A stretch of DNA of 64,000 nucleotides from the IMG/VR virus record IMGVR_UViG_2939521961_000018. One strand, given 5' to 3'. Source of the DNA: a virus. Its lineage: Duplodnaviria; Heunggongvirae; Uroviricota; Caudoviricetes. The notes beneath the pieces are model-generated. The model worked only from the letters and a program-made list of their open reading frames with translations. It ran no database searches and was not told where the DNA came from. Of this stretch, positions 1 to 64,000 are shown piece after piece. A program made the position numbers and the translations under genes. How positions within the stretch are numbered: position 1 is the stretch's first letter; each line of letters begins with the position of its first letter.

Positions 1-408
1 TTAAAAGTAATGAGTTAGTTGATGAACAGAAGCTTTCGGTAATTGATTTGAGAATCGGGTAGCATAAACAGCCATATAAACGAAACTACAACTGCCGAGA
101 GTATCAGCTTCACAGGTCAGCCCTTTTGCATACAGCGTGATGGTATGCTGATGGCGGGGATTCAGTTCACCGCTGGTGAGCATGAGTTCCAGTTGTTTCA
201 TCAGCAGTGGAAAGGCCTGGTCCAGATGGTATGCATCCGCATCGCTGAACCGGCCTCTGATACCGGCGCGGTCGGCAAGGTAATGCAACCGGTTACCTTC
301 CTGCACCAGACGTGCCCCGAAACAGGGCGTCACGGTGCAGGGCAGCCCCCACCAGGGGCGGTCGTGATTGTCGTCGGGAAGTGTTGTCCCGTGGAGTGTG
401 TCTGACAC
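1..408 (-). CDS. cbeA: CbeA/YeeU-family type IV antitoxin; partner toxin CbtA expected just beyond window start
   Basis: N-terminal ~100 aa (MSDTL.GTTLPDDNHDRPWWGLPCTVTPCFGARLVQEGNRLHYLADRAGIRG) matches recalled E. coli YeeU/CbeA; C-terminal ~30 aa diverge; sits downstream of yeeT as in CP4-44. Confidence 0.8.
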   Translation of the reverse strand: MSDTLHGTTLPDDNHDRPWWGLPCTVTPCFGARLVQEGNRLHYLADRAGIRGRFSDADAYHLDQAFPLLMKQLELMLTSGELNPRHQHTITLYAKGLTCEADTLGSCSFVYMAVYATRFSNQLPKASVHQLTHYF

Positions 409-481
409 GATAAAATCCTTACAGAAAATCGGCTAAGAATGGTCCGGTAGTGGCGATAATTCTGCTCATCAGAATTCCCAC

Positions 482-703
482 TCAGTTCAGGGTGACGCTC
501 ATCAGCCGGACATACGGACCAAAACTGTCCTTACGGCGTTCAGCAAACACGGCCAGCACACCGGGAATATCCTGCACTTCACGACCGGTATACGCTTCAG
601 CACTGCCGTGCCAGCGGTATTTACCGGTACAGAACGGAAAAAGACGGGATGTCGGATGTTGTTGGTGAATACGCATGGCTTCACCACGGGTGATAATTTT
701 CAT
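482..703 (-). CDS. yeeT: YeeT-family protein (DUF987)
   Basis: 73-aa ORF MKIITRGEAMRIHQQHPTSRLFPFCTGKYRWHG matches recalled YeeT; conserved position between radC-like gene and cbeA. Confidence 0.8.
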   Translation of the reverse strand: MKIITRGEAMRIHQQHPTSRLFPFCTGKYRWHGSAEAYTGREVQDIPGVLAVFAERRKDSFGPYVRLMSVTLN

Positions 704-765
704 AATGGGATACCTCTGAAGACAGAAGATAAAAGTGAAAACAGGTGTGATGTGGTTGTGACGGG

Positions 766-1257
766 TTAAAGCAGACCATGTTCGGCAAAGGAGAAAACCT
801 GGTTGCCACCGACTATCAGATGGTCCGGCACCCGGATATCCACCAGGCCCAGTGCCTGTACCAGACGTTCGGTGATAAGCCGGTCTGCCTTACTGGGTGT
901 GACTTCACCGGACGGGTGATTGTGTGCCAGTACCACGGCAGCGGCATTGTGGTACAGGGCGCGTTTAATCACTTCCCGGGGATGGACTTCCGTGCGGTTG
1001 ATGGTGCCGGTGAAGAGGGTTTCACCGGCAATCAGCTGATTCTGGTTGTTCAGATACAGCACCCGGAATTCTTCACGCTCCAGTCCCGCCATGTTCAGAA
1101 TCAGCCATTCCCGTGCTGCACGGGTGGAGGTGAAGGCCACGCCGGGTTCATGAAGATGGCGGTCCAGGGTTTTCAGGGCCCGTTGAATGAGGCTGCGCTC
1201 GCCGGGCGTCATCTCTCCGGGCAGAAAGGAAAGTTGTTGCATTGTGCTTCTCTCCAT
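766..1257 (-). CDS. yeeS: RadC-like JAB-domain protein (YeeS/YfjY family)
   Basis: JAB/MPN motif HNHPSGEVTPSKAD near C-terminus; island synteny. Confidence 0.8.
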   Translation of the reverse strand: MERSTMQQLSFLPGEMTPGERSLIQRALKTLDRHLHEPGVAFTSTRAAREWLILNMAGLEREEFRVLYLNNQNQLIAGETLFTGTINRTEVHPREVIKRALYHNAAAVVLAHNHPSGEVTPSKADRLITERLVQALGLVDIRVPDHLIVGGNQVFSFAEHGLL

Positions 1258-1743
1258 TCAGTCGATGATGCGCATAATGGCGCTGCATTCCGGATGCTGC
1301 AGGGCGTAATCCCGCAACCGGTAATAATGGACCGTCATGGCATAATTCTCCATACGACAGGCATGATGACTGTACGTCATCAGACAGGCGGCAATACCGG
1401 CGGCTTCCGGGCTCATTTCAGCGCGGTTACCGTTCATGGCATTGAACAGTACCCATGTTTCGTCATCATCGTCATCCGGTTCGGGTGCCATAAATGCCCC
1501 GCCGTTGTTCAGGGTGTACAGATTCCAGATACCACCGCAGTAGTCTTCGCACAGACGGTCCATCCAGCCGAAGACACGGGGCTCCAGGGTCACCCACTGT
1601 GGAATGAGGCCAAAATGCTGCGGCCAGAAGCTGATGCGCTGTTCATCAGGGACGAGAGTAGCAACCAGCTGAGGTGGGTTATTCCCTGATGCAGCGGTTA
1701 CGGAAACAGAAGGTGTGGTGGAATTATGCGTAACGGTTGTCAT
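1258..1743 (-). CDS. KlcA/ArdB-like antirestriction protein (YfjX/YafX family)
   Basis: 161-aa ORF with acidic DDDDDE patch, immediately upstream of radC-like gene as in CP4-type islands; family assignment from memory. Confidence 0.65.
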   Translation of the reverse strand: MTTVTHNSTTPSVSVTAASGNNPPQLVATLVPDEQRISFWPQHFGLIPQWVTLEPRVFGWMDRLCEDYCGGIWNLYTLNNGGAFMAPEPDDDDDETWVLFNAMNGNRAEMSPEAAGIAACLMTYSHHACRMENYAMTVHYYRLRDYALQHPECSAIMRIID

Positions 1744-1834
1744 GAGATTATTCCTTATAAAAAGTAAATGAATGGAAGAATGTCCGGAGGCAGGGACGGA
1801 AGTGAGTCAGGACTGCGCTTTCAGGGAAAAGGCA

Positions 1835-2653
1835 TCAGCGCATGCTCTCCAGCAGTGTTTCTGCCATCACCCACAACGCCCGGTTGAGCTTAATGTCGGT
1901 GTCGATGCTGTGAATGGTACGGGTATGGATACGTTTTCCTCTGGCACTGCGACCGGAAATCCCGCCTTTCAGCATATTCTCCTGGATGGTCTGATAAGCA
2001 CTCCACAGGTCCTTACCGTAATCCTCCCGGCGTCGTGGCGTCAGAATGTCGGCGGTGGTGACGGGCTGATGTTCGTCACCATAACGGTAAGTCAGTGCCG
2101 CCTGTGCCAGCGCCTGGCGTGACGGTGGCGGCAGGACCAGCGACTGCATGGCATCACGCTTCTCCTCTATCCGGTCAAACACGCCCACCACCTCGTAAGC
2201 CCCTTCGATAACTTTCTCCACCACATTTCCCCGGTGTGGAACACGCACTTCCCCCAGAGACTGGCCACAGACGCACCCGTTCTGGCAGACGAACCTGAAG
2301 TAACCCGGCAGCATCTGGTAGCTGGAAGTACCGTCATGGGAGTTCAGCAGGATGATTTCAGGGACATGTTGTCCGTTTATCTCCCCGTCACGGCGCAGAC
2401 GCAGCATGTGTTTGGTGTATCCCCGGCGGCCCGGGTCGCGCACGCGGATCTGGTAGGCGAAGAAGGGCTGAAAGCCCTCCCGCTGCAGGCTTTCTAGTAC
2501 GGTGATGGTGGGAATGTACGCATAGCGTTCACTGCGGGAGGTATGCCGGTCTTCCCCAAAAATACTGGGCACATAGTGCATCAGTTCTTCATGTGTCAGC
2601 GGGCGGTCACGGCGTATCTGGTTTACATGACCAAAACGACTTGCTAATCGCAT
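1835..2653 (-). CDS. DUF932/DUF945-family protein (YfjQ-like)
   Basis: 272-aa ORF in the conserved position upstream of the antirestriction gene in P4-type islands; family assignment from memory. Confidence 0.6.
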   Translation of the reverse strand: MRLASRFGHVNQIRRDRPLTHEELMHYVPSIFGEDRHTSRSERYAYIPTITVLESLQREGFQPFFAYQIRVRDPGRRGYTKHMLRLRRDGEINGQHVPEIILLNSHDGTSSYQMLPGYFRFVCQNGCVCGQSLGEVRVPHRGNVVEKVIEGAYEVVGVFDRIEEKRDAMQSLVLPPPSRQALAQAALTYRYGDEHQPVTTADILTPRRREDYGKDLWSAYQTIQENMLKGGISGRSARGKRIHTRTIHSIDTDIKLNRALWVMAETLLESMR

Positions 2654-2859
2654 TATTTGCTCCTTATGAATGAGTTAGCGGTATAAATGAAAAAGCCGCG
2701 TCTCCCGGAGAAGACGCGGCCTGACAGATGAAATGAATGACGTTTATTGTCTGAGAAGCCCTCCACTGGTGAGCTGCGTATTTTCATGGAAGGAGTGAGG
2801 TAGCCTGAGTTTAACGGACACTCCTTCCTGAAATAGAATGGCATCAGAAGGAGCTAATA

Positions 2860-3162
2860 ATGAGCAGAAAAACCCAACGTTACTCTAAAGAGTTCAAAGC
2901 CGAAGCTGTCAGAACGGTTCTTGAAAATCAACTTTCGATCAGTGAAGGCGCTTCCCGATTATCTCTTCCTGAAGGCACTTTAGGACAATGGGTTACCGCC
3001 GCCAGAAAAGGGCTCGGTACTCCTGGTTCCCGCACGGTGGCTGAACTGGAATCTGAAATTCTGCAACTGCGTAAGGCGTTAAATGAAGCTCGCCTTGAGC
3101 GAGATATATTAAAAAAAGCAACAGCGTATTTTGCACAGGAGTCGCTGAAAAATACGCGTTAA
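2860..3162 (+). CDS. IS600 OrfA (HTH, leucine-zipper transposase N-terminal part)
   Basis: MSRKTQRYSKEFKAEAVRTVLEN typical IS3-family OrfA. Confidence 0.9.
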   Translation: MSRKTQRYSKEFKAEAVRTVLENQLSISEGASRLSLPEGTLGQWVTAARKGLGTPGSRTVAELESEILQLRKALNEARLERDILKKATAYFAQESLKNTR

Positions 3163-3197
3163 TCGAACAATGGCGACAACAATTTCCCATTGAAGCG

Positions 3198-4016
3198 ATG
3201 TGTCAGGTATTTGGTGTATCCAGGAGCGGTTATTACAACTGGGTACAGCATGAACCCTCAGACAGAAAACAAAGTGATGAGCGGCTAAAACTGGAGATTA
3301 AGGTGGCACATATCCGCACTCGCGAAACATATGGAACCCGGCGGCTCCAGACGGAGCTGGCAGAGAATGGCATCATCGTTGGTCGTGACCGACTGGCACG
3401 TCTTCGTAAGGAGCTAAGGCTACGCTGTAAGCAGAAACGCAAGTTCAGAGCGACTACGAACTCGAACCACAATCTGCCAGTTGCGCCAAATCTGCTGAAC
3501 CAGACGTTCGCTCCTACAGCACCAAATCAGGTCTGGGTGGCGGACCTGACGTATGTTGCCACACAGGAGGGATGGTTGTACCTCGCTGGCATCAAAGATG
3601 TTTATACGTGCGAAATTGTCGGCTACGCCATGGGAGAGCGCATGACAAAAGAGCTGACAGGTAAAGCTCTGTTTATGGCGCTCAGGAGCCAGCGCCCACC
3701 TGCCGGGCTAATCCACCACTCTGATCGAGGTTCACAGTACTGCGCATACGATTACCGGGTCATACAGGAGCAGTTTGGTCTGAAAACATCAATGTCGCGT
3801 AAAGGTAACTGTTACGACAACGCTCCGATGGAAAGCTTCTGGGGAACGCTGAAAAATGAGAGCCTGAGCCACTATCGTTTTAATAACCGGGATGAAGCCA
3901 TCTCAGTAATACGGGAATACATTGAGATTTTCTACAATCGTCAGCGTCGTCACTCTCGTCTGGGGAATATCTCCCCGGCAGCCTTCAGGGAAAAATATCA
4001 TCAGATGGCTGCTTAA
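3198..4016 (+). CDS. IS600 OrfB (DDE transposase catalytic part; made as OrfAB fusion by -1 frameshift)
   Basis: DDE integrase core (HSDRGSQY, CYDNAPMESFWGTLK); -1 frame relative to orfA. Confidence 0.9.
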   Translation: MCQVFGVSRSGYYNWVQHEPSDRKQSDERLKLEIKVAHIRTRETYGTRRLQTELAENGIIVGRDRLARLRKELRLRCKQKRKFRATTNSNHNLPVAPNLLNQTFAPTAPNQVWVADLTYVATQEGWLYLAGIKDVYTCEIVGYAMGERMTKELTGKALFMALRSQRPPAGLIHHSDRGSQYCAYDYRVIQEQFGLKTSMSRKGNCYDNAPMESFWGTLKNESLSHYRFNNRDEAISVIREYIEIFYNRQRRHSRLGNISPAAFREKYHQMAA

Positions 4017-4194
4017 AAAAAGAACAAATGGTAGTGTCCGCTATTGCCAGTACACCTCAGAGATCACCCAATATCCCCATCGGGATCGGGTAATAACTGG
4101 CCAGACTGTGATCAATTCAGATGCCATTTGGCAGTAAAAGGGTCTTCGGGCAATAAACGTGATGCACAACCCGGCATATCTGTTGATCCCTGAA

Positions 4195-4228
4195 AGTAAA
4201 AGGCCCCGGTCATAATGACCGGGGCCTG
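4195..4228 (-). terminator. Rho-independent terminator downstream of Ag43 gene
   Basis: GC hairpin GGCCCCGGTC-ataat-GACCGGGGCC followed by a short T-run on the minus strand, 20 nt after the stop. Confidence 0.5.
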
Positions 4229-4247
4229 AAGGGAAGTGACCTGATTA

Positions 4248-7094
4248 TCAGAAAGTCACGTTCAGTGTGGCCTGACCGTTATAACCTTCAGCGCTGCTGC
4301 CGCTGACACTGTGGGCATAACCGGCCTGAACGCCCAGGGTGATATTTTCCCGGACACGGGCTTCCAGTCCGGCCTGCAGGTCCAGTGACGTGCCATTCCG
4401 GGACGGTGAGAACGTCATGTTACTGCCGGCTGCGGCTGTACCCATGCTCATGTCTCCCCGGGAGCTGAAGGTGCGGATAACAGAAGGCTGTACCCACCAG
4501 TTCACCGGCAATTCACGCACACTGTGTTTGGCACTGTCGCGCAGGGTGTCACGGGATGAGGTGCCTTTACCAAAGTTCATATCGTTGTGGCTGCCCAGAC
4601 GGAAGCCGGCACGCACATGTTGTGCACTGCCATGCCCGAACTTCACATAACCGGCGTTATCCTGGCCGTCATCCAGGGAGAGTCCCTGCCAGGTGTACTG
4701 CAGTTGTGGCTCCAGCATCAGATTGTCAGTGATACTGAAGGGCAGACCGGTTTCCAGTGAGCCCAGCCAGCCCCAGCCCCGGGCGCGGAAGTCGTTATTG
4801 TCCGATGATGCTTTCATGCTGTGGCGGGTTCCCTGTGCCACAATGTCAGCCCACAGGCCGGAGGATGTGTGTACCAGATTCAGGTATCCGCCCAGACTGC
4901 CGGCATCATCCCGGACCGTGCCGGCGCGGGAGCCGTCATCATCCTTAACATCAACGGAAGAATGGCCTGCAGCACCATACACCCCTGTCGTCAGAGACAT
5001 ACCGGCAACCTCTGTTCTGAGCAGGTCACCCTCCAGACGGACGAAGCCATAGCTGCCGCTGCTTTCCGGCGTGGCCCCACGGGCAATACCGCCGTTGTTA
5101 TCGTGCCCGAGATGACCGCCCTGAATGCTGAGACGGACGCTGTTATTTTCACCGTTTACACCGGTCTGATGGCTGCGGGAGCCAGCCAGAATCCGGTCAT
5201 AGTCCATTGCCTGTGTCAGCATGGAGGCATACAGGGGGACTTCAGCACGATAAGCATTTTCACTGCGCAGGTACCAGTCTTCATCGCTGTCACGGTTCAG
5301 GGTGTAGTTAAAGGCGCCGGCCTGAAGCGGGCGGCTCAGGGCAAACGCACCTTCTTCTGTGGTGGCACCATTCTGTGCATCCACAACCCGGATACCCTGT
5401 CCGGTGGTTGCCACCCCGAGGTTACTGTTTCCGACATTTGTGAACGCAAGCCAGGTTTTGCCGGTTGCCTGACCACCATTAATCACCAGCTGGTCTGAGG
5501 TATTACTGCCATCAAGGCGAACACGCATATTGATGGTGCCGCCCTGACCAGTGAGGTTGGTGGTGGTCAGTTTATGGAACGTTACCGGGGAGTCGCCTTT
5601 TGCAACAGCACGGCTCAGCACGGCATCCTGTGTCGTCTGATTATCAAAGTGAATCTCTCCTGCGTTAACAATATCGCCGGTACTGACCACATCACCATTC
5701 AGTACCATACTGGCGCCTTTACTGAGCTGTGTTCTGCCACTCAGACTTCCCCCGGCAGCCAGCGTCAGTGTTCCACGATGTCCGACAGTGGTGTTGCCTG
5801 CCTGTCCCCCGGCATTAACCGTAAAGCTGCCGCCATTTTCCAGTAGCAGGCCGCTGGCCTGACCGGATATGCCATCAATACTGAACTTACCGCTGGCATT
5901 GGTCCCCTCAACAGTGGCACCACTGTCTGCTATCAGGGCACCACCGGATGTCATGGTGACATCTGTTGCCTTACCACCGGCAGACACTGCCAGGGTACCG
6001 CCGTCATCCACCCGTGTTTTCTGCGCTGAATGGCCTTCCAGTACATCCAGGCGACCGCCGGACTCCAGAACAACGCCGTCAGCCTTACCGTTTTCCACCG
6101 TGAAATTGCCCAGACGGTTGCTGCCAAGAACCGTTGCCGCAGTACTGGTGACCAGTGCTCCACCCTGTTTCAGGGTGACATGTGTGGCGGTACCACCGGC
6201 GTTCACCTGCAGTTTGCCTTTCTGGTTAACGGTGGTGAAATCCGCCAGACCACCTTCCTTGATAATCTGCCAGCCGTCACTGTTTACAACAGTGCCAGAC
6301 GCCGTACCGCCGTTGTGCACATACTGGTACCCCCCATTCAGCGTGGTATCCAGTGCGTGACCATGTACAGTCTGGTCGCCGCCGGCATAAACCACAGTGG
6401 TATTTGCCGTTCCTTCAGCAGCCACAATCTGACGACCATTTTTATTGATGGTGGTGCGTACGGCATCTCCGTAGACGTTCTGCCCGGTATCACCATTTTC
6501 TGCATCCGGTCCCCCTTCCGCGCCGGTATTCACAACCGTGTCGGTTGCCATTGCGCCGGATTTGACGGCCTGCCAGCCCTTCTCATTAATGACGGTAACC
6601 GTTGCAATCCCGCCTTCATGTACCCACTGCTCACCGCCGTTCAGAGTGGTGTTCACTGCCTGCCCCTGAAGGCTCTGTCCGCCTCCGGCACTGATAACCG
6701 TGTCTGAAACGCTTCCTCCGGCATTCACTCTCTGAAGACCACCACCGGTGACAGTAGTGTTGTTGGCGATACCGCCATTTTGTATCCATTGTCCGCCGGT
6801 ATTGGCCTCGTTATCCGGCCCATACTCCAGACCGGTACTGATGGTCATTCCGTTGGCCGTACCGAAGACAATCTGGTTGTCATGATTTGTCAGTGTTCCG
6901 CCGTTCACGGTTTCTCCCGCCTGTACAACCGTGTCAGCAGCCAGTGCCGGGACTGATGTGACAGCAGCAAGAGACAGCGCAACCGCCACACCGGCGCGTT
7001 TTCCCCGTGAGCGGGCCAGTTCGGAGGCCACCACCAGGGTGCCCGTAATGTGATTCCATACCAGCCTGTAGCTGGTGTTCAGATGTCGTTTCAT
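4248..7094 (-). CDS. flu: Antigen 43-type self-associating autotransporter adhesin
   Basis: Extended signal peptide MKRHLNTSYRLVWNHITGTLVVASELARS, long Gly/Thr/Asn-rich beta-helix repeats, C-terminal beta-barrel ending in F; ORF-track start moved 25 codons in to the MKRH ATG, which has an AAGGA RBS. Confidence 0.85.
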   Translation of the reverse strand: MKRHLNTSYRLVWNHITGTLVVASELARSRGKRAGVAVALSLAAVTSVPALAADTVVQAGETVNGGTLTNHDNQIVFGTANGMTISTGLEYGPDNEANTGGQWIQNGGIANNTTVTGGGLQRVNAGGSVSDTVISAGGGQSLQGQAVNTTLNGGEQWVHEGGIATVTVINEKGWQAVKSGAMATDTVVNTGAEGGPDAENGDTGQNVYGDAVRTTINKNGRQIVAAEGTANTTVVYAGGDQTVHGHALDTTLNGGYQYVHNGGTASGTVVNSDGWQIIKEGGLADFTTVNQKGKLQVNAGGTATHVTLKQGGALVTSTAATVLGSNRLGNFTVENGKADGVVLESGGRLDVLEGHSAQKTRVDDGGTLAVSAGGKATDVTMTSGGALIADSGATVEGTNASGKFSIDGISGQASGLLLENGGSFTVNAGGQAGNTTVGHRGTLTLAAGGSLSGRTQLSKGASMVLNGDVVSTGDIVNAGEIHFDNQTTQDAVLSRAVAKGDSPVTFHKLTTTNLTGQGGTINMRVRLDGSNTSDQLVINGGQATGKTWLAFTNVGNSNLGVATTGQGIRVVDAQNGATTEEGAFALSRPLQAGAFNYTLNRDSDEDWYLRSENAYRAEVPLYASMLTQAMDYDRILAGSRSHQTGVNGENNSVRLSIQGGHLGHDNNGGIARGATPESSGSYGFVRLEGDLLRTEVAGMSLTTGVYGAAGHSSVDVKDDDGSRAGTVRDDAGSLGGYLNLVHTSSGLWADIVAQGTRHSMKASSDNNDFRARGWGWLGSLETGLPFSITDNLMLEPQLQYTWQGLSLDDGQDNAGYVKFGHGSAQHVRAGFRLGSHNDMNFGKGTSSRDTLRDSAKHSVRELPVNWWVQPSVIRTFSSRGDMSMGTAAAGSNMTFSPSRNGTSLDLQAGLEARVRENITLGVQAGYAHSVSGSSAEGYNGQATLNVTF

Positions 7095-7304
7095 CAGCTT
7101 TTCCTTACAGAGGGTGAATAAAAAAGCCGGTACCCACAAAAGTGGATACCGGCAGGTACAAAACAGCATGGTCAGATAAAGTGGTTTTTCCCGGACATAA
7201 ATGTTTCCCCTCTCTCATCCGCCAGAGAAGTATCAGTCCGTTGTGTGCAATTCCGTTCTGCATGATGAAGAGATTCAGCTGCCTTTTCGCAGACCATTAA
7301 CCAC

Positions 7305-7350
7305 TATAAACGATCGATAGTAACGATCGATACCTGTTTTATCGATCGTT
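7305..7350. promoter_or_regulatory. agn43 phase-variation switch: three Dam GATC sites within the OxyR binding region
   Basis: GATC at about 7312, 7325 and 7344 in AAACGATCGATAGTAACGATCGATACCTGTTTTATCGATCG, 150-200 bp upstream of the flu start. Confidence 0.7.
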
Positions 7351-7462
7351 TTATTCTATTAACAGCAGGGAAGTCACGCAAGAGAAAGAGGTGGGTATGA
7401 GGGGGGGGCATGTTTTCAGTTGGTTAACGCAATGTAATCAGGCATTTCCCCTGGCAGAGTGT

Positions 7463-8335
7463 TCAGAAGAAAATCCAGTTCCATACCGCGCGGGCAACAG
7501 AGACCACCGAGTCACGGACGGCCCGCAGAACCGTGCGTGCAACAGAGGCAATACAGACGCTCTCCGCCGTGTCAAATATCCGGTCCACCGCACCGGTAAA
7601 CTGTTCACGGGCCTGACCCCGGACAGATTCCGTGCGCAGCTCGTCCTGCAGGCGGGTCATCAGGGGACTGGCGGCATGGTCGGGAAGCGCTGTCATGAGC
7701 GCACTGACCAGCGTATCCAGTTCCCAGCCGGTGCGGGCCGATACGGCCACAACCGGATGTACGGGCCGGAACAGACGGAATACCGCCTCCGTTTTTTCGC
7801 GAATATTCTGTGCCTGTGCGGGAGAAGGCTGAATACCGGCCATATCCCATTCATGGCAGGGCTCCGTTTTGTCGGCCTGCGTCACCACAAACAGCACCTG
7901 CTGATGTCCCCGGTGCAGGATGTGTCGCCAGAAATACTCATCCACAGACAGGGCGCGGTCATCGGCTTTAATCAGCCACAGCACCAGGTCCAGTTCGGGC
8001 AGAATGTCACGGTACAGGGCTTCATACTCTGCATCCCTGTCCCGGCTCTCGCCCACCCCGGGCAGGTCAGTGATAACCATGCTGTGACCGTGGCCACTCA
8101 GACGGAAGCGCCGCACTTCCCGGGTGCCGGCGTGAACATCACTGACCGGGGTGACCTCCCCCTGAAACAGTGCATTACAGAGTGAGGATTTACCGGCTCC
8201 GCTTTTACCCATAATGCCAATCACGGGTTCGTGACTGGTGAGTTTGCGCAGATGTTCCAGGATGTGACGGGAAAGTGAGTAAGGCAGGGAGGAGAGCGGT
8301 TTTTCAATTGCCTCAATGGCATCAGACGGATTCAT
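7463..8335 (-). CDS. yeeP: YeeP/YfjP-family GTPase (Era-like)
   Basis: G1 motif GKSGAGKSSL, G3 DLPG; start moved to MNPSDAIEAIEK; immediately upstream of flu as in CP4-44. Confidence 0.75.
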   Translation of the reverse strand: MNPSDAIEAIEKPLSSLPYSLSRHILEHLRKLTSHEPVIGIMGKSGAGKSSLCNALFQGEVTPVSDVHAGTREVRRFRLSGHGHSMVITDLPGVGESRDRDAEYEALYRDILPELDLVLWLIKADDRALSVDEYFWRHILHRGHQQVLFVVTQADKTEPCHEWDMAGIQPSPAQAQNIREKTEAVFRLFRPVHPVVAVSARTGWELDTLVSALMTALPDHAASPLMTRLQDELRTESVRGQAREQFTGAVDRIFDTAESVCIASVARTVLRAVRDSVVSVARAVWNWIFF

Positions 8336-8666
8336 ACATGTATTCCCGGTGAAAAAAGACAAAACCCCGCGCACCGGAAAGGTGGCGGGGGATTCACAAC
8401 GATAATATCTGTCTGAAATTATTTGGAATGCAGGTATATGTGGCTGATTTGTATCAGCTAATGAGTACAGGTCTGAATCTAATCTGACAGTCCGCTCTGT
8501 GCCAGAAGCGGGCGTTAGGTTGAGTAAAGAAAAGCCCATAAAATTCCCTGCGTTTGATAAACCCGGATATGAAAAATTATTACTTTCAGAGTATGATTAT
8601 CTTGCTTAAATTAACCTATATACGAAACCTCACTTTTTCGATTCATAAGAGGAATTAAAGAAAAAC

Positions 8667-9665
8667 ATGGATATGATACCTTCATATGAAAGCATGTATT
8701 TGACTTTAAGAGGGATACCAACTGACTCAATTGGAGGTGAGGACATTTACTTTATACATGATCCTCAAGGTGGATGGTACCCGAACAGAGGGAATCATCT
8801 TTATGCGATCGATGCATTATGCGTTAATATTCATGATGCTCTAGCTAATAGCATTTTTGATGGATTAGAAAACTACCACAAGTTCCTTTATATGGCCCCT
8901 GAGTTTTTATCAACAGCAGGTTTGAACTCTGAATCCGTAGTTTCAAAAGAAACATTTGTTTTATTTATTGATAAATTCAAAGGGCATACTGACGTAAATA
9001 AAGGCCTTTACCTTTTTGATTGCTGTAAAATTGTAAGTAGCATACAGGAATGCAGCAAGGAAGTGTTGCAACTACAAGGGGAGTTTTATTACACGTTGAA
9101 TTTTGAACCCTTGTTTTTCCCTAACATTGAAGAGGAGGACGGTATAAGATATGTTACATCTCCAGTCGTGACTAAGCTCTTTGCATTACTTGGATTTATT
9201 TATATCCGCATGTACAGTTTGCTCGACTACATAACAAAACTAGCTATAGAAATTGAAAATTTAAAAACACAGTTCTCTTCTTATGTTAAACTCACATCCA
9301 AGAACTCTCAATATGGTGATAAAAAGAAAGTGAGCTTAAATAATTATAAAGGATCTTTGTTTGAGCAATGCCCATTTATTAATGAAATAGAAAGTGTACG
9401 AAACCATATCATACATGATGGTCTTTTAGACGATATGCCAAAAGCATACAGAGTTATCCGGAACAACGCATGTATTGAAAAATATTTGCTTTTCCCTGAC
9501 CAAACATCAGAAGGACGTTTTGAATCGTATAAAAGTAGAAATTTATTTTATGGTGGTGATACCAAAATAAATAATCGACTCCCAGAGATTACCAATCAAT
9601 TTCAAGAGCGACTTTTGCTTACTTTGGGTAAAATATTTGATAAATTAAATGAAAAACAGAGTTAG
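8667..9665 (+). CDS. Hypothetical protein with HEPN-like Rx4H motif (candidate Abi-type effector)
   Basis: 332-aa AT-rich ORF; motif ESVRNHIIHDG; opposite strand to the island backbone. Confidence 0.5.
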   Translation: MDMIPSYESMYLTLRGIPTDSIGGEDIYFIHDPQGGWYPNRGNHLYAIDALCVNIHDALANSIFDGLENYHKFLYMAPEFLSTAGLNSESVVSKETFVLFIDKFKGHTDVNKGLYLFDCCKIVSSIQECSKEVLQLQGEFYYTLNFEPLFFPNIEEEDGIRYVTSPVVTKLFALLGFIYIRMYSLLDYITKLAIEIENLKTQFSSYVKLTSKNSQYGDKKKVSLNNYKGSLFEQCPFINEIESVRNHIIHDGLLDDMPKAYRVIRNNACIEKYLLFPDQTSEGRFESYKSRNLFYGGDTKINNRLPEITNQFQERLLLTLGKIFDKLNEKQS

Positions 9666-9801
9666 TTAATAGTTTTTAAAGTAATTACAATGGGTTGTAG
9701 GTTGTTTAGTTGAAGTTTAAAAGCAGCGCTTTAGCAGTTGATTGCGTTAAACCATTGTAATATACAAAGGGGAAATAGTATTTAGCCGTGGGGGAGTATT
9801 A

Positions 9802-10656
9802 ATGAATACAAATATCGGTATGAGATATATAGACGTAGTGGCAAATGGTAATGCCGGAGAGTTTTATTTTGCATACTGGATATCAAGTAATTTCATCTGG
9901 CCTTGCCGTATTCTTGATATTGATATGGGGTTAGATGCTCAAGTTGAAGTTTATGATGACCAAAATCATTCAACTGGAATGTTTATTGGTGTGCAGGTGA
10001 AAACAACCGCGACTACGCTAGAAGAAAACCCTAATGTTTCTGTACCCATGAAAAATATAGCTTATTGGGAAAGCATAAATGATCCAGTTGTTATTATTCG
10101 GACCTGTCTTAATAACAATTCAAAAGAGCCTAGCTTGTACTGGAAGCATCTTCCGAAAAGTGAATTAAGAAAATATTTAAATAGAGCCGAGGAAAAAGGT
10201 TATGAAACAGTAACCATAATGTTCGAGGAGGATAAGAACTCATTGCTGAAAACCGATAAGTCAGCATGGCTAAAGATATTTTTGAGCGATTATGATAAGG
10301 AAATCATTGAAAGTGTAGTAGGGATTAAAAGTAAACTAGATAAGTTAGGTAAATACTTAAAAGATAATTATATTGATGAGCAGTTTATTTGTGGGTTTCC
10401 AAGTGACGATTTCCCATCAGAACTGAACGATACTTTGAATAAATATGATGAATTAGCAGTTGCTGTTAAAGTAAACCCTCGACTAAAATATCTTTCGAAT
10501 GAAGTAAAATCAACTATTGATTCTTACAATTCATATATTAACCTTATACTGCTCTTTTTCAAAGAGGGATGGAGCACTGGGTCGATTAGAAATTCCGATT
10601 TTGATATTTCATCGACAATTAACCCTGCACTTCACAAAATTATCAATAGTTATTAA
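9802..10656 (+). CDS. Hypothetical protein, N-terminal restriction-endonuclease-like region (possibly DUF4365)
   Basis: 284-aa AT-rich ORF; N-terminal GNAGEFYFAYW...ILDIDMGLDAQVEV...GVQVK resembles a PD-(D/E)xK-type core; assignment from memory and uncertain. Confidence 0.5.
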   Translation: MNTNIGMRYIDVVANGNAGEFYFAYWISSNFIWPCRILDIDMGLDAQVEVYDDQNHSTGMFIGVQVKTTATTLEENPNVSVPMKNIAYWESINDPVVIIRTCLNNNSKEPSLYWKHLPKSELRKYLNRAEEKGYETVTIMFEEDKNSLLKTDKSAWLKIFLSDYDKEIIESVVGIKSKLDKLGKYLKDNYIDEQFICGFPSDDFPSELNDTLNKYDELAVAVKVNPRLKYLSNEVKSTIDSYNSYINLILLFFKEGWSTGSIRNSDFDISSTINPALHKIINSY

Positions 10657-10956
10657 CCCAATGGCATAGGGTTCACCATCGTTCAGTGAGCCCTAAGTTT
10701 AGATGTTAGGGAATGCTATGAATTTATTTCACAAGTACTCCGTAGGCTAATATGACATTTCTCTTCATCTTCGACACCATTTTCAACTAAAGTGATAATG
10801 AAAATTTATTATCATTTATTAAAGGGCGAAGTTCCGCTGTTCGCTCAAAGCCGCCGGTAACCTACTGTGAACTAATGAAGATATATAGACAGCCATTCTG
10901 CATACCTGGACAGAATTACTATTCTGTCCAGCCTAGAGATAAAAGCATACGAAGTA

Positions 10957-11451
10957 TCAGGGGGCAGTAGGCTCAAGCCAGGCGGTTACGTCACCGGCAC
11001 CGTTGATGAAGTCGAAAAGGATGATCAACTGCTCCACCGCGTAACAGGCATGGTCTAACTCACGCTCAAATGTGCGAATAAGTGCAGCTCCGTCTAAAAG
11101 CTGCTGTGTGACCGCAAAATTAGCAAGGAACTCGTGAGCCATCGTATTGCGCTGATCTTTGAATGACTTCAGGTAAGCATTATAGTCCGTGCGCAGCCCC
11201 AGCTTTTTAAGCTCAACGCGGGTCTGGCCTAATGTCAGCCTCTCTAATTTTTCTTCATCAAGGTTGTATCCCGGAAAAGAAACAAGAATTTTTTTTAGGC
11301 CAAACTCTAGCAACTGTGCCTTGCCCATAAACAGACCGAACCGTTCGATGAAGGGTTTACCCTCGTATATTTTGAGCCCAGCAAAAATCTTATCCCGAAG
11401 TTCCTGGCCACCCAGCGTATCAATATCCATGCGCGTTTCCTTTTTAGACAT
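10957..11451 (-). CDS. Hypothetical protein with Rx4H motif (possible HEPN-type)
   Basis: 164-aa ORF; motif DQRNTMAHEF; a palindrome follows the stop. Confidence 0.45.
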   Translation of the reverse strand: MSKKETRMDIDTLGGQELRDKIFAGLKIYEGKPFIERFGLFMGKAQLLEFGLKKILVSFPGYNLDEEKLERLTLGQTRVELKKLGLRTDYNAYLKSFKDQRNTMAHEFLANFAVTQQLLDGAALIRTFERELDHACYAVEQLIILFDFINGAGDVTAWLEPTAP

Positions 11452-11547
11452 TATTGGTAATGAAGTAACTTATTGAAGTTAGATGCACACATTATGTAAA
11501 GCTATTGGTAGTTGTGGACAGAAAACTCTTCTGTCCAGGTACAGGGA

Positions 11548-11868
11548 TTAATATGTAGTGAGGGGGGAACCGTACTCATCTATCACCCAGGAGGCCACAA
11601 CAAGGACTGATTGATCGTCGTCGTCAACAAAAATGAACCCATGCTTTTCATCTGCGCCATTCGTGAAGACTCGGGGATCATTTTTAAGTGAAACCCAGGA
11701 GGCGGTGTCTGGATCATGCCCTTTGTTACGGATGTTTCGAAGTGCCGTTCTGGCAGATTCCCACTGTCTCATGATGTGTTGATTTGATTCCACCTCATGC
11801 AACAAATACTGCTTCAAACGAGAAATGGAAAGGAGCTGATTTGGAGGTCTTCTGTAGACGTACATCAT
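11548..11868 (-). CDS. Hypothetical protein
   Basis: 106-aa ORF directly upstream of and co-directional with the 164-aa ORF; no recognisable motif. Confidence 0.35.
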   Translation of the reverse strand: MMYVYRRPPNQLLSISRLKQYLLHEVESNQHIMRQWESARTALRNIRNKGHDPDTASWVSLKNDPRVFTNGADEKHGFIFVDDDDQSVLVVASWVIDEYGSPLTTY

Positions 11869-12210
11869 GTTCCCGTATCTCTTTGTTATCTGGCAAAGGT
11901 GCCAGTTTCGATATTGGGAAGGACCGGAAGGTTTTCAATAGCCGATAGACATAAATTGCAGAACTTCCAGGCGGAACGTGAACGGAGCGGGTAATCAATG
12001 CCCGCTCCGTACCAGGAGCGTAAGTTGCTAACAACAGTCTGAGTTGATCAGCGGGGAGCAGGTCACTGGATTAGTTGAAAACTGGAACCTATTAGTTCCA
12101 GCCATTAATTAATAGCTTTCGAATTATTCTTGAAAAACAATCAAAAATAGTTGCCAAAACCAAATCAATTAGGACATATTAAACCCATGGTTTTTATTTG
12201 GAATTAGAGA

Positions 12211-13029
12211 ATGGAAATTCATGTTCCCATGGAAATGGTAGTAAGTGATGGAGAAGAAAGATTCACAGAGCTTGATTTTTACTATGGGTCAAAAGCACTT
12301 GAAGGCACGTCAGAGATAGTTACAGTCCTCACTAATACGATTCTAAATCGCGAAGTAGTTACTAAAATCCCATCAATCGAAGGCATAACCGCATCTTTTC
12401 GTACCAGTTATGAAGGGTCGTTTAGACAACGTTTCATGCTCAAGATCACAGGTGAGGAACAACGTAGAAACTATGGCGCAATCGGAGAGGGGGCATTTCT
12501 AGATGTTATGTCTTATTATCTTACAAGACCATTATTAACACCTTATAATTTCACATATAAAAGGGCTGCTAGAATTGTTAAAGAACTTGAGTCAGATTAT
12601 AGTTCATTAATGAAGAGGCTTTATGGCCCACTATTGAAGCTTCATAAGCCCATAGAAGAACAAAATTATACTGTTGAGCTGAAACGGAGAAGGACAAATC
12701 TTGCTCGGTATGATCACACGACCCTTGAAAATCTAATTGTTGAACGTGCCGATGATGAAAGGATCATTATTGAAGCTTCTATTACAAGATTTAATCGGCT
12801 AACGGGGACGGGAAGGCTCATTCTTGAGGAAGATTCTGAGTCTGTAAGTTTTGAACCTTCATATCTTTGGAGAGATTTTCCAGCAGATCAAAAACGCTGG
12901 CTATCTAGAAACTTAGACGTCAACACAGATAATGGTGATTTTACTCGTGTACGGCTAGAGGTGACATCAATCAGAAACTTTCTTGGTGTCATTAAAAAAT
13001 ATAGTCTTCACCGAGTTATAACGGATTGA
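12211..13029 (+). CDS. Hypothetical cytoplasmic protein, first gene of a coupled pair
   Basis: 272-aa ORF; stop is 1 nt before the start of the next gene. Confidence 0.5.
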   Translation: MEIHVPMEMVVSDGEERFTELDFYYGSKALEGTSEIVTVLTNTILNREVVTKIPSIEGITASFRTSYEGSFRQRFMLKITGEEQRRNYGAIGEGAFLDVMSYYLTRPLLTPYNFTYKRAARIVKELESDYSSLMKRLYGPLLKLHKPIEEQNYTVELKRRRTNLARYDHTTLENLIVERADDERIIIEASITRFNRLTGTGRLILEEDSESVSFEPSYLWRDFPADQKRWLSRNLDVNTDNGDFTRVRLEVTSIRNFLGVIKKYSLHRVITD

Positions 13030-13030
13030 T

Positions 13031-13765
13031 ATGATAAAGTATGTTGCCTTTTTAGTTATATCAGTTACATGGTTGATTTATTTCTTCAATTTCGATCCGT
13101 TAAATGGTTTTCCAATTGATAAGTCTGAATGGGGAACATTTGGTGATTTCGTTGGCGGCGTAACCAACCCCATTTTGACATTTTTTACAATGATTATGTT
13201 AATTAAATCAATAAACTTACAAAAAGAGGCTAACATCAGCATTATTAAACAAAATTTGCACATGCATGAGGTTTCAGAAAGACAAAAAGAAATTGATGAC
13301 TTGCGCTCTTTTGAATCATCGTTTTATAGCCTCGCTGAAGTATCTAGAAGAGAGTTTGATGCCCTCAGAATAACTGGTAGAAATAAAAAAAACTACTCAG
13401 CCTCAGATGCGGTAACCTATTTAGAGAGTTACATGATAAACTCATGTAAGTCAAAAAATGCAGAAGAATTATGCAAACAATTTTCTATTTTTGATAATGA
13501 ATCCTCTATGGCTCTCTTTTCTGCGGTTCGTAGTTTTTATATTCTATTTAAATTCACAAATGAATCTTGCCCAGAAAACCACAAAGAAAGATATTACGAA
13601 ATAGCAAATTATACTATGCCTGTGAAATTTCTTCATTTGGTATGTTTGGCATACGTATTTAGTGATTGGAAAATAATAAAAGACTTTGAAAGTTTCGGTT
13701 TTTTCAATCGCAAAGGATTAGATAAATACATCATGGATTTTATGGATGTAAAGAACTTTTATTAG
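13031..13765 (+). CDS. Membrane protein, 2 N-terminal TM helices; resembles AbiC-like putative abortive-infection proteins
   Basis: TM1 YVAFLVISVTWLIYFF, then WGTFGDFVGGVTNPILTFFTMIMLIKSINLQK (TM2); AT-rich; family resemblance from memory. Confidence 0.5.
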   Translation: MIKYVAFLVISVTWLIYFFNFDPLNGFPIDKSEWGTFGDFVGGVTNPILTFFTMIMLIKSINLQKEANISIIKQNLHMHEVSERQKEIDDLRSFESSFYSLAEVSRREFDALRITGRNKKNYSASDAVTYLESYMINSCKSKNAEELCKQFSIFDNESSMALFSAVRSFYILFKFTNESCPENHKERYYEIANYTMPVKFLHLVCLAYVFSDWKIIKDFESFGFFNRKGLDKYIMDFMDVKNFY

Positions 13766-14168
13766 TTATCAAGATAATTTGACCCTTTGCTAGCCGTTCC
13801 CCTATCATCATGATAGTAAGCCGTATGTTTAGATGGTTTATGTCTGAGATTTTGAGTATCAAATCTTTGGGTCTCGTAAAAAGGTTTGAATCGCTAAGGA
13901 TAATCTGGACGTCTCCAGGGTCGTTAATTAGACTGACCCCACCCCGATAGACGATCACTCCCCTATAGTAATAAGCACCATTTCGGACTTCCGCTTCTCG
14001 CTCACAACGGACCTTCAGCTCAGCCGCTCCGGCCGCTTCATGCAATGAATGTACGCAGCCAGTCAGAATATTAAGGTGCGGATTTCAGTTCACTTGTCAG
14101 CCCTGTGATGCAACAAGTTGCGGCTCCGGTTCGTGGGAGAGATGAAACGACGGTAGCTGAAGTTACTG

Positions 14169-15308
14169 GTAAGCGTGCAGCAAGAACCGTATTGACGGGG
14201 ATGTGTTATTCAGTCGGCAGTGCTACGCGCCAGGGGAGCAGTTCGCCGACCCGGTTTATCGGCCAGTCGGCTATGACGTCAAGGACATAGCGGAGGTAGC
14301 TTTCTGGCTCCACTCCGTTCAGTTTGCACGTCCCGATCAGGCTGTACAGCAGCGCTCCCCGCTCTCCTCCATGATCCGAACCGAAGAACAGGTAGTTTTT
14401 GCGGCCCAGACTGACCATCCGCAACGCATTTTCAGCGATGTTATTGTCCGCCTCAGCCCAGCCATCATCTGCATAGTACGTCAGCGCCGGCCACTGGTTC
14501 AGGGCGTATGCGAACGCTTTCGCCAGTTCTGAGTGTCGCGACAGGGTTTTCATCTTTTCACGCAGCCAGCTTTCCAGGGATTTCAGCAGCGGTTTCGTTT
14601 TCAACTGACGTTCGGCAAGGCGCTGCTCCGCCGTCATTCCCCTTATCTCTGCCTCGATGGCGTACAGTTCGCCGATCCGTTTCAGCGCTTCCTCCGTCAG
14701 GGCTGACGGGGTGCGAACGTGCACATCGTGGATTTTACGGCGGGCGTGAGCCCAACAGGCGGCTTCCGTTATCCGGCCATCCCGGTACAGCTCGTTGAAC
14801 CCGGCGTATGCATCCGCCTGCAGTACACCACTGAACCCCGCAAGATGGGTCTGCGGATGGATGCCTTTTCTGTCCGGGCTGTAAGCGAACAACACCGCCG
14901 GCGCCAGCGTTGACCCGGCGTTACGGTCGTCACGAACGTAGGTCCATAACCGCCCGGTCTTCGTTTTCTTATTGCCTGGCAACAGCACCGGGACAGGCGT
15001 GTCATCAGCATGGAGCTTACCGTCAGTCAGCACATAGTCCTGAAGCGCTTCTTCCAGCGGTGACAGTAGCCGGCAGCATGCATCCACCCAGCCCGACAGC
15101 AGTGAACGACTCAGCTCCACGCCCTGGCGGCCGTACATTTCAGACTGGCGGTACAGCGGGGTGTGCTCTGCATACTTTGAGATCAGCACGCGGGCCAGCA
15201 GCCCCGGTCCTGCGATACCCCGCTCGATGGGCCGTGAAGGCGCGGGGGCCTGCACGATGGCATCGCACTGAGTACAGGCATGCTTTTCACGTACAGTCCG
15301 GATAACCG
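14169..15308 (-). mobile_element. IS66-family element remnant (one end plus 3' two-thirds of tnpC)
   Basis: Terminal sequence GTAAGCGTGCAGCAAGAACCGTATTGA at 14169 resembles the end of the adjacent complete copy; tnpC lacks ~170 N-terminal codons. Confidence 0.6.
14206..15255 (-). pseudogene. IS66-family transposase TnpC, truncated (C-terminal 349 aa)
   Basis: Aligns with residues ~175-523 of the complete TnpC at 15338-16909 ([26 protein letters not shown]). Confidence 0.7.
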
Positions 15309-15337
15309 TAAGCGACTCGTCAGAACCGTATTGATAT

Positions 15338-16909
15338 TTACTGAGAGCTCAGATCAACTTTCCAGGGCAACAGATCGCGTACCCGGTTTGCCGGCCAGTC
15401 CTGGATATGTTCAATGACGTAACGCAGCCACTTTTCTGGCTCCACATTGTTCAGACGGCATGTGCCGATCAGCGAGTACAACACCGCCGCATGTTCACCA
15501 CCGCTGTCGGAACCCGCGAACATCCAGTTTTTCCGGCCTACGGCCACTCCCCGTAAGGCGTTCTCTGCGATGTTGTTGTCGATTTCCACCCAGCCATTAC
15601 TGCAGTACACGTTCAGTGCATCCCACTGTTTCAGCAGGTATGCGAACGCTTTTGCCGTATCTGAGTGACGCGACAGTGTTTTCATCTGTTGCTGTATCCA
15701 GTCATACAGTGACTGCATCAGTGGCGCGGCTCTGGCTTTTCTTGCCGCCAGACGCTGTTCTGCTGAACAGCCCCGGACCTCTGCCTCGATGGCATACAGT
15801 TCACCGATACGCTGCAGGGCTTCCGTGGTGATGTAGGTGGGCGCTCTTGCATGCACATCGTGGATTTTTCTCCGGGCATGAGCCATACACGCGGCTTCCG
15901 TTATTCTGCCGGATTCGTATAACGCCCGGTAACCACCGTAAGCATCGGCCTGAAGCACACCGCTGTAACCGGCCAGGTGATTTTGTGGATGGATACCTTT
16001 CCGGTCCGGACTGTACGCGAACCAGACCGCCGGGGGCATCTGTGAACCGGCGTTACGGTCATCACGGACGTAGACCCACAGCCGGGCTGTCCGGGTTTTA
16101 CCGCTGCCCGGCTCCTGGACCGGGACGGGGATATCATCAGCATGGACTTTACCGGGCATCAGCACATACTGGCGCAGGACGTCATACAGCGGCTCCAGCA
16201 GTTCAGCAACAGCACCTGTCCAGCGCCCCAGTGTGGCACGGCTCAGCTCCACTCCCTGACGACGGTATATTTCTGACTGGCGGTATAACGGCAGATGGTC
16301 TGCATATTTCCCGGTGACAACATGGGCCAGAAGCCCCGCTCCGGCATAACTGCGTGCAATGGGTTTTGAAGGTACTGGTGCCTGCACGATATGGTCGCAC
16401 CGGCAACAGGCCTGTTTCGGACGTTGTGTTTCGATAACCTTAAAGGCGCTGCTGATAAGCTCCAGTTGCTCTGACACATCACATCCCAGAGAACTGAGTT
16501 CACCACCACAGGCAGGACAGCATTCCTCTTCCGGCCGGATAACCCGGGTTTCACGGGGAAGTGAGGCCGGTAACGGTTTACGGGCTGAAGACTGGCGCAG
16601 GGCGGATGGCAGTACCGGGTCATATTGCTCACCCAGCGTTTCCGCCATTTCTTCCTGAAGTGCGCTGATTCGCTCCTGTGCTTCCTGTATCTGCCGTTCG
16701 GTTTTTGCACGAAGTTTTTCTGAGCTTTTACCGAACTGCATACGTTGCAGTTTCGCAACCAGCGCCTTCAGCCGGTTGATTTCGGAAGCATAAGCCGCCA
16801 CCCGCTGTGAGAGCAGGCGGTTGTATTCAGCCATCTGGCGGATGGTGTCCTGTTGCGTCTGCAACAGTGCCCGCAGGCGGGCGTTCTCATGAGCAAGTGA
16901 GGTGTCCAT
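15338..16909 (-). CDS. IS66-family transposase TnpC
   Basis: 523 aa with N-terminal coiled coil and conserved IS66 core. Confidence 0.85.
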
Positions 16910-16928
16910 ATCCTCACTTTACAACGGG

Positions 16929-17276
16929 TTATATGCGGATTCCAGCGCGTTCCGTTCGTTTCGGGTGCTTCCAGTTGATACCTTCAAGAAGCATGGATAA
17001 CTGAGCCGGAGTAAGGTGCACCTTGCCGTCACGGGTGACTGGCCAGACGAAGCGGCCCCGCTCCAGGCGTTTGGTGAAGAGGCACAGTCCGTCACTGTCA
17101 GCCCACAACACTTTTATCTGGTCACCCCGGCGTCCGCGGAAGATGAACAGGTGTCCGGAGAACGGGTCATCCTTCAGGACGTTCTGAACTTTTGATGCCA
17201 GGCCGTTAAAGCCATTTCGCATATCGGTGATACCTGCAACCAGCCAGATACGCGAACCTGCAGGGAGAGATATCAT
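16929..17276 (-). CDS. IS66-family accessory protein TnpB
   Basis: 115 aa, MISLPAGSRIWLVAGITDMRNGFNGL typical IS66 Orf2. Confidence 0.85.
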   Translation of the reverse strand: MISLPAGSRIWLVAGITDMRNGFNGLASKVQNVLKDDPFSGHLFIFRGRRGDQIKVLWADSDGLCLFTKRLERGRFVWPVTRDGKVHLTPAQLSMLLEGINWKHPKRTERAGIRI

Positions 17277-17923
17277 CAGTGGCTGCTCCCTTTTATTTCG
17301 CGGATAAGTGTCTGTAATAACGCCGGCGTCAGTTTACCTTTAAGCCTGAGAGTTCCGGCCGGCAGAACCAGCTCACAACACAGACTGTCGGACGGTGTAT
17401 TTATCTGCTCTGGTTCCTGTGCGGGGGCCGGGATTTTATTATCCGGCTCCGGCGTTAACGTCACGGGAAGCAGTGCCGGCATATTTTTTCCGGAAGGCAG
17501 CAGGCCACCTTTCCGGTATTGATGGCGCCAGTTGAAGAGCAGGTTATCGTTGATTCCGTTTTCCCGGGCGATCTGCGCCACACAGGCTCCGGGCTGCAGT
17601 GACTGCTCCACTAAGGCGATTTTAAACTCATAAGGGAAGTTGGGCCGCCGGGGACGTTTTTTTACCACGGGGGCTTCGGATATAACGGTGCTTTCAGGAC
17701 GTACGACTGGTACCGTGGAAAATTGTCCGTAAAGGCAGGCATCAAGTTCCTGCTCCGACATGCCTGCGGGCAAAGGCCACGAAAGGCCAGCTCTCCGAAA
17801 GCGCACGAACATACTACAAACTGTTGATTTTGGTACACCCAGGCGACGCCCGGCCACAACCCGGGGTAAATGTTCTTCAAAGTGAAGACGTAAAGCTTCA
17901 GTGATCCAGGTCCGGTGTTTCAT
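17276..17923 (-). CDS. IS66-family accessory protein TnpA (Orf1)
   Basis: First ORF of the IS66 operon, overlaps tnpB start; start chosen at MKHRTWITEAL (ORF track extends to 17953). Confidence 0.65.
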   Translation of the reverse strand: MKHRTWITEALRLHFEEHLPRVVAGRRLGVPKSTVCSMFVRFRRAGLSWPLPAGMSEQELDACLYGQFSTVPVVRPESTVISEAPVVKKRPRRPNFPYEFKIALVEQSLQPGACVAQIARENGINDNLLFNWRHQYRKGGLLPSGKNMPALLPVTLTPEPDNKIPAPAQEPEQINTPSDSLCCELVLPAGTLRLKGKLTPALLQTLIREIKGSSH

Positions 17924-18425
17924 ACGATAGTGTCCATTAAAAATGATGGACATTATTTTTGTAGAGCCGGAGGAAACAGACCAGACGGTTTAAATGAGCC
18001 GGTTACGACTTACTTGGCTTTAGTCCCGGAGTGTTGCCAGGAGTATCTTTATTATCTCGTCGGCGTTGATCTGGTTTTCCTGTCGATTTAGCAATTGGTT
18101 TTGGACCAGGTTTAAGACCCATGATAGTTATCCTTTTGAGATGTAAGAGGGAAGCCCTCAACATTGGTATATTGGATACTGAGAAATTTTTCAATGGGAG
18201 TGATAAACGGCCGAATGATTAACTCGATATTGTGATCAACGTCTGTTTTTTGCACACTGTAGACTGACTCTTGGAGCAGAAGGTTGCTCTGAGCGAGGAA
18301 TGGACAGTTACACTCATCACCAACGCCAATAGCCTCATTACGCGTATAAAGCTGTATTAATCATTGGGGAGCAGTTTAATGCGGGATTTTCGACTTATGG
18401 ACTTGATTCAGGTGTCAAAATTAAA

Positions 18426-19442
18426 ATGAGCAGTGTAAGGACAGACAAGTTCATTAGGTATGGTTTTGCGGTTGTGGCGATAGTTGCCATACTCATTACT
18501 ACTATCACAACCCCCAATCCCACACCTTATCAATATATAGTTTACCGAATAGTTCTGGTTCTGGCTGCCGGATGTATTGGTGCAGTTCTGCCTGGTTTCC
18601 TTGAAGTAAAATTTAATGGGTGGTTAAGAGCATCTGGCGCAGTGGCGATCTTCGCTATAGTGTTTTTCATAAGCCCAGATTTGCTTCAACAAAATCCTGA
18701 ATCTGCAAGTAAACCTGTACCGCCTACTGTGATTGATGCATATGCCGTTAATAGTTCCAATCGCGACAGATACCTCGAATTATTTCGAACAGGACAGTTC
18801 GGTCAGCGGGACAAGCTGCGCATCGGTTGTGTTGAGTGGAGTGAATCATCGTGCGTGGCTGCTGGTAATTTTTTGCGATTGTTAAGCGAAGCTGGCTGGG
18901 AAATCGATTCTGACGCTGTATTCAGAATGCAACCATCCGTGCCAGTTGAGGGGGTATCGATTGTAAGCCGTGGCGATGATCTGGTCGGTTTGCCAAAAGT
19001 ACCACCCCACATGGGCCGTTGGAGTCGATCAGACATTAGTTATGAAATTTTGACAGCGGCATTTAAATTGATGGGAGTTCCGGTTTATTTTTCCAGTGAC
19101 CCGACATTACAACCAGGTACTACCGGAGTGTACTTTGGACCGAAACCGAAACTGGATGCACCAGTCATGCAAAAAGATGAGAATGTGCGACGTGAGCTTC
19201 TCCGCTACGTCGGTTTGGGAATGACTATTCAGCGAGCCTGCTCTCAGCAGCCCGTCGAACTTTGTGGGGGTGAAATCTTTTCCTGGGAAACGTCGGTATC
19301 TTCGTTCCTAAGGCAGCAGAGATTCAACTCCGATGCCGTAAACAGATGGCTTGCCTTGCCGCAGGTTAATGCGGCTTCGGCAACTGCAGACATGAAAATA
19401 AAGCTAGATTTGTTAATGTCATTTGTTCTGGGCATCGAGTAA
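18426..19442 (+). CDS. Hypothetical membrane protein (about 3 N-terminal TM helices plus ~240-aa soluble domain)
   Basis: Hydrophobic segments FAVVAIVAILITTI, IVLVLAAGCIGAVLPGF, GAVAIFAIVFFI; same strand as and upstream of the NTPase gene. Confidence 0.5.
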   Translation: MSSVRTDKFIRYGFAVVAIVAILITTITTPNPTPYQYIVYRIVLVLAAGCIGAVLPGFLEVKFNGWLRASGAVAIFAIVFFISPDLLQQNPESASKPVPPTVIDAYAVNSSNRDRYLELFRTGQFGQRDKLRIGCVEWSESSCVAAGNFLRLLSEAGWEIDSDAVFRMQPSVPVEGVSIVSRGDDLVGLPKVPPHMGRWSRSDISYEILTAAFKLMGVPVYFSSDPTLQPGTTGVYFGPKPKLDAPVMQKDENVRRELLRYVGLGMTIQRACSQQPVELCGGEIFSWETSVSSFLRQQRFNSDAVNRWLALPQVNAASATADMKIKLDLLMSFVLGIE

Positions 19443-19590
19443 CTATACCTCTTGCGAGGATGATTGAGCGTCTAATGGACCAGCTTAGCCGTTAGCGCTA
19501 TTTGTTTACGTAAGCCTGTGGAATCCAACTAGTGCTTCTACGATGCGTTGTTTGGTGAAAAAAAAGTGTTGAAGCACTGGTTTTAGACAA

Positions 19591-19871
19591 CTAAAGCCAC
19601 GATTTGCTCATGCGTCGAAAATGTAGTCGTCTACTGTGTAGCACGGAGGCGATATTCGTACGCTTACACTTGCCGATAGGCCACTGGGGAGTGTTCTTGG
19701 CACTAAGCTGCCAGGCCCGAAGGTCTGCTATGAGCGAGGGGCTGACATTCCTATTGGCATTCGGTGTGAGTTATCGGGGGCGGTCATGCGGCATACTTCC
19801 GATACAGGCGTTTCCAGCTCTGCCTGTTTCAGGGTTATATTAATCTGCTTTAGAATTAATCGTGGCTTTAG
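19591..19871. repeat. GC-rich ~280-bp element bounded by a perfect 14-bp inverted repeat (CTAAAGCCACGATT / AATCGTGGCTTTAG)
   Basis: IR arms at 19591-19604 and 19858-19871; interior is GC-rich against an AT-rich intergenic background and contains imperfect internal inverted repeats. Confidence 0.4.
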
Positions 19872-20085
19872 CATCTGCACATCGTGCTGGAGAAACCTGA
19901 GTGAACTAAATCATATTCCCTTTCTTCAGCTAATCAATTGATAGTTATGCGGAAAAAGTTACTTTGCTTGTCAATAATCCATTTCACATCCGTTAATCCA
20001 ATGCTATGCGTCTTCGCATTAATCTGGAAAGGTAGTAAGTGAAATAAAAACTTAGCCAATGACTAATATCTGAGGATACTTTGTC

Positions 20086-22446
20086 ATGAAAAGTATGCAA
20101 TCAAAAACGGGCTCTCCACTCGTTCGAACTGAAGCCGAGCTAGAAAGCCGGCTTACTTCAGCACTAAACATAGCATTTCCTAACATTCCTCGCGAAGATC
20201 TTATCGAACAGCGCCATTTTACCGTTCGGCTAGGCCATGGAACTTACAAAATAGATAGCGCCGCACACTGGAAAAAATACGGGCGAGCGGATGTTTTGAT
20301 CTTTCATCGGGAGAGACCACTTGCGGTTATTGAACTGAAACGTGAAGACCTGACACTGACCCATGATGATTATGAACAGGCTCAAAGCTACGCTAACCAG
20401 TTAACACCACGTCCGCCTCTCGTTGTAGTTACGAACGGTAAAGATACGCGCGTTTATGACTCAAGTAATGGACAACAGTGGTCGGGTGGACAGGATGCCT
20501 CGGCAGCGGTAAACAAGATGCTCGCCAATTCTGCAAAGTTGGCGGCGGCTGACATGCGCTGGGCTATTGAAGCCTTGATGGGGCGAGAAACTAATGCTTG
20601 GGTGCCAGCTGTGCGAGAAGAAACAGCCCGGCTGCTGATTGATATAACTGATCAGCCTGGGCATTCAGAACATCCATTTGCCAACAACCTACTTTTTCCT
20701 CGCAAAATCACGTCTCTTGTAATTGAATCTGCTGTGATGGGTACAGCTTTCACTATCATTGAGGGTGATGCACAAAGCGGAAAAAGCAGTTGCCTCCGTG
20801 AAATTTCGCTAAAAACGGAAAGTAGCGATCTTTTGGCTGTCCTGATGTTACGAGGTTCCGGACCAGGACTATTTCAGGCTCTGGCCAATCTTTTTGCAGC
20901 TGAATTTGAATGGAATTTAACCTCAAATGATGCACGTAACTGGTTAAGACGAATGTCTAACTGCACTGAAGGTCCATCGCTTATGCTTGCTATCGACGAC
21001 GTTGAACCAGGCTCCCAAATGGCTACTGATCTTGAGGAACTTGCGGGTATACGTTTTGGCAACAGGCTGGTGGTTGTTCTGACGACCTATCATGCCAACG
21101 CGTTACTGAAAAATCCAAACGGACGAACTCCGTCTGCAATTGGTAGCCGGTCGAAGGTATTTAAAACATCGCCTATGTCCCTAGATGAATTTAAGCTGGC
21201 GCAACAGATTCTCTCGGACCAGCGGATAGTTTTTCAACAGGGAGCAGAATACGCCGATGACTACCGCTCGCCTTGGGTTCTTCGCACTATTTATGATGAC
21301 ATTGTGCGCAATCATCAATACCAGAAAACGGATCTTATCGCCTATCTTCCTCCATCACCCGGTATGGAACTTATAGATGCTGCGCAAAAGAGCTATGAGA
21401 GTCAGTATGATCTTCTTCGTTATTATCGGGTTCTTGCACGCTGCGCACTAGCTGACACAAACTCCCACTCAGTAGAATTAATGTTTGCTAAAGCGAATGG
21501 ATTTGTCGTGCGGTATGACGCACTTTCTGACGAAGCTCGTGGTGTAGTGAATGAGTTAAAACATATGGGGGCAGTTCGTATTTTTCGCCTTTCAGGATGG
21601 GAAGATGTTGTGGTGCCGACAGTTCCCGCAGCTTACCTTCTGGAACTGTCGGATGCTGTTTGTGATGAACTGGTTTTACGGGCAGAACAAGACCCTCAAG
21701 ACGCCGGGGCTTGGCTTGGCGAACGGCTAGACGCCACTTATCTTGGAGATATGATCGGTGCTCAAGCCATACGCCGTATGGCAGCTAAAGAGAGATATTT
21801 CAGCTTTGGAATTATTCAGGGCCTTCTCAGCATTGAGCCATATAAAGAACCTATAAAAAACGGATTGTTTACTTTAGCCATGCCAGACAACCAACAAGTC
21901 AATCTAAAGATTGAGGATGGATTAGCGTGGATTTCTAAACACGGGGATGATGCAAAGAGTGTTCTGGTGAATTTAGAGGATCAAATCCCAAAGGTCATTT
22001 CTAAATCAACCAGTTGGATGATACTCGGGCAACTAGCGAAACTGCCGTCAGCAGAGGTGGGTGACGATGATCAGCGTATAGACGCCTATATTTTACTGAG
22101 CATTGGGCGCTGCCCATTTCCTCTAATTCGCACGAATATAGAAGGATTGCCTTACTTTGAGCATAATTTTGGCGATCAGGGTGATGTTCTTTGCCTAGAA
22201 AAAGCGTCTATTGAAGTTGCTACTCAGGCGATGGCTGATTTATTTTCAGCCCCATGGCTCTATGCGGACCAGTGGGTGGATACAGCTATCGCGACCGGTT
22301 CTATACATTTACTGCATCGTTTGTTTGCTGCTTTAAACACAGTGATATTGCGTAGAATACCCGTGCAATCCGACTGGGCTAATGAAGCACTTAATCAACG
22401 TGTCTCACCAGCCCTTAAGGAAGCCATACGATCATTATCTTCGTGA
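20086..22446 (+). CDS. Nuclease-NTPase fusion: N-terminal PD-(D/E)xK domain plus P-loop (STAND/NACHT-like) NTPase plus C-terminal helical domain
   Basis: N-term GRADVLIFHRERPLAVIELKRED (D...ExK core); Walker A IIEGDAQSGKSS; Walker B LMLAIDDVE; then ~450 aa of unassigned sequence. Confidence 0.6.
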   Translation: MKSMQSKTGSPLVRTEAELESRLTSALNIAFPNIPREDLIEQRHFTVRLGHGTYKIDSAAHWKKYGRADVLIFHRERPLAVIELKREDLTLTHDDYEQAQSYANQLTPRPPLVVVTNGKDTRVYDSSNGQQWSGGQDASAAVNKMLANSAKLAAADMRWAIEALMGRETNAWVPAVREETARLLIDITDQPGHSEHPFANNLLFPRKITSLVIESAVMGTAFTIIEGDAQSGKSSCLREISLKTESSDLLAVLMLRGSGPGLFQALANLFAAEFEWNLTSNDARNWLRRMSNCTEGPSLMLAIDDVEPGSQMATDLEELAGIRFGNRLVVVLTTYHANALLKNPNGRTPSAIGSRSKVFKTSPMSLDEFKLAQQILSDQRIVFQQGAEYADDYRSPWVLRTIYDDIVRNHQYQKTDLIAYLPPSPGMELIDAAQKSYESQYDLLRYYRVLARCALADTNSHSVELMFAKANGFVVRYDALSDEARGVVNELKHMGAVRIFRLSGWEDVVVPTVPAAYLLELSDAVCDELVLRAEQDPQDAGAWLGERLDATYLGDMIGAQAIRRMAAKERYFSFGIIQGLLSIEPYKEPIKNGLFTLAMPDNQQVNLKIEDGLAWISKHGDDAKSVLVNLEDQIPKVISKSTSWMILGQLAKLPSAEVGDDDQRIDAYILLSIGRCPFPLIRTNIEGLPYFEHNFGDQGDVLCLEKASIEVATQAMADLFSAPWLYADQWVDTAIATGSIHLLHRLFAALNTVILRRIPVQSDWANEALNQRVSPALKEAIRSLSS

Positions 22447-22622
22447 CTAAGCAATGGGATTTTAATACATAACGAGCATCTGTCCACGCAAGTTAACAAT
22501 TGCCTTGGCTCGATATTTTGGTTTCTAGTGCATATATGCTGATCTTCTCTTCGTTGATCTGATCTTACCCACCAATAGTGGACACAGGACTAAGTGAGTA
22601 AACTCTCAACCAGAGGTGACTC

Positions 22623-22922
22623 ATGACAAAACCAGTATCAATCAGCAAGAAGCCCCGTGAACAACATTCGCCTGAATTTCGTAACGAAGCCCTGAAACTC
22701 GCTGAACGCATCGGTGTGGCCGCCGCAGCCCGTGAACTCAGCCTTTATGAATCTCAGCTTTATGCCTGGCGCAGTAAACAGCAGCAACAAATGAGTTCGT
22801 CAGAGCGCGAAAGCGAACTGGCCGCTGAAAATGTCCGCCTTAAACGACAACTGGCGGAGCAGGCTGAGGAACTGGCCATCCTCCAAAAGGCCGCGACATA
22901 CTTCGCGAATCGCCTGAAATGA
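22623..22922 (+). CDS. IS3-like OrfA
   Basis: [32 protein letters not shown] close to IS3 InsE. Confidence 0.85.
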
Positions 22923-23762
22923 AGTATGTCTTCATCGAAAATCATCGGGCAGAGTTCTGCATCAAAGCGATGTGTCGTGTACTTCGGGTTGCCCGCAGCG
23001 GCTGGTATGTCTGGCTCAGGCGTCGTCACCAGATGAGCCTTCGCCAACAGTTTCGGCTCACCTGCGATGCCGCTGTCCATAAGGCATTCTTTGAGGCAAA
23101 GCAGCGATACGGTGCTCCCCGCCTTGCTGACGAACTGCCGGAGTTCAATATTAAAACCATTGCCGCCAGCCTGCGTCGTCAGGGGCTGCGGGCGAAAGTT
23201 CAGCCCGGTCAGCTACCGTGCACATGGCCTGCCCGTATTGGAGAATCTGCTGGAGCAGGACTTCAGCGCCAGAGGCCCGAACCAGAAGTGGGCGGGTGAC
23301 ATCACGTACTTGCGTACCGATGAGGGCTGGTTGTATCTCGCAGTAGTCATCGACCTGTGGTCACGCGCCGTCATTGGCTGGTCGATGTCACCGCGAATGA
23401 CAGCACAACTGGCCTGTGATGCACTACAAATGGCGTTGTGGCGGAGAAGACGCCCGGAAAGCGTCATTGTTCATACGGACCGTGGTGGTCAATACTGTTC
23501 AGGGGATTATCAGGCGCTGCTGAAGCGACACAACCTGCGTGGCAGTATGAGTGCGAAAGGCTACTGTTATGACAATGCCTGTGTGGAAAGCTTCTTTCAT
23601 TCGCTGAAGGTGGAATGTATCCACGGGGAACGCTTTAGCAGCCGGGAAATAATGCGGGCAACGGTGTTTAATTATATCGAGTGTGATTACAATCGCTGGC
23701 GTCGTCACAGTGCCTGTGGCGGTCTCAGCCCGGAACAATTTGAAAACCATAATCTCGCTTAG
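22919..23762 (+). pseudogene. IS3-like OrfB transposase, frameshifted
   Basis: N-terminal part in frame 2 (22919-23299) and DDE core in frame 0 (23067-23762); the frames switch near 23200-23215, beyond the normal orfA/orfB slippery site. Confidence 0.7.
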
Positions 23763-25182
23763 GGCCGTGTCCACATTACGTGGGTAGGATCAATTTTCCT
23801 GATGACCCCATCGACATAGTATTTTTTCAAAGCAAGAATTGCCTTCTCGCTATGTATTCCTGATAGCTTGATCAGGATATCAAAGTCTCTTTCAGATATA
23901 TTCCCCTTTGTCATGTGTCACTCCATGAATCAAATTTCATAGTAATCAATCTTTCTTTGATCGACTTATAGATAATAAGATCAGAAATGATAAAAAAGTA
24001 ACGCATATTTCTTCTCGTCATGTCTACTTATAAAATTCAAATGAACTAACCTGAACTACTTACACTGGAATATCATTATATTGGAATAATTATAAAACTG
24101 AACAAAATGGTCAATGTAATCTGGTTAATTTATAAATATTTACATTGCGTGATGATATTTAATTCCAGTGTTAAGTAATGTCACATGCCTATTATTGGTT
24201 ACTACTTTGTAGGTGTTTTGGTTCGGCGTTAATATCATTGGTCATAATCACCTGTGAAAGTTTATTCTTGAAATGTTATAGGTATATTACTTGCAATTAA
24301 AAATGAGAAATTTATTATTATTGTGTTTTGCAAATATAATAATTAAAAATTTATTATAAATTATGATTAGAATTGACAATATAAAAGAATAATAAAACTC
24401 AATATGAAAATAATTATCATCTGGTTTGATACTTTTGCTGTTGATTACAGGAATAAAGTGTCAGAATAATATTGTTATTGGGTAAAAAAAGCCTCCACTA
24501 TATGTGGAGGCAAACCCTTAGATAGTTCTATTGAGGCAAGTATGTTATAAATCTGCCTTATCTTTTATAGCATATAAAGATATGTATGCTATATTTTTTT
24601 TGAAGAAATTTTTCCAGAAATTACAGTAATACAAGAAATATTAACTGGTGTGATTTTTGGATGTTTAATAAGTACAGTGTACTTATATTTTTGTAATAAA
24701 GATGAACGCGTCCTTTAGATAAACTGAAAAATATTAAGCATGTCTCATGTGGTTTTCTGAATCAAAACTCTTTTCAGTCTTTGATTTTTTGTTAAAAACA
24801 GGTTTATTGCAAGGGTGTTGTTGTGAAATGTGTTTTGGTGTCGTTGTGATTTTATGGTGATAATGTGAATTTTTATCCTTTCAAGATGGCTCCCTGGACG
24901 TTAAATACAGTGGAAATTTATATTAAGATATAAATATAACTATTGCGTTATTTAAATTATTGTCTATTACAGCTCCAGTTAATAGAGCCTGAAGTAATTT
25001 CTTAGTATTTCATCATAAGCGTTTATCTATCGTCTCTTTCTAAATTAACCGGTCGTATTACAAGGTGCTGAATCTGATTAAGGAATGATACTTAGGGGAT
25101 TATGGCTGACTTAATAATTAGATAACTGATAAATGACTATCAGGGGGATATCGTTAAGTCAGCCTTTAAAATCAAGCGATTA

Positions 25183-25623
25183 TATAGCTGGTGACTCTTT
25201 TCGAAGAGCATCAAGGTAGTCAGCGTACCATTGCATCATTTCTCGTCTTCCTTCAAGGTAACGAGCATGGTTGTATGTACCACGAATGCTGTTTTTGTCC
25301 GTATGTGCAAGTTGCATTTCAATCCATGCACTATTGAATCCTTGCTCGTGTAGAACAGTACTCATTGTATGACGAAATCCATGCCCGGTAGCTTTTTTGT
25401 CATAGCCAATCTTCTTCAAAACCATATTGACGCTTGCATCGCTGATAGGCCTGTTAACATCATTTCTTCCGGCAAAGATGTATCTGTATCTTCCAGTCAG
25501 TTCTTTGAGGATTTGCAGAGACTGGATTGCCTGATCTGACAGAGGGACGATATGCTCCTTCCTCATTTTCATCCGGGTCGGAGGAACTTCCCATATCTTT
25601 TGGGTAAAATCGATCTCACACCA
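25183..25623 (-). pseudogene. P4-type tyrosine integrase, 3' fragment (C-terminal 147 codons) truncated by IS600
   Basis: Catalytic C-terminus HGFRHTMSTVLHEQGF...IRGTYNHARYLEGRREMMQWYADYLD; reading frame enters from the IS600 end at 25624. Confidence 0.8.
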
Positions 25624-25666
25624 TGAGGTGTACTGGCAATAGCGGACACTACCATTTGTTCTTTTT

Positions 25667-26485
25667 TTAAGCAGCCATCTGATGATATTTTTCCCTGAAG
25701 GCTGCCGGGGAGATATTCCCCAGACGAGAGTGACGACGCTGACGATTGTAGAAAATCTCAATGTATTCCCGTATTACTGAGATGGCTTCATCCCGGTTAT
25801 TAAAACGATAGTGGCTCAGGCTCTCATTTTTCAGCGTTCCCCAGAAGCTTTCCATCGGAGCGTTGTCGTAACAGTTACCTTTACGCGACATTGATGTTTT
25901 CAGACCAAACTGCTCCTGTATGACCCGGTAATCGTATGCGCAGTACTGTGAACCTCGATCAGAGTGGTGGATTAGCCCGGCAGGTGGGCGCTGGCTCCTG
26001 AGCGCCATAAACAGAGCTTTACCTGTCAGCTCTTTTGTCATGCGCTCTCCCATGGCGTAGCCGACAATTTCGCACGTATAAACATCTTTGATGCCAGCGA
26101 GGTACAACCATCCCTCCTGTGTGGCAACATACGTCAGGTCCGCCACCCAGACCTGATTTGGTGCTGTAGGAGCGAACGTCTGGTTCAGCAGATTTGGCGC
26201 AACTGGCAGATTGTGGTTCGAGTTCGTAGTCGCTCTGAACTTGCGTTTCTGCTTACAGCGTAGCCTTAGCTCCTTACGAAGACGTGCCAGTCGGTCACGA
26301 CCAACGATGATGCCATTCTCTGCCAGCTCCGTCTGGAGCCGCCGGGTTCCATATGTTTCGCGAGTGCGGATATGTGCCACCTTAATCTCCAGTTTTAGCC
26401 GCTCATCACTTTGTTTTCTGTCTGAGGGTTCATGCTGTACCCAGTTGTAATAACCGCTCCTGGATACACCAAATACCTGACACAT
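25667..26485 (-). CDS. IS600 OrfB
   Basis: Identical protein to 3198-4016. Confidence 0.9.
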   Translation of the reverse strand: MCQVFGVSRSGYYNWVQHEPSDRKQSDERLKLEIKVAHIRTRETYGTRRLQTELAENGIIVGRDRLARLRKELRLRCKQKRKFRATTNSNHNLPVAPNLLNQTFAPTAPNQVWVADLTYVATQEGWLYLAGIKDVYTCEIVGYAMGERMTKELTGKALFMALRSQRPPAGLIHHSDRGSQYCAYDYRVIQEQFGLKTSMSRKGNCYDNAPMESFWGTLKNESLSHYRFNNRDEAISVIREYIEIFYNRQRRHSRLGNISPAAFREKYHQMAA

Positions 26486-26520
26486 CGCTTCAATGGGAAA
26501 TTGTTGTCGCCATTGTTCGA

Positions 26521-26823
26521 TTAACGCGTATTTTTCAGCGACTCCTGTGCAAAATACGCTGTTGCTTTTTTTAATATATCTCGCTCAAGGCGAGCTTCAT
26601 TTAACGCCTTACGCAGTTGCAGAATTTCAGATTCCAGTTCAGCCACCGTGCGGGAACCAGGAGTACCGAGCCCTTTTCTGGCGGCGGTAACCCATTGTCC
26701 TAAAGTGCCTTCAGGAAGAGATAATCGGGAAGCGCCTTCACTGATCGAAAGTTGATTTTCAAGAACCGTTCTGACAGCTTCGGCTTTGAACTCTTTAGAG
26801 TAACGTTGGGTTTTTCTGCTCAT
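26521..26823 (-). CDS. IS600 OrfA
   Basis: Identical protein to 2860-3162. Confidence 0.9.
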   Translation of the reverse strand: MSRKTQRYSKEFKAEAVRTVLENQLSISEGASRLSLPEGTLGQWVTAARKGLGTPGSRTVAELESEILQLRKALNEARLERDILKKATAYFAQESLKNTR

Positions 26824-27306
26824 TATTAGCTCCTTCTGATGCCATTCTATTTCAGGAAGGAGTGTCCGTTAAACTCAGGCTACCTCATATCTCCTTCGTT
26901 ACCGATTAATTCTTTCATCTGACGAATGAATTCTTCGTCTGACCAGTTATCTGTGAAACTCATTTCCTGCGATACCACGGAAGGTTGATAGCTGATTTCA
27001 TCGCTTTATTTGCTTCAAGCCACATTTTTGAATCACCAATAAATCTGGCTATTACTGCTTTGTTTTGTGCCGCACGAAGCATCTGGTGATTAATGGCTAT
27101 TTCATTGCGCATAACGCCTCCAGTTGTTTCTTTGCTGCTCTAATTAATTGTTTAACTCGGCGTGATAATTCAGATTCGTGCGGGTAGAAAGCGGACATGA
27201 CGCCGCTACCCGCGAGCTGAAAGTGCATCATGGGTAACTCCTTATATTTGATTGCATAACGAAAACGCCTCGAGTGAAGCGTTATTGGTATGCGGTAAAG
27301 CCGCGC

Positions 27307-27672
27307 TTAGGCGGCTGATGTTTCTTCTTTCAGGCTTTCGAGATATTTACGTGGGTCGTCGTAACATTGGCATTCGCTGTACCAATCCACCCAGCGATCA
27401 GTAAGCCCCACCTCTGATAAATCTTCATCGGTAAGGCTCTCATCCCACATCTCAAGGCCGTTAGCATTGCAGTAATCAGGCTTGATGTTGTTGTCATACT
27501 GAAAGGCGTCATAATCAGCCAGTGCGCCCATCAGGCGAACACCCTCTTCAACACTTGCCACTTCTGCAATGAACGGTTTCATAGGTACTTGCGGGATATG
27601 CCAGACACGTAATTTCATATTTCCTCCGTCAAAAAAATCGCCCTCACATTGGAGGGCAAAGAAGATTTCCAA
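27307..27672 (-). CDS. Phage early-left hypothetical protein
   Basis: 121-aa ORF; likely true start at MKLRVWHIPQVPM (about 27618); acidic C-terminus. Confidence 0.45.
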   Translation of the reverse strand: MEIFFALQCEGDFFDGGNMKLRVWHIPQVPMKPFIAEVASVEEGVRLMGALADYDAFQYDNNIKPDYCNANGLEMWDESLTDEDLSEVGLTDRWVDWYSECQCYDDPRKYLESLKEETSAA

Positions 27673-27761
27673 TAATCAGAACAAGTCGGCTCCTGTTTAG
27701 TTACGAGCGACATTGCTCCGTGTATTCACTCGTTGGAATGAATACACAGTGCTTATTCGTA

Positions 27762-28232
27762 CTAATAAAATACCCAATTTTCTGTTTCTTGGTTGTGTCC
27801 AAAGTTATATTCAATATCTGGTGTTGATGTATCAATATTTTTCATCCCATCAACAAGAGTTGATACAACAGCCAAATCTTGTTTTATTCTCATTAAATGG
27901 TATTTCTTCCGGCGCAATAAACTTTCAATAGCAAGTTTCTTCGTTGGGAATGCAAAAGATCTTTCTGCATTTTTTGCTACTTTCTTAATTGCATATCTAT
28001 TTCTCTTTTGTTTCCATTCCTGTAACCACTGATTTGGTGCTGGTTTAAAATTAACAATCCAATGCGCAGGAACCAACCATGCATAATGCTCTGTCTGATG
28101 AAAAGCTATATATTGAAGTGCGAATATTTTGATTCCATCTTCTTCAACTGTCGCCTGGAATCTCCAGAAAACAGGCATTCCATCATGTTCAGTTTCTGAT
28201 TCAGGAAAAGGTACGCTCCATGATTTTGTCAT
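27762..28232 (-). CDS. Hypothetical protein, AT-rich moron candidate
   Basis: 156-aa ORF, AT-rich, divergent from the 28433 gene. Confidence 0.45.
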   Translation of the reverse strand: MTKSWSVPFPESETEHDGMPVFWRFQATVEEDGIKIFALQYIAFHQTEHYAWLVPAHWIVNFKPAPNQWLQEWKQKRNRYAIKKVAKNAERSFAFPTKKLAIESLLRRKKYHLMRIKQDLAVVSTLVDGMKNIDTSTPDIEYNFGHNQETENWVFY

Positions 28233-28432
28233 ATCTCACCTCAAATAAGTGGTTTGCTGTCTAATTTCATTTTCTGGCGACCAACACAAGTCACACCCAT
28301 TTCACTGCGTGGCTTGCGGTAGTAAAGATTGTGCCTGTCTTTTAACCACATCAGGCTCGGTGGTTCTCGTGTACCCCTACAGCGAGAAAAATAGTAAAAT
28401 CCTCTTACCCCTACAGTAAGAGAGTAATTTAT

Positions 28433-28927
28433 ATGGATGTGTTATCTGGTATAACTGCCGCGAAACAGGCTTATGATCTGCTGAAGACAATAAAAGAAAC
28501 CAGAGACGATGCTGTTATCGCTAAAGCTATTGGTGATCTACACCAAAGAATAACTGACTTACAGATGCTTAATGCGGAGCTCTCTGGCCTTTATCAGGCC
28601 GAGAAGGAGATCGCAATGAAGCTTCGAGATGAAAATAGAAAAATCAAGATGTTTGTTGTGCAAGCTGAGAATTATGAACTTCATACAACTGAAGGTGGTT
28701 CTGTCGTGTATCGACCTAAGAGTCATTCCGATCCTTCTATTCAGCAGCATAACCTTTGTGCACATTGCTTCGGCGAACATAAAATATCGATACTTCAACC
28801 AAGCACGGTTACTATAAAATCTAATGGGTTCTTTGTGCATTCATGTCCTCGCTGTAAGAATGAATACCGGATGTATAGAGCGCCAGACCCTAAGCCTGTA
28901 TATGTACCGCCGCTGACAAATTATTAA
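28433..28927 (+). CDS. Hypothetical protein with coiled-coil N-terminus and C-terminal Cys4 zinc-ribbon-like motif
   Basis: CAHCFGEH...HSCPRCKNEY; opposite strand to the early-left operon. Confidence 0.45.
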   Translation: MDVLSGITAAKQAYDLLKTIKETRDDAVIAKAIGDLHQRITDLQMLNAELSGLYQAEKEIAMKLRDENRKIKMFVVQAENYELHTTEGGSVVYRPKSHSDPSIQQHNLCAHCFGEHKISILQPSTVTIKSNGFFVHSCPRCKNEYRMYRAPDPKPVYVPPLTNY

Positions 28928-28957
28928 TTTTATTCCTGAAATGGCCTCTTCACCCCC

Positions 28958-29320
28958 TTACTTTGTCAGGGGGATATCTCCTTCAGTTTTGACCATTCGC
29001 CTTAATACTTTCCTTAAGTCGATGTAAAGTTGAAGGTCTCCATTTGCTGCGGCATCAGCCATTTTTTGCCTGACAAGCAGTAATGTTTCATACGGCTCAA
29101 TAAGAATATCGTCATGAGTAATTAGGTGAAGCGTTGCCGCATCAACTATTCCTAGAGCTGCGCCAAGTATCAAAAATTCCCTGCTATTTTTGTCGCATGA
29201 GGAGATAAGCGTATTTAGCGCATACCTAATATTCTTTATAGCTGTTGTTAATGCTGCAATTTCTTCTATGGCGTCTTCTCCAATGAGCTTTTTAAGCTCA
29301 TATTTTTCTTCCTGACCCAT
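28958..29320 (-). CDS. Phage early-left hypothetical protein
   Basis: ORF-track ORF 28958-29404 trimmed to MGQEEKYELKK so that it starts just after the N stop. Confidence 0.4.
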   Translation of the reverse strand: MGQEEKYELKKLIGEDAIEEIAALTTAIKNIRYALNTLISSCDKNSREFLILGAALGIVDAATLHLITHDDILIEPYETLLLVRQKMADAAANGDLQLYIDLRKVLRRMVKTEGDIPLTK

Positions 29321-29322
29321 AA

Positions 29323-29595
29323 TTACCTCGCCGTCAGTTGTTTTGATTTCCGGTAGCCTGCCGCGTAAATGGCTACGTTTGGCAGGCAAATACTTCCACT
29401 GCATTCATCTGCCTTCTTGCAGCGAAGGCTTCCGAGTGATGCTGCTTTATCTGCTCTGACGCAACCAGAGAGCTTTAGCGCAATTTTTCGTGCCAATCGC
29501 TGTTCTTGCATTGCCTGTTCACGTTGAGCCTGTCTGCGTGCTCTGCGGCGATTTCTGGCGTTATCGTCAGCCAGATATGTAATGACTACTGTCAT
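29323..29595 (-). CDS. N-type transcription antiterminator (P22 gp24-like)
   Basis: Arginine-rich motif NARNRRRARRQAQREQ near N-terminus; C-terminus LPNVAIYAAGYRKSKQLTAR matches recalled P22 gp24 end; lies between OL/PL and the early-left genes. Confidence 0.7.
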   Translation of the reverse strand: MTVVITYLADDNARNRRRARRQAQREQAMQEQRLARKIALKLSGCVRADKAASLGSLRCKKADECSGSICLPNVAIYAAGYRKSKQLTAR

Positions 29596-29702
29596 GTTGA
29601 CCTCCGATGATTGACTTTGGCGGTGACGCGCCGCGTGCTTATCTTCCGGTTGCCGTCTTGCAGCTGCACTTCACGTCACCCCAAAGCCAACTACTCTTTG
29701 GT

Positions 29703-29750
29703 TCCCGCATTTCGGCGGGACAATCCCATCAATGTTAAAGAGCCTGCCAA
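29703..29750 (-). promoter_or_regulatory. nutL (boxB hairpin plus boxA-like GCTCTTTAAC)
   Basis: boxB UCCCGCCGAAAUGCGGGA (minus-strand RNA), same hairpin as nutR; boxA-like element 20-30 nt on the promoter side. Confidence 0.5.
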
Positions 29751-29792
29751 TCTGTTCCGTTTGGCTTCCAGCGTCCTGCTGATGGCTTAAAG

Positions 29793-29875
29793 ATAACTTA
29801 GGTTATAGGTGTGGTCAATAACCTAATTTATATTTTATGGTGAATAGGTTATAAGTGATGGATAACAAAGGTATT
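29793..29875. promoter_or_regulatory. OL/PL operator region with repressor operators of form ATAAC-N4-GTTAT
   Basis: ATAACTTAGGTTAT (29793-29806), ATAACCTAATTTAT and GATAACAAAGGTAT; same motif as in OR. Confidence 0.5.
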
Positions 29876-29992
29876 TTATTTTTGTAAATGTTGCTGATTG
29901 ATTGGTGTTTGAGGGCTTGCGTGCGGGGTGAAGGTGTTACCTTTGGCTTGATGCTTGTCTATGATGAGGATGGTTGATTGGGTGGTGAACGG

Positions 29993-30030
29993 CAGGAAAA
30001 GAAAACCCGGCGCTGAGGCCGGGTGTTTTT
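29993..30030. terminator. Bidirectional rho-independent terminator ending the cI operon
   Basis: Hairpin CCCGGCGCTGAGGCCGGG flanked by an A-run on one side and TGTTTTT on the other. Confidence 0.5.
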
Positions 30031-30325
30031 AGTCTTTTCTTTTGCTTAGCATTTCGTCGATTTCTAAGTCAATACGATATTGATCTATTGCTTTTCTCTC
30101 GTTTGGGGTTGGTATTTTATACTGTTCAATTAGATCTGTTGTGTATTTTATTTCATCTAATGTGATTTTTATATCAGAGAGAATCTCTTTTATATCAATT
30201 ATATGCTCTTCTTCTTTTGCACGATTAGAGCTATGTTCAATCATTTGAGATAGCTTTTTACTAATGCTTAGCAAAACAAAAAGAATGATGACCAAAACAA
30301 CAACAAAAACTATCAGAAATTCCAT
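30029..30325 (-). CDS. Small single-pass membrane protein in the rex/sie position downstream of cI (superinfection-exclusion candidate)
   Basis: N-terminal TM FLIVFVVVLVIILFVLLSI, charged coiled-coil-like remainder; AT-rich; co-directional with cI. Confidence 0.5.
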   Translation of the reverse strand: MEFLIVFVVVLVIILFVLLSISKKLSQMIEHSSNRAKEEEHIIDIKEILSDIKITLDEIKYTTDLIEQYKIPTPNERKAIDQYRIDLEIDEMLSKRKD

Positions 30326-30365
30326 TATCCCTCCGCACTTCCGTAAGTCTTCTTCTGATTATCGG

Positions 30366-31070
30366 TTACCAACTATGAGACGACCAGAATACTCTGCCAA
30401 TAATCCTTACGGTTTCATGAAATTCATCTCTATCCATTACTTCATCCGGGTACTCTTCGCGATTTATTGATCTGATTATCACCGATGTAGGGGTGGCGAT
30501 TAATGTTTTTACTCGTAACAAATCAGACTGGCAAATAGCGTAGGTTTTACCATCTCTGATTGTGGTATCTTGCGTGTTAACACCAACAACATCGCCATCG
30601 TGAAGCGTTGGTTCCATGCTTTGCCCTACAACCCTAACTAGCTTGGCTGATCTTTCAGATACTCCCATCTTTTTCAGATAGTGCTTTCTGAAAACCAAAG
30701 AGAACTCCGATGATTCCTCTAGCTCGCAGCTACCGCTTCCAGCTGAAAGCGAAACGTTAAGAAGAGGCAACGCAACAAACTCGTCATCGTTTCTTTTAAT
30801 GTCTTCCCATACCACAGCTTTTAAAGATGAATCACGGACATTGGATGGTTCTTCATGTGCACCATCCCTCATTTCACCAATACCAGAACTAAGCCATTCA
30901 GGGCGCACTTTTAAAGCATTGGCTAATTCAACCATCTTGCGAGATCCGTTTGTTTTACCGGACGACATCTTCTGTATGGCTGGCTGAGATATTCCAACCA
31001 TGTCAGCAAGCTGTGATTGTGATACCCCTGCTGAGCTCATGGCTGCATTTAGTCTTTCTGCGAATGTTTT
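30366..31070 (-). CDS. cI: CI-type prophage repressor (HTH plus LexA-like S24 peptidase domain)
   Basis: HTH LADMVGISQPAIQKM; autocleavage Ser in VVGQSMEPTLHDGD; start taken at MKTFAERL so the ORF does not overlap OR. Confidence 0.8.
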   Translation of the reverse strand, partial: KTFAERLNAAMSSAGVSQSQLADMVGISQPAIQKMSSGKTNGSRKMVELANALKVRPEWLSSGIGEMRDGAHEEPSNVRDSSLKAVVWEDIKRNDDEFVALPLLNVSLSAGSGSCELEESSEFSLVFRKHYLKKMGVSERSAKLVRVVGQSMEPTLHDGDVVGVNTQDTTIRDGKTYAICQSDLLRVKTLIATPTSVIIRSINREEYPDEVMDRDEFHETVRIIGRVFWSSHSW

Positions 31071-31083
31071 CATACCCACAAAT

Positions 31084-31145
31084 CTATAACTACGGTTATC
31101 CAAAGTAAAATAACAAAGGTTATTGCTATTTTTTATAACTTGAGT
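31084..31145. promoter_or_regulatory. OR operators (three ATAAC-N4-GTTAT palindromes) with divergent PRM/PR
   Basis: ATAACTACGGTTAT 31084-31097, ATAACAAAGGTTAT 31107-31120, ATAACTTGAGTTAT 31132-31145, spaced 23-25 bp, between cI and cro. Confidence 0.6.
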
Positions 31146-31178
31146 TATCTTTGGTTATAAGTAATGACCACAAGAGGT

Positions 31179-31409
31179 ATGCTCATGAATTTAGTAATTC
31201 AACGAGCCTTGAAAATTGTCGGTAGCCAAAAGCGCCTTGCCGACAAGTGTGGTGTAACGCAGCCAGCAGTACACAAATGGCTGAAAGGCGGGTTGGTCTC
31301 TCCAGAGAAAGTTACCGCCATCGTTAACGCCACTGGAGGGCAGATCAAGGCTTACGAAATTCGCCCCGATTTGCCACACCTGTTTCCAAAACCGAATCAG
31401 GCAGCATAA
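31179..31409 (+). CDS. cro: Cro-like HTH repressor
   Basis: HTH QKRLADKCGVTQPAVHKWL; divergent from cI; start chosen after the AAGAGG RBS (ORF track starts at 31164). Confidence 0.6.
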   Translation: MLMNLVIQRALKIVGSQKRLADKCGVTQPAVHKWLKGGLVSPEKVTAIVNATGGQIKAYEIRPDLPHLFPKPNQAA

Positions 31410-31416
31410 GTAACAC

Positions 31417-31460
31417 CGCTCTTTAACAGTCATGGTCCTCATTCCCGCCGAAATGCGGGA
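31417..31460 (+). promoter_or_regulatory. nutR (boxA CGCTCTTTA plus boxB hairpin)
   Basis: CGCTCTTTA at about 31417-31425 and boxB UCCCGCCGAAAUGCGGGA at 31443-31460, between cro and cII. Confidence 0.55.
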
Positions 31461-31518
31461 ATACAACGCGCATAAGTTGATGCGCATAACTTCTTATTTG
31501 TTAAGGAAATACTTACAT

Positions 31519-31797
31519 ATGGAACTTACAAGTACTCGCAAGAAAGCGAATGCAATTACAAGCAACATCCTGAATCGAATTGCTGTACGTGGTCAGCGAA
31601 AGGTTGCTGATGCATTAGGGATCAATGAATCGCAAATTTCGCGATGGAAAGACAGCTTTATCCCAAAGATGGCCATGCTTCTGGCTGTGCTGGAGTGGGG
31701 TGTTGAAGACGAGGAATTAGCGGAGCTGGCAAAGAAAGTAGCCATGGTGCTGACAAAAGAAAAGCCTCAAGACTGCGGCAACAGTTTTGAGGCCTGA
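31519..31797 (+). CDS. cII: CII-like transcriptional activator
   Basis: ESQISRWKDSFIPKMAMLLAVLEWGVEDEELAELAKKVAMVLT resembles lambda CII; start at MELTSTRKK. Confidence 0.7.
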   Translation: MELTSTRKKANAITSNILNRIAVRGQRKVADALGINESQISRWKDSFIPKMAMLLAVLEWGVEDEELAELAKKVAMVLTKEKPQDCGNSFEA

Positions 31798-31980
31798 TTG
31801 TAGAAAGACTGTATCAATCCACAGGAGTAATTATGACAAAACGTCGTAAGAAATACCAGGAAAAAGAAGAGATTCGACACCCTGATTCACCTGAGGGATT
31901 AGTGGTAGCCGCAGCAAATAACAGGGCGTTCGCAGAGCGCCTTGTTGGTGTTTACAGACTAGCCAAAGCAGGAGTGAAAC

Positions 31981-32802
31981 ATGGGCGTCGTTAAGTTAGC
32001 TGATTACAGGCCTCAACTGGAGGTCGTGGAGCATCGCGTGGCAGATACCGAAGATGGTTTCATGCGCGTTGCTAACGAGATTATCGACAGTCTGCTGATG
32101 GCTGATTTAACCGTCCGGCAGATGAAGGTGATGCTCGCTATCATGCGCAAGACATACGGATTCAATAAGCCGATGGATCGACTCACAAACACGCAGATAG
32201 CAGCCATGACAGGTATTCATCACACTCATGTTTGCGCTGCCAAGCGCCAGCTTATTGAGCGTAAATTCCTCATTGCTGATGGCGTGAAAATCGGAGTGAA
32301 CAAGGTGGTTTCTCAGTGGATTAGCCAGGACAGCTTAACATTAGCTAAAACAGCTAATAAAACATTAGCCGAGTCGGCTAATGGGTATAAGCCAAGTCAG
32401 CTAAACACAAAAGACAATATACAAAAGACAATAAATACAAATACCCCCTTACCCCCTAACGGGGGCGGCGATGGGCAGGTTAAACCTGAACGTCGCAAGG
32501 CAGAACGAATCGACTACGAATCCTTCCTGAACGCCTACAACACCGAAGTCGGTGACAGACTTCCACACGCTGTTGCGGTCAACGAGAAACGAAAACGCCG
32601 CCTGAAGAAAATCATCCCGCAACTGAAAACGCCAAACGTGGACGGTTTCAGAGCGTATGTCAGGGCGTTTGTGCATCAGGCCAAGCCGTTTTACTTCGGA
32701 GACAACGACACGGGCTGGACGGCAGATTTTGATTACCTGCTGAGGGAAGACTCGTTAACGGGAGTTCGGGAAGGGAAGTTTGCAGACAGGGGGATTGCAT
32801 GA
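31981..32802 (+). CDS. O: Replication initiator O (lambda O family)
   Basis: N-terminal [33 protein letters not shown] resembles lambda O; iterons lie inside the gene. Confidence 0.8.
32331..32456 (+). other. Phage origin of replication: four TTAGC-N6-GCTAA iterons followed by an AT-rich tract
   Basis: TTAGCCAGGACAGCTTAA, TTAGCTAAAACAGCTAA, TTAGCCGAGTCGGCTAA, GCCAAGTCAGCTAA, then CACAAAAGACAATATACAAAAGACAATAAATACAAATAC. Confidence 0.55.
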
Positions 32803-34175
32803 GACAGGATATCGAAGCGAGCGTTATCGGTGGCTTGCTGATTGGTGGATTAACACCAACCGCCAGCGACGTTCTGGCAACGCTGGAGCCGGAAGCGTTT
32901 TCAATTCCGCTCTACCGGAAAGCCTTCGAAGTTATCCGTAAGCAGGCGAGAAACAGAAACCTAATCGACGCGCTGATGGTTGCCGAGGCGTGCGGAGAGG
33001 AGCATTTCACGTCAATCCTGATGACCAGCAAAAACTGCCCGAGTGCCGCAAACCTGAAGGGATATGCCGGAATGGTCGCGGATAACTATCACCGCCGTCT
33101 GGTGCTGGAAATCATGGACGAAATGCGTGAACCAATTCAGAGCGGAACCATCGATACATCGAGTCAGGCGATGGACGAGCTTGTAAAGCGTCTCTCAGCC
33201 ATCAGAAAGCCCCGTGACGAGGTTAAACCTGTACGGTTAGGGGAAATCATCACTGACTACACTGACACGCTTGACAGGCGTCTGAGGAACGGAGAAGAGT
33301 CAGATACCCTGAAGACCGGAATCGAAGAACTTGACGCCATCACCGGAGGGATGAACGCGGAAGACCTGGTGATTATCGCCGCTCGTCCTGGTATGGGGAA
33401 AACCGAACTGGCGCTGAAGATTGCCGAAGGTGTTGCAAGCCGCGTTATTCCTGGTTCTGACGTCCGGCGCGGAGTGTTGATTTTCTCGATGGAAATGAGC
33501 GCATTGCAGATTGCAGAGCGGAGCATTGCCAACGCCGGGAGGATGTCGGTTAGCGTACTGCGAAATCCTGCATCGATGGATGACGAAGGCTGGGCGCGTG
33601 TTGCTAACGGCATGAGTCAGCTTGCAGATTTGGATGTATGGGTAGTCGATGCCTCGCGGTTATCGGTAGAAGAAATTCGCTCAATCGCAGAGCGGAACAA
33701 ACAGGAAAATCCAAACCTGTCACTCATCATGGCGGATTATCTTGGCCTGATTGAGAAGCCGAAAGCAGACCGCAACGACCTCGCAATTGCTCACATCTCA
33801 GGAAGCCTGAAGGCGATGGCGAAAGACCTGAAAACGCCTGTTATCTCCCTAAGTCAGCTTTCGCGCGATGTTGAGAAGCGACCAAACAAACGCCCGACAA
33901 ACGCAGATTTGCGTGATTCAGGAAGCATTGAGCAGGACGCAGACTCAATCATCATGCTCTATCGGGAAGCGGTATATGACGAGAACAGTAGCGCCGCACC
34001 ATTTGCTGAAATCATTGTGACGAAAAACCGGTTTGGCCCACTTGGTACGGTTTACCAGCGGTTCTGTAACGGACACTTTGTTGCATGTGACCAGGATGAA
34101 GCCAGACAGATTTGCACAGCATCAAATGCACCTGCTTCGCGTGGCAGACGATATGCACAAGGGGCTGACGTATGA
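32799..34175 (+). CDS. DnaB-family replicative helicase (P22 gene 12-like)
   Basis: Walker [13 protein letters not shown], DnaB C-terminal motifs; overlaps the O stop. Confidence 0.8.
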
Positions 34176-34261
34176 CCATCTACATCACTGAGCTAATAAC
34201 AGGCCTGCTGGTAATCGCAGGCCTTTTTATTTGGGGGAGAGGGAATTGGAGGCTTTAAGAA

Positions 34262-34477
34262 ATGAGTACGATAGCTGAGCTTGTCAGGGCTAATTTTCGT
34301 GAAGAGTTGGTGCGTTGGTATCGGTATCGTTCATCGTCCAGTTTGCCGATTGATGAGTTGTATGAGCATTCACCTGCTGCACGACGCTATCCGCGTGACC
34401 GTGTCCTTCGACGGTTGTTCAAACTCAACAATGAGTTTCAGCGCAACAGAATAATCCGGAGTCTGGATTTAAAGTGA
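34262..34477 (+). CDS. Hypothetical small phage protein
   Basis: 71-aa ORF between helicase and nin region. Confidence 0.3.
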   Translation: MSTIAELVRANFREELVRWYRYRSSSSLPIDELYEHSPAARRYPRDRVLRRLFKLNNEFQRNRIIRSLDLK

Positions 34478-34481
34478 AGGA

Positions 34482-34673
34482 GTGAGCATGAGTCGAAGAA
34501 GTAGCTTTTTGGGGTTTGTAATATTCCTGTCCTGCACTGGTTACATCGTAATCTGGTCAATTTCGAACATTGACCGTGGCGGGGAATATCTCATTGTAAT
34601 GTTCTTTCCTTTGTTTCTTGGGTGGTACGCCGCAAGGTTGCTGGAAGAATGGGGTTACAGGCATAAAAAATAA
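34482..34673 (+). CDS. Hypothetical small membrane protein
   Basis: 63-aa ORF with two hydrophobic segments. Confidence 0.3.
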   Translation: MSMSRRSSFLGFVIFLSCTGYIVIWSISNIDRGGEYLIVMFFPLFLGWYAARLLEEWGYRHKK

Positions 34674-34930
34674 AGGAGTGTTCAGTGAAGCAAACCCTTT
34701 TTTATTGGATTAAGAGCGAGGGGTAAGTACCGATGGTAAATGCATTTATTTGTAGTTTATTTCTTGTCGCGATTTTTCATGGATTCCTTCTGATGATGAG
34801 TTTTGTTCTCTGGAATAATGGATATCGCATATTGGGAGTAGGTTTTGTTTTACGGTTTTCAGTTGTCTGCGCGTTGCTACCGATAATTATGGCGACTATC
34901 AAATATTATTGGTAACCCAAAAAATCATCG

Positions 34931-35299
34931 ATGGAGAGTGATATGGACGAATCAAGAAAGCAGTTTGAGGAATACGTTGCCAAAAAATTGAGATTACCAT
35001 TCGAGATGATAACCGAGGCAAGAAATGGTGATAGGTACTTCGCATTTTCAAGCATGGATATTCGTCACTCCTTAAATGAGTGGTGGACTTTATGGCAGGC
35101 ATCGCGAGCAGCTATTGAACTGGATATCGACTGGCCAGAATCGAATGACGACTTTTGGAAAGATGGTGAAGAAGGTGCTTATGCGATGGGTTATGAGGAT
35201 GGGCGTGACAAAACGGTAATTGCAGTAATGAAAGCTATCAGAGCCGCTGGAATTAAAGAGAAGAATTTCGATGAAGCAAACAATATTCCTCCGAACTAA
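34931..35299 (+). CDS. Hypothetical phage protein
   Basis: 122-aa ORF upstream of ninB. Confidence 0.4.
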   Translation: MESDMDESRKQFEEYVAKKLRLPFEMITEARNGDRYFAFSSMDIRHSLNEWWTLWQASRAAIELDIDWPESNDDFWKDGEEGAYAMGYEDGRDKTVIAVMKAIRAAGIKEKNFDEANNIPPN

Positions 35300-35681
35300 G
35301 CAACAACAGCAAGCCGCAATCAACGCCATCCTCGCAACACCACTCGATAAAGACAAGCCAGTCACCATCCGCATTACTGACTACAAGCGCAACCTTGACC
35401 AGAACGCAAAATTTCACGCGATGCTGGCGGATATCGCACGTCAGGTTCAATGGTGCGATAAGTGGTTAAAACCAGAACAATGGAAGGTTTTGTTGATTAG
35501 CGGTCATGCAGTGGCAACAAAGCAGGAAGCTGATGTTTTGCCCGGCCTTGAAGGCGAATACGTCAACATTCGCGAAAGTAGCGCGCAGATGAGTGTGAAG
35601 CGTATGGCAAGTCTGATTGAGTACACGACAGCATGGGCTATTGGTCAGGGCGTCAGATTTACCGACAGGAGGTACGAATGA
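35271..35681 (+). CDS. ninB: NinB recombination protein
   Basis: 136 aa; lambda NinB-like, conserved nin order. Confidence 0.8.
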
Positions 35682-35854
35682 GACGACAGCGACGAAGTAT
35701 CACCGACATAATCTGTGAAAACTGCAAATACCTTCCAACGAAACGCTCCAGAAATAAACGCAAGCCAATCCCAAAAGAATCTGACGTAAAAACCTTCAAC
35801 TACACGGCTCACCTGTGGGATATCCGGTGGCTAAGACATCGTGCGAGGAAATGA
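35678..35854 (+). CDS. Nin-region small protein (NinD/NinE-like)
   Basis: [34 protein letters not shown] start/stop overlap with ninB. Confidence 0.55.
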
Positions 35855-36258
35855 CAATGCTTTTAATTCAACCTGGATTTGGACTTAGCATCAAAAAAGG
35901 CCACATGTTTGGTGAGAAAGAGTCACAACGAAAAATGGTGTCTATCCGGTTGCCATTTATCAGTATTTATTGGCTAAACAGGGAGGCAACAAATTATTGG
36001 TATACATGCGCCAGAGCAGCATTTAACGACCCTGACTGGTTTGTGAAAAACCACCACGCAGTTCGTCAGGCAAAGAGAAAGGCCAATATGACATACATGA
36101 AGGCGTATCAAAAAGCATGGAAAGAACACCGCGATCGATACCAACAAGACATGGAAAAGCTTGAATCAGAAAACATGGAATTAAGACGAAAGCTCGGTGA
36201 AGCAAAACGAGACATTGATGCTTACAAGCGACTTTTTAATGGTGAAAGCCATGCTTAG
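35851..36258 (+). CDS. Nin-region hypothetical protein
   Basis: Start [12 protein letters not shown] overlaps previous stop (ATGA); C-terminal coiled coil. Confidence 0.45.
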
Positions 36259-36427
36259 CCCATCCCAATCCCTTCAATACCAGAAAGAAAGCGTCGAGCG
36301 AGCTTTAACGTGCGCTAACTGCGGTCAGAAGCTGCATGTGCTGGAAGTTCACGTGTGTGAGCACTGCTGTGCAGAACTGATGAGCGATCCGAATAGCTCA
36401 ATGTACGAGGAAGAATACGATGGCTAA
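36251..36427 (+). CDS. ninF: NinF
   Basis: [40 protein letters not shown] matches recalled lambda NinF. Confidence 0.8.
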
Positions 36428-37025
36428 ACCAGCGAGAAGGAAATGCAAAATATGCAAGGAATGGTTTCACCCGGCATTCTCAAATCAGTGGTGGTGCTGC
36501 CCGGAACACGGAACTCAATTAGCACTCGAACGACGAAGTAAAGAACGCGAAAAAGCGGAAAAAGCAGCAGAGAAGAAACGACGACGAGAGGAGCAGAAAC
36601 AGAAAGATAAACTTAAGATTCGAAAACTCGCCTTAAAGCCCCGCAGTTACTGGATTAAACAAGCCCAACAAGCTGTAAACGCCTTCATCAGAGAAAGAGA
36701 CCGCGACTTACCATGTATCTCGTGCGGAACGCTCACGTCTGCTCAGTGGGATGCCGGACATTACCGGACAACTGCTGCGGCACCTCAACTCCGATTTGAT
36801 GAACGCAATATTCACAAGCAATGCGTGGTGTGCAACCAGCACAAAAGCGGAAATCTCGTTCCGTATCGCGTCGAACTGATTAACCGCATAGGGCAGGAAG
36901 CAGTAGACGAAATCGAATCAAACCATAGCCGCCATCGCTGGACTATCGAAGAGTGCAAGGCGATCAAGGCAGAGTACCAACAGAAACTCAAAGACCTGCG
37001 AAATAGCAGAAGTGAGGCCGCATGA
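36420..37025 (+). CDS. ninG: NinG (Rap-like)
   Basis: 201 aa, lambda NinG-like. Confidence 0.8.
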
Positions 37026-37228
37026 CGTTCTCAGTAAAAACCATTCCAGACATGCTCGTTGAAGCATACGGAAACCAGACAGAAGTAGCACGCAGACTGA
37101 AATGTAGTCGCGGCACGGTAAGAAAATACGTTGATGATAAAGACGGGAAAATGCACGCCATCGTCAACGACGTTCTTATGGTTCATCGCGGATGGAGTGA
37201 AAGAGATGCGCTATTACGAAAGAATTGA
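37022..37228 (+). CDS. ninH: NinH
   Basis: 68 aa [26 protein letters not shown], lambda NinH-like. Confidence 0.8.
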
Positions 37229-37871
37229 TGGCAGCAAATACCGAAATATTTGGGTAGTTGGCGATCTGCACGGATGCTACACGAACCTGATGAAAAAACT
37301 GGAGACGATAGGATTCGACACCAAAAAAGACCTGCTTATCTCGGTTGGCGATTTGGTCGATCGCGGTACAGAGAACGTCGAATGTCTGGAATTAATCACA
37401 TTCCCCTGGTTCAGAGCTGTACGTGGAAACCATGAGCAAATGATGATTGATGGCTTATCAGAGCGTGGAAACGTCAATCACTGGCTGCTTAATGGCGGTG
37501 GCTGGTTCTTTAATCTCGATTACGACAAAGAAATTCTGGCTAAAGCTCTTGCCCATAAAGCAGGTGAACTTCCGTTAATCATCGAACTGGTGAGCAAAGA
37601 TAAAAAATATGTCATCTGCCACGCCGATTATCCTTGTGACGAATACGAGTTTGGAAAGCCAGTTGATCATCAGCAGTTAATTTGGAACCGCGAACGAATC
37701 AGCAACTCACAAGACGGGATCGTGAAAGAAATCAAAGGAGCGGACATGTTCATCTTTGGTCATACGCCAGCAGTGAAACCACTCAAGTTTGCCAACCAGA
37801 TGTATATCGATACCGGCGCAGTGTTCTGCGGAAACCTCACATTGATTCATGTACAGGGAGAAGGCGCATGA
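37206..37871 (+). CDS. ninI: NinI Ser/Thr protein phosphatase
   Basis: Metallophosphatase motifs GDLHG, GDLVDRG, GNHE; start [12 protein letters not shown]. Confidence 0.85.
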
Positions 37872-38491
37872 GACTCGAAAGCGTAGCTAAATTTCATTCG
37901 CCAAAAAGCCCGATGATGAGCGACTCACCACGGGCTACGGCTTCTGACTCTCTTTCCGGTACTGATGTGATGGCTGCTATGGGGATGGCGCAATCACAAG
38001 CCGGATTCGGAATGGCTGCATTCTGCGGTAAGCATGAACTCAGCCAGAACGACAAACAAAAGGCTATCAACTATCTGATGCAATTTGCACACAAGGTATC
38101 GGGGAAATACCGTGGCGTGGCAAAGCTTGAAGGAAATACTAAGGCAAAGGTACTGCAAGTGCTCGCAACATTCGCTTATGCGGATTATTGCCGTAGTGCC
38201 GCGACGCCGGGCGCAAGATGCAGAGATTGTCACGGTACAGGCCGTGCGGTTGATATAGCAAAAACAGAGCAGTGGGGGAGAGTTGTTGAGAAAGAGTGCG
38301 GAAGATGCAAAGGCGTCGGCTATTCAAGGATGCCAGCAAGTGCCGCATATCGCGCTGTAACGATGCTAATCCCAAACCTTACTCAACCCACCTGGTCACG
38401 CACTGTTAAGCCGCTGTATGACGCTCTGGTGGTGCAATGCCACAAGGAAGAGTCAATCGCAGACAACATTTTGAACGCGGTCACACGTTAG
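37868..38491 (+). CDS. Q: Late-gene antiterminator Q (lambda Q type)
   Basis: 207 aa [29 protein letters not shown]...[12 protein letters not shown]...[10 protein letters not shown], near-identical to recalled lambda Q. Confidence 0.9.
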
Positions 38492-38533
38492 CAGCATGAT
38501 TGCCACGGATGGCAACATATTAACGGCATGATA

Positions 38534-38562
38534 TTGACTTATTGAATAAAGTTGGGTAAATT
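38534..38562 (+). promoter_or_regulatory. Late promoter PR' (with qut region)
   Basis: TTGACT-N17-TAAATT in TTGACTTATTGAATAAAGTTGGGTAAATTTGAC, as in lambda. Confidence 0.65.
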
Positions 38563-38702
38563 TGACCCAACGATGGGTTAATTCGCTCGTTGTGGTATTG
38601 AGATAAAAAGAGGCGGCGCTTACTACCGATTCCGCCCAGTTGGTCACTTCGACGTATCGTCTGGAACTCCAACCATCGCAGGCTGAGAGGTCTGCAAAAT
38701 GC

Positions 38703-38762
38703 AATCCCGAAACAGTTCGCAGGTAATAGTTAGAGCCTGCATAACGGTTTCGGGATTTTTTA
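38703..38762 (+). terminator. tR' terminator (end of the 6S-type short late transcript)
   Basis: ATCCCGAAAC...GTTTCGGGAT hairpin followed by TTTTTTAT, as in lambda. Confidence 0.6.
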
Positions 38763-38771
38763 TATCTGTGT

Positions 38772-39126
38772 AACAGGTAAGAGCATTCTCCCTTATGGGG
38801 CTTGGCTTAAATGCACCGAGTGCTCTTATCGTTGTGGCAGCACAACGATAGTTTTCGTCAGAGTTGGCGACTTTGCGGTTTTTTAGAAACTGACCACAAA
38901 GATAAATGCAAACGATGATGTTGTTCTGATGGCGGCGTAATAGCCTGTAAGTCAGCAAGGTCTTCCGACTCCTTGTAAACAAATTCGGCGCACTGGCCCG
39001 GTGTGATTAATAATGGGCACACAACAGGTAAGAGCATTAAAGAACTGGCAAAGAGCTTAACGGTCTGCGAAAGCATTTCTTAGTGGCACAACTGGCCGGT
39101 ACAACTGAGTGCTCTTTCCGGTGTGG
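38772..39126 (+). repeat. Two diverged copies of a stem-loop module (AACAGGTAAGAGCATT ... GAGTGCTCTT[AT][TC]CG[TG]TGTGG) in the late leader
   Basis: Module A 38772-38837, module B 39023-39126; in each TAAGAGCA pairs with TGCTCTTA. Confidence 0.4.
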
Positions 39127-39562
39127 TGAATGCGCAGGCTGATGCGCGCAGGAGAGCTTCGGAAGAACAAGGTGCCTGTATACAAGCCGGAGATCAGCGC
39201 CGGCCACCACAGCCAAATCCACCCAGAGCAAAACCGTTGTTCATCCTTACCATTCACTCAGTATTTTGGGCTACACCATCAGCCCATTTTTTAAAGCGTA
39301 CTTCCACCAAGAACCAGACCTAACCAACTCATTGCTGACACTCTGTGGATACGGTTGTCTAGTACGCTTTAAAAAAGAAAACCCAGCATCAATGGCTGGG
39401 CTTCGTGATATGAGCGGCATGTATTGTTGGCGCAATCCACGCCTGATTTGCTCATGAATGCGGTCACGAACAAACCCGTTACAAATCAACCGTAACCCGG
39501 ATTTGTTCAAGCGACCATATCCATAATTCCTAATTTGAACAGATCCCCTTCTGGGGTAAGAC

Positions 39563-39886
39563 ATGAAGATGCCAGAAAAACATGACCTGTTAGCCGCTAT
39601 TCTCGCGGCAAAGGAACAAGGCATCGGGGCAATCCTTGCGTTTGCAATGGCGTACCTTCGCGGCAGATATAATGGCGGTGCGTTTACAAAAACAGTAATC
39701 GACGCAACGATGTGTGCCATTATCGCCTGGTTCATTCGTGACCTTCTCGACTTCGCCGGACTAAGTAGCAATCTCGCTTATATAACGAGCGTGTTCATCG
39801 GCTACATCGGTACTGACTCGATTGGTTCGCTTATCAAACGCTTCGCTGCTAAAAAAGCCGGAGTAGAAGATGGTGGAAATCAATAA
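39563..39886 (+). CDS. S: Holin S (lambda S107/S105 type)
   Basis: [31 protein letters not shown], dual-start Met1/Met3. Confidence 0.9.
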
Positions 39887-40346
39887 TCAACGCAAGGCGT
39901 TCCTCGATATGCTGGCGTGGTCAGAGGGAACAGATAATGGACGGCAGAAAACCAGAAATCATGGTTATGACGTCATTGTTGGCGGAGAGCTATTCACTGA
40001 TTACTCCGATCATCCTCGCAAACTTGTCACGCTAAACCCAAAACTCAAATCAACAGCCGCCGGACGTTACCAGCTTCTTTCCCGTTGGTGGGATGCCTAT
40101 CGTAAGCAGCTTGGCCTGAAAGACTTCTCTCCCAAAAGCCAGGACGCTGTTGCGCTGCAGCAGATTAAAGAGCGTGGCGCTTTGCCGATGATTGATCGCG
40201 GTGATATTCGTCAGGCAATCGACCGTTGCAGCAATATCTGGGCTTCACTGCCGGGCGCTGGTTATGGTCAGTTCGAGCATAAGGCTGACAGCCTGATTGC
40301 AAAATTCAAAGAAGCGGGCGGAACGGTCAGAGAGATTGAGGTATGA
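39870..40346 (+). CDS. R: Endolysin R (lytic transglycosylase)
   Basis: 158 aa [34 protein letters not shown] matches recalled lambda R. Confidence 0.9.
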
Positions 40347-40780
40347 GCAGAGTCACCGCGATTATCTCCGCTCTGGTTATCTGCATCATCGTCTGCCTGT
40401 CATGGGCTGTTAATCATTACCGTGATAACGCCATGACCTACAAAGAGCAGCGCGATAAAGCCACATCCATCATCGCTGATATGCAGAAGCGTCAACGTGA
40501 TGTAGCAGAACTCGACGCCAGATACACAAAGGAGCTTGCTGATGCTAACGCTACTATCGAAAGCCTTCGTGCTGATGTTTCTGCTGGTCGTAAGCGCCTG
40601 CAAGTCGCCGCCACCTGTGCAAAGTCAACGACCGGAGCCAGCAGCATGGGCGATGGAGAAAGCCCAAGACTTACAGCAGATGCTGAACTCAATTATTACC
40701 GTCTCCGAAGTGGAATCGACAGGATAACCGCGCAGGTTAACTACCTGCAGGAGTACATCAGGACTCAGTGCCTGAAATAA
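40343..40780 (+). CDS. Rz: Spanin inner-membrane subunit Rz
   Basis: N-terminal TM then coiled coil; overlaps the R stop. Confidence 0.85.
40536..40727 (+). CDS. Rz1: Spanin outer-membrane lipoprotein Rz1 (embedded in +1 frame of Rz)
   Basis: Lipobox LVVSAC, proline-rich mature region; fully nested in Rz. Confidence 0.75.
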
Positions 40781-52002: not shown

Positions 52003-53421
52003 ATGCCTATTCAGCAACTTCCGCTTATGAAAGGTGTCGGCAAAGACTTTAGAAACGCCGACTATATCGACTATCTGCCAGTGAATATGTTGGCTACACC
52101 CAAAGAAATCCTGAACAGCAGCGGATATCTTCGCTCATTCCCGGGCATTGCCAAACGTTCTGATGTGAACGGCGTATCGCGAGGCGTCGAGTACAACATG
52201 GCACAGAATGCTGTTTATCGCGTGTGTGGTGGCAAACTGTATAAGGGCGAAAGTGAGGTCGGTGATGTTGCCGGAAGTGGTCGCGTATCAATGGCGCATG
52301 GTCGAACATCACAGGCGGTAGGCGTTAACGGGCAACTGGTCGAATACCGCTATGATGGCACGGTTAAAACCGTCTCAAACTGGCCTGCAGACAGCGGGTT
52401 TATGCAGTATGAGTTAGGTTCTGTTCGCGACATTACGCGTTTACGTGGGCGTTATGCGTGGTCAAAAGACGGCACTGATTCATGGTTTATCACTGACCCT
52501 GAAGACGAATCGCATCCTGACCGCTACAGCGCACAATATCGAGCCGAGTCTCAGCCTGACGGCATCATCGGCATCGGAACATGGCGAGACTTCATCGTCT
52601 GCTTTGGTTCATCGACGATTGAATATTTCTCCCTGACGGGGGCAACCACCGTTGGTGCCGCTTTGTATGTCGCACAGCCATCGCTGATGGTGCAGAAAGG
52701 CATTGCCGGGACTTACTGCAAAACGCCGTTCGCCGATTCGTATGCGTTCATCAGCAATCCGGCAACAGGTGCGCCGTCTGTGTATATCATCGGCTCCGGT
52801 CAGGTATCACCAATCGCCAGCGCGAGCATTGAGAAAATTCTTCGCTCCTACACTGCTGATGAACTGGCTGATGGTGTGATGGAATCGCTGCGATTTGATG
52901 CGCATGAACTGCTGATTATCCACCTTCCGCGCCACGTCCTCGTGTACGACGCATCTTCAAGCGCCAATGGTCCGCAATGGTGTGTGTTGAAAACAGGCCT
53001 GTATGACGATGTGTACCGCGCTATCGACTTCATTTACGAAGGAAATCAGATAACGTGCGGCGATAAGCTGGAATCGGTTACCGGGAAATTGCAGTTCGAT
53101 ATCAGCAGCCAGTATGGGCTACAGCAAGAACACCTGCTGTTTACTCCGTTGTTCAAAGCGGATAACGCCAGATGCTTTGATCTGGAGGTGGAATCATCGA
53201 CGGGTGTTGCTCAGTACGCTGACCGCCTGTTCCTCTCTGCAACCACTGACGGCATAAATTACGGGCGTGAGCAGATGATTGAGCAGAATGAACCGTTCGT
53301 TTACGACAAACGCGTTTTGTGGAAGCGAGTAGGGCGCATCAGGAAAAATGTTGGCTTCAAACTGCGCGTTATCACTAAGTCGCCTGTCACTCTGTCTGGC
53401 GCTCAGATAAGGATTGAGTAA
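52003..53421 (+). CDS. Tail hub protein (P22 gp10-like)
   Basis: 472 aa, same length and position as recalled P22 gp10. Confidence 0.55.
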
Positions 53422-54269
53422 TGGCGGATTCGAATCTCAATGTGCCGGTAATCATTCAGGCTACACGGCTCGACACATCAGTCCTTCCACGCAATATCTT
53501 CTCGCAGTCGTATCTGCTTTACGTTATCGCACAGGGTACTGATGTTGGTAATGTGGCTAACAAGGCCAACGAGGCCGGACAGGGCGCTTATGACGCACAA
53601 GTCAGGAACGATGAGCAGGATGTGATTCTCGCTGACCATGAGCAGCGAATTTCTGCTGCGGAAGCAACGCTTGTTAATCATGAGGAGCGAATCAGCCAGG
53701 CAGAATCAACTCTTCAGGAACATGAAACGCGAATCGCTCAGAATGAAAGCGATATTGCGTCGCTTGATACCAGAGTTCAGTCGCTGGAATCGCAGGTTTC
53801 AGACCATGAATCGCGCATTGATGCTCTGGAGTATGCCACTACTCGCAAGAAGTCAGAGGTTGTTTACTCTGGCGTATCTGTAACCATCCCGACAGCGCCG
53901 ACCAACCTTGTTAGCCTGCTGAAAACGCTCACGCCGTCATCAGGCTCGTTGGCACCATTCTTCGACACCGTTAACAACAAGATGGTTGTGTTCAACGAGA
54001 ACAAAACCTTGTTCTTCAAGCTGTCGATCGTCGGGACGTGGCCCAGCGGAACCGCCAACAGGTCAATGCAACTAACATTTTCCGGCTCTGTTCCTGACAC
54101 ACTGGTAAGCAGTCGCAACTCGGCGACAACGACCGATAACATCCTGTTAGCTACGTTCTTCAGCGTGGATAAAGACGGCTTTCTTGCCACAAATGGCAGC
54201 ACGTTAACCATTCAGTCAAATGGTGCGGCGTTTACTGCCACAACCATCAAGATAATCGCGGAGCAGTAA
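53421..54269 (+). CDS. Tail needle (P22 gp26 / Sf6 needle type)
   Basis: Trimeric coiled-coil heptads ([44 protein letters not shown]) plus C-terminal knob; 282 aa. Confidence 0.6.
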
Positions 54270-54724
54270 TGATTCAGTTCAAACCAACGCGAAACATCGA
54301 CCTGATAGAAGCAGTCGGAAATCACCCTGACATTATTGCCGGAAGCAACAACGGTGATGGATACGACTACAAGCCTGAATGCCGTTACTTTGAGGTTAAC
54401 GTGTACGGTCAGTTTGGCGGCATTGTTTACTATCAGGAAATTCAGCCGCTTACATTCGATTGCCACGCCATGTACCTGCCAGAGGTTCGTGGATTCAGCA
54501 AGGAAATCGGGCTGGCGTTCTGGCGATACATTCTGACTAACACCACCGTTCAGTGCGTCACATCGTTCGCTGCGCGCAAATTCCGCCACGGTCAGATGTA
54601 CTGCGCAATGATTGGCCTTAAGCGTGTAGGAACCATCAAGAAATACTTCAAAGGCGTGGATGACGTGACGTTTTACAGCGCCACACGCGAAGAACTAATC
54701 GACTTCCTGAATCACGGGAGATAG
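54269..54724 (+). CDS. Head/tail assembly protein (P22 gp14 position)
   Basis: Synteny only. Confidence 0.4.
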   Translation: MIQFKPTRNIDLIEAVGNHPDIIAGSNNGDGYDYKPECRYFEVNVYGQFGGIVYYQEIQPLTFDCHAMYLPEVRGFSKEIGLAFWRYILTNTTVQCVTSFAARKFRHGQMYCAMIGLKRVGTIKKYFKGVDDVTFYSATREELIDFLNHGR

Positions 54725-54726
54725 CT

Positions 54727-55419
54727 ATGTTATATGCATTTAAGCTGGGCAGAAAACTGCGCGGCGAGGAACCTTATTGCCCTGAAAAAGGCGGGAAAGG
54801 TGGCAGCTCTGATAAAAGCGCAAAGTATGCAGCAGAAGCTCAGAAGTATGCCGCAGACCTGCAAAATCAGCAGTGGCAGACGATCATGAAAAACCTTGCT
54901 CCGTTCACGCCGCTTGCGGAGCAGTATGTTAACCAGCTTCAGAATCTTTCCAGTTTAGAAGGTCAGGGGCAGGCACTTAATCAGTATTACAACTCTCAGC
55001 AGTATAAAGACCTTGCAGGTCAGGCTCGTTACCAGAGTCTTGCTGCTGCGGAGGCGACGGGTGGACTTGGTTCGACAGCCACAAGCAATCAACTGGCTAC
55101 GATCGCGCCGACACTCGGTCAGTCTTGGTTATCAAATCAGATGAGCAATTACAACAATCTGGCAAACGTTGGGCTTGGTGCACTGCAAGGTCAGGCAAAC
55201 GCCGGGCAGACGTACGCCAACAACATGAGCAGCATTGCACAGCAAAGCGCAGCACTTGCCGCTGCTAATGCCAATAAACCATCAAGTCTTCAGACTGCAA
55301 TTAGCGGCGGCACATCTGGTGCGATTGCCGGTGCAGGTCTTGCCAGCCTTTTGGGAACATCAACGCCTTGGGGCGCTGGCATTGGTGCTGGTATCGGATT
55401 GCTTGGCTCGTTGTTTTAA
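54727..55419 (+). CDS. Ejection (internal virion) protein, gp7 position
   Basis: Gly/Ala/Gln-rich, glycine-zipper C-terminus; synteny. Confidence 0.45.
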   Translation: MLYAFKLGRKLRGEEPYCPEKGGKGGSSDKSAKYAAEAQKYAADLQNQQWQTIMKNLAPFTPLAEQYVNQLQNLSSLEGQGQALNQYYNSQQYKDLAGQARYQSLAAAEATGGLGSTATSNQLATIAPTLGQSWLSNQMSNYNNLANVGLGALQGQANAGQTYANNMSSIAQQSAALAAANANKPSSLQTAISGGTSGAIAGAGLASLLGTSTPWGAGIGAGIGLLGSLF

Positions 55420-55428
55420 GGGGTAATC

Positions 55429-56835
55429 ATGGCTACTTGGCAAGGAACAAACGGCGGATTGTTGGCTGGTATCGGCGGCGTCAACTCAAACGCTCCGAGC
55501 GTAAATGACATCGGCAATACGCTTCAGCTTATCAGGCAGAACAATGATATTGATCGTTCAGGCGCTAACAATGTTGGGCTGACTGCTTTGCAAGGCCTTT
55601 CAGGTATTGCAGGGGTGTTTCAGCAGGAAAAGCAGGCTCAGCGGCAGAAAGAATTTCAGCAGGCGTACGCTAATGCTTATGCGTCTGGTGATCGCGGTGC
55701 TTTGCGTCAGTTGGCTACTCAATATCCAGACCAGATTGAATCCGTTCGTAAAGGCATGGGATTCATTGATGAAGACCAGCGTAATTCTATCGGCACCTTA
55801 GCGGCTGGCGCACGCCTTGCGTCATCGTCTCCAGAAGCAATGCAATCATGGCTGCAAAACAACGCCAAGGAACTGACTCGCGTCGGTGTTGACCCTAACA
55901 GCGTTGCTCAGATGTATCAGCAGAACCCTTCAGGATTTGGTGAGTTTGTTGATCACCTTGGAATGGCTGCTCTTGGTCCAATTGATTACTTCAATGTTCA
56001 GGACAAGATGGCTGGTCGTGAAATTGACCGAGGCAGACTGGCAGAGACAATCCGCAGCAATCAGGCTGGAGAAGCACTTCAGGCGAGAGGGCAAAACCTT
56101 TCCTATCAGTCAGCAATGACTGGGCACAATATCGCAGCACAACGCTTGGCTCTGGATCAGCAAGAGTTCGGGTTTAAGATGCAGCAAGCGCAGGAAAAGG
56201 CTCAGCAGTTGATTAGCGAAGCACCTAAGCTGTCAGTAAACATGGAAAAAGGCATCGAGACGGCTGTAAACAATGCTACAGCATCATCAAACTCAGCCAA
56301 TTCTATGAGTGCGCTTGCTCAACAGTTCAGAGCAGAAAAACCAACGACAGGTTTGTTCGGTAACGCACAGAACATGTTCGCAAAACTTACCGGAAGCGAT
56401 ACAACATTGCGTGATTTGCGCATTCGCCAAAATGCCCTTGTTAACAGTCAGGTTCTTAAATTCCTACCTCCCGGCCCAGCAACGGATAAAGACGTTGAGA
56501 TCGTTCGACAGGGTGCGCCAACTGACATGGATAACCCTGAGACGGTCGCAAGATGGCTTGATGCAATGGCAAACCTTGAGCGACGAAACGCGCAGTTTAA
56601 TGAGTTTAAAGCCGAGTGGATGAGCGCGAATGGCAACCCTGGACAATCGCGTAATGGCGGTCAGATATTGGGGTTGGATGTTAAAAAAGGTGAATCATTG
56701 GGGAGTGCCGTTAAGCGGTATATGTCAATGAATACTGACGCAGCGCCAGCACAAGATTCGACACCTTCAGGAGAACCACGGAATCAGGTTGGATCATATA
56801 CCTCAAAATCAGGCATTCAATTTACGGTGGAATGA
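55429..56835 (+). CDS. Ejection protein, gp20 position
   Basis: 468 aa, synteny. Confidence 0.45.
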
Positions 56836-58679
56836 TGAAAGTAACTGCAAACGGTAAGACATTTACCTTTCCTGATGGTACGAGCACCGAAGATATTGGC
56901 ACCGCCATTGATGAGTATTTTGCTGGTCAGGCTGTTCAGCAACAAACAGTTAATCAGGCCAATAATGCACCAACACGGGACGAACCATCATTGATGCAAC
57001 AAGCTGGCGATTGGCTCACTGGTGGTCAAAGTGCAGGGCAAATTGCAGAACAGGCTGGTCGTGGTCTGGTAAACATACCATTTGACGTATTGCAGGGTGG
57101 CGCAAGTCTGATTAATGCAATCAGTCAGGGGCTTGGTGGGCCAAAAGTTTTGGATGATGTTTATCGTCCAGTAGACAAACCGACAGACCCATACGCACAA
57201 GCCGGTGAAACAATTGGTGGGTATTTAGTTCCAGGAGTTGGAACGGCAGGAAGCATGGCTATTGGATCGCTGGCAGAGGCCGCAAATCAGAAAGGCGATT
57301 TCGCACAAAATGCAGCTAAAAATGCCGGAGTTAACCTTGCCGCTCAGGGTGTTCTTTCCGCAGCAGCAAAGGGAATAGGGCGTGGAATAACGGCTATAAA
57401 AGGTGATATTGCGCCAGAAGTGGCGAAGAAAATTGCCACATCAGAATCGATGGGCGTGACACCAATGACATCTGATGTTATCCCGCCGAAAAATGCTTTC
57501 ACTCGCGGCCTTACTCAGGATGCCGAGGGGGCTTTGCTCGGGACGGGCTCAAAGCGAGCAGAGCAATATGCAACGCGTAGTAAGCTGGTAAGCAATTATT
57601 TTGACCGTTTTGGTGAGTACAACCCTGATGATGTGGTGAAATCTCTGACCACCACGTTAAGGGGGCGGAAGGATGCTGCTGGCGCTGTTATCAATGACGT
57701 CACCAATAAAATGGGTAATGCCGCAGTTGATACTACAAATACCATGAATGCTCTGAATACAGCGATCGCAAGACAGGAACGGCTTGGGACTTCAGCCAAT
57801 CAAAGCCTGCTTACATCCTTGCGTAACCTGCGTGAAGAATTAGCAAACCCTGCAACTGATTTGGATGTTACGTTTGATCTCTTGCGTCAGCACAGAACAG
57901 CATTTAGATCTAATGTTCAGGGAGATGCTATGGTCTTCCCCAACCAGGCAAAAGCAGCTACCAATATGGTAGAGAATGCAATGTCAAAAGACCTTCGTAA
58001 CGCAGTTGCAAAAAACCTCGGTGCGTCAGACGCAGCAAAATACCTTAAAGCAAATTCCGATTATGCAAACGTTTATAATAAGGTGCTTAATAAAAACATT
58101 GCTAACAAGCTCAACAAGGCAAGCAGTGAAGCCAGTCCTGAACTTATAAATACTGTTGTATTAAGCAGAAAACCATCTGACGTGAAACGAATCTGGAGCG
58201 CATTGGATGATAAAGGGAAAGATGCTATGCGTGCAGCTTACGTCAGCAAAATAGCGGAAAAGGCCGGTGACTCTCCAGCCAAGTTCATCACTGAAGTTAA
58301 TAAGCTGAAATCTCAGTCAGGTGGTGAAATTTACAACACTATTTTTTCTGGAAAGCACATGAAAGAGCTTGATTCTCTTCATGAAGTTCTACAGAAAACA
58401 GCAAGGTCAGACACCGCAAATGTAGTAACTCAGACTGGGCAATCGCAAGCCAACAGGATAAGGACGATTGGCGCAACTGCGACTCTTGGCGTATCAATGG
58501 GGCTTGAGGCTGGTTTCGGTGCAATGATGCGCTTGTATGAGTCCAAAGCAGCAAGGAATGCTCTCTTACGTTTGGCAAACACCAAAGCAGGAACACCAGC
58601 CTATGAAAGAGCGCTAAATAATGCTGCAAATGCGATACGCCCTATACTCTCAAGCCAAATTACAGCAGAACAGCAATAA
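56832..58679 (+). CDS. Ejection protein, gp16 position
   Basis: 615 aa, synteny. Confidence 0.45.
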
Positions 58680-58693
58680 AAGATAAGATGTAA

Positions 58694-59179
58694 CTACCTG
58701 ATATTACTGCTACTGTTGCATGTTACCGTGTTTCCAAATCCTGAATTGCAGTTTGTATATGTGTCAACGCGTGTTGGGTAAGGTTGAGTTATAACAGGCT
58801 GGCGCGCTTTTTGCTCGATCGCTTGCATTGTGTTTACAGCCTGATAATTCAATAAAGCCTGCTGGAATGCTTGGCTTTGTGCTATTTGTTGGGCTTGTTC
58901 TTGGCTTTGTAATTGAACATAAAGATTCTGAAGCTCAAGTCTTGCCTGTGCGTCACTTATCTTGCCTTCATCGACACCTTTCCCGAGCATCTTTGCAGCA
59001 AGGACATACAGCTTAGGTGTTGGTGCTGATGCCATGCGTGAGTCGTTCTTCACACTGGCATCAAGGCAATTAGCCATATCGCTAAGCTTTTGATAGCGTT
59101 GTTCGCAACTTGCTTGATAGTCACTTACTTTTGCGCATCCAACCAGCAGAAACGGGATAATTAACAGTGATTTTTTCAT
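58694..59179 (-). CDS. Lipoprotein moron in the immI-equivalent region
   Basis: Signal peptide plus lipobox MKKSLLIIPFLLVGCAKV; Gln-rich coiled-coil C-terminus; opposite strand to the virion genes. Confidence 0.5.
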   Translation of the reverse strand: MKKSLLIIPFLLVGCAKVSDYQASCEQRYQKLSDMANCLDASVKNDSRMASAPTPKLYVLAAKMLGKGVDEGKISDAQARLELQNLYVQLQSQEQAQQIAQSQAFQQALLNYQAVNTMQAIEQKARQPVITQPYPTRVDTYTNCNSGFGNTVTCNSSSNIR

Positions 59180-59249
59180 ATGGTTAACTCTCCTTAGTTT
59201 TTCACAGGATATCATGAAGGCAATGCCATTTTAGCCGGAAACTAGATTT

Positions 59250-59516
59250 CTATGTTTCCTTTTTATTATTGCTATACATGGTCTTAAGCGTTTCAAAAAC
59301 CATTTTCTTAACCATATCAGATTGTTGTTCTGCCATACGCTCTGCATCATCAATGTAAACGGATGCAGAGCTTTGTTTAGCCAACGATTCTTCAATCGCT
59401 GCAATTATCTCTGAGTTCAGCGACCTGTTATTCATCTTCGCGCGCTGTTTAATTTTCGCGTGGAGTTCATGCGGAAGTCTCAAGTGAAACTGCGCCTCGT
59501 CGTATTTGCTGTACAT
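59250..59516 (-). CDS. mnt: Mnt-like ribbon-helix-helix repressor
   Basis: RSLNSEIIAAIEESLAK...DDAERMAEQQSDMVKKMVFETLK aligns with recalled P22 Mnt; start at MYSKYDEAQF. Confidence 0.65.
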   Translation of the reverse strand: MYSKYDEAQFHLRLPHELHAKIKQRAKMNNRSLNSEIIAAIEESLAKQSSASVYIDDAERMAEQQSDMVKKMVFETLKTMYSNNKKET

Positions 59517-59637
59517 CCTTGATGCCTCACCAGTTGGGTGGAATGGCATCGTAACCTACTGGATAAATACTCAATAGTACCATTTCGGTATGCAATCACA
59601 TCATGGTTGCATCATATCATTCTTCTGGAGCAATGAA

Positions 59638-61761
59638 ATGTCAGATATCACCGCAAATGTTGTGGTCAGCATGCCTTCGCAACTCTTCACTATGTCTCGC
59701 TCTTTTAAAGCCGTAGCCAATGGAAAAATTTATATCGGTAAAATTGACACTGACCCGGTAAATCCAGAAAACCAGATTCAGGTTTATGTGGAAAACGAAG
59801 ACGGTTCTCACGTTCCTGTTTCGCAACCAATCATCATTAACGCTGCTGGTTACCCTGTATATAACGGACAGATTGCCAAGTTCGTAACTGTGCAAGGCCA
59901 TTCTATGGCTGTTTATGATGCATACGGTGCGCAGCAGTTCTATTTTCCGAATGTGCTAAAGTATGATCCAGATCAGTTTAAGGGCAATCTCCTGAGCGAA
60001 GATCACTCACTTGGCGACTCTCTAGTCATGCATAACCCACAGTTTGTCGATAGCACATCGACCATTCTCTCAAAAAAGCTAACTATCGACCTGAGGACGC
60101 TTACAGACTACGGGTTTGCTGAGGGAAACACCGGTGCTCAGAACAAAGCTGCATTTCAGAAGGCTATTGATGATGCTACGTTGCCAACTGAGATTGTTAT
60201 ACCAGAGGGGGCGTTCATTGTTGACCCTGGTATTACGATTAAGAATACTGTCACCATGATACGAGGTGCTGGCGCATATCAGTCCAGAATTTTCTCTACG
60301 GGTACAGCGGCACCGATAATCACGCAACAAGATGGGGTAATTACGTTCTGCGAGTTCAGGGACTTTGGTCTTGACGGAAATGGCTACGCAGCTAACGGCA
60401 TCAGTCTTACTGAAGCCAACCACATTAAAATAGAAAATATTGACGTGGTTAATACTAATAACAACGCAATATTAGTTAACGGTTACTCCATTGACATCAT
60501 TGGGTGCCGGTTGTTTCAAAACGCCGGTAACGGTATTAATGTTGGTGGTTACTGCAATAATATTAATATAATCAACAGCCGTATCTATGGTAACGGAGCC
60601 GGTGGAGTTTTACTTACGCCAGCTTACGCTGAGGGCGGTATGAGCGTCAGAGTTAATGGCAACAATATAGAGCAAAATAAGTTCTACGGACTTTTGGCTT
60701 ACGGGGTTAAAGGCCTTAACCTTGATGCTAACTATTGGGAACGCAACGGTGAGATTGGTTACCCGTATAGTGTACCTGAGTCTATTACAGTACGTGCGGA
60801 TATCCACCTTATCGCGAACAATTTTACATTAATTCCTGACCTTTCAAAAATTAATGATACCGTATCTATTCGCGGGAATCAGCAGACCGCGATTGGCTAC
60901 GCCAGCGCGCTACCTAACCAAGACGGATTTATTTTCACGAACTATGCGAAAAACCTGACGATTGAAAATAATCAGTTATTAGACGCATCGAAAGTGAATA
61001 ATTTATTAGCAATGTACCACAATAATCTTTCGTCCAAAGTTACTGACAGGCTATATCTTGCCAACAACACAGTGAACTCCATCGGATACGTTGGTAGTTA
61101 TGACCCGGCGACACAAAACCCTGACACTGCGCATTTAATAGATATTGCGAACAGAGAGTTAACTGCTAACTATCTTGATCGAAATATGTTGCTCTGGACT
61201 GCGGCATCTGGAACTACAGGAACATTGATAAAAACTCAAAACATCTATGCTGGTAATTATTCATTCTTAGTTACGACAGGAGATAGAGTTTGGGGACGAA
61301 CGATAGACCTCAACAAATCACCAGAACTAAAAGGGAAATTTGTATGGTTTGGTGCGTGGGTCAATGACCAGGGATCAGCGTCAAAACTTATGTTTATAAT
61401 TAATGGTGCAGGACAAACAGACTCTACAGCACCTTTAGCTGGTAATGGGAAATGGAGCTATGTTAGTTGTGGTGTGTATATATACGAAACTGATACAGCT
61501 ATAAATGTTGGTATAAGAAATTATGGTTCAGGAAATGTACTCATAAACTCACCTTCTCTATGTGCATATGGAATGCCATCAAACGCGTTGCAAGTTGAAA
61601 AAACAACATTTTATCTTTCGTCAGTACCTACATCCGGTTTCTGGGATATAGGTGAGCGTGTTATCAATAGCGCACCTGCTTCAGGACAACCAAAGGCATG
61701 GACATGCAATATTCCAGGTGGGCCAGGAACCTATTCTTTCTTATCAGAGGGAAACTTTTAA
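59638..61761 (+). CDS. Tailspike: P22/Sf6-type head-binding N-terminus with a divergent beta-helix receptor-binding domain
   Basis: N-terminal ~115 aa [60 protein letters not shown] as in Sf6/P22 tailspikes; remainder not recognisably the Sf6 endorhamnosidase. Confidence 0.8.
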
Positions 61762-61831
61762 AAGACCTATGTATTGAAATGATTACTTTGATCTGGTATG
61801 TTTAAAAAAAATCAGTAAAACACATTTTGAT

Positions 61832-62974
61832 ATGGAAAGAAAAACAAATAAGTTAGACTCTATTCAAGTCCTTAGAGGGATCGCGGTACTTCTAGTCATT
61901 GCGTTTCACTTTAGAGTATATTTAAATGGAGTGTATGCCCAAAAGGACTTGGGCGACATTCTTTTTGGTATAGGTGAGGTTGGTGTTGATATATTCTTTG
62001 TTATAAGTGGATTTATCATTACTTATTCTTCAATGAATAAGGCAAAAAACCGGCCAATGGTGTTTGCTGCTAAGCGTTTTTTTAGGTTGTACCCTGTTTA
62101 CTTTATAATCCTTACTCTGGCTATATACCTCAACTATGAGGCAATATATACATCATCACAAATAATAAAGAGCTACTTGCTCATACCAATTGACTATAAT
62201 TTTATAGGGCCATGGTCAGGTTATAGTATAATAATACCTGCATGGACACTAACGTATGAAATTTGGTTCTATGTGGTTTTCTTTTTTTCATTATGCATCA
62301 GCCATAAATATAGAACTGCGATCGCATCATTTCTTCTCATCATTATTTGCGTTCTTGGTCAACTGTACTTTCACGGAGATGTTTTTCTAAATCCTATCGC
62401 GCAACCGCCATCTGGTGATGGAATTATTCGTAATCTGGTATTTGTATCAAATCCAATAATATATGACTTTATTTTGGGGATGATTATTGCAGAGGCCTAC
62501 ATTAGGCTACCTTCTAGACTTATAAATAAAATGCCTGTTGTTCAATTTCTTAATATTACATTAGCGATTGCCTTGCTTTTTTTATGTCTAGGGTTAAGGA
62601 ATGGACCTGGAATTGTAGCATGGGGGGCTTATTCATTTATGATTATAGCCCCAATAGTCCTTATTTCTAAGTGTAGGGATGTATATAGAAATAAAATTCT
62701 AACGTATGTTGGTGAAATATCCTATTCACTTTACATTAATCATATGGTTGTATACAGTCTTGCTGTTTTATATCTCAAACCGTACGGGGTATTGGATAGT
62801 AAAGGATTTGGTGTTTTTCTAGCTATGATTTGCGCTACTTTTATTATATCAATCATATCTTATAACTTTATTGAAAAACCATCAGTATCCATAGGGCATG
62901 CCATCGCTCGTAGAATGCAAAAAAAATCAGATGTATCTTCAATTAAAACTGAATCCGTTAGAGAAGCACCTTGA
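61832..62974 (+). CDS. Acyltransferase-3 family membrane protein, O-antigen O-acetyltransferase-like
   Basis: 380 aa, about 10 TM segments, N-terminal LRGIAVLLVIAFHF, very AT-rich; directly downstream of the tailspike as oac is in Sf6. Confidence 0.7.
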   Translation: MERKTNKLDSIQVLRGIAVLLVIAFHFRVYLNGVYAQKDLGDILFGIGEVGVDIFFVISGFIITYSSMNKAKNRPMVFAAKRFFRLYPVYFIILTLAIYLNYEAIYTSSQIIKSYLLIPIDYNFIGPWSGYSIIIPAWTLTYEIWFYVVFFFSLCISHKYRTAIASFLLIIICVLGQLYFHGDVFLNPIAQPPSGDGIIRNLVFVSNPIIYDFILGMIIAEAYIRLPSRLINKMPVVQFLNITLAIALLFLCLGLRNGPGIVAWGAYSFMIIAPIVLISKCRDVYRNKILTYVGEISYSLYINHMVVYSLAVLYLKPYGVLDSKGFGVFLAMICATFIISIISYNFIEKPSVSIGHAIARRMQKKSDVSSIKTESVREAP

Positions 62975-63218
62975 TAAATAGAGCAATAGCCAGATAGCAC
63001 CTAACCGATTTCGTACTCATAGGGTTGTCACTTTACCAAACTGAGAGGAAATACACTGATAACAGTTGGTTATGAAGTACTGGGTGAGGTGGATGTGAAT
63101 GGTATTTTGATGCATTTCATTAACCTGTACGCCTAAGAAAGCAACCCTGAAATCTAAGACACACAAGCTTTGCACTGGATTGCAAGGCTTTGTGCACTTC
63201 GATAGTGGTTAAGGTGGT

Positions 63219-64000
63219 TCACTCCACCTTTTCATCAAGCCAGTCCGCCCACCATTGCATCATTTCTCTGCGCTTATCGAGATACTGAGCATGGTTGTAA
63301 ATACCGCGCACAGATCCGCCGTTGGCATGTGCCAGTTGCACTTCAATAGCGTCAGCAGGCCATTCGTGCTCGTTCATAATCGTGCTGAATTCATGCCTGA
63401 ATCCGTGACCGCTTTCCAGACCCTCATAGCCGATTTGTTTGATCACAAGTAGCACCGCGTTCTCGCAGATTGGCTTCTTCTTATCGTTGCGCCCGGCAAA
63501 AACAAATTCTGATACTGGTTTGGTGATGGAGCTTAACGTAGTGAGAAGTTCAACCACCTGGTCCGACATCGGGACAACATGAATTTTGCGTCCCTTCATC
63601 ACATTGGCGTCAATGGTGATAATCCTGTTTTCAAAATCGACGTTCTTCCATTGCATGGAACGAAGCTCTTTTGTTCTTAGGGCTGTGTAGCGTAAAACCT
63701 TGGTGGCAATGAGCGATACGATACTTCCTGAAAATGTTGCCAGTGCTTTATTGAATGCCGGGATCTGGTCTGCAGGAAGAAACGGGAAGTTCTTCTTGCG
63801 GTATCCCCTCATGGCGTCAGCAAGGTCAGGTGCCGGGTTATATTTAGCCCTGCCGGTGACAATAGCGTAACGGAAAACCTCGCCGCATCTTCTGCGGGCT
63901 TTATTTGCTCGCTCCATTGCACCGCGATCTTCAAATCTGCGGATTACTTCCAGCAGTTGCATCGGCTCAATATCCTGAATTTCAAGGCCGCCGATGATAG
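63219..64000 (-). CDS. P4-type tyrosine integrase, partial (5' end beyond window)
   Basis: LRTKELRSMQWKNVDFENRIITI, HGFRHEFSTIM, RGIYNHAQYLDKRREMMQWWADWLD; the frame stays open upstream of the first ATG to the window edge. Confidence 0.85.
   Translation of the reverse strand, partial: IIGGLEIQDIEPMQLLEVIRRFEDRGAMERANKARRRCGEVFRYAIVTGRAKYNPAPDLADAMRGYRKKNFPFLPADQIPAFNKALATFSGSIVSLIATKVLRYTALRTKELRSMQWKNVDFENRIITIDANVMKGRKIHVVPMSDQVVELLTTLSSITKPVSEFVFAGRNDKKKPICENAVLLVIKQIGYEGLESGHGFRHEFSTIMNEHEWPADAIEVQLAHANGGSVRGIYNHAQYLDKRREMMQWWADWLDEKVE

Follow-up and report, generated by a model that had tools for sequence, protein, structure and literature searches.

Two adjacent AT-rich genes, ORF1 and ORF2, at positions 8667 to 10656 of the 64,000-nucleotide viral stretch analysed here (the window) appear, with a probability of roughly 0.55, to be two separate, self-contained single-gene candidate anti-phage or anti-mobile-element modules that happen to be neighbours within the AT-rich cargo carried by a CP4-44-type island. 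Elsewhere each gene occurs alone in mobile elements or defence islands, so the pair looks like two single-gene candidates rather than a two-gene system. ORF1 is a probable HEPN-type RNase and ORF2 carries a DUF4365 nuclease domain, and the conserved catalytic motifs of both families are intact.

The locus in the window

ORF1 (332 aa) and ORF2 (284 aa) are read in the same direction and have GC contents of 0.339 and 0.336, respectively, versus 0.561 in the flank at 4248-8539; the low-GC block extends to about position 14000. The preliminary description of this DNA had reported two co-directional AT-rich ORFs adjoining yeeP on the opposite strand, and both observations hold: the ORF coordinates are exact, the GC content falls from 56% in the flank to about 34%, and to the left a yeeP-like GTPase gene (7463..8539) and Ag43 (4248..7169) both lie on the minus strand. 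The features of the region are as follows.

8491..8666, + strand: region upstream of ORF1; left edge of the low-GC cargo and of the segment common to Escherichia coli LR9-2
8667..9665, + strand: ORF1, member of an uncharacterised family of about 330 aa, probable HEPN-type RNase (homologues, AF2 model, phrog_31026 match)
8667..8987, + strand: ORF1 N-terminal region, about residues 1-107; short strands plus helices in the AF2 model
8988..9659, + strand: ORF1 HEPN-like helical core, about residues 108-331 (AF2 model)
9225..9239, + strand: D187-x3-K191, the helix-2 acidic-x3-[KR] motif, predicted active site (conservation; helix 166-197 of the model)
9399..9416, + strand: R245-N-H-I-I-H250, the Rx4H motif, at the C-terminal end of helix 236-251 in the AF2 model
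9666..9801, + strand: spacer of 136 bp; contains the ORF2 Shine-Dalgarno sequence GGGGGAG, 6-12 nt upstream of the ATG
9802..10656, + strand: ORF2, DUF4365 (DREN-type PD-(D/E)xK nuclease) protein with a helical C-terminal domain
9856..10230, + strand: DUF4365 nuclease domain, residues 19-143
9922..10002, + strand: catalytic motif D41-x-G43-x-D45...Q65-x-K67 (conservation)
10279..10653, + strand: ORF2 C-terminal helical domain, about residues 160-284, three-helix-bundle-like

The host of the pair is an E. coli O26-type genomic island of the CP4-44 type, whose backbone, next to the two ORFs, carries a YeeU-family antitoxin gene. Searches of 5426 complete E. coli genomes revealed ORF1 in 84 and ORF2 in 82, with the arrangement kept at an identity of at least 99% in 82 genomes. 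Both are annotated in RefSeq (WP_000367246.1 for ORF1 and WP_001095351.1 for ORF2), and this annotation, together with the carriage in E. coli and the conserved homologues in many taxa, indicates that they are real genes. No family of NCBIfam was matched by either protein, a tblastn search of both against 50,697 deposited phage genomes gave no match, and no papers could be retrieved through their RefSeq accessions.

Scanning the region for promoters and terminators gave nothing better than shuffled sequence; a weak sigma-70-like site at 8569-8597, upstream of ORF1, scored 9/12, which is not above the shuffle expectation. No terminator-like or promoter-like site was called in the spacer. The 136-bp gap and the lack of a predicted terminator suggest that ORF1 and ORF2 may be co-transcribed in the O26 lineage.

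Domain assignments and predicted folds

The ORF1 family comprises 344 clusters at 50% identity from many phyla, and ORF1 matches phrog_31026 with an E-value of 2.5e-43. The AF2 model (pLDDT 94.4, pTM 0.92) contains four long helices (residues 108-146, 166-197, 236-251 and 301-331); residues 198-235 form an insert and residues 260-273 a beta-hairpin. The N-terminal region has no known-domain match in Pfam, NCBIfam or PADLOC and may represent a sensor or regulatory part.

The string RNHIIH (residues 245-250) is the sole Rx4H within ORF1. When ORF1 is shuffled at matched composition, 21% of the shuffles contain a single Rx4H and 3% contain R[NDH]x3H, so the motif by itself is weak evidence and it is the invariance across homologues that gives it meaning. 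R245 and H250 are invariant in three alignments (37, 119 and 102 sequences). In the set of 102 diverse homologues, which extends down to about 20% identity, D187 likewise never varies and K191 is kept in at least 90%; the only invariant residues of the family are D187, R245, H250, R291 and F294. N246, the residue following R245, is at least 90% conserved among close family members.

HEPN proteins are defined by an Rx4-6H motif with a polar residue (N, D or H) after the arginine and by a second conserved acidic residue in helix-2, typically in E-x3-[KR], near the Rx4-6H (PMC3710099). ORF1 has the first of these as R245-N246-x3-H250 and, in the predicted structure, the motif ends the third core helix with an insert before it; the acidic residue in helix-2 is present, but is D187 rather than E, with K191 four residues on. 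The only recurrent Pfam match in the family is PF18730 (HEPN_Cthe2314), found in 8/119 and 12/102 members with a best single-member E-value of 4.6e-6. ORF1 itself scores 17.4 bits against a gathering threshold of 27.1 and the best family consensus reaches 22.9 bits, still below that threshold; based on these sequence scores, ORF1 is treated as related to PF18730 and not as a member. Structure searches with ORF1 do not discriminate; Foldseek against the PDB found nothing. PDB profile searches gave only weak matches to HAUS and IpaD, none of them meaningful. No PADLOC v2 model was matched by ORF1 or its relatives. The HEPN assignment first proposed from the motif largely holds: the motif is invariant and placed as HEPN requires, although the profile matches are sub-threshold. 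Residue conservation and the structural model together point to ORF1 being a probable HEPN-type RNase, of predicted activity. A third ORF (10957..11451), considered as a HEPN relative of ORF1, was unsupported by hhalign and by a PDB search.

ORF2 was said in the preliminary description to have a restriction-endonuclease-like N-terminus, possibly DUF4365, and this is borne out by a Pfam match above threshold and a PD-(D/E)xK fold. PF14280 (DUF4365) covers residues 19-143 at 50.3 bits (gathering threshold 24.3) and matches 26/26 members of the ORF2 family, with a best E-value of 5.5e-18. The fold is resolvase-like, the top nuclease structural matches being I-Ssp6803I and Hjc, and it carries the DxGxD...QxK motif, in which D41, G43, D45 and K67 are invariant across the family and Q65 is kept in at least 90% of members. 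EAT16 (PMC11297309), NbaSPARDA (PMC12205087) and TmuRE (PMC10810196) all depend on the corresponding residues. The PDB profile search gave only a weak match to a DUF4365 chain (9qbq, E 0.23). The pAgo-associated REase model of PADLOC v2 matches the ORF2 nuclease domain only (positions 25-113 of 429), and no other system model in that collection matched ORF2. The C-terminal helical domain has no recognisable DNA-binding fold and may act as a sensor or oligomerisation module.

Distribution of the two genes and competing explanations

The two families are found separately and in unrelated contexts. The loci of ORF1 homologues comprised 31 species-representative loci and those of the closest ORF1 relatives, 37 in total; intact ORF2 is present in none of the 37 (remnants of 30 aa occur in only two), and none of the 31 species-representative loci has any ORF2 relative. 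Among the closest relatives of ORF1, the Pectobacterium homologue (79%) lies in an ICE after ccdAB, and that from a gut metagenome (81%) lies behind an FRG-domain gene. In a further close relative, E. coli LR9-2, ORF1 is intact, ORF2 is cut down to 91 bp and AbiJ-related and Hachiman genes adjoin; in blastn, positions 8491-9892 of the window match this locus at 89.9%. Conversely, ORF1 is present in none of the eight distinct contexts of intact ORF2 homologues. Two of these are chromosomal sites in Serratia. Others lie in prophages: the moron site of a P2-like prophage, flanked by the genes for the tail-fibre chaperone and the sheath; the end of another prophage; and a filamentous prophage. There are also phage-plasmid-like replicons, 17 E. 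coli plasmids among them, and the leading region of a conjugative plasmid, beside antirestriction and methyltransferase genes. The earlier idea of a two-gene cassette is therefore abandoned, separate occurrence in unrelated contexts being the finding that its proponents had named as speaking against it.

Both genes sit in defence-island or mobile-element settings, a qualitative statement drawn from the loci inspected. The neighbours of ORF1 homologues are rich in AAA_15/AAA_21 ATPases, integrases, HATPase_c_3 proteins and STAND-like NTPases, and a Qat-type architecture (KAP-NTPase/QueC/TatD) lies directly upstream of ORF1 homologues in three loci.

It is unlikely that ORF1 and ORF2 form one two-component system in this lineage, for example with a HEPN sensor/RNase licensing a DREN DNase. 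The co-directional genes are close together with no terminator-like site between them, their arrangement is conserved in the 82 E. coli genomes, and the LR9-2 remnant indicates that a single block made up of ORF1, the spacer and the beginning of ORF2 was moved. The 82 copies are, however, near-identical and amount to about one evolutionary event, ORF1 is still intact in LR9-2 after the destruction of ORF2, ORF2 has its own Shine-Dalgarno sequence, and the absence of each gene from the loci of the other argues against a joint function. In Providencia, a DUF4365 homologue is preceded by an unrelated 294-aa ORF with an RNx3H string, which would favour a pairing of this kind, but this ORF was rejected as an ORF1 analogue as its similarity to ORF1 was not significant in BLASTP and it has no Pfam match. 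A broader proposal, that the nucleases of the O26-type lineage are coupled as a dual RNase/DNase system (the HEPN protein may, for example, sense infection and license the DREN nuclease) and that, independently, the ORF1 family is a widespread, unnamed single-protein HEPN sensor-effector with a new N-terminal sensing part, is slightly less likely still. Least probable of all is a toxin-antitoxin or addiction module, in which one nuclease would be the toxin, its neighbour would neutralise it and the island would be stabilised. HEPN proteins are often toxins of such modules (PMC3710099), DUF4365 proteins such as EAT16 can be toxic in E. coli (PMC11297309), and the adjoining backbone has its YeeU-family antitoxin gene; against this, many genomes have one family but not the other, the examined loci showed no small conserved partner gene, both proteins have intact catalytic motifs, which is unexpected for an antitoxin, and the loss of ORF2 beside an intact ORF1 in LR9-2 would be lethal were ORF2 the antitoxin.

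Two further alternatives concern what the proteins do. The likeliest of the competing explanations, though still an improbable one, is that ORF2 is a direct restriction-type enzyme rather than an abortive-infection effector; analogous to the Mrr-like type IV enzymes, it would cut DNA that is foreign or modified, with the C-terminal helical domain recognising the target. DUF4365 is described as part of an Mrr-subfamily nuclease in an integron-cassette preprint (10.1101/2024.07.02.601686), I-Ssp6803I and Hjc cut DNA in a sequence- or structure-specific manner, and the homologues in the plasmid leading region are in the company of antirestriction and methyltransferase genes. By contrast, the characterised DUF4365/DREN enzymes cut non-specifically once activated (PMC10810196, PMC12205087), no cognate methyltransferase is consistently adjacent, and a target-recognising role fits poorly with a C-terminal domain that lacks a recognisable DNA-binding fold. 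It is improbable that one or both genes have a non-defence role, as an exported or injected antibacterial toxin comparable to EAT16 or as a selfish factor for the maintenance of mobile elements. Both families do travel on such elements, and EAT16, a predicted eCIS cargo toxin, kills E. coli when expressed; yet the likeness of ORF2 to EAT16 is confined to the catalytic motif, ORF2 lacks DUF1817 and has no eCIS, T6SS or immunity gene as a neighbour, and Pfam detects no signal peptide or secretion-associated domain.

In the preferred reading, two independent single-gene modules, the C-terminal two-thirds of ORF1 would form a HEPN-type four-helix bundle that is inactive in the uninfected cell. An infection cue, sensed by the family-specific N-terminal part or by the inserts, would bring two HEPN domains together in a composite Rx4H active site, which would cleave RNA without a metal cofactor, halt translation and abort the infection. 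The nuclease domain of ORF2, by analogy with SPARDA, may be inactive as a monomer; the C-terminal domain would sense the invader and oligomerise, switching on the nuclease, which would then degrade DNA non-specifically. Precedents for systems of a single gene are Divona (DUF4365), DS-11 (CBS+HEPN) and Esos, which is HEPN-like only.

Should experiments bear this reading out, the single-gene abortive-infection systems would gain in ORF1 a compact and widespread HEPN family, and ORF2 would be one more case of a DREN nuclease that works without an Argonaute and is joined to another kind of sensing module. Both would then bear on how bacterial immunity recombines effector domains with sensors. They are carried by Shiga-toxin-producing E. 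coli O26, O103 and O111 and are candidate contributors to the phage-resistance profile of these strains. The locus also illustrates that genes can be neighbours throughout a clonal lineage without this being evidence of a system at the operon level.

Comparison with known systems

The closest Pfam family to ORF1, HEPN_Cthe2314, belongs to the HEPN superfamily, and the functionally nearest proteins are the single-protein HEPN abortive-infection proteins AbiJ, AbiD/F, AbiV, Esos and DS-11. Like HEPN proteins, ORF1 has an invariant RNx3H ending the third core helix, an acidic-x3-K in the second and an insert between them and, like the single-protein systems, it stands alone in defence islands and mobile elements. 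One distant member of the family is fused to an N6 DNA methyltransferase, which recalls the link of HEPN to restriction-modification systems (PMC3710099). ORF1 differs in being roughly double a minimal HEPN domain in size, in its family-specific N-terminal part, the beta-hairpin after the motif and the additional invariant residues R291 and F294, and in lacking AbiJ_NTD, CBS, MNT or any other known partner domain.

ORF2 shares with the DREN nuclease of SPARDA the DUF4365 domain, the DxGxD...QxK motif and the I-Ssp6803I/Hjc-like PD-(D/E)xK fold; by this analogy, ORF2 is probably a non-specific DNase, possibly activated by oligomerisation. Unlike SPARDA, which consists of DREN-APAZ and a short pAgo, ORF2 has no APAZ, its nuclease being fused instead to a helical bundle of about 125 aa, and neither Pfam, run on all six ORFs in the AT-rich block, nor the RefSeq annotation shows an Argonaute or PIWI domain. 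Its trigger thus cannot be guide-dependent target recognition.

Divona is a single-gene anti-phage system (DUF4365 + crr6) from the chromosomal integron of Vibrio cholerae, with homologues reported in E. coli near integrases on mobile elements (10.1101/2024.07.02.601686). Compared by described architecture, ORF2 resembles Divona in that one protein joins a DUF4365 nuclease at the N-terminus to an unrelated domain at the C-terminus, but ORF2 and its 25 relatives give no crr6 (PF08847) signal at E-values up to 1. EAT16 of Photorhabdus (DUF4365 + DUF1817) is a predicted eCIS-associated toxin whose toxicity in E. coli depends on the motif residues (PMC11297309). ORF2 aligns with it over only 35 residues (E 2e-4), has a different C-terminal domain and is not in an eCIS locus, whereas the motif positions are nearly equal: D42, D46, Q66 and K68 in EAT16 and D41, D45, Q65 and K67 in ORF2.

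Two ORFs of an AT-rich island block

The preliminary description had placed two co-directional AT-rich ORFs in this region, and both were confirmed, separated by a spacer of 136 bp. The GC content of ORF1 and ORF2 is 0.339 and 0.336, respectively, versus 0.561 in the adjoining Ag43/yeeP-like segment, and the low-GC block extends to ~14000 with four further ORFs inside. The features discussed here are:

8667..9665, + strand: ORF1, 332 aa
9802..10656, + strand: ORF2, 284 aa
10957..11451, - strand: ORF3, 164 aa, convergent with ORF2, with an RNx3H string (QRNTMAHEF)
12211..13029, + strand: 272-aa ORF
13031..13765, + strand: 244-aa ORF, tightly coupled to the preceding one (stop and start codons adjacent)

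The window matches genomes of the E. coli O26:H11 type. In the annotation of NC_013361.1, ORF1 is a hypothetical protein (WP_000367246.1) and ORF2 a DUF4365 domain-containing protein (WP_001095351.1), and both belong to the cargo of a CP4-44-type island that is inserted next to the csc/dsdA genes and carries YeeU-family antitoxin, antirestriction, Ag43 and GTPase genes. Among 5426 complete E. coli genomes, 84 contain ORF1 and 82 the intact pair, all with at least 99% identity, which indicates essentially one lineage event. Further along, the window contains an unbroken 786-aa ORF (20086..22446, + strand). In the corresponding island part of O26:H11 str. 11368, an IS3 insertion has an 'HsdR N-terminal domain' gene on one side and a hypothetical gene of 1710 bp on the other; if the 786-aa ORF corresponds to these two genes, the window represents a related strain without the IS3 insertion.

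Searches of Pfam, NCBIfam, PADLOC, PHROG and PDB revealed no match for ORF3 and, given the lack of a PDB match and of any hhalign similarity to the ORF1 family, it was rejected as a relative of ORF1. The 272- and 244-aa ORFs match phrog_13337 (E 5e-62) and phrog_8999 (E 2e-39), respectively, which are phage-protein families of unknown function; the former also gives faint DUF7946/DUF7947 signals and the latter has hydrophobic segments at its N-terminus. As a candidate two-gene module, this pair looks more convincing than ORF1 and ORF2.

ORF1 and the HEPN superfamily

A HEPN-like identity had been proposed for ORF1 from the string RNHIIH (residues 245-250), which alone is weak evidence because shuffling ORF1 at matched composition yields a single Rx4H in 21% of cases. 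The ORF1 family is large and uniform in architecture, nearly all members having 310-360 aa; a 90%-clustered search gave 238 proteins at E ≤0.001 and an exhaustive profile search gave 344 clusters at 50% identity. It is found in the Gamma-, Beta- and Alphaproteobacteria, Planctomycetota, Nitrospirota, Chloroflexota and other groups. Only D187, R245, H250, R291 and F294 are invariant in an alignment of 102 diverse homologs (down to ~20% identity), and K191, E195, G85, D118, P277, D278 and N302 reach 90% conservation or more. Residue 284 (window 9516-9518) is Arg in the window (SEGRFESY) and Cys in the cluster representative P0001 (SEGCFESY); the adjacent G283 is conserved in >90% of the family.

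The AF2 model of ORF1 is very confident (pLDDT 94.4, pTM 0.92) and contains long helices (108-146, 166-197, 236-251 and 301-331), an insert (198-235) and a beta-hairpin (260-273). [quoted passage not shown] In the model, R245-N-x3-H250 lies at the end of helix 236-251 and D187-x3-K191 within helix 166-197, so that the predicted structure fits each of these features, insert included.

The sole recurring Pfam family is HEPN_Cthe2314 (PF18730), matched by 8 of 119 close and 12 of 102 distant family members (best E 4.6e-6), all sub-threshold. The preliminary HEPN assignment stands as to the motif, with R245 and H250 invariant and suitably placed in the helix, and falls short as to the profile, ORF1 itself scoring 17.4 bits (E 0.0047) and a family consensus 22.9 bits against a gathering score of 27.1 bits. 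A Microvirga member is already labelled, in one source, 'Cthe-2314-like HEPN domain-containing protein'. The HEPN features together with the recurrent sub-threshold matches make ORF1 a probable member of the HEPN superfamily with predicted RNase activity; it is related to PF18730 but falls outside that family by the Pfam criterion. ORF1 also matches phrog_31026, a phage-protein family of unknown function (E 2.5e-43), and in the family the PADLOC v2 models matched only one protein, a fusion, in its methyltransferase half. This distant member (P0282 or P0294) is fused to an N6 DNA methyltransferase (N6_Mtase/Eco57I; PADLOC type I/II MTase models), which hints at a link between the HEPN-like family and restriction-modification systems.

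Separate occurrence of ORF1 and ORF2

The genes flanking ORF1 homologs almost never recur in 31 species-representative loci, and no ORF2 look-alike was found in the fetched DNA of these loci. Among the neighbouring genes are AAA_21 and AAA_15 ATPases (some with DUF4435), phage integrases, HATPase_c_3, a STAND-like NTPase, SLOG, an SDH-type protease, DUF3732, DUF7380 with DUF4209 and prophage structural genes. In three alphaproteobacterial loci (L017 and L020, 2961-7945; L013, 3662-5811), a KAP-NTPase/unknown/QueC-like/TatD four-gene set, which has the architecture of the Qat defence system, is immediately upstream of, or near, the ORF1 homolog; the TatD gene runs up to the start of the homolog in L017 and L020. 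Such neighbours are of the kind seen in defence islands and mobile elements, and this qualitative survey supports, by guilt-by-association, a defence role for ORF1. The closest relative outside E. coli (81%, gut metagenomes) follows a co-directional FRG-domain (PF08867) gene (loci L040-L043, 4855-5745; in L043, 3721-4611), the two being inserted jointly between glutathione peroxidase and DeoR regulator genes. In Pectobacterium brasiliense, a relative (79%) lies by itself in a T4SS/ICE region, where it follows ccdAB and has ArdC and BrxC/TerB-like genes nearby.

Intact ORF2 homologs occur in eight distinct settings, always without ORF1. The settings are two chromosomal sites in Serratia, the interval separating the tail-fibre chaperone and sheath genes of a P2-like prophage (the classical Z/fun moron site), a Xenorhabdus prophage end, a Providencia filamentous prophage, phage-plasmid-like replicons with recA/gp32/dnaE (17 E. 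coli plasmids included) and the leading region of a conjugative plasmid, next to ArdA and a DNA methyltransferase. By tblastn, ORF1 is found in 37 of the fetched loci, intact ORF2 in nine and both in none, and the two-gene cassette of the preliminary description is not supported.

In the Providencia prophage, a co-directional 294-aa ORF (L036, 4917-5801) upstream of the DUF4365 homolog has an Rx4H string (IRNRYVH); it has no Pfam match and no significant similarity to ORF1.

A lineage-specific functional coupling of ORF1 and ORF2 is possible, as the two are 136 bp apart with no terminator called between them and moved as one block, but the comparative evidence does not demand it. A toxin-antitoxin relationship is unlikely given the locus of E. 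coli LR9-2 (NZ_CM188245.1, 6822-8319). Here ORF1 is intact (92.4% nucleotide identity; 89.9% for the segment matching window 8491-9892) and stands near tRNA-Thr, immediately behind HigA, an AbiJ-related gene and Hachiman HamA/helicase. Of ORF2 only the initial 91 bp are left; next come 80 bp from the 3' end of ORF3, in inverted orientation, and then an unrelated hypothetical gene of 452 aa. The locus represents the same block in decayed form, with ORF1 as sole survivor, which argues against ORF2 as antitoxin for ORF1, and the ORF3 remnant indicates that ORF3 formerly travelled with ORF1-ORF2. The same arrangement is present on a MAG contig labelled 'uncultured Clostridiales' (ORF1 91% aa), which in view of the near-identity is probably mis-binned enterobacterial sequence.

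ORF2, predicted mechanism and known systems

The nuclease-like reading of ORF2, possibly DUF4365, was borne out: residues 19-143 match DUF4365 (E 3.3e-13, 50.3 bits; Pfam cut-off 24.3), as do 26 of 26 members of its close family, which is narrow (Enterobacterales and a few metagenomic sequences, 30-79% identity). The invariant residues include E20, D39, D41, G43, D45, Q47, E49 and K67; with Q65, whose conservation is 90% or higher, they give the DxGxD...QxK motif (D41/G43/D45...Q65/K67). Equivalent positions are required for the toxicity of EAT16, a Photorhabdus DUF4365 protein (PMC11297309), and mutations of D41, Q60 and K62 abolish or impair the nuclease activity of NbaSPARDA (PMC12205087); in TmuRE, Q62 and K64 are predicted active-site residues and the Q62A/K64A double mutant was constructed as an inactive control (PMC10810196).

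We infer that ORF1 would act as a self-contained HEPN RNase, in which D187, R245, H250 and K191 would form an active site that needs no metal; dimerisation would probably complete this site, as it does in other HEPN enzymes. Regulation or trigger sensing would fall to the N-terminal part specific to the family, the insert and the hairpin, along with R291 and F294. In SPARDA, the isolated DREN domain is monomeric and inactive until tetramerised (PMC12205087); by analogy, ORF2, as a putative DREN-type DNase, would remain inactive until assembly is driven by its helical C-terminal domain. ORF2 could instead be a direct restriction-type enzyme rather than an abortive effector; a secreted-toxin role, as proposed for EAT16, is without any supporting context. 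ORF1 and ORF2 are two uncharacterised, ordinary-looking candidates for single-gene nucleases in defence against phages or MGEs. Of the two families, that of ORF1 is the better choice for experiments, being widespread, highly conserved and outside the 2023 PADLOC models.

ORF2 is not SPARDA, as it has no APAZ domain and its locus no Argonaute gene; it differs in architecture from Divona (DUF4365+crr6), as no crr6 domain was found in any member of its family; and its likeness to EAT16 is confined to the catalytic motif. Both designs have single-protein precedents: Divona (10.1101/2024.07.02.601686) and Esos (HEPN-like only) in Vibrio integron cassettes, and DS-11 (CBS+HEPN) from DefensePredictor, which validated 13 new PD-(D/E)xK and four HEPN systems in E. 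coli.

What the first reader, a model, noticed from the sequence alone, without database searches (positions are those of the whole stretch)
10907..11537. Repeated perfect palindrome TGGACAGAA-N4/5-TTCTGTCCA just downstream of two consecutive genes
The same 9-10 bp-armed palindrome occurs at about 10907-10930 and 11515-11537, each 10-30 nt downstream of a stop codon (the 164-aa and 106-aa minus-strand ORFs). Neither is followed by a T-run, so they are not classical intrinsic terminators. They could be REP-like RNA-stabilising hairpins, binding sites for a regulator, or recombination sites delimiting a gene cassette.
Basis: seen in the sequence. Interest (0 to 1): 0.4.

Follow-up and report, generated by a model that had tools for sequence, protein, structure and literature searches.

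The report
Recombination sites bounding small gene cassettes
The two palindromes are copies of a 24-bp site that, in many enterobacterial plasmids and genomic islands, lies next to a plasmid recombinase gene and separates small defence-type genes into swappable cassettes, which may explain how such genes are shuffled between replicons.

Summary
TGGACAGAA-N5/6-TTCTGTCCA occurs at 10907-10930 and 11515-11537, nowhere else in the window, and no shuffle of the window contains it. It is not a REP element: 83 of 5426 E. coli genomes hold it, at one place each. It is not an intrinsic terminator, because no T-run follows.

Both copies belong to a 24-bp site family with consensus TGGACATACAGGTAATTCTGTCCA. 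Members form same-strand arrays that separate modules of one or two genes in Pantoea, Leclercia, Salmonella and E. coli plasmids and in chromosomal islands. A "primary" copy lies about 290 bp upstream of a ResD-like tyrosine recombinase gene in IncX-type plasmids. Similarity among more than 150 E. coli plasmids starts at that site.

Homology between loci breaks at the sites:
- The 157-aa HEPN-like gene is a 608-bp site-to-site unit in this window and in a metagenome contig with different neighbours.
- Enterobacter hormaechei carries the 106-aa-type cassette alone.

Many family members cannot form hairpins, so an RNA hairpin is not what they share. Recombinase action was not tested. No paper containing the site was found. 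I read this as an integron-like or pdif-like cassette system: a new variant of a known kind.

The parts
10907..10930 (-). On the minus strand it reads TGGACAGAATAGTAATTCTGTCCA. It is the downstream boundary of the 157-aa gene cassette.
   Evidence: Exact palindrome. It scores 29.8 bits on the minus strand, against 24.6 on the plus strand, with a matrix trained only on sites of the other class from other loci. It is conserved after the 157-aa homologues of Enterobacter, Cronobacter, Leclercia, Pantoea, Yersinia, Klebsiella and Raoultella, and similarity ends at it.
11515..11537 (-). On the minus strand it reads TGGACAGAAGAGTT-TTCTGTCCA, a 23-bp form that is one base short in the centre. It is the boundary between the 106-aa cassette and the 157-aa cassette.
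   Evidence: It scores 26.9 bits as a 23-mer. The homologous 24-bp site TGAGCAGAAGTGTTTTTCTGTCCA follows the 103-aa gene in E. hormaechei, where the 157-aa gene is absent.
11946..11969 (-). Site S0, a decayed copy upstream of the 106-aa gene. On the minus strand it reads TGGAAGTTCTGCAATTTATGTCTA.
   Evidence: At 10.5 bits it is the third-best 24-mer of the whole 64-kb window, on the same strand as S1 and S2. It is positionally homologous to the well-preserved site TGGCCGTTCATGTAATTCTGTCCA upstream of the 103-aa gene in E. hormaechei.
10957..11430 (-). The 157-aa gene (164 aa if read from the ATG at 11451). It is a HEPN-like protein and the cargo of the S1-S2 cassette.
   Evidence: 70 homologues were found. 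An RNxxAH motif is invariant across 18 diverse members. Hits to HEPN_RiboL-PSP, Abi_2 and DUF3644 are weak. The site-to-site unit of 608 bp is shared at 88.9% identity with metagenome contig L175, which has unrelated flanks.
11548..11868 (-). The 106-aa gene of unknown function. It is the cargo of the S0-S1 cassette.
   Evidence: Homologues in Enterobacter are 61-93% identical. The gene stands alone between two sites in E. hormaechei. No family matched it.
10841..12010 (-). A 1170-bp two-cassette module shared with Enterobacter asburiae in a different genomic context.
   Evidence: 95.8% identity over 1170 bp, with flanks that do not match (alignment).
10841..10905 (-). Conserved 'tail' after S2. 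On the minus strand it reads ..GTATGCAGAATGGCTG..GGCGGCTTTGAGCGA.
   Evidence: The same tail follows the single site in E. hormaechei. It also follows a rearranged half-site in two other cargo contexts of related E. coli islands. In 7 genomes similarity ends at query position 148 (window 10917), one base into the centre of S2, just past its 10906-10916 arm. The motif also occurs near a site in Klebsiella plasmid L184.
11491..11518 (-). Promoter-like element for the 157-aa gene. Its -35 hexamer (TCCACA) overlaps the right arm of S1.
   Evidence: Consensus scan, 9 of 12 matches. This is only a pattern match.
11982..12010 (-). A 10-bp perfect inverted repeat, ACGGAGCGGG-N9-CCCGCTCCGT, at the upstream end of the shared module.
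   Evidence: I17. It folds at -21 kcal/mol with z -3.5. Similarity with E. asburiae starts here. Its function was not determined.

Best explanation
The two palindromes are copies of a 24-bp core recombination site. The site has inverted TGGACA/TGTCCA ends, a conserved right arm ATTCTGTCCA(G), a more variable left arm, and a central region whose usual 'GT' gives it polarity.

In IncX-type and related enterobacterial plasmids, one primary copy lies about 290 bp upstream of a ResD-like tyrosine recombinase gene. This recombinase belongs to the family of the F-plasmid D protein, which resolves multimers at rfsF. Further copies on the same strand divide the DNA upstream into modules of one or two genes, mostly defence- or toxin-antitoxin-type.

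In this window, a chromosomal island of E. coli O26/O103, three same-strand copies delimit two cassettes: the 106-aa gene and the 157-aa HEPN-like gene. The three copies are S0 (decayed), S1 and S2.

The proposed mechanism has three steps. The recombinase binds the two arms. Recombination between two direct copies excises a cassette as a circle that carries one site. Recombination between such a circle and a resident site inserts it. The enzyme would have to come in trans from a co-resident plasmid, because the window encodes none.

Shown here: the sites, their arrays, their shared orientation, the coincidence of homology breakpoints with the sites, and the link between the primary site and the recombinase gene. 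Inferred: binding, catalysis, the circular intermediates, and which recombinase acts.
For: 1. An independent matrix, built only from sites that are not of the TGGACAGAA class, scores the two copies at 29.8 and 26.9 bits. The next best 24-mer in 64 kb is the decayed S0, at the expected position and strand.

2. Sites form same-strand arrays, at a matrix score of at least 16 bits. Shuffled controls gave 2 hits in 758 kb.
- Pantoea plasmid: 5 sites.
- Leclercia plasmid: 5 sites.
- E. coli plasmid contig L154: 6 sites.
- Metagenome contig L175: 5 sites.
- Cronobacter: 3 sites.
- E. hormaechei: 2 sites.
- Salmonella plasmid L185: 4 sites.
- pZ1832-2: 4 sites within the 2.4 kb in front of the recombinase gene. 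At the stringent threshold none occurs elsewhere in its 36 kb; at the looser one used for the fourth site there is one more match, at 5954 on the other strand.

3. In 8 plasmids a primary site lies about 290-370 bp upstream of the ResD-like gene. In 183 E. coli genomes that hold most of the query, the listed alignments to pZ1832-2 begin at query positions 12-18, and the site starts at position 18.

4. Breakpoints are cassette-precise.
- Window against L175: 631 bp at 88.9% identity, running from inside S1 to 13 nt past S2, with unrelated flanks.
- L175 against the Pantoea plasmid: three conserved blocks that end or begin exactly at sites, with different cassettes between them.
- E. hormaechei lacks exactly the 157-aa gene and one site.
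- L154 keeps only the left arm after the 157-aa gene.

5. A second TGGAC..GTCCA element lies in the conserved leader in front of the recombinase gene. This fits with the protein recognising these half-sites.

6. Published work describes rfsF/ResD as a point where gene sets are exchanged or inserted in IncI1 and IncR plasmids (PMC8004404, PMC9412624).

7. Strain MBT-5 carries both the chromosomal module (H18) and an IncX plasmid that encodes the recombinase.
Against: No recombinase gene of this kind is in the window.

The spacer of S1 is one base shorter than that of S2, and the two spacers differ in sequence (GAGTT against TAGTAA). A tyrosine recombinase would not readily recombine these two copies as they stand, so in this locus they may be relics.

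The orientation of S1 is not resolved by the matrix (26.9 against 26.6 bits).

The Leclercia and L154 arrays lie next to a true F-type ResD gene, 86-88% identical to F ResD, whose known site is different. The pairing of enzyme and site therefore rests on position in the IncX-type plasmids only.

Some breakpoints lie 20-50 nt away from a site.

Yersinia and Klebsiella carry a single site in or beside a prophage (the Klebsiella copy lies beside a prophage integrase gene), so some transfers used other routes.

The two window copies are unusually perfect palindromes placed just after stop codons, so an additional RNA role cannot be excluded.
Confidence: 0.7

Rival explanations
1. The palindromes act as RNA hairpins at the 3' ends of the two mRNAs. 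They would protect the transcripts against exonucleases or pause transcription, in the manner of REP elements or of terminators that lack a U-tract. They would be conserved because they travel with their genes.
For: Both copies lie 10-26 nt after stop codons. Both fold stably as RNA, at -19 and -12.5 kcal/mol. The site follows the 157-aa gene in seven genera. Raoultella carries a compensatory C-G to G-C change at the outermost pair.
Against: No U-tract follows either copy. In the wider family only the outer 6 bp are complementary, and several primary sites do not fold at all, at 0 to -5 kcal/mol, yet their sequence is conserved. Sites flank genes of either orientation and also lie in front of a recombinase gene. 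Substitutions show no bias towards G-U pairs on the sense strand. An RNA hairpin does not explain same-strand arrays or cassette-precise breakpoints.
Confidence: 0.12
2. The sites are real recombination or rearrangement hot spots, but the agent is something other than the ResD-like recombinase. Candidates are XerCD, the island's own integrase, or palindrome-provoked template switching and short-homology recombination without a dedicated enzyme.
For: The window and several arrays lack the IncX-type recombinase. A distant homologue of the 157-aa gene on an Acinetobacter plasmid lies next to a pdif-like XerD/XerC site, which shows that this gene family also travels with Xer sites. The 10-6-10 layout resembles Xer sites.
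Against: From my own knowledge of the dif, cer and pdif consensus sequences, the site has no resemblance to them. Conservation of a polar, non-palindromic 24-bp sequence, and its fixed position in front of one recombinase clade, point to a specific protein partner.
Confidence: 0.12
3. The palindromes are operators for a dimeric transcription factor that controls the 157-aa gene.
For: S1 overlaps a -35-like hexamer of a promoter-like element in front of the 157-aa gene. F-plasmid ResD is reported to act also as a repressor; this is from my own knowledge and was not checked here.
Against: In most loci the site lies only downstream of the 157-aa gene. No regulator gene co-occurs with it. The idea does not explain the arrays or the breakpoints.
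Confidence: 0.04
4. The motif is a dispersed REP-like repeat, or a chance palindrome with no link to these genes.
For: TGGACAGAA..TTCTGTCCA palindromes turn up in many unrelated phyla as terminator-like hairpins.
Against: 83 of 5426 E. coli genomes hold it, at one place each. No shuffle of the window contains it. The unrelated hits have different flanks and AT-rich or T-run contexts.
Confidence: 0.02

Closest known systems
rfsF/ResD multimer-resolution system of F, IncI1 and IncR plasmids (F-plasmid D protein)
   Same: The recombinase next to the primary site is 42-49% identical to F ResD. The site occupies the same place as rfsF, upstream of the recombinase operon and followed by a partly similar sequence. 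rfsF is described in the literature as a point where gene sets are swapped or inserted.
   Different: The site sequence is different: F and R64 carry GGAGATCCG-N14-CGGATCTTCC. For rfsF a single site per plasmid is described. Here several same-strand copies form cassette arrays, and copies also occur in chromosomal islands and prophages without a recombinase.
Integrons (IntI, attI and attC gene cassettes)
   Same: A tyrosine recombinase gene, an adjacent primary site, and an array of short cassettes of mostly one gene each, every one bounded by a related site. The same cassette is found in different arrays.
   Different: The recombinase is not IntI: integron-integrase models score far below their cut-offs. 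The sites are 24 bp with no GTTRRRY core and none of the long imperfect attC palindromes. Cassette genes lie on either strand and some seem to carry their own promoters.
pdif modules of Acinetobacter plasmids (XerC/XerD sites flanking resistance or toxin-antitoxin genes)
   Same: Short sites with inverted arms around a 6-bp centre, one arm conserved and one variable, bound small modules that carry toxin-antitoxin or defence genes. A distant homologue of the 157-aa gene lies beside a pdif-like site.
   Different: The sequence and the presumed enzyme differ. By my own knowledge, pdif modules are bounded by sites in inverted orientation, whereas these arrays are direct repeats.
REP elements and intrinsic terminators
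   Same: A stable stem-loop just downstream of a stop codon.
   Different: There is no U-tract, the motif is not dispersed, it has no REP consensus, and the family is conserved in sequence even where it cannot fold.

Membership tests
Intrinsic (Rho-independent) terminator | G+C-rich stem-loop | tested here: inconclusive
   The stems are 9-11 bp with about 45% G+C. 51-nt stretches fold at -12.5 and -19 kcal/mol.
Intrinsic (Rho-independent) terminator | Run of U directly after the stem | tested here: not met
   No T-run follows on either strand. The terminator scan does not report either copy.
REP/BIME dispersed repeats | Many copies spread over the chromosome | tested here: not met
   83 of 5426 E. 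coli genomes hold it, with a median of one place per genome. There are two copies in the 64-kb window.
Integron attC site | Association with an IntI integrase | tested here: not met
   The associated recombinase scores 38-54 bits against integron-integrase models whose cut-offs are 265-435 bits. The window holds no such gene.
Integron attC site | GTTRRRY core and a long imperfect palindrome (R''-L''...L'-R') | tested here: not met
   The site is 24 bp with consensus TGGACATACAGGTAATTCTGTCCA and has no GTTRRRY.
Xer site (dif, cer, pdif) | 11-6-11 layout with the XerC and XerD arm consensus | tested here: not met
   The layout is similar (about 9-6-9). The arms do not resemble GGTGCGCATAA / TTATGTTAAAT, a consensus I quote from my own knowledge. 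The pdif-like site seen in L152 is clearly different.
rfsF-type resolution site of a ResD-family recombinase | Located upstream of a ResD-family tyrosine recombinase gene | tested here: met
   This is met for the primary copies in 8 plasmids. It is not met for the window copies themselves, because the window has no recombinase.
rfsF-type resolution site of a ResD-family recombinase | Sequence of the F/R64 rfsF site | tested here: not met
   F and R64 carry GGAGATCCGAAAACCCCAAGTTACGGATCTTCC at that position.
rfsF-type resolution site of a ResD-family recombinase | Recombined by the cognate recombinase | not testable with these tools
   This needs an in vivo or in vitro recombination assay.
Site-delimited gene cassette arrays (generic) | Related sites in one orientation separating short gene modules | tested here: met
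   Arrays of 2-6 same-strand sites occur in 14 loci. The shuffled background was 2 hits in 758 kb.
Site-delimited gene cassette arrays (generic) | The same cassette in different arrays, with homology ending at the sites | tested here: met
   Window against L175, L175 against L150, and window against E. hormaechei.
HEPN domain (the 157-aa cargo protein) | Rx4-6H motif in an alpha-helical domain; match to a HEPN family model | tested here: inconclusive
   An RNxxAH motif is invariant in 18 diverse homologues. Matches to HEPN_RiboL-PSP, Abi_2 and DUF3644 are only weak (best E = 0.003). No structure was predicted.

The most novel reading that the evidence does not exclude
Enterobacterial IncX-type and related plasmids carry a cassette platform that I could not find described in the searchable literature. 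It consists of a ResD-like tyrosine recombinase, a primary 24-bp site in front of its gene, and arrays of one- or two-gene cassettes bounded by same-strand copies of that site. The cassettes carry defence, toxin-antitoxin and unknown genes. They also seed chromosomal islands, as in this window, and prophages. In effect this would be an integron-like or pdif-like cassette-exchange system in E. coli and its relatives.
Probability: 0.45. Interest if true: 0.8.

Novelty: new variant of a known kind. Interest (0 to 1): 0.7.

Why it matters
How small defence and toxin-antitoxin genes move between plasmids, prophages and genomic islands is largely unexplained. Most such genes have no transposase of their own.

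A short site recognised by a very common plasmid recombinase would give a concrete mechanism that can be tested. About 8% of complete E. coli genomes carry this clade's recombinase-site region, nearly always on plasmids.

It would also give a simple sequence signature for finding cassette boundaries and new cargo genes. It would extend the role of plasmid multimer-resolution systems from plasmid maintenance to gene capture. The same plasmid families (IncX, IncF) carry clinically important resistance genes.

Tried and rejected
Nearly all were unrelated terminator-like palindromes from many phyla, so the pattern was too generic and that scan was largely wasted. It did give the first plasmid leads (L073, L076, L106).
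- Viral-contig scans gave 12 unrelated low-G+C phage terminators. Two more specific patterns gave nothing. The Klebsiella-type site gave two Klebsiella prophage contigs.
- Rfam gave no credible match at a permissive threshold.
- Pfam, NCBIfam and PADLOC gave nothing for the 157-aa and 106-aa proteins. A search of solved structures with a profile also gave nothing.
- BLAST of the hairpin against phage genomes, and tblastn of the 157-aa protein against phages, found no match.
- I considered IS200/IS605-type hairpin ends and RAYT/REP elements. I rejected them because there is no Y1 transposase, no REP consensus, and the breakpoints lie in the centre of the site rather than beside a hairpin.
- I considered that the site was F-type rfsF itself. 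I rejected this after reading the F and R64 sequences.
- I looked for strand-biased G-U substitutions, which would indicate an RNA hairpin. The changes were mixed and gave no signal.
- Two full-text searches for the site sequence returned only primers and microRNAs.

Full report
**1. The observation**

The pattern GGACAGAA-N3-7-TTCTGTCC matches only at 10908-10929 and 11516-11536, and no dinucleotide-preserving shuffle of the window contains it. Copy 1 is CTGGACAGAAT-TACT-ATTCTGTCCAG, with 11-bp perfect arms. Copy 2 is TGGACAGAA-AACTC-TTCTGTCCA.

Both copies lie just downstream of minus-strand ORFs. Copy 1 is 26 nt after the 164-aa ORF, which RefSeq annotates as 157 aa. Copy 2 is 10 nt after the 106-aa ORF. 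Neither copy is followed by a T-run, and the terminator scan reports neither. As RNA, 51-nt stretches that contain the copies fold at -19 and -12.5 kcal/mol.

**2. Context**

The window is a chromosomal island of E. coli O26, O103 and O111. It is of the CP4-44 type, with a GTPase gene, antirestriction genes, yeeU and a degraded integrase. 82 of 5426 complete E. coli genomes carry this stretch.

The 157-aa protein has about 70 homologues. An RNxxAH motif is invariant across distant members, and matches to HEPN families are weak. I therefore treat it as HEPN-like. The 106-aa ORF is a real gene with homologues in Enterobacter, but no family matches it.

**3. The palindrome travels with the 157-aa gene, and similarity ends at it**

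I compared the homologous genes and their flanks in eight other genera.
- The same palindrome follows the gene in Enterobacter asburiae, Cronobacter, Leclercia, Pantoea, Yersinia, Klebsiella and Raoultella.
- The 25-35 nt between the stop codon and the palindrome diverge, and the sequence after the palindrome is unrelated between loci.
- In one E. coli plasmid contig (L154) only the left arm remains, and similarity breaks in the centre of the site.
- In seven other E. coli genomes a conserved "tail" plus the outer arm of copy 1 is present in two other cargo contexts. There similarity ends at window position 10917, one base into the centre of copy 1.

**4. An "empty" locus**

Enterobacter hormaechei carries the 103-aa homologue of the 106-aa gene alone. 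A degenerate copy of the palindrome follows it, and then the same tail that follows copy 1 in the window. Relative to that locus, the window has gained exactly the 157-aa gene plus one site. The E. hormaechei gene also has a well-preserved site upstream. The window has a decayed copy at the matching place, 11946-11969 on the minus strand. That copy is the third-best 24-mer of the whole window. The entire two-cassette module, 10841-12010, is shared at 95.8% identity with E. asburiae in a different context.

**5. The link to a recombinase**

The generic collection scan was mostly noise. It did reveal the same palindrome on enterobacterial plasmids, next to a DnaA-box-like sequence. In a Symbiopectobacterium plasmid, two Salmonella plasmids and five E. 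coli IncX-type plasmids, a copy lies about 290-370 bp upstream of a tyrosine recombinase gene of about 270 aa.

That recombinase clade is 65-72% identical within itself and 42-49% identical to F-plasmid ResD. It matches Xer and integron-integrase models only far below their cut-offs.

The alignment of these loci shows three things:
- The sequence to the left of the site is unrelated between loci.
- The site itself and a leader to its right are conserved.
- The leader holds a second TGGAC..GTCCA element.

421 of 5426 E. coli genomes hold a match to this recombinase-site region, nearly always on plasmids. In the 183 that hold most of the query, the listed alignments to pZ1832-2 begin at query positions 12-18, and the site starts at position 18.

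The site of F and R64 (rfsF) occupies the equivalent position but has a different sequence. Published work describes rfsF/ResD as a place where gene sets are exchanged or inserted.

**6. Arrays**

Thirty-two distinct sites give the consensus TGGACATACAGGTAATTCTGTCCA. The TGGACA end, the central GT and the ATTCTGTCCA arm are well conserved, and the left arm is variable.

I scanned the fetched loci at a score of at least 16 bits. Shuffled controls gave 2 hits in 758 kb. The scan finds arrays in which all sites of a locus lie on one strand:
- five sites in the Pantoea plasmid;
- five in the Leclercia plasmid;
- six in L154;
- five in metagenome contig L175;
- three in Cronobacter;
- four in Salmonella plasmid L185;
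- four in pZ1832-2, directly in front of the recombinase gene.

Each interval between sites holds one or two genes on either strand. Examples are the HEPN-like gene, its frequent partner of about 255 aa, a GNAT-like gene, a RelB/DinJ-like gene, a dGTPase, and small unknown genes.

**7. Cassette-precise mosaics**

The window and L175 share 631 bp at 88.9% identity. The shared stretch runs from inside the upstream site to 13 nt beyond the downstream site, and everything outside it is unrelated. The site-to-site distance is 608 bp in both.

L175 and the Pantoea plasmid share three blocks that end or begin exactly at sites, with different cassettes in between. Related Salmonella and E. coli plasmids differ in the content of the array, while the site, leader and recombinase are conserved.

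**8. RNA hairpin or DNA site**

A matrix trained only on sites of the other class, not TGGACAGAA, scores the window copies at 29.8 and 26.9 bits. Many family members have only 6 complementary base pairs, and several primary sites do not fold at all, yet their sequence is conserved. Substitutions show no strand bias. The common denominator is therefore a sequence-specific DNA site. The two window copies are unusually perfect palindromes, and they may in addition fold in the mRNA.

**9. Not a dispersed repeat**

A 36-nt query around copy 1 finds 83 of 5426 E. coli genomes, with one place in each.

**10. Caveats**

- The window encodes no recombinase of this kind. At least one strain with the module, MBT-5, also carries an IncX plasmid that encodes it.
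- The centres of S1 and S2 differ in sequence and in length, so these two copies may no longer recombine with each other.
- The pairing of enzyme and site is inferred from position only.
- Some arrays lie near a true F-type ResD gene or near no recombinase at all.
- Two full-text searches for the site sequence found no relevant paper. Site sequences are often printed only in figures, so an earlier description cannot be excluded.

**11. Verdict**

The finding is real. The best reading is that the palindromes are recombination sites bounding two gene cassettes. They would be members of an integron-like or pdif-like cassette system tied to a ResD-like plasmid recombinase. My confidence in this is about 0.7. 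An additional or alternative RNA-hairpin role is the main rival.

Noticed in passing
L152 (Acinetobacter haemolyticus plasmid NZ_CP031989.1), just after the gene at locus 2914-3399: A 39%-identical homologue of the 157-aa gene is followed by ATTAACATAA-TACACC-TTATGCGAAGT. From my own knowledge this looks like a pdif (XerD/XerC) site. A classical terminator comes next. The same gene family would then ride a different site-specific module system in Acinetobacter.
   Followed up: partly
window 8667-9665 (+) and 9802-10656 (+): The 332-aa protein has an RNHIIH motif and a weak HEPN_Cthe2314 match. The neighbouring 284-aa protein is DUF4365 and matches a PADLOC 'Aga REase' model. Together they look like an uncharacterised defence pair in the same island.
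   Followed up: no
window 12211-13029 (+) and 13031-13765 (+): Two adjacent genes of 272 and 244 aa, divergent from the cassette module, match no family in Pfam, NCBIfam or PADLOC. The second looks membrane-associated.
   Followed up: no
Recombinase leader, e.g. L185 about 3665-3700 and L191 about 15075-15110: A second conserved element, CTGGACGAAA.AGCA.ATTCGGAAAAAATGTCCA (TGGAC-N22-GTCCA), lies between the primary site and the recombinase gene. It could be an accessory site or an autoregulatory binding site.
   Followed up: partly
window 10841-10866; L170 and L171 near 5001-5085; L184 3757-3780: The motif GGC(A/G)GCTTTGAGCGA recurs after sites in unrelated cargo contexts of E. coli islands, in E. 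hormaechei, and in inverted orientation in a Klebsiella IncFII plasmid. Its function is unknown.
   Followed up: partly
L170 and L171 (E. coli islands with TIR/GIY-YIG or SIR2/NACHT cargo): The position that corresponds to S2 carries a rearranged site, TGGACTGACCCCACGCCCGTAGACAAATTCTGTCCA. It looks like a site with an insertion or a fusion of two half-sites.
   Followed up: no
L184 (Klebsiella IncFII plasmid) 2212-3526 and L076 (Providencia): A dGTP triphosphohydrolase gene, a known type of anti-phage gene, lies directly in front of a site in both loci. In L184 it sits between two sites, so it appears to be a cassette of the same system.
   Followed up: partly
L049, L050, L052-L054, L064, L097, L120, L126, L143 (Arthrobacter genomes): A separate repeat family, cgaacagTGGACAGAAT..ATTCTGTCCActgttcg, occurs in several Arthrobacter species, twice in one genome. 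It is unrelated to the enterobacterial sites but may be a dispersed element there.
   Followed up: no
L008, L003, L150, L166, L010: The 157-aa HEPN-like gene is usually paired with a partner of about 255 aa, which is divergent in Yersinia, Pantoea and Cronobacter and convergent in Salmonella. In Klebsiella and Raoultella the partner is a protein of about 350 aa. This suggests a two-gene system whose partner is replaced by the 106-aa gene in the window.
   Followed up: partly
PMC9431528 (literature): The colistin-resistance gene mcr-10 is always found next to a plasmid 'xerC' tyrosine recombinase gene and is proposed to move by site-specific recombination. I did not check whether that recombinase and its site belong to the family described here.
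   Followed up: no

Follow-up and report, generated by a model that had tools for sequence, protein, structure and literature searches.

A lone IS600 copy without target duplication, very probably left behind by a 6,515-bp deletion between tandem argW elements in Escherichia coli O26:H11

The DNA analysed here, a stretch of 64,000 nucleotides (the window), contains three copies of the insertion sequence IS600, and the second of them very probably marks where 6,515 bp were deleted within a tandem composite of two elements at argW in E. coli O26:H11. Since the pieces that it fused were already neighbours, standing in tandem at argW, the event is a local IS600-associated deletion and not a long-range rearrangement. 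E. coli O26:H11 genomes are around 99.98% identical to the window, and GenBank CP027572.1, a closed chromosome of 5,858,866 bp (around 5.86 Mb), contains the copy 2 junction: it is identical (100%) to positions 21180-29566, an 8.4-kb stretch spanning this junction. Across the contigs read and the 5,426 complete genomes of E. coli covered by the junction and insertion-site searches, the junction is private to that one strain; several apparent matches to it proved on re-alignment to be nearby pieces joined artificially. Identical repeats of 1.26 kb are classic collapse points, and an assembler could have collapsed two direct IS600 copies around a 6.5-kb interval. However, such an artefact is highly improbable in view of the identity to a closed chromosome and of the proper duplications with which an IS629 and the neighbouring IS600 copies 1 and 3 are resolved.

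A BLAST search of the window with the element gives three copies, each 1264 bp long and 100% identical to the others. Copy 1 (2796-4059, + strand, inverted) is a simple insertion within the island, and copy 3 (46726-47989, - strand) is a simple insertion in the prophage gene immediately downstream of portal, which is unnamed in RefSeq and may code for the scaffold. Both copies are missing from FWSEC0001, and their junctions had no match among the 5,426 complete genomes. As a preliminary description of this DNA had reported, reading of the flanks gives perfect duplications for copy 1 (GAG/GAG) and copy 3 (ACC/ACC), and CCA and TAT, with no target duplication, for copy 2 (25624-26887, - strand). 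This last copy is complete, with its IRR end at 25624 and its IRL end at 26887; the terminal inverted repeats of IS600 begin with TGAGGT, and the identity of the 1264-bp element as IS600 (IS3 family) is upheld. Its transposase is encoded on the - strand by orfA (26521-26823) and orfB (25667-26485), and in Pfam the 100-aa ORF corresponds to HTH_Tnp_1 and the 272-aa ORF to HTH_21 and rve. Copy 2 is 100% identical to the 'IS3-like element IS600 family transposase' annotated by RefSeq in O26 genomes, and RefSeq tags the gene identical to its transposase as 'programmed frameshift', in keeping with the orfA/orfB arrangement.

A simple insertion, with its duplication hidden by wrongly drawn boundaries or mutated away, is the default expectation for an IS; nothing further favours it here, and it has practically no chance of being right. 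The sequence shared by the three copies stops exactly at the ends given above and the flanks differ beyond them. Because the identical copies diverge precisely there, no alternative boundary provides copy 2 with a duplication, and the preliminary description's own proviso, that the true boundaries might differ, does not apply. The left triplet CCA (25621-25623; ancestral continuation TTCCCCC) and the right triplet TAT (26888-26890; TATCTCC in the ancestral sequence, where it follows GTGACATGAA) mismatch at all three positions. As a control, perfect 3-bp duplications were found at each of twelve further IS600 copies examined in the window and its relatives. The sole other IS600 without duplication that was inspected, in the nin region of the same prophage in FWSEC0001, is also linked to a deletion. 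Copy 2 departs from the 3-bp rule only in its CCA/TAT flanks, which leaves its identity as IS600 unaffected. The distance between these flanks in relatives, 6,515 bp, refutes a simple insertion.

This distance was measured in strain 11368, the IS-free reference for the copy 2 flanks, in which they are collinear, on the same strand and 100% identical, and the interval that separates them is exactly 6,515 bp long and contains no IS; two further relatives, FWSEC0001 and 97-3250, show a matching layout. Copy 2 thus has the flanks of an IS-mediated deletion junction, collinear and in the same orientation while lying apart in relatives without the IS, and the deletion accounts for its missing duplication. 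The earlier proposal of a deletion or an IS-IS recombination junction is well supported by this arrangement, and 11368 is not the contiguous ancestor that had been named as its counter-evidence. On the - strand, the ancestral order runs from the early-left operon through kil, small ORFs, erf, a 384-bp gene, the anti-RecBCD gene, DUF551, DUF4752, two small genes, torI and a hybrid att core to the island integrase pseudogene and then the island cargo. Codons 1-249 of this integrase were lost together with the hybrid att core, torI (the prophage excisionase) and around 12 early-left genes, including erf and the anti-RecBCD gene. There is no microhomology between the deletion ends. The preliminary description had suggested looking for the missing DNA elsewhere in the genome; none of the segment is present elsewhere in the window, and, the fused pieces having already been neighbours at argW, this DNA was most likely lost and not moved to another place in the genome.

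In the O26:H11 relatives, the tRNA-Arg gene argW carries two tandem elements, namely a P22/KplE1-like prophage and an island. In prophage-free strains the island integrase lies directly beside argW and is followed by the same PapB/IS3/HsdR-N cargo as here, and in O26:H11 strains the prophage's own intS lies beside argW, at the far end of the prophage. The window holds the 3' part of this intS (63219-64000, - strand; Pfam Phage_int_M and Phage_integrase at 63219-63962) and is collinear there with intS-argW-yfdC of FWSEC0001, argW being located in relatives just past the window end. The core at the 3' end of argW, CTGCAGGGGACACCA, occurs three times in relatives: one copy is at argW, another separates torI from the island integrase, and the third marks the distal end of the island. 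The int-att-torI junction was found in 68 genomes, and alignment breakpoints coincide with the att core. Because the prophage's intS sits at the far end (window 63219 onward), the integrase remnant at copy 2 belongs to the island, as first described. The integrase follows torI in O26 genomes and was considered as the prophage's own; this was ruled out by the far-end intS-argW arrangement and is also contradicted by the argW-adjacent copy in prophage-free strains and by the three att cores. The prophage has in relatives the features of a KplE1-type IntS/TorI prophage, and its torI/attR end is missing from the window. As in KplE1 (CPS-53) of E. coli K-12, also at argW, intS lies beside argW and torI at the opposite end in relatives; on the torI side, K-12 matches as far as the att core, which is the argW 3' end. 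Unlike KplE1, the prophage described here is full-length and P22-like, forms a tandem with a second island at argW and has its torI end deleted.

On the island side of copy 2, the integrase remnant (25180-25623, - strand) consists of 147 codons and a stop from the P4/IntS-type integrase pseudogene of the argW island, the length originally given for it. It starts at Trp250 (TGG, which reads CCA on the + strand), corresponds to residues 250-396 of the 396-codon island integrase of FWSEC0001 and 11368, and matches only positions 45-170 of the 172 in the Pfam Phage_integrase profile. A full-length relative is composed of Arm-DNA-bind_3 (DUF4102), central and Phage_integrase catalytic domains (Pfam). 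The parent integrase, which adjoins tRNA-Arg in 2013C-3513 and other strains, has the features of a P4/IntS-type tyrosine integrase and is 48% identical to IntS, and it was already a pseudogene before the deletion, with a stop at codon 223. The deleted part holds this internal stop, both N-terminal domains and the motif TGLRTVEL with the box I arginine.

The 193-aa chimeric ORF announced in the preliminary description does exist (25180-25761, - strand): it has a TTG start, comprises 46 codons inside the IS followed by the 147 integrase codons, and stays in the native integrase frame across the IS boundary. It is an incidental by-product of the junction, and the outward frame of 46 codons is common to every IS600 copy. 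Neither the remnant nor the chimeric ORF has the complete catalytic set, the first catalytic arginine (box I) being missing, and, as judged from its sequence, the ORF cannot encode an active recombinase. The exact 193-aa sequence had no match in a collection of approximately 15 billion proteins, and a promoter scan revealed no outward-facing site at the IRR end of copy 2. Versions of 128 and 130 aa with an ATG start are called in other strains, mostly on the intact pseudogene, and among the strains with these versions the IS600 junction was found only in CP027572.1.

On the prophage side, the early-left genes remain intact up to and including kil (26960-27112, - strand; phrog_2055, E = 1e-35), a call that the RefSeq annotation of identical DNA also supports, and a cIII-like gene (phrog_550) lies at 27097-27231. 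Just downstream of kil, the first 25 codons of an ORF cut by IS600 remain (MSFTDNWSDEEFIRQMKELIGNEGD, - strand). This cut phage ORF had been recognised from the start with an end coordinate one base off, its actual position being 26889-26963. It represents the 5' part of an early-left ORF of 56 aa that matches phrog_2123 (E = 4e-40). RefSeq leaves this frame unannotated in relatives and calls instead an overlapping 56-aa ORF (phrog_1723), whose ATG lies 4 nt past the junction in relatives and is deleted in the window.

The kil-side end of the deletion is a demonstrated IS600 insertion site. In strain 10159, IS600 lies beside kil at the identical nucleotide and in the identical orientation, with a TAT/TAT duplication, the site being located in a paralogous prophage with a 98.5% identical flank, and in strain 6883 an IS600 with a CTC/CTC duplication lies 3 bp from the TAT site. 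Moreover, War, CFSAN027346 and 98E11 carry IS600 in the same orientation between kil and erf with perfect duplications, the measured offsets being 135 bp (War) and 375 bp (CFSAN027346). This bears on the idea that two successive deletions spread in both directions from an IS600 already inside the interval, such as the DUF4752::IS600 of FWSEC0001, which lies within the deleted segment and is oriented like copy 2. Such a course of events is quite improbable: it requires at least two additional events, DUF4752::IS600 is missing from the reference strain 11368 and from 97-3250, and the right end falls on the very nucleotide of a site (TAT) where primary insertion is proven, a coincidence not to be expected if deletion endpoints were random.

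Recombination between two direct IS600 copies is the most likely mechanism. A first IS600 would have entered just downstream of kil, a recurrent target, duplicating TAT, and a second one, in the same orientation, would have entered the island integrase, duplicating CCA. Homologous recombination between these identical direct copies would then have released the interval and one IS as a circle, which was presumably lost, and the outcome would be a single intact IS600 bearing half of each duplication. Copy-out-paste-in elements of the IS3 family normally produce 'adjacent deletions' by recombination between two copies. In none of the 5,426 complete E. coli genomes does IS600 occupy the CCA site or, in the argW prophage, the TAT site, and for this reason the proposed two-copy intermediate has not been observed; the surviving copy bears no trace of recombination because the three IS copies are identical.

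A one-step adjacent deletion driven by the transposase, in which a single IS600 at the TAT site attacks the CCA position in the integrase of the same molecule by aberrant or 'sloppy' strand transfer, perhaps aided by the IS-excision enhancer IEE, and the interval goes without any stable two-copy stage, is possible, if clearly less probable than recombination between two copies. It predicts an identical final structure and agrees with the absence of the two-copy intermediate from the 5,426 genomes. Besides, IEE-positive STEC including O26:H11 show flanking deletions linked to IS3-family elements, in the same host lineage and IS family as here (PMC9397093; bioRxiv 10.1101/2023.06.07.543989). However, the IS3 family uses copy-out-paste-in transposition, for which a review considers that sloppy attack alone would not give such deletions, and the same source states that loss of the IS, not its survival intact, is typical of IEE events. 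Most IEE-promoted events consist of IS removal and use microhomology, whereas here the IS is intact and the deletion ends lack microhomology; nor is the iee gene within the window. Because the one-step and the two-step routes end in identical structures, the choice of sub-mechanism and of which insertion came first is an inference.

Copy 2 represents an ordinary and well-understood kind of IS deletion, with no new principle. It shares with known deletions between direct copies the lone intact IS3-family element without duplication and the flanks that are collinear but apart in relatives. It does not differ from them in kind; what was removed here is the junction between tandem argW elements. 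In the long-term evolution experiment with E. coli, rbs deletions linked to IS150 reportedly arose when a resident IS copy recombined with a newly inserted direct one. The comparison set in EHEC consists of the small structural polymorphisms and the prophage decay linked to IS629 and IS600 in O157, O26, O111, O103 and O121, and copy 2 shares with these cases its location in a prophage/island region of a STEC lineage with amplified IS600 (PMC9397093). IS3-family elements, IS600 included, have been amplified in O26:H11 and related STEC, where they delete IS-flanking regions (PMC9397093; bioRxiv 10.1101/2023.06.07.543989).

It is a doubtful extension that the bases just past kil are a hot spot for IS600 in lambdoid and P22-like prophages, at which IS600 would repeatedly knock out the excision and recombination modules of EHEC prophages, the weld of island and prophage included. 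It is based on at least three independent insertions in the same orientation within 6 bp and on several more between kil and erf. If it were true, island and prophage would form one immobile element around 66 kb long, and the phage pL promoter might drive read-through into the island genes.

Regarding mobility, gene content suggests that the prophage has lost its attR core, the excisionase torI and the recombination module, and that the island is left without its attL core and without the 249 codons at the 5' end of its integrase; the welded pair should not excise via the IntS/TorI route. The deletion shows how prophages and islands of O26:H11 are eroded and lose their mobility as IS600 expands, since one event took out an excisionase, an att site and recombination genes and joined two argW elements, and it can be used in strain typing and in judging whether a prophage is inducible.

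Three copies of IS600 are present in the window, each of 1264 bp and 100% identical to one another in a BLAST search of the element against the window: copy 1 (2796-4059, inverted), copy 2 (25624-26887) and copy 3 (46726-47989). The products of orfA (HTH_Tnp_1) and orfB (HTH_21 and rve) are those of an IS3-family element. Because the copies are identical up to their ends, the boundaries are fixed and therefore copy 2, flanked by CCA and TAT, truly lacks the 3-bp duplication found around copy 1 (GAG/GAG) and copy 3 (ACC/ACC), as had been noticed in the preliminary description. The ORFs reported there around copy 2 (an integrase remnant, a 193-aa ORF and a 25-codon phage ORF stub) are also present, with the stub, directly downstream of kil, located at 26889-26963, one base away from the position first given. 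Copy 1 sits between the DUF932 gene and the island's Ag43-type autotransporter, and copy 3 breaks the gene directly downstream of portal (unnamed in RefSeq), which is probably the scaffold gene. The junctions of copies 1 and 3 were found in none of 5,426 complete E. coli genomes, so all three window copies are private to this strain, and their identity points to a recent expansion.

Perfect 3-bp duplications flank 12/12 other IS600 copies when that of the FWSEC0001 nin region is set aside (window copies 1 and 3, and those of FWSEC0001, 97-3250 (a nested pair), 10159, 2013C-3513, 6883, CFSAN027346, War and 98E11 (two)). This nin-region element (NZ_CP031922.1 1540170-1541433, flanks TTG/ATC), the sole other copy without duplication, stands in place of 1,137 bp that the window keeps at 35126-36262, so that this prophage shows, in another strain, a second deletion linked to IS600. 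As both copies without duplication are linked to deletions, the missing duplication tracks with deletion. The nested pair of 97-3250 (L002, its locus, 5279-7809) consists of one IS600 inside another in opposite orientation, each with its own duplication (TAC, GTA), in the 384-bp gene upstream of erf.

E. coli O26:H11 FWSEC0001 (NZ_CP031922.1 1499795-1566589) aligns collinearly with the window in blocks of 99.92-100% identity, and differs from it only in IS-related features. Besides, CP027572.1 (GenBank; closed chromosome of 5,858,866 bp) is identical at 5779234-5787620 to window 21180-29566, both junctions included. In FWSEC0001, 97-3250 and the reference 11368, all O26:H11, the gene order along the window minus strand is yfdC, tRNA-Arg (argW) and intS; acyltransferase, tailspike and P22-like late and early genes; sie, a cIII-like gene, kil, a 171-bp ORF, erf, the 384-bp gene and anti-RecBCD; DUF2737(p), Ea22-like(p), DUF551, DUF4752, two small genes and torI; a 263-bp gap; a 396-codon integrase pseudogene with an internal stop; and a PapB-like gene, IS3, HsdR-N, Ag43 and yeeU, followed by csc and dsd genes.

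In 11368, where the interval is free of IS elements, the 60 bp on either side of copy 2 are kept in order and strand exactly 6,515 bp apart (interval NC_013361.1 3299275-3305789), and longer flanks are 100% identical. These collinear flanks support the earlier proposal that copy 2 marks a deletion or IS-IS recombination junction, and their preserved ancestral orientation makes the event a deletion rather than an inversion. The lost segment covers the first 249 codons of the integrase (containing the box I arginine and the codon-223 stop), the middle att core, torI, and every early-left gene as far as the 171-bp ORF that follows kil, this ORF included. Within the window, nothing but IS600 itself matches the segment. 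The ancestral kil-erf stretch (15233-15497 of L001, the FWSEC0001 locus) contains two 56-aa ORFs in different frames, overlapping by ~90 nt, which match different PHROG families, both labelled 'recombinase' (phrog_2123 and phrog_1723); RefSeq annotates one only.

An assignment of the truncated integrase to the prophage itself was dropped. The prophage's own intS adjoins argW at the opposite end (window 63219-63962 covers part of this gene); strains lacking the prophage (2013C-3513; H113-H117) have the island integrase and cargo directly beside tRNA-Arg; and FWSEC0001 contains three copies of the argW 3'-end core CTGCAGGGGACACCA, one at argW itself, one separating torI from the island integrase, and one at the distal end of the island, ~100 bp before the window begins. 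The integrase therefore belongs to an island integrated in tandem, and its naming as an island remnant was right. K-12 matches the torI side only, the alignment breakpoints (query positions 1247 and 1262) bracketing the att core, and the two integrases share 48% identity. The tandem int-att-torI junction is found in 68 complete genomes, and at least 80% of the searched 19.8-kb prophage stretch in 49, those listed being ~100% identical. The stop at codon 223 is common to all O26-type relatives examined (FWSEC0001, L001 7181-8371; 11368; 97-3250; 2013C-3513), and thus the gene had become a pseudogene by the time of the IS600 deletion; other E. coli have intact 396-aa versions.

The remnant (25180-25623) retains the 3' 147 codons. 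The 193-aa chimeric ORF does exist; its start is a TTG lying 46 codons within the IS, from which it reads in frame into the remnant. This ORF covers only positions 45-170 of the 172 of the Phage_integrase profile and lacks the arm-binding domain, the central domain and the first catalytic arginine. At the IS end, no outward-pointing promoter-like site was found, and the exact sequence of the ORF has no match in a collection of ~15 billion proteins. The 46-codon outward frame is common to every IS600 copy (copy 3 gives a 91-aa ORF), hence the in-frame fusion is a one-in-three accident. Beyond the integrase stop codon at 25180, no ORF of at least 40 aa was called back to ~24300; window 24001-25000 is a very AT-rich kilobase (GC 0.27), 99.96% conserved in FWSEC0001.

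The endpoint next to kil is proven to be a primary site of IS600 insertion. In a paralogous prophage at ybhC, strain 10159 carries the element at exactly this nucleotide and in matching orientation (TAT/TAT), and the copy of strain 6883 lies 3 bp from the window's TAT site (CTC/CTC). Further kil-erf copies in the same orientation are found in War (135 bp from the TAT site), CFSAN027346 (375 bp) and 98E11. An apparent insertion hot spot is located directly downstream of kil (window 26885-26895; relatives' loci L003 7937-9200, L009 1437-2700, L010, L011 and L012), where all copies are co-directional with pL transcription and all except that of the window show perfect duplications. Neither the CCA site nor the TAT site within the argW prophage is occupied by IS600 in any genome searched.

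The favoured route would begin with insertion of IS600 at TAT, followed by a second, direct copy at CCA and homologous recombination between both. Recombination between two copies is the usual route for copy-out-paste-in elements of the IS3 family. Since a one-step transposase-driven deletion, possibly IEE-assisted, yields the same product, the two-copy sub-mechanism is one that we infer; the one-step event seems less likely. IEE events typically end in removal of the IS and involve microhomology (bioRxiv 10.1101/2023.06.07.543989), which does not match copy 2, an intact IS for which comparison with 11368 reveals no microhomology at the deletion ends. Both the amplification of IS600 and other IS3-family elements and the IS-linked loss of flanking regions are documented in O26:H11 and related STEC (PMC9397093; bioRxiv 10.1101/2023.06.07.543989). 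Copy 2 is a strain-private instance of this well-known process.

As a result of the deletion, the island would be missing its attL core and the 5' 249 codons of an integrase that was dead beforehand, and the prophage would be left without the attR core, the excisionase and the erf/anti-RecBCD module. The prophage also carries IS600 in the gene downstream of portal and an IS629-like element in the P22-type major capsid (coat) gene (48797-50106; 1310 bp; ORFs of 108 and 296 aa; ends TGAACCGCCCCGG...; duplication GAT), the latter being absent from FWSEC0001. The prophage should therefore be multiply defective, and its excision would not be expected.

Follow-up and report, generated by a model that had tools for sequence, protein, structure and literature searches.

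A predicted Rip1-family defence gene behind a sieB-type promoter and antisense RNA cassette at a mosaic joint of an O26:H11 Stx1a prophage

The 64-kb window, by which we mean the whole stretch of 64,000 nucleotides analysed here, is the Stx1a prophage of E. coli O26:H11, with 100% identity to O26:H11 str. 11368 and to the Stx1a phage 10051. The orientation of the N antiterminator gene sets the direction of pL transcription for the region under study, the features of which are collected in Table 1. An earlier note had described two AT-rich ORFs, one of 156 aa on the minus strand and one of 164 aa on the plus strand, that diverge from a 200-bp gap. Both ORFs are real, the gap measures exactly 200 bp (28233-28432), and the AT-richness is borne out by GC contents of 35% and 41% compared with 47% window-wide. 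Alignment with 933W and lambda reveals that the intergenic region is a mosaic, in which the left ~60 bp are of 933W type and the right ~120 bp represent a sieB-type cassette, with the joint at about 28292-28312. Positions 1-94 of the intergenic region match the N 3′ region in many Stx phages. The locus is a mosaic joint in the pL operon of an Stx1a prophage that unites two unrelated things.

Table 1. Features at and around the hkaP locus, in window coordinates
Feature	Position	Strand	Basis or remark
tL2A-type inverted repeat (GTGTATTCA...TGAATACAC)	27720-27748	-	just 3′ of the 156-aa gene; homologous HK620 site annotated tL2A
156-aa ORF	27762-28232	-	933W L0079 family, phrog_1636; early pL-operon gene
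933W-type leader of the 156-aa gene and remnant of the 933W-type N 3′ end	28233-28291	-	alignment with 933W and lambda
Homologue of P22 sas antisense RNA, conserved body	28316-28427	-	alignment to the 127-nt P22A-sas; both decamers inside as CUGUAGGGGU
Two interleaved helices, S1 and S2	28333-28364	-	pseudoknot-like or mutually exclusive
Helix S1, GCCUG/CAGGC	28352-28356 with 28333-28337	-	
Helix S2, ACCAC/GUGGU	28360-28364 with 28345-28349	-	
Hairpin B	28364-28388	-	UUCUCG/CGAGAA, inner UGUA-GGGG-UACA; first decamer forms the top
Repeat copy 1, TACCCCTACAG	28372-28382	+	ACCCCTACAG core at -34 to -25 of the predicted hkaP promoter
Predicted -10 hexamer TAAAAT of the P_sieB-type promoter	28395-28400	+	alignment to the annotated P22 P_sieB
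Repeat copy 2, TACCCCTACAG	28406-28416	+	core at +1 to +10 of the predicted hkaP promoter
hkaP, 164 aa	28433-28927	+	Rip1 family (predicted); N-terminal helices and C-terminal Cys4 beta domain
hkaQ, 120 aa	28958-29320	-	phrog_7374; first pL gene after N; convergent with hkaP
N antiterminator, H19B/HK620 type	29323-29595	-	Arg-rich motif; 98% identity to HK620 N

The 156-aa gene matches its PHROG at E 5e-112, and its DNA is ~98% identical to L0079 of 933W. In 933W its homologue is the first gene after N, lying directly downstream, and hkaP is absent, whereas here the hkaP-hkaQ module separates the gene from N. Among the 5,426 E. coli genomes, 598 carry it, with a total of 834 places, and homologues, which contain no Pfam domain, are spread across Enterobacterales. 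Searches of Pfam, NCBIfam and PADLOC-2023 gave no significant match for this ORF, and a Foldseek search of its poor AF2 model (pLDDT 63.8) against PDB and BFVD returned no credible match. Moreover, a consensus promoter scan found no promoter-like minus-strand site for the gene in the intergenic region. We conclude that this member of the 933W L0079 family is an ordinary gene of the pL operon, dependent on N, and not a partner of hkaP; recombination has placed it beside the cassette.

The protein encoded by hkaP is 99% identical to HkaP of HK620 (Clark et al. 2001), which is annotated as a 'putative superinfection exclusion protein', and the allele of the window is found in 66 of the 5,426 E. 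coli genomes. Searches of Pfam, NCBIfam and PADLOC-2023 yielded no significant match for the 164-aa ORF; Rip1 postdates these libraries. In the predicted structure of HkaP, long helices occupy residues 3-78 at the N-terminus, a beta domain with the motifs CAHC (109-112) and CPRC (138-141) comes next, and all four cysteines are invariant across 25 homologues, in agreement with the coiled coil and the Cys4 motif that had been noticed earlier. The AF2 model of HkaP (pLDDT 83.8) retrieved 9oox_M in a Foldseek search (E 1.2e-6, probability 1.0, TM 0.58 on the query and 0.73 on the target, 123 columns). PDB entry 9oox contains Rip1 of HK446 with the T6 small terminase, and a phmmer search of HkaP against PDB found the same entry (E 1.8e-10, residues 3-146). 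Likewise, BLASTP aligned HkaP with HK446_037, that is Rip1, at 28% identity (E 4e-14), and hhalign matched the two subfamilies, that of HkaP and that of Rip1, to each other (99.4%, E 7e-22, 150 columns). Both proteins fall into phrog_1244, with HkaP matching no other PHROG, and have the CxxC...CxxC and SILQ motifs in common. A profile search found 2,140 cluster representatives, nearly all of them 145-175 aa in length. HkaP therefore resembles HK446 Rip1 in length class, in profile homology over the full length and in predicted fold, and each is encoded by a single prophage gene. The two differ, however, at the N-terminus. HkaP begins without the first ~11 residues of Rip1 and without its Gly/Ala-rich hydrophobic stretch; the helical residues 3-78 reach a hydrophobic moment of up to 0.5 but are less hydrophobic, the maximum KD19 being 0.6 as compared with 1.28 in HK446 Rip1.

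Every context that we saw for HkaP homologues was either a lambdoid or P22-like prophage or a viral contig, and no neighbour gene is conserved across the diverged homologues. The gene hkaQ accompanies only the hkaP allele that is at least 98% identical, and for this reason we dropped the idea that it is a conserved partner or confers immunity; an AbiH match of a longer hkaQ ORF (E 0.16) was judged to be noise. We also rejected HkaP as a homologue of SieB (phrog_1301/phrog_6399), since it matches phrog_1244 only, contains no hydrophobic segment and clusters apart from the SieB-like proteins. Rip1 was reportedly described by Patel et al. (Nature 651:1060, 2026), both from HK446 and from a prophage of Pseudomonas aeruginosa. 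In a review that cites this work, Rip1 is presented as a defence that needs one protein only, forms pores and responds to rings of small terminase or portal, and the HK446 and Pseudomonas proteins are described as protecting against phage, being activated by oligomeric small terminase or portal, forming a 12-mer ring and permeabilising the membrane (PMC13434031). Judged by homology and by the structural model, hkaP is a putative single-gene anti-phage defence of this Rip1 pore-forming family. The plus-strand gene thus has, in HK446 Rip1, a homologue of known function, an outcome that the earlier note had named as speaking against its own view of the locus.

Upstream of hkaP, positions 28309-28427 match the region preceding sieB in lambda and P22, and over the right 120 bp of the gap the sequences are near-identical. 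A four-phage alignment contains an invariant block that includes both copies of a decamer, ACCCCTACAG. In HK446, the 100 bp upstream of rip1 match the window with one mismatch, and the homology breaks at the ATG. In the P22 record BK000583, P_sieB is annotated and the mapped start of the sieB RNA is an A, the first base of the second ACCCCTACAG. Carried over to the window, this places the predicted start of the hkaP mRNA at the A in position 28407, which would result in a 5′-UTR of 26 nucleotides (28407-28432). At the site of the TAAAAT hexamer, P22 and lambda have TAAACT. The predicted -35 element, TACCCC, is poor, and because of this weak -35 the promoter was not detected by the consensus promoter scan.

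The opposite strand of the cassette corresponds to P22A-sas, an RNA of 127 nucleotides known from RNA-seq that is transcribed from the minus strand and spans both decamers (PMC13397905). The 5′-end of sas falls into sequence that is specific for the cargo gene. The consensus promoter scan revealed no minus-strand promoter in the 5′ end of hkaP, and inspection by eye for a discrete sas promoter at this position yielded nothing convincing in P22 or in the window. In Rfam, nothing matched the region of interest at gathering thresholds, and nothing matched 28200-28520 at E values up to 1. The double decamer is present at ~120 IMG/VR loci, where the cargo is SieB-like in about 90 cases and HkaP/Rip1-like in 26; HkaP homologues entirely without the cassette are found at loci L130, L157-L159, L163 and L164.

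Comparison of the gene order with P22, lambda, HK620 and HK446 places the cassette in front of a rightward gene that has N on one side and the remaining pL operon on the other. In P22 and lambda, sieB occupies this position between N and the ral/17 region, and in HK446 the rightward HK446_037 lies between N and cIII behind the same upstream cassette. Here, hkaQ is situated between hkaP and N, whereas HK446 does not have hkaQ. HK620 shares the cassette, hkaQ and N with the window, but in HK620 the tL2A hairpin adjoins the cassette, and it is there that the 156-aa gene of 933W type is inserted in the prophage of the window. By alignment, hkaP holds exactly the sieB slot of lambda and P22 together with the known sieB promoter and sas cassette, and much of the identity of the cassette could reflect recent shared ancestry. 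The earlier proposal that the plus-strand gene is a moron set against pL holds up in view of this slot, of the homologue of the P22 sieB promoter and of the anti-phage family to which the protein is assigned.

The hkaP and sieB loci thus have in common a homologous promoter, the decamer at the start site and the body of the sas RNA, and they would be alike in logic, in that a lysogen-expressed abortive-infection gene is opposed by an RNA made in the pL direction. However, the cargo is unrelated, SieB being a membrane protein (phrog_1301) and HkaP a soluble-looking Rip1 homologue, and the sas segment that is paired to the ribosome-binding site and the AUG differs from cargo to cargo. In the sieB/esc/sas system, reportedly described by Ranade and Poteete in 1993, the P22 sas RNA switches translation from SieB to Esc, an internally initiated inhibitor. 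The hkaP allele of the window contains an internal AAGGAG and ATG at Met62, position 28616; we rejected a conserved Esc-like start at this site, since the Met62 codon and the SD sequence are not kept in HkaP homologues or in HK446 rip1. As HkaP, unlike SieB, has no conserved internal start of the Esc type, the regulatory logic may differ from that of P22.

The direct repeat between the genes, which the earlier note had taken for a pair of regulator binding sites, belongs to this cassette. The 64 kb contain exactly two copies of TACCCCTACAG, both on the plus strand. The two copies were thus correctly recognised, but the spacing of 39 bp given for them was not: they lie 34 bp apart from start to start, with a gap of 23 bp. 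A shuffle test of the 11-mer by itself gave weak support for the repeat, as 7 of 100 shuffles contained at least two matches window-wide when one mismatch was allowed. Conservation provides the stronger evidence, from alignment, that the repeat exceeds chance, as the core is invariant in both copies and its 34-bp spacing is kept in lambda, P22, HK620, HK446 and the window. Moreover, in loci that were fetched by means of the protein and not of the repeat, the two decamer copies are kept or changed together, with concerted variants in the loci L160, L161/L162, L165 and L132. The same repeats precede SieB, a protein without a zinc ribbon, in lambda and P22, and they lie within the promoter and the sas region. 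The TACCCCTACAG repeat is part of the cassette and probably not an operator. Readings of the repeats as toxin-antitoxin, retron or CRISPR-like elements were dropped, as nothing spoke in their support.

Comparative analysis shows that the antisense strand of the cassette has a conserved secondary structure at the RNA level, with covarying helices. Over 45 distinct homologues of the sas-like RNA, 95.9% of the cells are paired, as compared with 25-38% in slid controls. Its three helices are paired to 93-97%, values that none of 500 shuffles reached, and six pairs change on both sides across the homologues. In addition, the G.U pairs within these helices are valid only on the minus strand. In hairpin B (helix 1), pairing reaches 97%, UA/UG and GC/UA changes occur, and all of its 18 different arm combinations pair. 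For the interleaved helices 2 and 3, the values are 93% and 97%, respectively, with five pairs changed on both sides and variants including AACCUCA/UGAGGUU and GCCGGG/CCCGGC.

Taken together, we consider it probable that the locus comprises a Rip1-family hkaP gene under the control of a sieB-type cassette, located beside an unrelated pL gene. By homology, hkaP would be expressed in the lysogen, and HkaP would do no damage before a superinfecting phage produces its ring-shaped small terminase or portal; HkaP would then assemble around the ring and form a membrane pore, and the cell would die before the progeny are finished. Homology to the mapped P22 site suggests that the weak promoter starts the hkaP mRNA within the second decamer, so that repeat copy 2 would constitute the first 10 nucleotides of the message, while copy 1 would overlie the -35 region and at the same time form the tip of hairpin B of the antisense RNA. 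Transcription from pL must run antisense through hkaP, since the gene separates N from the remainder of the operon. Firing of pL, at induction or in an incoming sibling phage, would consequently lead to leftward transcription through hkaP and may yield a structured sas-type RNA (28427 to 28316) that is complementary to the whole 5′-UTR and the start codon. This RNA could shut off the new synthesis of HkaP, and the phage would thus not trigger its own suicide gene. Our best guess is that the 5′-end of the mRNA may pair with either CUGUAGGGGU element of the antisense RNA. RNA-IN/RNA-OUT of IS10 offers a parallel that is confined to mechanism, where the 5′-end of the target mRNA is complementary to the top of an antisense hairpin; there is no sequence relationship, and in the hkaP cassette the recognition element is duplicated.

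A broader proposal is more tentative, and we regard it as doubtful in its entirety, namely that the sieB upstream block is a portable self-silencing cassette for suicide-type defence genes of lambdoid and P22-like prophages, with the decamer as the recognition element and an Esc-like fragment made from Met62. The cargo, be it SieB, Rip1/HkaP or one of at least two other small ORFs, would be on in the lysogen, and a structured antisense RNA made in the pL direction would turn it off once the phage goes lytic. The complementarity of the first 10 nucleotides of the mRNA to two CUGUAGGGGU elements would explain the co-evolution of the decamer copies. The AAGGAG-ATG at Met62 could additionally give rise to an Esc-like fragment that binds the ring and forms no pore, which would allow Rip1-carrying prophages to escape killing via their own terminase or portal.

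These readings have to be weighed against three others. The two divergent genes could form a single two-gene moron, in which the zinc-ribbon protein or its partner binds the repeats and regulates both genes. The genes are indeed adjacent, divergent and AT-rich, the repeats are found at -35 and +1, where regulators frequently bind, and 64 of the 66 hkaP copies in E. coli adjoin the 156-aa gene. However, these 64 genomes share one near-clonal O26-type prophage. Elsewhere the genes occur apart: HK620, HK629, HK630 and several IMG/VR contigs have hkaP but no 156-aa gene, 933W and about 530 other genomes have the 156-aa gene but no hkaP (the 156-aa gene is carried by 598 E. coli genomes and hkaP by 66), and the 156-aa gene adjoins no diverged HkaP homologue. 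Lambda and P22 have the repeats and encode no HkaP, the mosaic intergenic region offers no detected minus-strand promoter, and Rip1 is described as a single-protein system (PMC13434031). The distribution data have thus largely refuted this model, which we hold to be very improbable; the divergent pair arising from one intergenic region is a matter of geometry only.

It is unlikely, too, that the decamers serve as DNA sites for one trans-acting phage or host protein that activates at copy 1 or represses at copy 2, the role of the RNA being secondary. Such a protein would account for the exact overlap of copy 1 with the poor -35 element, and identical direct repeats that lie 34 bp apart and change in concert are to be expected if both have one reader. 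On the other hand, no candidate for a binding protein is linked to the cassette, phages that differ in immunity and in neighbouring genes share the identical decamer, and a spacing of 34 bp puts the copies on different helical faces. Furthermore, where copy 1 varies, the 3′ arm of hairpin B shows compensating changes, some of which give G.U pairs that are possible in the minus-strand RNA only, which argues for a constraint on RNA rather than on a DNA site. Unlikely as well is the notion that for hkaP the cassette is only an inherited promoter and linker that exerts no antisense control, self-immunity, if needed, resulting from the prophage's own terminase or portal going unrecognised. In its favour, the cassettes of lambda, P22, HK620 and HK446 are nearly identical, so that little time has passed, the sharp end of the homology at the ATG is as expected of a recombination linker, some HkaP homologues do without the cassette, and an Esc-like internal start is not conserved. 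Nevertheless, diverged cassettes retain the three helices by compensatory changes with the decamers still matched, and pL transcription passes antisense through hkaP in any case.

In conclusion, hkaP and its cassette are of known kinds and do not represent a new gene pair, and the regulated divergent pair as first written fails for lack of support. The assignment of hkaP to the Rip1 family provides a gene listed as 'hypothetical' in RefSeq, in the clinically important Stx1 prophage of O26:H11, with a name and a candidate function. As an abortive-infection gene of the Rip1 type, it could influence the range of phages, other Stx phages among them, that are able to superinfect O26:H11 strains. 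Moreover, the sieB/sas antisense switch of 1993 and the Rip1 pore of 2026 become linked, as both cargoes are found behind one cassette, and this common cassette suggests how a prophage may avoid setting off its own terminase- or portal-sensing suicide protein.

Homology identifies hkaP, the 164-aa plus-strand gene, as a Rip1-family gene lying behind a P_sieB/sas cassette, that is, a block comprising a sieB-type promoter and a sas antisense RNA. The protein is 99% identical to HkaP of phage HK620, labelled since 2001 as 'putative superinfection exclusion protein', an annotation that apparently rested on gene position. A word-indexed search returned homologs in Enterobacterales only, which carry no Pfam domain, and a profile built from 25 of them retrieved 2,140 cluster representatives from the exhaustive library, nearly all with a length of 145-175 aa. 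The AF2 model (pLDDT 83.8) contains helices at residues 3-22 and 26-78 followed by a beta domain, and Foldseek matched it to PDB 9oox, 'phage HK446 Rip1 in complex with T6 small terminase' (E 1.2e-6, probability 1.0). By sequence alone, phmmer against the PDB likewise yielded 'ring interacting pore 1 (Rip1)' (E 1.8e-10, residues 3-146 aligned), BLASTP against HK446_037 gave 28% identity (E 4e-14), and hhalign of the two subfamily alignments gave 99.4% (E 7e-22, 150 columns). Moreover, phrog_1244 holds both HkaP and HK446 Rip1. The review PMC13434031, citing Patel et al., Nature 2026, presents Rip1 as a single prophage protein, by itself harmless, whose trigger is a ring of phage portal or small terminase. 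Around the 11-mer terminase it assembles into a ring of its own, a 12-mer, and it forms a pore via its amphipathic N-terminal part, resulting in premature cell lysis; its relatives are described there as common in proteobacterial prophages. Judged by sequence, modelled fold and context, HkaP is assigned to the Rip1 family. Compared with HK446 Rip1, it has a shorter and less hydrophobic N-terminus. The family itself is already known; new is hkaP as one of its members.

Over the tested 1.9 kb, the window matches Stx1a phage 10051 at 100% identity, as it does the Stx1a prophage carried by E. coli O26:H11 (str. 11368 and many others). The local gene order places the finding in the pL operon, close to N. 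In line with the earlier note, we observed two ORFs separated by a 200-bp gap, a coiled-coil/helical N-terminus and the CAHC...CPRC motif, as well as a low GC content (156-aa gene, 35%; hkaP, 41%; whole window, 47%), and the plus-strand gene was rightly taken as a moron. Two genes downstream, beyond the intrinsic terminator, lies a homolog of P22 gene 17, followed by kil, erf and abc-type genes; several exclusion-related genes are therefore stacked in this prophage stretch. The 98-aa ORF directly downstream of the cI-like repressor has one N-terminal hydrophobic segment and sits where lambda carries rexAB. This ORF has no family match and is probably another lysogen-expressed moron. Further away, an IS3-family element adjoins or interrupts a truncated integrase-like ORF, and two Rfam matches indicate further insertion sequences in the window.

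Features of the locus and its surroundings (window positions)
Feature	Position	Direction or strand	Remarks
cI-like repressor	30366-31103	leftward	
98-aa membrane ORF	30029-30325	leftward (-)	
N	29323-29595	leftward	H19B/HK620 type, functional
hkaQ	28958-29320	leftward (-)	120 aa, phrog_7374
hkaP	28433-28927	rightward	164-aa ORF
Intergenic region	28233-28432		200 bp
Second-decamer hairpin	28401-28423	both strands	7-9 bp, CTCTTAC...GTAAGAG
Hairpin B	28364-28388	minus-strand RNA	decamer 1 on top
S2		minus-strand RNA	ACCAC/GUGGU
S1		minus-strand RNA	GCCUG/CAGGC; interleaved with S2, pseudoknot-like
933W-type N remnant	28250-28291		3' end
156-aa ORF	27762-28232	leftward	
tL2A-type hairpin	27720-27748	leftward	
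Intrinsic terminator	about 27638-27659	leftward	
P22 gene 17 homolog	27307-27618	leftward (-)	PF17420, E 2e-53
IS3-family element	within 25180-26823	minus	orfA 26521-26823, orfB 25667-26485
Truncated integrase-like ORF	25180-25761		
ALIL pseudoknot (Rfam)	49132-49248	+	IS3-family frameshift element, 121 bits
IS102 RNA (Rfam)	7113-7349	-	70 bits

The direct repeat TACCCCTACAG occurs just twice in the window, on the plus strand at 28372 and 28406. The two copies reported earlier are real, but they are spaced 34 bp start to start and not 39 bp. Their reading as regulator-binding sites is unsupported; homology assigns the repeat to the known sieB promoter/sas cassette. Positions 28309-28427 share 86-88% identity with the sieB upstream region of lambda and P22, labelled 'sieB promoter' in one P22 record. 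In a four-phage alignment, all four sequences agree from TGCCTGTC to the end of the first decamer; both ACCCCTACAG cores and their spacing are likewise invariant. In the curated P22 record BK000583, P_sieB spans 29690-29720 and the sieB RNA begins at 29727, the A of the second ACCCCTACAG, with the first copy at -34 to -25. Transfer to the window predicts that transcription starts at 28407, downstream of a -10 element TAAAAT (28395-28400), and that hkaP has a 26-nt leader with a GAGAG ribosome-binding site. The other strand of this region corresponds to a known RNA: P22A-sas, 127 nt long and detected by sRNA-seq, extends leftward from the sieB AUG and spans both decamers, present as CUGUAGGGGU (PMC13397905). 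As summarised in PMC12197685 and PMC7067206, sas pairs with the sieB mRNA and switches translation between the sieB-encoded peptides SieB and Esc. P22A-sas aligns to the minus strand of the window from 28427 to 28316. According to Ranade and Poteete in 1993, superinfecting P22 reportedly makes sas, SieB synthesis being blocked and Esc still produced.

The 100 bp upstream of HK446 rip1, the experimentally studied gene, equal those of the window with one mismatch, and the homology ends exactly at the ATG. Scanning IMG/VR for the double decamer returned about 120 loci, a few low-complexity matches being due to chance; an identical 24-nt gap was present in 115 of 124 matches. The downstream ORF was SieB-like in ~90 cases and HkaP/Rip1-like in 26. 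Two further small ORFs on IMG/VR contigs (L006, ~1093-1135, and L096) likewise follow a genuine sieB-type cassette that includes the pseudoknot-like block and the two decamers; one ORF is of 83 aa and the other of 105 aa with several hydrophobic segments, and neither has a PHROG match. The cassette is a portable module common to unrelated cargoes.

The 156-aa gene corresponds to L0079 of 933W (phrog_1636, E 5e-112). Its proposed pairing with hkaP did not hold, as each is found without the other: in 933W, L0079 directly follows N and hkaP is absent, and in HK620, HK629 and HK630 hkaP and hkaQ are present, the 156-aa gene is absent and the tL2A hairpin lies directly against the cassette. Of 5,426 complete E. 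coli genomes, 598 contain the 156-aa gene (834 places) and 66 the hkaP allele of the window; both occur jointly in 64, with 100% identity in all records listed, O26-type strains included. No L0079 or HkaQ homolog was found near HkaP homologs of at most 70% identity among all fetched loci. Positioned between N and the hkaP 3' end, hkaQ accompanies only the HK620-type allele (>=98% identical) and is absent beside diverged HkaP homologs and HK446 rip1. The intergenic region is a mosaic produced by recombination: homology to 933W extends from the L0079 start through a remnant of the N 3' end of 933W as far as ~28291, and lambda/P22 homology begins at ~28311. This remnant, flanked by the 156-aa gene and the sas block, is the scar of the recombination joining the two modules. 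The intergenic region contains no minus-strand promoter-like site, so that transcription of the 156-aa gene comes from pL. The 156-aa protein yielded no Pfam, NCBIfam or PADLOC match and no fold match, the AF2 model being poor.

In the minus-strand orientation, three helices (hairpin B, S1 and S2) were scored over 45 distinct cassette sequences. Paired cells amounted to 95.9%, versus 25-38% with partners slid by 1-3 columns; six pairs changed on both sides, and none of 500 shuffles reached the observed values. With protein-anchored variants added, hairpin B showed 18 different arm combinations, all pairing, many through G.U pairs, whose plus-strand equivalents would be A.C mismatches. The cassette is a covarying structured minus-strand RNA. 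Folding of single sequences gave ordinary energies (z -0.6 and -1.8), and Rfam contains no corresponding family. In the HK620-type cassette, the second decamer additionally lies in a hairpin followed on the minus strand by a U-rich tract, with a terminator-like score; it could end or pause leftward transcripts without N modification.

Since the decamers are invariant by construction in a decamer-anchored sample, loci were fetched through HkaP-like proteins instead. Homologs of the same clade with at least 56% identity to the HkaP of the window carry ACCCCTACAG in both copies, and L160 (48%) carries ACCCCTACAA in both. At 25% identity, L161 and L162 have (T/A)CCCCAACAA in both copies, and L165 (26%) has CCCCAACAA as copy 1 and CCCCCACAA as copy 2. 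A frameshifted HkaP/Rip1-like pseudogene, a decayed L161-type gene, lies behind a TATAAT -10 element in L132/L133 (Shigella flexneri and E. coli chromosomes) and L166-L168; here CCCCAACAA is the second copy, visible just upstream of the pseudogene. Among the remaining homologs, some lack the cassette wholly. Changes in copy 1 are compensated inside hairpin B. No local feature accounts for the tracking of copy 1 by copy 2, so the two copies are functionally coupled. The main rival explanation is a shared DNA-binding protein that reads both decamers. We prefer RNA-RNA recognition, in which both CUGUAGGGGU elements of the antisense RNA would have their complement in the initial 10 nt of the mRNA, resembling IS10 RNA-IN/RNA-OUT.

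Within hkaP, the strong Shine-Dalgarno sequence AAGGAG (28604-28609) lies 6 nt before the in-frame ATG 28616 (Met62), recalling the internal start of Esc within sieB. Speculatively, this allele might thus produce a 103-aa C-terminal fragment, predicted to be without the N-terminal helices, that acts like Esc; the arrangement is unconserved in other HkaP homologs and in HK446 rip1.

HkaP would be expressed in the lysogen from 28407. Transcription from pL must cross hkaP antisense because the rest of the operon lies beyond, and it may generate a sas-like RNA that blocks HkaP translation during the phage's own lytic growth. This block would prevent self-triggering by the phage's own terminase or portal. 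Two points are modestly new and open to direct testing: the link between the Rip1 family and the sieB/sas cassette, and the concerted evolution of the two decamers.

Follow-up and report, generated by a model that had tools for sequence, protein, structure and literature searches.

A small membrane protein gene behind the repressor gene of a lambdoid prophage, a candidate phage-exclusion factor

Within the window, i.e., the whole stretch of 64,000 nucleotides of viral DNA analysed here (IMGVR_UViG_2939521961_000018), a lambdoid prophage carries, behind its cI-type repressor gene, a 98-aa open reading frame that is a real accessory gene. The ORF belongs to phrog_18389 and to the positional class of cargo carried in the slot between cI and N. 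We infer an anti-phage role, co-transcription with the repressor and a membrane topology for its product, and the reading that we hold most likely from the anatomy of the locus, with a rough probability of 45%, is that of a lysogen-expressed, repressor-cotranscribed, membrane-tethered anti-phage factor acting by exclusion or abortive infection. We consider an exclusion factor the best single reading because this anatomy goes together with the precedent set by other occupants of the slot and by known inner-membrane excluders.

Results and discussion

A constrained gene behind the repressor

The ORF lies on the minus strand at 30029-30325, starts with ATG and encodes a protein identical to RefSeq WP_000394868.1 (annotated as "hypothetical protein"), in which an N-terminal transmembrane (TM) helix (aa 3-21), a variable linker (aa ~27-42) and a conserved hairpin (aa 44-97) can be told apart. 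A Shine-Dalgarno (SD) sequence, GGAGGG at 30329-30334 (minus strand; GGAGG at 30334-30330), is placed 3-4 nt 5' of the ATG, and its CGGAG core is kept in an alignment of the Citrobacter-type cassettes described below. Upstream, on the same strand and with a gap of 40 nt from stop to start, is the gene for the cI-type repressor (30366-31073 with the RefSeq start, 235 aa; the longest ORF runs from a TTG at 31103), in which Pfam detects HTH_3 (E 8.5e-07) and Peptidase_S24 (E 1.6e-17) domains. GC content is 29.3% in the ORF, 43.1% in cI and 47.3% in the window, with a trough of 27-29% at 30050-30275. A sequence-only reading of this DNA had described an AT-rich ORF of 98 aa following cI on the same strand, and its coordinates, length, composition and place behind cI all hold.

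In comparison with the 77%-identical Citrobacter-type genes, overall dN/dS is 0.15 at a dS of 0.84, and many of the differences are synonymous third-position changes. By region, the ratio is 0.067 for aa 44-98, 0.22 for the linker and 0.28 for the TM segment, and residues 44-94 are nearly invariant across homologues of 72-99% identity. A chance ORF in the AT-rich spacer between cI and the terminator, an idea that the scarcity of stop codons in some frames of such sequence and the very small, unannotated family would favour, is therefore for all practical purposes excluded by the dN/dS and the synonymous changes; it is also at odds with the length, SD sequence and intrinsic terminator, which recur in lineages down to 35% identity, and with a profile search of 1.84 billion representatives, which returned 14 clusters, all of 94-126 aa and with one and the same layout.

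Position within the immunity region

The order on the minus strand is oR, cI, ORF, terminator, oL/pL and N, i.e., the layout of the lambda immunity region. The oR operator cluster (31085-31160; ATAAC-N4-GGTTAT-type palindromes of families D1, D3 and D11 and pairs I2, I5 and I6) is situated between cI and a divergent gene for a cro-type regulator (31185-31409, plus strand; YdaS, HTH_3 and P22_Cro matches), which is followed on the plus strand by cII, also diverging from oR. At the other end, 3' of the terminator, an oL operator cluster with a pL-like promoter (29790-29875; minus-strand promoter with TTGACC at 29818-29813, a 17 nt spacer and TATCTT at 29795-29790) precedes the gene for an N-type antiterminator (29323-29595, minus strand; PF25694 N_peptide, E 1e-15; phrog_271), the first of the leftward early operon, on the far side of the slot. 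The ATAAC-N4-GGTTAT repeats are common to oL and oR and bracket the ORF, which thus lies inside the immunity region. Judged by this arrangement, the ORF occupies the rexAB position, as had been proposed from the sequence, since related copies sit behind unrelated repressors that include, in locus L003, a true homologue of lambda cI.

Closure of the ORF by a strong bidirectional terminator, another point of the sequence-only reading, is borne out by a terminator scan, which called an intrinsic terminator on both strands at 29994-30031 (stem-loop 30005-30024, CCCGGC-N6-GCCGGG core, T-runs on both strands). The stem has 7 bp, 6 of them GC pairs, and the folding z-scores against shuffled sequence are -2.7 and -2.6 in the two orientations. 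Stem and T-run are kept in L003, L005 and L007 while the loop varies, and terminators are also found 3' of the gene in L039, L041 and L042. As an analogue of t-imm, this element would end the cI-ORF operon, and it would also halt antisense transcription coming rightward. The same scan found no terminator between cI and the ORF, and the only promoter-like match near the ORF (30400-30372, 9/12) is inside cI, outside the mobile unit described below and within chance expectation.

Two further genes of the leftward pL operon region were noted. One, at 27307-27672 (minus strand), is homologous to P22 gene 17 (PF17420 GP17, E 3e-53); to it RefSeq gives the name "superinfection exclusion protein" and Pfam "superinfection exclusion gene product 17". 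A 164-aa ORF with CxxC...CxxC motifs (28433-28927, plus strand; phrog_1244, function unannotated) is on the opposite strand within this operon, convergent with N, and may be another independently expressed accessory gene.

A promoterless cassette that moves between immunity types

DNA homology (81%) to Citrobacter and metagenome loci does not extend beyond 30002-30335 (minus strand), a mobile cassette made up of ribosome-binding site (RBS), ORF and terminator. Homology to L003, L005 and L007 begins 10 nt 5' of the ATG, at the RBS, and stops at the T-run of the terminator, and the flanks are unrelated except for a nutL-like patch of 74 nt further on. The repressors of these three loci, a lambda cI homologue in L003 and hybrids with a different N-terminal domain in L005 and L007, are unrelated to that of the window. 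The closest relatives of the window ORF are those behind lambda-type repressors. It has 78% identity to the one of Citrobacter, but the corresponding repressors have no BLAST similarity, and the nearest relative of the window repressor (L039, 38% identity) is accompanied by an ORF that is only 46% identical to ours. Given that ORF and repressor similarities are incongruent, the cassette has moved between immunity types, and co-evolution with one particular repressor is ruled out.

The slot had also been called a classic site for morons, a label that fits the ORF in part. Two properties of classical morons in the Hendrix/Juhala sense are present, namely a distinct, foreign base composition (29% GC vs 43% in cI and 47% in the window) and a terminator of its own (stem 30005-30024, conserved within the cassette). 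The third, a promoter of its own, is absent from the cassette, and since the mobile unit starts at the RBS we do not consider it a classical moron. Being promoterless and directly behind the repressor gene, the cassette is most likely co-transcribed with cI, and as it most likely depends on the repressor promoters, the protein should be made whenever cI is made. Going by the anatomy, transcription would come from the PRM counterpart in the lysogen and from the PRE counterpart during establishment, and the cI-ORF transcript would end at the terminator of the cassette, before oL/pL.

Occurrence of the gene family

A search for homologues in the same slot of other lambdoid prophages, as suggested by the sequence-only reading, was successful: in all the lambdoid loci recovered (more than 40, with at least seven repressor types and identities down to 35%) the gene is directly behind the repressor. 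A scripted analysis of 40 loci placed it, without exception, 1-40 nt 3' of an ORF of 233-245 aa on the same strand. These upstream ORFs come to 13 distinct sequences, all CI-type repressors (HTH + S24), and L042, L053 and L054 add more repressor types; the start codon in L041 is 1 nt past the repressor stop. Within one immunity type the slot is a cargo hotspot, as behind cI genes of 93-99% identity in other E. coli it holds DUF3024 or other unrecognised ORFs instead, and behind a 79%-identical cI there is nothing on that strand. Examples of such cargo in E. coli prophages, each behind a 93-99% identical cI, are a DUF3024 protein (L050:2122-2463) and a pair of ORFs of 120 and 42 aa (L052:1749-2255).

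In a search of 5.8 billion proteins, homologues from E. coli and Citrobacter fell into 11 clusters (90% identity), whose full-length members are 72-99% identical to the query. The gene is present in 99 of the 5426 complete E. coli genomes, and the cI type (at >=99% identity) is found in 105 genomes. Most carriers are O26:H11-like STEC, the others being ExPEC, ETEC and commensal strains. Two scans of 185,579 species-representative genomes (GTDB set) found no relatives, so that the known range is limited to E. coli, Citrobacter, Yersinia frederiksenii and unassigned metagenome contigs.

The most distant members (P0021, P0022, and P0023) do not adjoin a repressor. At L044:4001-4342, L045:1229-1570 and L047:1376-1756 the motif IKYVTD..EKYKLP is kept with no repressor upstream, and the contexts are, one each, an integrase-flanked island, a place after a SHOCT-domain protein (which resembles a lipoprotein by its N-terminal sequence) and a place after a sigma-54-dependent response regulator. 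The last of these points to a broader role of the fold in the cell. In E. coli 3CM (L048), the ORF is interrupted within its 5' third by an IS3-family element (at a place corresponding to about 30230-30270 of the window), which gives rise to a truncated 75-aa variant ("P0010") devoid of the TM segment. Citrobacter-type loci have an opposite-strand ORF of 68-74 aa right after the terminator of the cassette (L003:6324-6530 and equivalents in L005, L006, and L007:6324-6548), an ORF that Pfam does not match and that is missing from the window.

The immunity region of the window is shared with an Stx1a-converting phage and with a prophage of another strain. In E. coli strain H19, a prophage matches positions 26887-35125 with 99.99% identity, and the Stx1a-converting phage Stx1a_10051 (LC744178.1) matches 26887-34245, likewise with 99.99% identity. 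The possibility that the window is phage H-19B itself was rejected, as only the immunity region is common to it, the H19 prophage and LC744178.1, and the window prophage is truncated by IS600. Three copies of this element are present (2796-4059, 25616-26889, and 46726-47989), and the one at 25616-26889 replaces ~6.1 kb of the otherwise 100%-identical E. coli CFSAN027346, a segment with the 3' part of an integrase pseudogene, torI/xis, ea genes, anti-RecBCD and the 5' part of erf. The window prophage has thus lost the int-to-erf stretch of its left arm and retains an intact cI-ORF operon. A second feature that sets it apart is that it appears to be without stx, because in an identical genome the stretch from the Q antiterminator to the holin gene (~38491-39564) has no annotated CDS.

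Predicted structure at the membrane

The protein has one hydrophobic stretch, residues 3-21 (FLIVFVVVLVIILFVLLSI), which is extremely hydrophobic (mean Kyte-Doolittle 3.67) and falls within an AlphaFold2 helix, in agreement with the single TM segment proposed earlier. All 17 aligned family members have zero K/R before this segment and 1-4 K/R in the 15 residues that follow it. By the positive-inside rule, this pattern predicts an uncleaved anchor with the N-terminus outside and the C-terminal ~75 residues in the cytoplasm, which is the outcome of the topology prediction that the sequence-only reading had called for. A cleaved signal peptide of a secreted protein was rejected, given that there is no positively charged n-region and that the K/R residues come after the TM segment.

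The AlphaFold2 model (7 sequences, mean pLDDT 81) has helices at 2-38, 45-68 and 74-97, with low confidence in the linker at 31-40. A family-wide motif, IKYTTDxIEKYKLPxxxERKxIDQIRIDxEID, extends from the end of helix 2, through a turn with a Pro residue, over helix 3, and Y69, P72, D81 and E88 are invariant in all members. Since conservation is concentrated in this motif and extends family-wide to only two positions of the TM segment, the charged hairpin is probably the functional surface and the TM segment its anchor.

That the protein is not recognisable, as had been stated, proved correct: its only family match is phrog_18389 (residues 1-98 on 98/98 profile positions, E 6.4e-62), which has no annotated function. 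Neither the window protein nor the 17 family members match a Pfam family, and NCBIfam has no informative match to the window protein. In PADLOC-DB 2.0 there is no significant match (the best, ZorB at E 0.017, covers the TM segment only), nor any for P0019 and P0021. The sequence profile matches only designed coiled coils in the PDB, by composition, and Foldseek returned zero matches in PDB and BFVD. Two sub-threshold hits, the phi29 p16.7-like phrog_6682 (E 0.088) and DUF5385 (E 0.014), were rejected, as TM and coiled-coil composition explains them. We found no paper naming WP_000394868 or phrog_18389.

Precedents for a role in exclusion

The interval between cI and N is a mosaic hotspot for accessory genes cotranscribed with the repressor, e.g., lambda rexAB, 933W stk, 434 hex and BTP1 bstA, whose products exclude other phages or abort their infection (PMC3564112, PMC8585504, PMC7067206); where PMC8585504 and PMC7067206 cite a source for the hotspot, it is attributed to Degnan et al. 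2007. The closest positional parallel is lambda, in which the PRM-cI-rexA-rexB operon runs to t-imm with a matching slot and strand logic (3' of cI, ahead of oL/pL and N, and closed by a terminator), and in a Citrobacter prophage with a lambda cI homologue a gene of the window type is found at the very place of rexAB. Expression in the lysogen would likewise be expected for the window ORF. The likeness is nevertheless one of position and transcription logic only: rexAB encodes a 279-aa soluble sensor and a 4-TM channel, in contrast to one 98-aa single-TM protein here, and no sequence similarity was seen with Pfam, PHROG or PADLOC. Similarly, 434 Hex, 933W Stk and BTP1 BstA are, like our ORF, encoded immediately 3' of the repressor, and they are cotranscribed with it or highly expressed in lysogens and confer heterologous exclusion or abortive infection (PMC3564112, PMC8585504, PMC7067206). 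All three, however, are soluble, differ in fold (a tyrosine kinase, a KilA-N-type protein and the product of a 158-codon ORF overlapping cI) and have no N-terminal membrane anchor. Stk and BstA have no similarity to the window protein in Pfam, PHROGs and PADLOC, and 434 Hex was compared by position alone (PMC3564112).

Precedents for the membrane location come from elsewhere in phage genomes. HK97 gp15 and P22 SieA are inner-membrane proteins that act alone and block genome entry (PMC3594210, PMC11436027). The window protein is most like gp15, a YebO-like moron product, by its size, by its predicted membrane location and because it seems to stem from a wider family of small bacterial proteins. 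Both genes are AT-rich and horizontally acquired, have their own terminator and encode a lone small inner-membrane protein (in our case by prediction), and both have remote relatives in non-prophage bacterial contexts (PMC3594210). They differ in that gp15 belongs to the tail operon and has a promoter of its own, while the promoterless window cassette would ride on the repressor transcript, and there is no sequence similarity, YebO being without a Pfam match in the window protein and the 17 family members. P22 SieA and T4 Imm and Sp are membrane-located, single-gene exclusion factors of prophages or phages that act at the envelope (PMC11436027, PMC10883804). SieA resembles the window protein in size and architecture, but these proteins have no sequence similarity to it and other genome positions, and the conserved domain of the window protein is predicted to be cytoplasmic.

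We propose that the first ~21 residues anchor a single-pass protein in the inner membrane, N-terminus outside, and tether the conserved acidic two-helix hairpin to the cytoplasmic face, where it probably binds a partner. As the anchor evolves freely, the hairpin, and not a pore, is likely the functional part. The mechanism that we favour is that the protein interferes, at the inner membrane, with the entry of the genome of an incoming phage or with an early step of that phage that takes place at the membrane; a trigger of abortive infection would be the second option. Selection acts on the hairpin and not on the TM helix, and we therefore prefer such interference to a depolarising abortive-infection effector. 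Several observations weigh against an exclusion factor. For the blocking of an ejection apparatus in the periplasm, a conserved domain in the cytoplasm, as predicted, is a less obvious fit; the most distant members are away from repressors, one of them following the sigma-54 response regulator, the gene is as rare as the genome scans above indicate, and strain 3CM tolerates the IS3 insertion in the ORF.

Alternative functions

The first alternative is a factor of lysogenic conversion that has no part in phage defence, i.e., a membrane-tethered adaptor modulating a host inner-membrane protein (e.g., a sensor kinase, transporter, protease or division protein) and thereby changing physiology or stress tolerance, in the manner of the E. 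coli small membrane proteins MgrB, SafA, AcrZ and PspB. A free-evolving anchor joined to a tightly constrained cytoplasmic hairpin fits a binding adaptor well, as do the distant homologues outside prophage repressor operons (again including the one after the response regulator) and the lack of a conserved partner gene beside the ORF. We nevertheless consider it unlikely, as every lambdoid copy of the gene lies in the repressor operon slot, where the genes that have been characterised act, without exception, on phages or the switch (PMC3564112, PMC8585504), and as Pfam and NCBIfam reveal no similarity to any known small-protein regulator.

Somewhat less probable is that the protein modulates the lysis-lysogeny switch or prophage induction, by which it could influence spontaneous induction in this immunity type. 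Two genes of the slot are able to act in this way: 434 Hex dampens RecA-stimulated repressor cleavage (PMC3564112), and lambda RexA is reported to bias the switch toward lytic growth (bioRxiv 10.1101/2021.04.19.439022). The obligate linkage to LexA-like self-cleaving repressors of at least seven types would also be well explained. However, the cassette passes from one repressor to another, unrelated one without any trace of co-evolution, so the target would have to be generic, e.g., RecA; a membrane tether is not an obvious asset for acting on a DNA-bound repressor, and the distant members are not beside repressors. Of the same rather low standing, in our estimate, is an unrecognised kind of single-gene membrane-tethered effector, a passenger of CI-type repressor operons only, whose hairpin would sense or block a step common to many phages (a new mechanism of exclusion or abortive infection) or tune RecA-dependent induction in this immunity type and so affect the release of toxin phages.

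It seems improbable that the protein is a membrane-damaging effector of abortive infection or a toxin (holin- or type-I-toxin-like), with a TM segment that oligomerises on a trigger sensed by the hairpin and depolarises the cell, as proposed for RexB. The extreme hydrophobicity of the TM segment, the rexAB slot with RexB as its membrane effector (PMC8585504) and a profile whose only matches are designed, coiled-coil-like proteins, as self-association would allow, would all agree with this. Against it, the TM segment is the less constrained part of the protein, with its two positions conserved family-wide, and constitutive expression with cI would need a single polypeptide to control its toxicity tightly. 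Type I toxins, moreover, are under ~60 aa, mostly hydrophobic and paired with an antisense RNA, while this protein has 98 aa with a large, charged domain of 75 aa, and at the locus there is no Rfam match and no antisense RNA.

We give still less credence to a helper of the establishment phase, produced in a burst with cI from the CII-dependent promoter and acting at the membrane, e.g., on FtsH/HflKC, so that CII is stabilised, much as by a tethered CIII. The anatomy would put the gene on the same transcript as cI, which would be made from the establishment promoter too, and the FtsH/HflKC complex is at the cytoplasmic face of the membrane, where the hairpin is predicted to be. There is, however, no similarity to CIII in Pfam or PHROGs, related prophages keep a separate CIII gene, and close relatives of the same cI carry other cargo in place of the gene, which indicates that it is dispensable for lysogeny.

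Conclusions

To a specialist, a small unrecognised ORF in the slot between cI and N is unsurprising, and if its product is a routine accessory protein it will be one more hypothetical gene in a known hotspot. This slot has, on the other hand, repeatedly yielded mechanistically new anti-phage systems, i.e., Rex, Stk and BstA, and what adds interest here is the strict linkage to repressor operons over at least seven immunity types, the clean edges of the cassette and the very strong constraint on the hairpin. The family is compact (a single gene of 98 aa) and has spread over at least seven immunity types, and the cassette of 334 bp makes it a cheap and well-defined experimental target. The immunity region that carries it is also that of a Stx1a-converting phage and of many O26:H11 EHEC genomes, and if an effect on superinfection or induction is true, the gene would bear on the ecology of toxin phages.

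Follow-up and report, generated by a model that had tools for sequence, protein, structure and literature searches.

As generally understood, tmRNA is bacterial, and its two halves act either within a single molecule or as two tightly paired pieces. Its body is recognised by ribosomal protein S1, RNase R and the tail of SmpB on the ribosome. Lambda-P22 hybrids and Mu depend on the tmRNA of their host. RNase III sites in the late RNA of lambda were reportedly described by Daniels et al. in 1988 (listed among the references of PMC7547250), and we take the published sites to lie in the hairpin directly after tR'. One half of a tmRNA is found in mycobacteriophage DS6A as a 'TLD-only' form, which has been reported to inhibit tmRNA (PMC4131195, PMC11915505).

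The window analysed here, the whole 64-kb stretch of DNA, carries an HK620/Sf6-type (P22-like) prophage of E. coli O26:H11, in which Q, PR', tR', S and R are of the lambda type. Between tR' and S lies a 0.8-kb array of non-coding RNA cassettes. Similar arrays are kept by other enterobacterial phages within or beside their tRNA gene clusters. In the best reading, given a probability of about one half, the core of the array would be a processed, tmRNA-derived 'coding piece', with cassettes exchanged at the stems.

Late region and stem modules of the prophage

The late region contains the following features.

37868..38491, plus strand: Q antiterminator (207 aa), lambda type; ORF, PHROG 127 (E 6.6e-83), 97.3% nt identity to lambda Q.
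38534..38562, plus strand: PR', hexamers TTGACT and TAAATT with a 17 nt spacer; consensus scan.
38703..38765, plus strand: terminator tR', hairpin AATCCCGAAACAGTT/AACGGTTTCGGGATT and a T run, where the 6S leader RNA ends; inverted repeat, identical to lambda tR'.
38768..38837, plus strand: module 1, a conserved interrupted stem (5' arm 38768-38790, 3' arm 38815-38837) with insert CUCCCUUAUGGGGCUUGGCUUAAAUGCACC; repeats and covariation.
38827..38850, plus strand: small hairpin UAUCGUUGUG-GCAG-CACAACGAUA; inverted repeat, flagged as terminator-like.
39018..39126, plus strand: module 2, the same conserved stem (5' arm 39018-39040, 3' arm 39104-39126) with a 73-nt insert; repeats and covariation.
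39122..39211, plus strand: 'part C', a third stem-enclosed cassette, with closing helix UGUGGUG (39122-39128) and CACCACA (39205-39211).
39267..39292, plus strand: second intrinsic terminator, 3' of the RNA array; found by scan and at the homologous place in HK620, where it is annotated 'tQ'.
39378..39404, minus strand: convergent terminator-like hairpin and T run; scan.
39563..40780, plus strand: lysis cassette, with S (39563-39886), R (39870-40346) and Rz (40343-40780); ORFs.

The original prediction described a mosaic prophage with a near-lambda late cassette, an N gene ending like P22 gp24 and Sf6-like structural genes. Its gene calls for Q, S, R and Rz stand. The likeness to lambda holds for Q, for positions 38480-38770 (the 3' end of Q, PR', the 6S leader and tR', 95-100% identical), for S (98.5% nt identity) and for R (95.0%), but not for Rz, at only 64.7%. 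The virion genes are indeed Sf6-like, with 96.6-97.5% identity to HK620 and Sf6. The resemblance of N (29323-29595, minus strand) to P22 gp24 is limited to the C-terminal half, at 57%, whereas the whole gene is 97.8% identical to HK620 N. The joining of lambda-type Q, PR', tR', S and R to Sf6/HK620-type virion genes is real, but it is the known HK620 arrangement and not a novel one. A 16-nt perfect inverted repeat (39287-39302/39361-39376) is shared with the minus-strand terminator-like hairpin.

The leader interval had also been named as a place where lambdoid phages often carry morons, and the tR'-S interval does act as a slot, holding exchangeable RNA cassettes here and tRNA genes in other phages. 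At the homologous slot, from tR' to the first late gene, Sf6 and phage 21 carry tRNA-Asn/tRNA-Thr and 933W carries ileZ-argN-argO. No tRNA gene was detected by ARAGORN in the 64-kb window. Neither the conserved stems nor the core occur in Sf6 or 933W.

Two diverged stem-loop copies about 185 bp apart had been noticed, and the repeat, the arms and the 185-nt gap (38838-39022) were all confirmed. The sequence AACAGGTAAGAGCATT is present exactly twice (38772-38787 and 39023-39038), and each 5' arm is complementary to the 3' arm of its own module. The two 3' arms are 83% identical. By our own arithmetic, ~1e-4 exact 16-mer pairs would be expected within 1.1 kb, and a chance origin of the repeat is unlikely. 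Both modules are copies of one ~20 bp interrupted stem with a U.U mismatch and a bulged A, and both enclose hypervariable inserts. Across 33 distinct arm pairs, 86.8% of cells were paired, compared with 37-58% when the partner was slid. Changes on both sides were found in 12 of the 20 pairs, a number reached in none of 500 shuffles. The module stem is maintained through compensatory changes.

The module 1 insert also occurs in FelixO1, within another stem, and in a P1-like phage, where it follows the tRNAs. Module 2 is 100% identical to HK620, and its insert lies upstream of the core in another locus (L092). The small hairpin at 38827..38850, which re-uses the outer part of the module 1 3' arm and is followed by an invariant GUUUUCG, is restricted to the allele group of this prophage. 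The interior of part C forms the hairpins GCGCA-GGCUGA-UGCGC and GCCGG-AGAUCAGCG-CCGGC. Its closing helix is retained in two further loci (L125, L127) around unrelated interiors, and the CCGG/CCGG hairpin covaries as CAGG/CCUG and UCGG/CCGA. The lambda counterpart of part C is a shrunken remnant.

The tR'-S interval is 99.9% identical to that of prophages from O26:H11 strains, but the duplication itself is real. HK620 has the same architecture with a stem-loop on either side of the core, so this prophage is not alone in carrying the duplication. Many phages flank the core with a stem-loop on both sides, including cases with a wholly different stem sequence (L090, Shigella phage B2).

The conserved core and its tag-like reading frame

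The 185-nt 'spacer' between the modules is itself the conserved element, a structured RNA of ~175 nt. Its plan is that of the mRNA-like half of a tmRNA, with an A-rich leader ahead of the tag frame. The core and its parts are as follows.

38847..39022, plus strand: conserved non-coding core, a putative tmRNA-like coding piece, from GAUAGUUUUCG through the end of the second pseudoknot.
38902..38907, plus strand: AUAAAU context before the resume codon (A-6 U-5 A-4), (near-)invariant in the core alignment.
38908..38943, plus strand: tag-like frame GCA AAC GAU GAU GUU GUU CUG AUG GCG GCG (ANDDVVLMAA), then UAA UAG.
38926..38955, plus strand: P5-like stem, CUGA (38926-38929) with UCAG (38952-38955), and an inner GGC/GCC hairpin; covariation.
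38956..38988, plus strand: pseudoknot a, stem CAAGG (38956-38960)/CCUUG (38971-38975) and loop pairing CCGA (38965-38968)/UCGG (38985-38988); covariation.
38989..39018, plus strand: pseudoknot b, CGCAC (38989-38993)/GUGUG (39001-39005) and GCCC (38996-38999)/GGGC (39015-39018); covariation.

Searches with the core by nhmmer gave E values from 1e-56 to 2e-7 across 40 loci, with one copy in the window. Up to 757 phage records match a 423-nt query containing the core, most of them over the core and a few only over the flanking cassettes. The core spans at least nine phage families or genera, including Lederbergvirus, Webervirus-like phages, Swiduovirus, Gamaleyavirus, Ithacavirus, Kuttervirus/Taipeivirus, Felixounavirus, Faunusvirus, Kyungwonvirus and a P1-like phage. 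It is present in 137 of 5,426 complete E. coli genomes. Lytic phages carry it within or ahead of tRNA clusters on the same strand, and in them it is the first element to follow a promoter, before the tRNAs. No earlier description of it was found.

A small protein-coding moron between the modules is very improbable. Two mechanical ORFs could be proposed for it, at 38858-39076 on the minus strand (72 aa) and at 38811-38918 on the plus strand (35 aa). However, no ORF is conserved among 30 homologues, in which the longest open stretch shifts in strand, frame and length and 46 one-nucleotide indels occur. All records examined leave the stretch unannotated or with scattered short hypothetical ORFs only. 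The suggested search for a protein gene between the modules of related phages returned none, and the same non-coding core was found every time.

The structure of the core is conserved by covariation. In the core, 92.1% of cells were paired, compared with 33-46% when slid, and 16 pairs were altered on both sides. The covariation score was 0.373 against 0.158 in shuffles, and none of 500 shuffles reached it. The P5-like stem, within which the stop codons of the tag frame lie, covaries as CUGG/CCAG, CUGA/UCAG, UGAU/AUCA, UGGC/GCCA and AUGG/CCAU. Pseudoknot a shows changes on both sides in seven of nine pairs, and its stem was recovered independently by RNAalifold, as was the second stem of pseudoknot b. 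The sequence AUUAAUAA between the helices of pseudoknot b is invariant. An equivalent of PK1 upstream of the tag is weakly supported, with candidate helices GUUUU/GAAAC and CUUUG/CAAAG that are 86-91% paired and have almost no both-sided change.

The tag-like frame has no start codon and opens with an Ala codon, and an in-frame UAG lies eight codons upstream. The U-5 A-4 determinant corresponds to U85/A86 of tmRNA, the role of which is established in the tmRNA literature. Variants of the resume context are GUAAAU, AUAACU and AUAAUC, and E. coli ssrA has AUAGUC. The 14-mer of the resume site is invariant, and it is also the resume site of tmRNA genes called by ARAGORN in GTDB genomes. The frame occurs in 21 nucleotide versions that encode 12 peptides, all of 10 codons, and all three stop codons occur at the stop position. 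The peptides retain an N-terminal AND.. and a C-terminal hydrophobic-A/V-A. In alleles with GCU AAU, the peptide is kept and the out-of-frame AUG is lost. Codon differences number 299 synonymous to 800 non-synonymous (27% synonymous), compared with 31/1013 and 88/968 (3% and 8%) in the shifted frames. This pattern argues that the tag frame is under coding-type selection.

The tRNA-like domain of a tmRNA, as defined by Rfam (RF00023 and its clan) and the tmRNA Website, comprises an acceptor stem with G3.U70, a T arm and a 3' CCA. ARAGORN did not detect it in the 64-kb window, across the complete HK620 genome or at 14 further loci. Rfam likewise gave no match to it, with matches ending at the tag and pseudoknot part, and a T-arm and acceptor search of the window was negative. 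In Shigella phage B2 the unit apparently runs from stem-loop to core to terminator without a T arm. No special complementarity of the core to host ssrA was seen. As the acceptor domain is absent, the frame has no established route for decoding.

This absence, together with the tmRNA-like sequence and structure, would suit a non-translated mimic. Such a copy of the tmRNA body would titrate tmRNA-binding factors, with S1, RNase R and the SmpB tail as candidates, and so damp or redirect trans-translation during phage growth. A half-tmRNA has precedent in phages, with the TLD-only form of DS6A as its counterpart (PMC4131195, PMC11915505). A decoy would need RNA features and not a peptide, yet the substitutions track the codon frame. 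The synonymous third-position changes, the constant length of 10 codons, the interchangeable stops and the retained peptide ends count against it, and this role is considered unlikely.

Putative processing, exchange and decoding

In the proposed mechanism, the RNA array would be transcribed by Q-modified polymerase started at PR'. Read-through of tR' to the second terminator may contribute some transcription. RNase III would then cut the long flanking stems, as is reported for the lambda late leader, and free the core. Each module stem offers about two helical turns of double-stranded RNA, with 20 pairs. The ends of the freed core could pair mutually, the 3' arm of module 1 with the 5' arm of module 2.

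The location in the late leader between two terminators, the fit of the long stems to RNase III and the place of the core in lytic phages, first after the promoter and before the tRNAs, could also be explained by a cis-acting leader. The earlier reading was of this kind. The structures would act on the late transcript only, setting its stability or processing, translation of S or downstream genes, or termination between tR' and the second terminator. The claim of an RNA element affecting late translation holds in that the RNA structures are kept by compensatory changes, but no evidence for an action on late-gene translation was found. The core precedes diverse neighbours, among them tRNAs, terminators and structural genes on the other strand, and a gene-specific cis role is therefore unlikely. 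It also stops 540 nt short of the start of S, and a cis role leaves the conserved start-less coding frame unexplained. A cis-acting leader is accordingly given a rather low probability.

The mosaic joints of this prophage coincide with the conserved stems, passing from lambda-like sequence to the allele of an N4-like phage and then to HK620-like sequence. The modules had been suggested to be a recombination scar; they do sit at mosaic joints, but they are not one-off, as paired stem-loops recur in many phages. The joints argue that the conserved stems are also portable homology at which phages swap cassettes. The stems would give temperate and lytic phages a definite means of exchanging cassettes.

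The same joints could instead mark a decaying piece of a former complete phage tmRNA or tRNA-cluster cassette, brought in at the stems and leaving the duplicated stems as functionless scars in the lysogen. Elsewhere the core is accompanied by tRNA genes and tRNA-like elements, which the window lacks, and lambda retains just a shrunken remnant. Decay is nevertheless improbable: this prophage retains an intact frame and all five helices, compensatory changes distinguish its core allele from that of HK620, and the allele matches that of a lytic N4-like phage at 95-100% identity. The 137 E. coli genomes also keep the element, as do HK620-type phages without any tRNA genes.

For the preferred reading of a processed coding piece, decoding of the frame is suggested by its coding-type conservation. 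The tag frame would be decoded on rescued ribosomes, and stalled proteins would gain a phage-specified degradation tag. The alanyl-acceptor function would come from elsewhere, with the host tmRNA-SmpB machinery as a candidate. Another candidate, in other phages, would be the unconventional tRNA-like elements without an anticodon that occur alongside the core. It is possible, though doubtful, that this amounts to a split trans-translation of new topology, in which a stand-alone coding piece is decoded in trans with either host tmRNA-SmpB or tRNA-like RNAs of the array as acceptor, and the phage rewrites the tag, and with it the fate, of stalled proteins during infection. The phages sharing such a stand-alone coding piece would belong to many families and include HK620-type EHEC O26 prophages and P1-like, FelixO1, Vi1-like, N4-like and T1-like phages.

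Conservation, in hundreds of unrelated enteric phages, of the tag-coding half of a tmRNA but not of the tRNA-like half would imply either an unknown tampering with ribosome rescue or a template usable in trans. The element allows one to ask whether the phage itself supplies part of tmRNA function. In EHEC O26:H11 it occupies the late-leader slot that holds tRNA genes before stx in Stx phages, and it was missed by every annotation examined.

Comparison with tmRNA and phage cassettes

The core shares with E. coli ssrA the A-6 U-5 A-4 context followed by an Ala codon and a start-less tag of 10 codons. Both tags begin with AND.. and end with hydrophobic-A-A/V-A, often before double stops. The stop codon lies within the P5 stem, and H-type pseudoknots follow. 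Local identity to ssrA is seen at GCAAACGA and UAAUA.CCUG. In contrast to ssrA, the core lacks an acceptor stem, T arm and CCA end, has two pseudoknots after the tag instead of three with an unconvincing PK1, measures ~175 nt against 363, and is embedded in a longer transcript between putative processing stems.

The two-piece (permuted) tmRNA of alpha- and beta-proteobacteria, cyanobacteria and marine phages is similar in having a separate RNA with the tag frame and pseudoknots, and a long helix directly upstream of the tag region. It also provides the best partial Rfam matches, to tmRNA_permuted and beta_tmRNA, which cover the tag and the first pseudoknot. Scores are far under gathering (26.3-31 bits vs 47 for tmRNA_permuted, 17.2-18.6 vs 84 for beta_tmRNA), and E<0.1 is reached by the ANDDVVLMAA allele group alone. 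The proposed homology of the core to tmRNA is founded on shared features and not on statistics. Three permuted tmRNA genes (L173, L192, L201) carry the 14-mer resume site of the core. In a true two-piece tmRNA, the 5' acceptor strand opens the coding piece, and the acceptor piece with which it pairs is encoded immediately upstream, whereas the upstream helix here encloses an unrelated hypervariable insert and the acceptor strand is absent. ARAGORN, which detects permuted forms, called none at the core loci examined.

The TLD-only tmRNA of DS6A is the opposite half, a tRNA-like domain without a tag frame, and its host group and phage group differ from those of the core. In lambda (L004), the hairpin just after tR' corresponds in position and shares the arms CACAACAGGUAAGAGCAUU...CAGUGCUCUUUCCGUUGUG. 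It is the only copy of the stem in lambda, where its insert measures 43 nt and the tag core is absent; the window has two copies.

The stems may also be compared, by analogy only, with the PeSL (promoter-early stem-loop) cassettes of T4-type phages, reportedly described by Arbiol, Comeau and Krisch in 2010. In both systems repeated stem-loops lie on either side of variable cassettes, at the joints where modules are shuffled between phages. The stems here differ in sequence, showed no promoter in a scan, and flank RNA cassettes instead of protein genes.

Genes and late leader of the prophage

The window agrees at 99.9% with an E. coli O26:H11 prophage that is P22-like. In the virion genes, identity to HK620 and Sf6 is 96.6-97.5%, in line with the Sf6-like virion genes of the original prediction, and Q, S and R are lambda-like as it had proposed. 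Rz, also read there as almost that of lambda, is not. The N gene, said to end like P22 gp24, does so in its C-terminal half (57%), but overall it is HK620-type (97.8%). The mosaic described is likewise real, but it is an already-known arrangement, since HK620 itself joins P22-type virion genes to lambda-type Q, S and R.

Late genes of the prophage and nucleotide identity to lambda
37868-38491: Q, 97.3%
39563-39886: S, 98.5%
39870-40346: R, 95.0%
40343-40780: Rz, 64.7%

Rz is about as distant from that of HK620 (63.7%). As it stands beside S and R at 95-99%, a further mosaic joint is placed inside or just before Rz. An ORF embedded in Rz in the +1 frame (40536-40727), with a lipobox-like LVVSAC, is probably Rz1. 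Within the P22-like virion gene block, Rfam matches an ALIL pseudoknot, which serves frameshifting in an insertion sequence of the IS3 family (49132-49248, plus strand, 121.5 bits). HK620 covers only 75% of window positions 41500-53500, which would be consistent with an insertion; the prophage may have been crippled by it. Far upstream of the late region, an IS102 RNA match (7113-7349, minus strand, 70.4 bits) points to an IS903/IS102-type element.

Features of the late leader between tR' and S
38768-38837: module 1, a stem-loop
38847-39022: core, a structured RNA between the modules
39018-39126: module 2, a stem-loop
39267-39292, plus strand: second terminator ('tQ' in the HK620 annotation)

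Leader blocks by sliding comparison of the window with other phages
38480-38770: best match lambda, 95-100%
about 38900-39040: best match lytic N4-like phage vB_EcoP_PE007, 95-100%
39000-39570: best match HK620, 100%

The leader is pieced together from these blocks, with the joints falling on conserved stems. In the sliding comparison, neither lambda nor HK620 accounts for module 1 or the 5' part of the core. In lambda, one module copy directly follows tR' and precedes a shrunken remnant of the following cassette. The same slot is occupied by tRNA-Asn and tRNA-Thr in Sf6 (annotated as similar to phage 21) and by ileZ-argN-argO in 933W, and both phages lack the stems and the core. The core lies between tR' and the second terminator. 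That hairpin faces a convergent terminator-like hairpin on the minus strand (39404-39378), and the T and A runs of the two form a perfect 16-nt inverted repeat (39287-39302/39361-39376). On the minus strand, 39378-39452 gives a weak isrJ-like match (16 bits), which together with the convergent hairpins suggests that antisense transcription comes in from the direction of S.

Module stems and the core between them

The repeat had been located correctly: AACAGGTAAGAGCATT occurs exactly twice, starting at 38772 and 39023. The two 3' arms (38815-38837 and 39104-39126) share 83% identity, and each is the complement of the 5' arm in its own module; 185 nt separate the modules. From the fetched loci 38 distinct arm pairs were collected, 33 of which were used for stem analysis, with GAAA substituted for the stem inserts before aligning. 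The 20-pair stem is 86.8% paired across these 33, compared with 37-58% with a slid partner, and 12 pairs carry changes on both sides, a level reached by 0/500 shuffles (raw counts, kinship ignored). Outer stem versions include CACAAC/GUUGUG, CUAUC/GAUAG and CGAAAUC/GUUUUCG. The stem retains a U.U mismatch and a bulged A, and N4-like phages show an equal design in other sequence, CUAUCAAUGAGUACAC/GUGUACUCUUUGAUAG.

The inserts (26 to 101 nt) are mutually unrelated and are swapped among positions and phages. The window module 2 insert is found upstream of the core in one comparison locus (L092), while FelixO1 has the module 1 insert within another stem and a P1-like phage has it beyond the tRNAs. 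The stretch 39122-39211 is built as a third such cassette, and its closing helix, GUGGUG/CACCAC, is retained around unrelated interiors. Taken together, the modules form one family in which the stem is conserved and the content hypervariable. In an IMG/VR contig (L090), the two stem-loops that flank the core (GAGUGUC.../GGCACUC and GAGAGCC.../GGCUCUC) have unrelated sequences. The direct repeat CTCTATGGTATGTTTA occurs on both sides, which looks like an insertion or duplication of the unit at this site, and a protein gene begins right afterwards.

Nothing else in the leader is as conserved as the 'spacer' that separates the modules. The core with its flanks (38838-39260) matches up to 757 phage records, in which the matched stretch carries no annotation or no more than a short hypothetical protein. 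Groups bearing the core are Lederbergvirus (HK620), Webervirus-like Klebsiella phages, Swiduovirus, the N4-like Gamaleyavirus and Ithacavirus, Kuttervirus and Taipeivirus (Ackermannviridae), Felixounavirus, Faunusvirus, Kyungwonvirus and one P1-like phage. In lytic phages, it lies on the same strand as the tRNA genes, before or within their cluster, and is often directly preceded by a sigma-70-type promoter. It is present in 137/5,426 complete E. coli genomes and annotated in none; blastn found no cross-match there between the core and the host ssrA gene. The window holds one copy, and the nhmmer matches are unambiguous. The very different downstream contexts make a purely cis-acting leader, as originally read, quite improbable. 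A protein gene between the modules, which had been envisaged in related prophages, is excluded, as no ORF is conserved among 30 distinct homologues. These are separated by 46 one-nucleotide indels, and the longest open stretch shifts strand, frame and length.

Anatomy of the core, from an alignment of 30 distinct sequences
38851-38857: GUUUUCG, invariant
38902-38907: AUAAAU, at the end of an A-rich stretch
38908-38937: ten-codon frame GCA AAC GAU GAU GUU GUU CUG AUG GCG GCG, then UAA UAG
38926-38929/38952-38955: stem of codons 7-8 with post-stop sequence, stops in the interior
38956-38960/38971-38975 and 38965-38968/38985-38988: pseudoknot a
38989-38993/39001-39005 and 38996-38999/39015-39018: pseudoknot b

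The core helices are paired in 92.1% of cells, against 33-46% with slid partners, and 16 pairs show both-sided changes (raw count, kinship ignored). The covariation score is 0.373 versus 0.158 in shuffles (0/500, kinship ignored), and a blind RNAalifold run recovered one stem per pseudoknot. Two candidate helices upstream of the frame, paired but hardly varying, represent a possible PK1. At the 5' edge, GUUUUCG is invariant in all families; some loci have it paired with the stem arm upstream, and in promoter-driven loci it occupies roughly positions +1 to +10 of the transcript. The AG/UUUU at this edge is also compatible with an RNase E site. The mosaic joints would fit a relic or scar, but this explanation is unlikely: the helices are intact with compensatory changes, the allele is common to a lytic phage, and the core is retained in phages without any tRNA gene.

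Start-less frame and likeness to tmRNA

The 21 nucleotide versions of the tag frame encode 12 peptides, all of ten residues, among them ANEEMYLAVA, ANDNVFLAVA, ANDNTFLAVA, ANDEQFLAVA, ANDDLMLMAA, ANDDLMMVAA and ANDSEMRMVA. Constant features are the opening AND/E, an aromatic or hydrophobic residue at the Tyr7 position and a hydrophobic-A/V-A ending; these would correspond to the SspB and ClpX determinants of the E. coli SsrA tag. TAA, TGA and TAG are each used at the stop position. Of the codon differences, 27% are synonymous in this frame, compared with 3% and 8% in the two alternatives. Eight codons upstream of the frame there is a UAG in phase with it. In alleles starting GCU AAU GAU, codons 1-2 are changed synonymously, the out-of-frame AUG is gone and U-5 A-4 are retained; one of these reads AUAAUC where E. 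coli ssrA has AUAGUC. By these patterns the start-less frame behaves as a coding frame. The invariant AUG in AUAAAUGCA was rejected as a start codon: its frame is 5 to 9 codons long with 3% synonymous differences, and Ackermannviridae-type alleles lack this AUG entirely.

The best Rfam matches of the leader are tmRNA_permuted (26.3 bits, E 0.0036) and beta_tmRNA (17.2 bits), spanning the tag and the first pseudoknot. PE007 scores 31 and 18.6 bits, respectively, and other core alleles fail to reach E 0.1; all these scores are far under gathering. The invariant 14-mer AUAAAUGCAAACGA is the in-frame resume site of ARAGORN-called tmRNA genes in at least five unrelated GTDB genomes, and at least three genes with this site among the GTDB matches listed are permuted. 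The listed matches of this pattern scan are mostly due to chance, and no host distribution is taken from it.

A tRNA-like domain was not detected by ARAGORN in the window, the whole HK620 genome or 14 further loci, by Rfam searches of the window and HK620 (E up to 10), or by our own pattern (T arm and 7-bp acceptor stem) in the window; candidates arose only in other phages. The absent domain would suit a non-translated decoy of the tmRNA body, for which phage DS6A offers a mirror-image precedent, but the codon-level conservation is left unexplained and a decoy is unlikely. Base pairing between the core and host tmRNA gave no signal (-94.7 kcal/mol against -98 +/- 7.6 in shuffles).

Other readings of tmRNA parts were rejected. 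The 'CCACCA' at 39204-39209 is not a tRNA-like 3' end; it is the 3' strand of the helix with GUGGUG, which is retained around unrelated interiors. The 'GGGGCUU' of the module 1 insert is not a tmRNA 5' acceptor strand, as FelixO1 has this insert downstream of the core and the P1-like phage has it beyond the tRNAs, at a distance of 660 nt. An ssrA fragment acquired by integration into host ssrA is ruled out by the missing ssrA 3' end, the lack of a blastn match, the location, which is the late leader and not att, and the occurrence in lytic phages. An ssrA-3'-end-like piece, AGCUCCACGAAAC, turned up in just a few closely similar loci (L027, the nearly identical L321, and L037) and is not general. 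About 260 nt after the tag in L027 and L037, the segment ends ...C(G)U(C/U)AGCUCCACGAAACG, where the E. coli ssrA 3' end is CCAGCUCCACCA.

Possible action, candidate partners and known systems

In the proposed mechanism, Q-modified polymerase started at PR' would transcribe the RNA array, and the flanking module stems would be cut by RNase III. Processing of lambda late RNA by this enzyme was reportedly described by Daniels et al. in 1988 (Virology 167:568, cited in PMC7547250). The cuts would release the core, the ends of which could then pair mutually because the module 1 3' arm is complementary to the module 2 5' arm; the outer part of this pairing appears as one inverted repeat (I10) of the window scan. 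The tag frame would then be decoded on rescued ribosomes. Decoding without an acceptor domain has no known route, which is the main weakness of the proposal.

Unconventional tRNA-like elements, picked by an ad hoc pattern and uncalled by ARAGORN, occur in the arrays of other phages. PE007 (L008, ~1938-2005) has an anticodon-less element 440 nt past the core start, with acceptor, T arm and encoded CCA (UCCGGUG, 32 nt, T arm, CGCCGGA-A-CCA), which is uncalled by ARAGORN. Ackermannviridae arrays contain several such elements. One, ~190 nt upstream of the core in Det7 (L006, ~1360-1427), cp21 (L131) and L282, has acceptor, D and T arms, no anticodon arm and no encoded CCA, with compensatory acceptor changes (GGUGAGG/CCUCGCC versus GGCGAAG/CUUCGCC). 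Downstream lies a 128-nt element ending GGGUUCGACUCCCUAAAGCGGC-U-CCA. In FelixO1 (L005, 1693-1775), an element that follows the core and its stem-loop at a distance of 90 nt carries C1-G72, G2-C71, G3.U70, A73 and encoded CCA, the alanine identity set. It is D-armless, with anticodon UCU and a long variable region, and is uncalled by ARAGORN (Rfam tRNA, 31.7 bits); a related phage (L120) has an ordinary tRNA-Arg(UCU) in that place. These elements are candidate partners for the core, not evidence.

Phage ssrA is recorded in tmRNA database papers only for mycobacteriophages, Bacillus phage G and the TLD-only DS6A (PMC4131195, PMC11915505). A survey of 2022 gives counts of phage tmRNAs that ARAGORN can detect; the core is not detected by this program. 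Full-text searches for tag peptides, phage tmRNA-like RNAs and the relevant phage genera returned no description; as literature coverage was incomplete, the claim to novelty is only that no prior description was found. The core is outside the tmRNA family as defined. Since it has tmRNA features without the tRNA-like domain, it is likened to the mRNA-like half of tmRNA, from which it is probably derived and like which it probably works.
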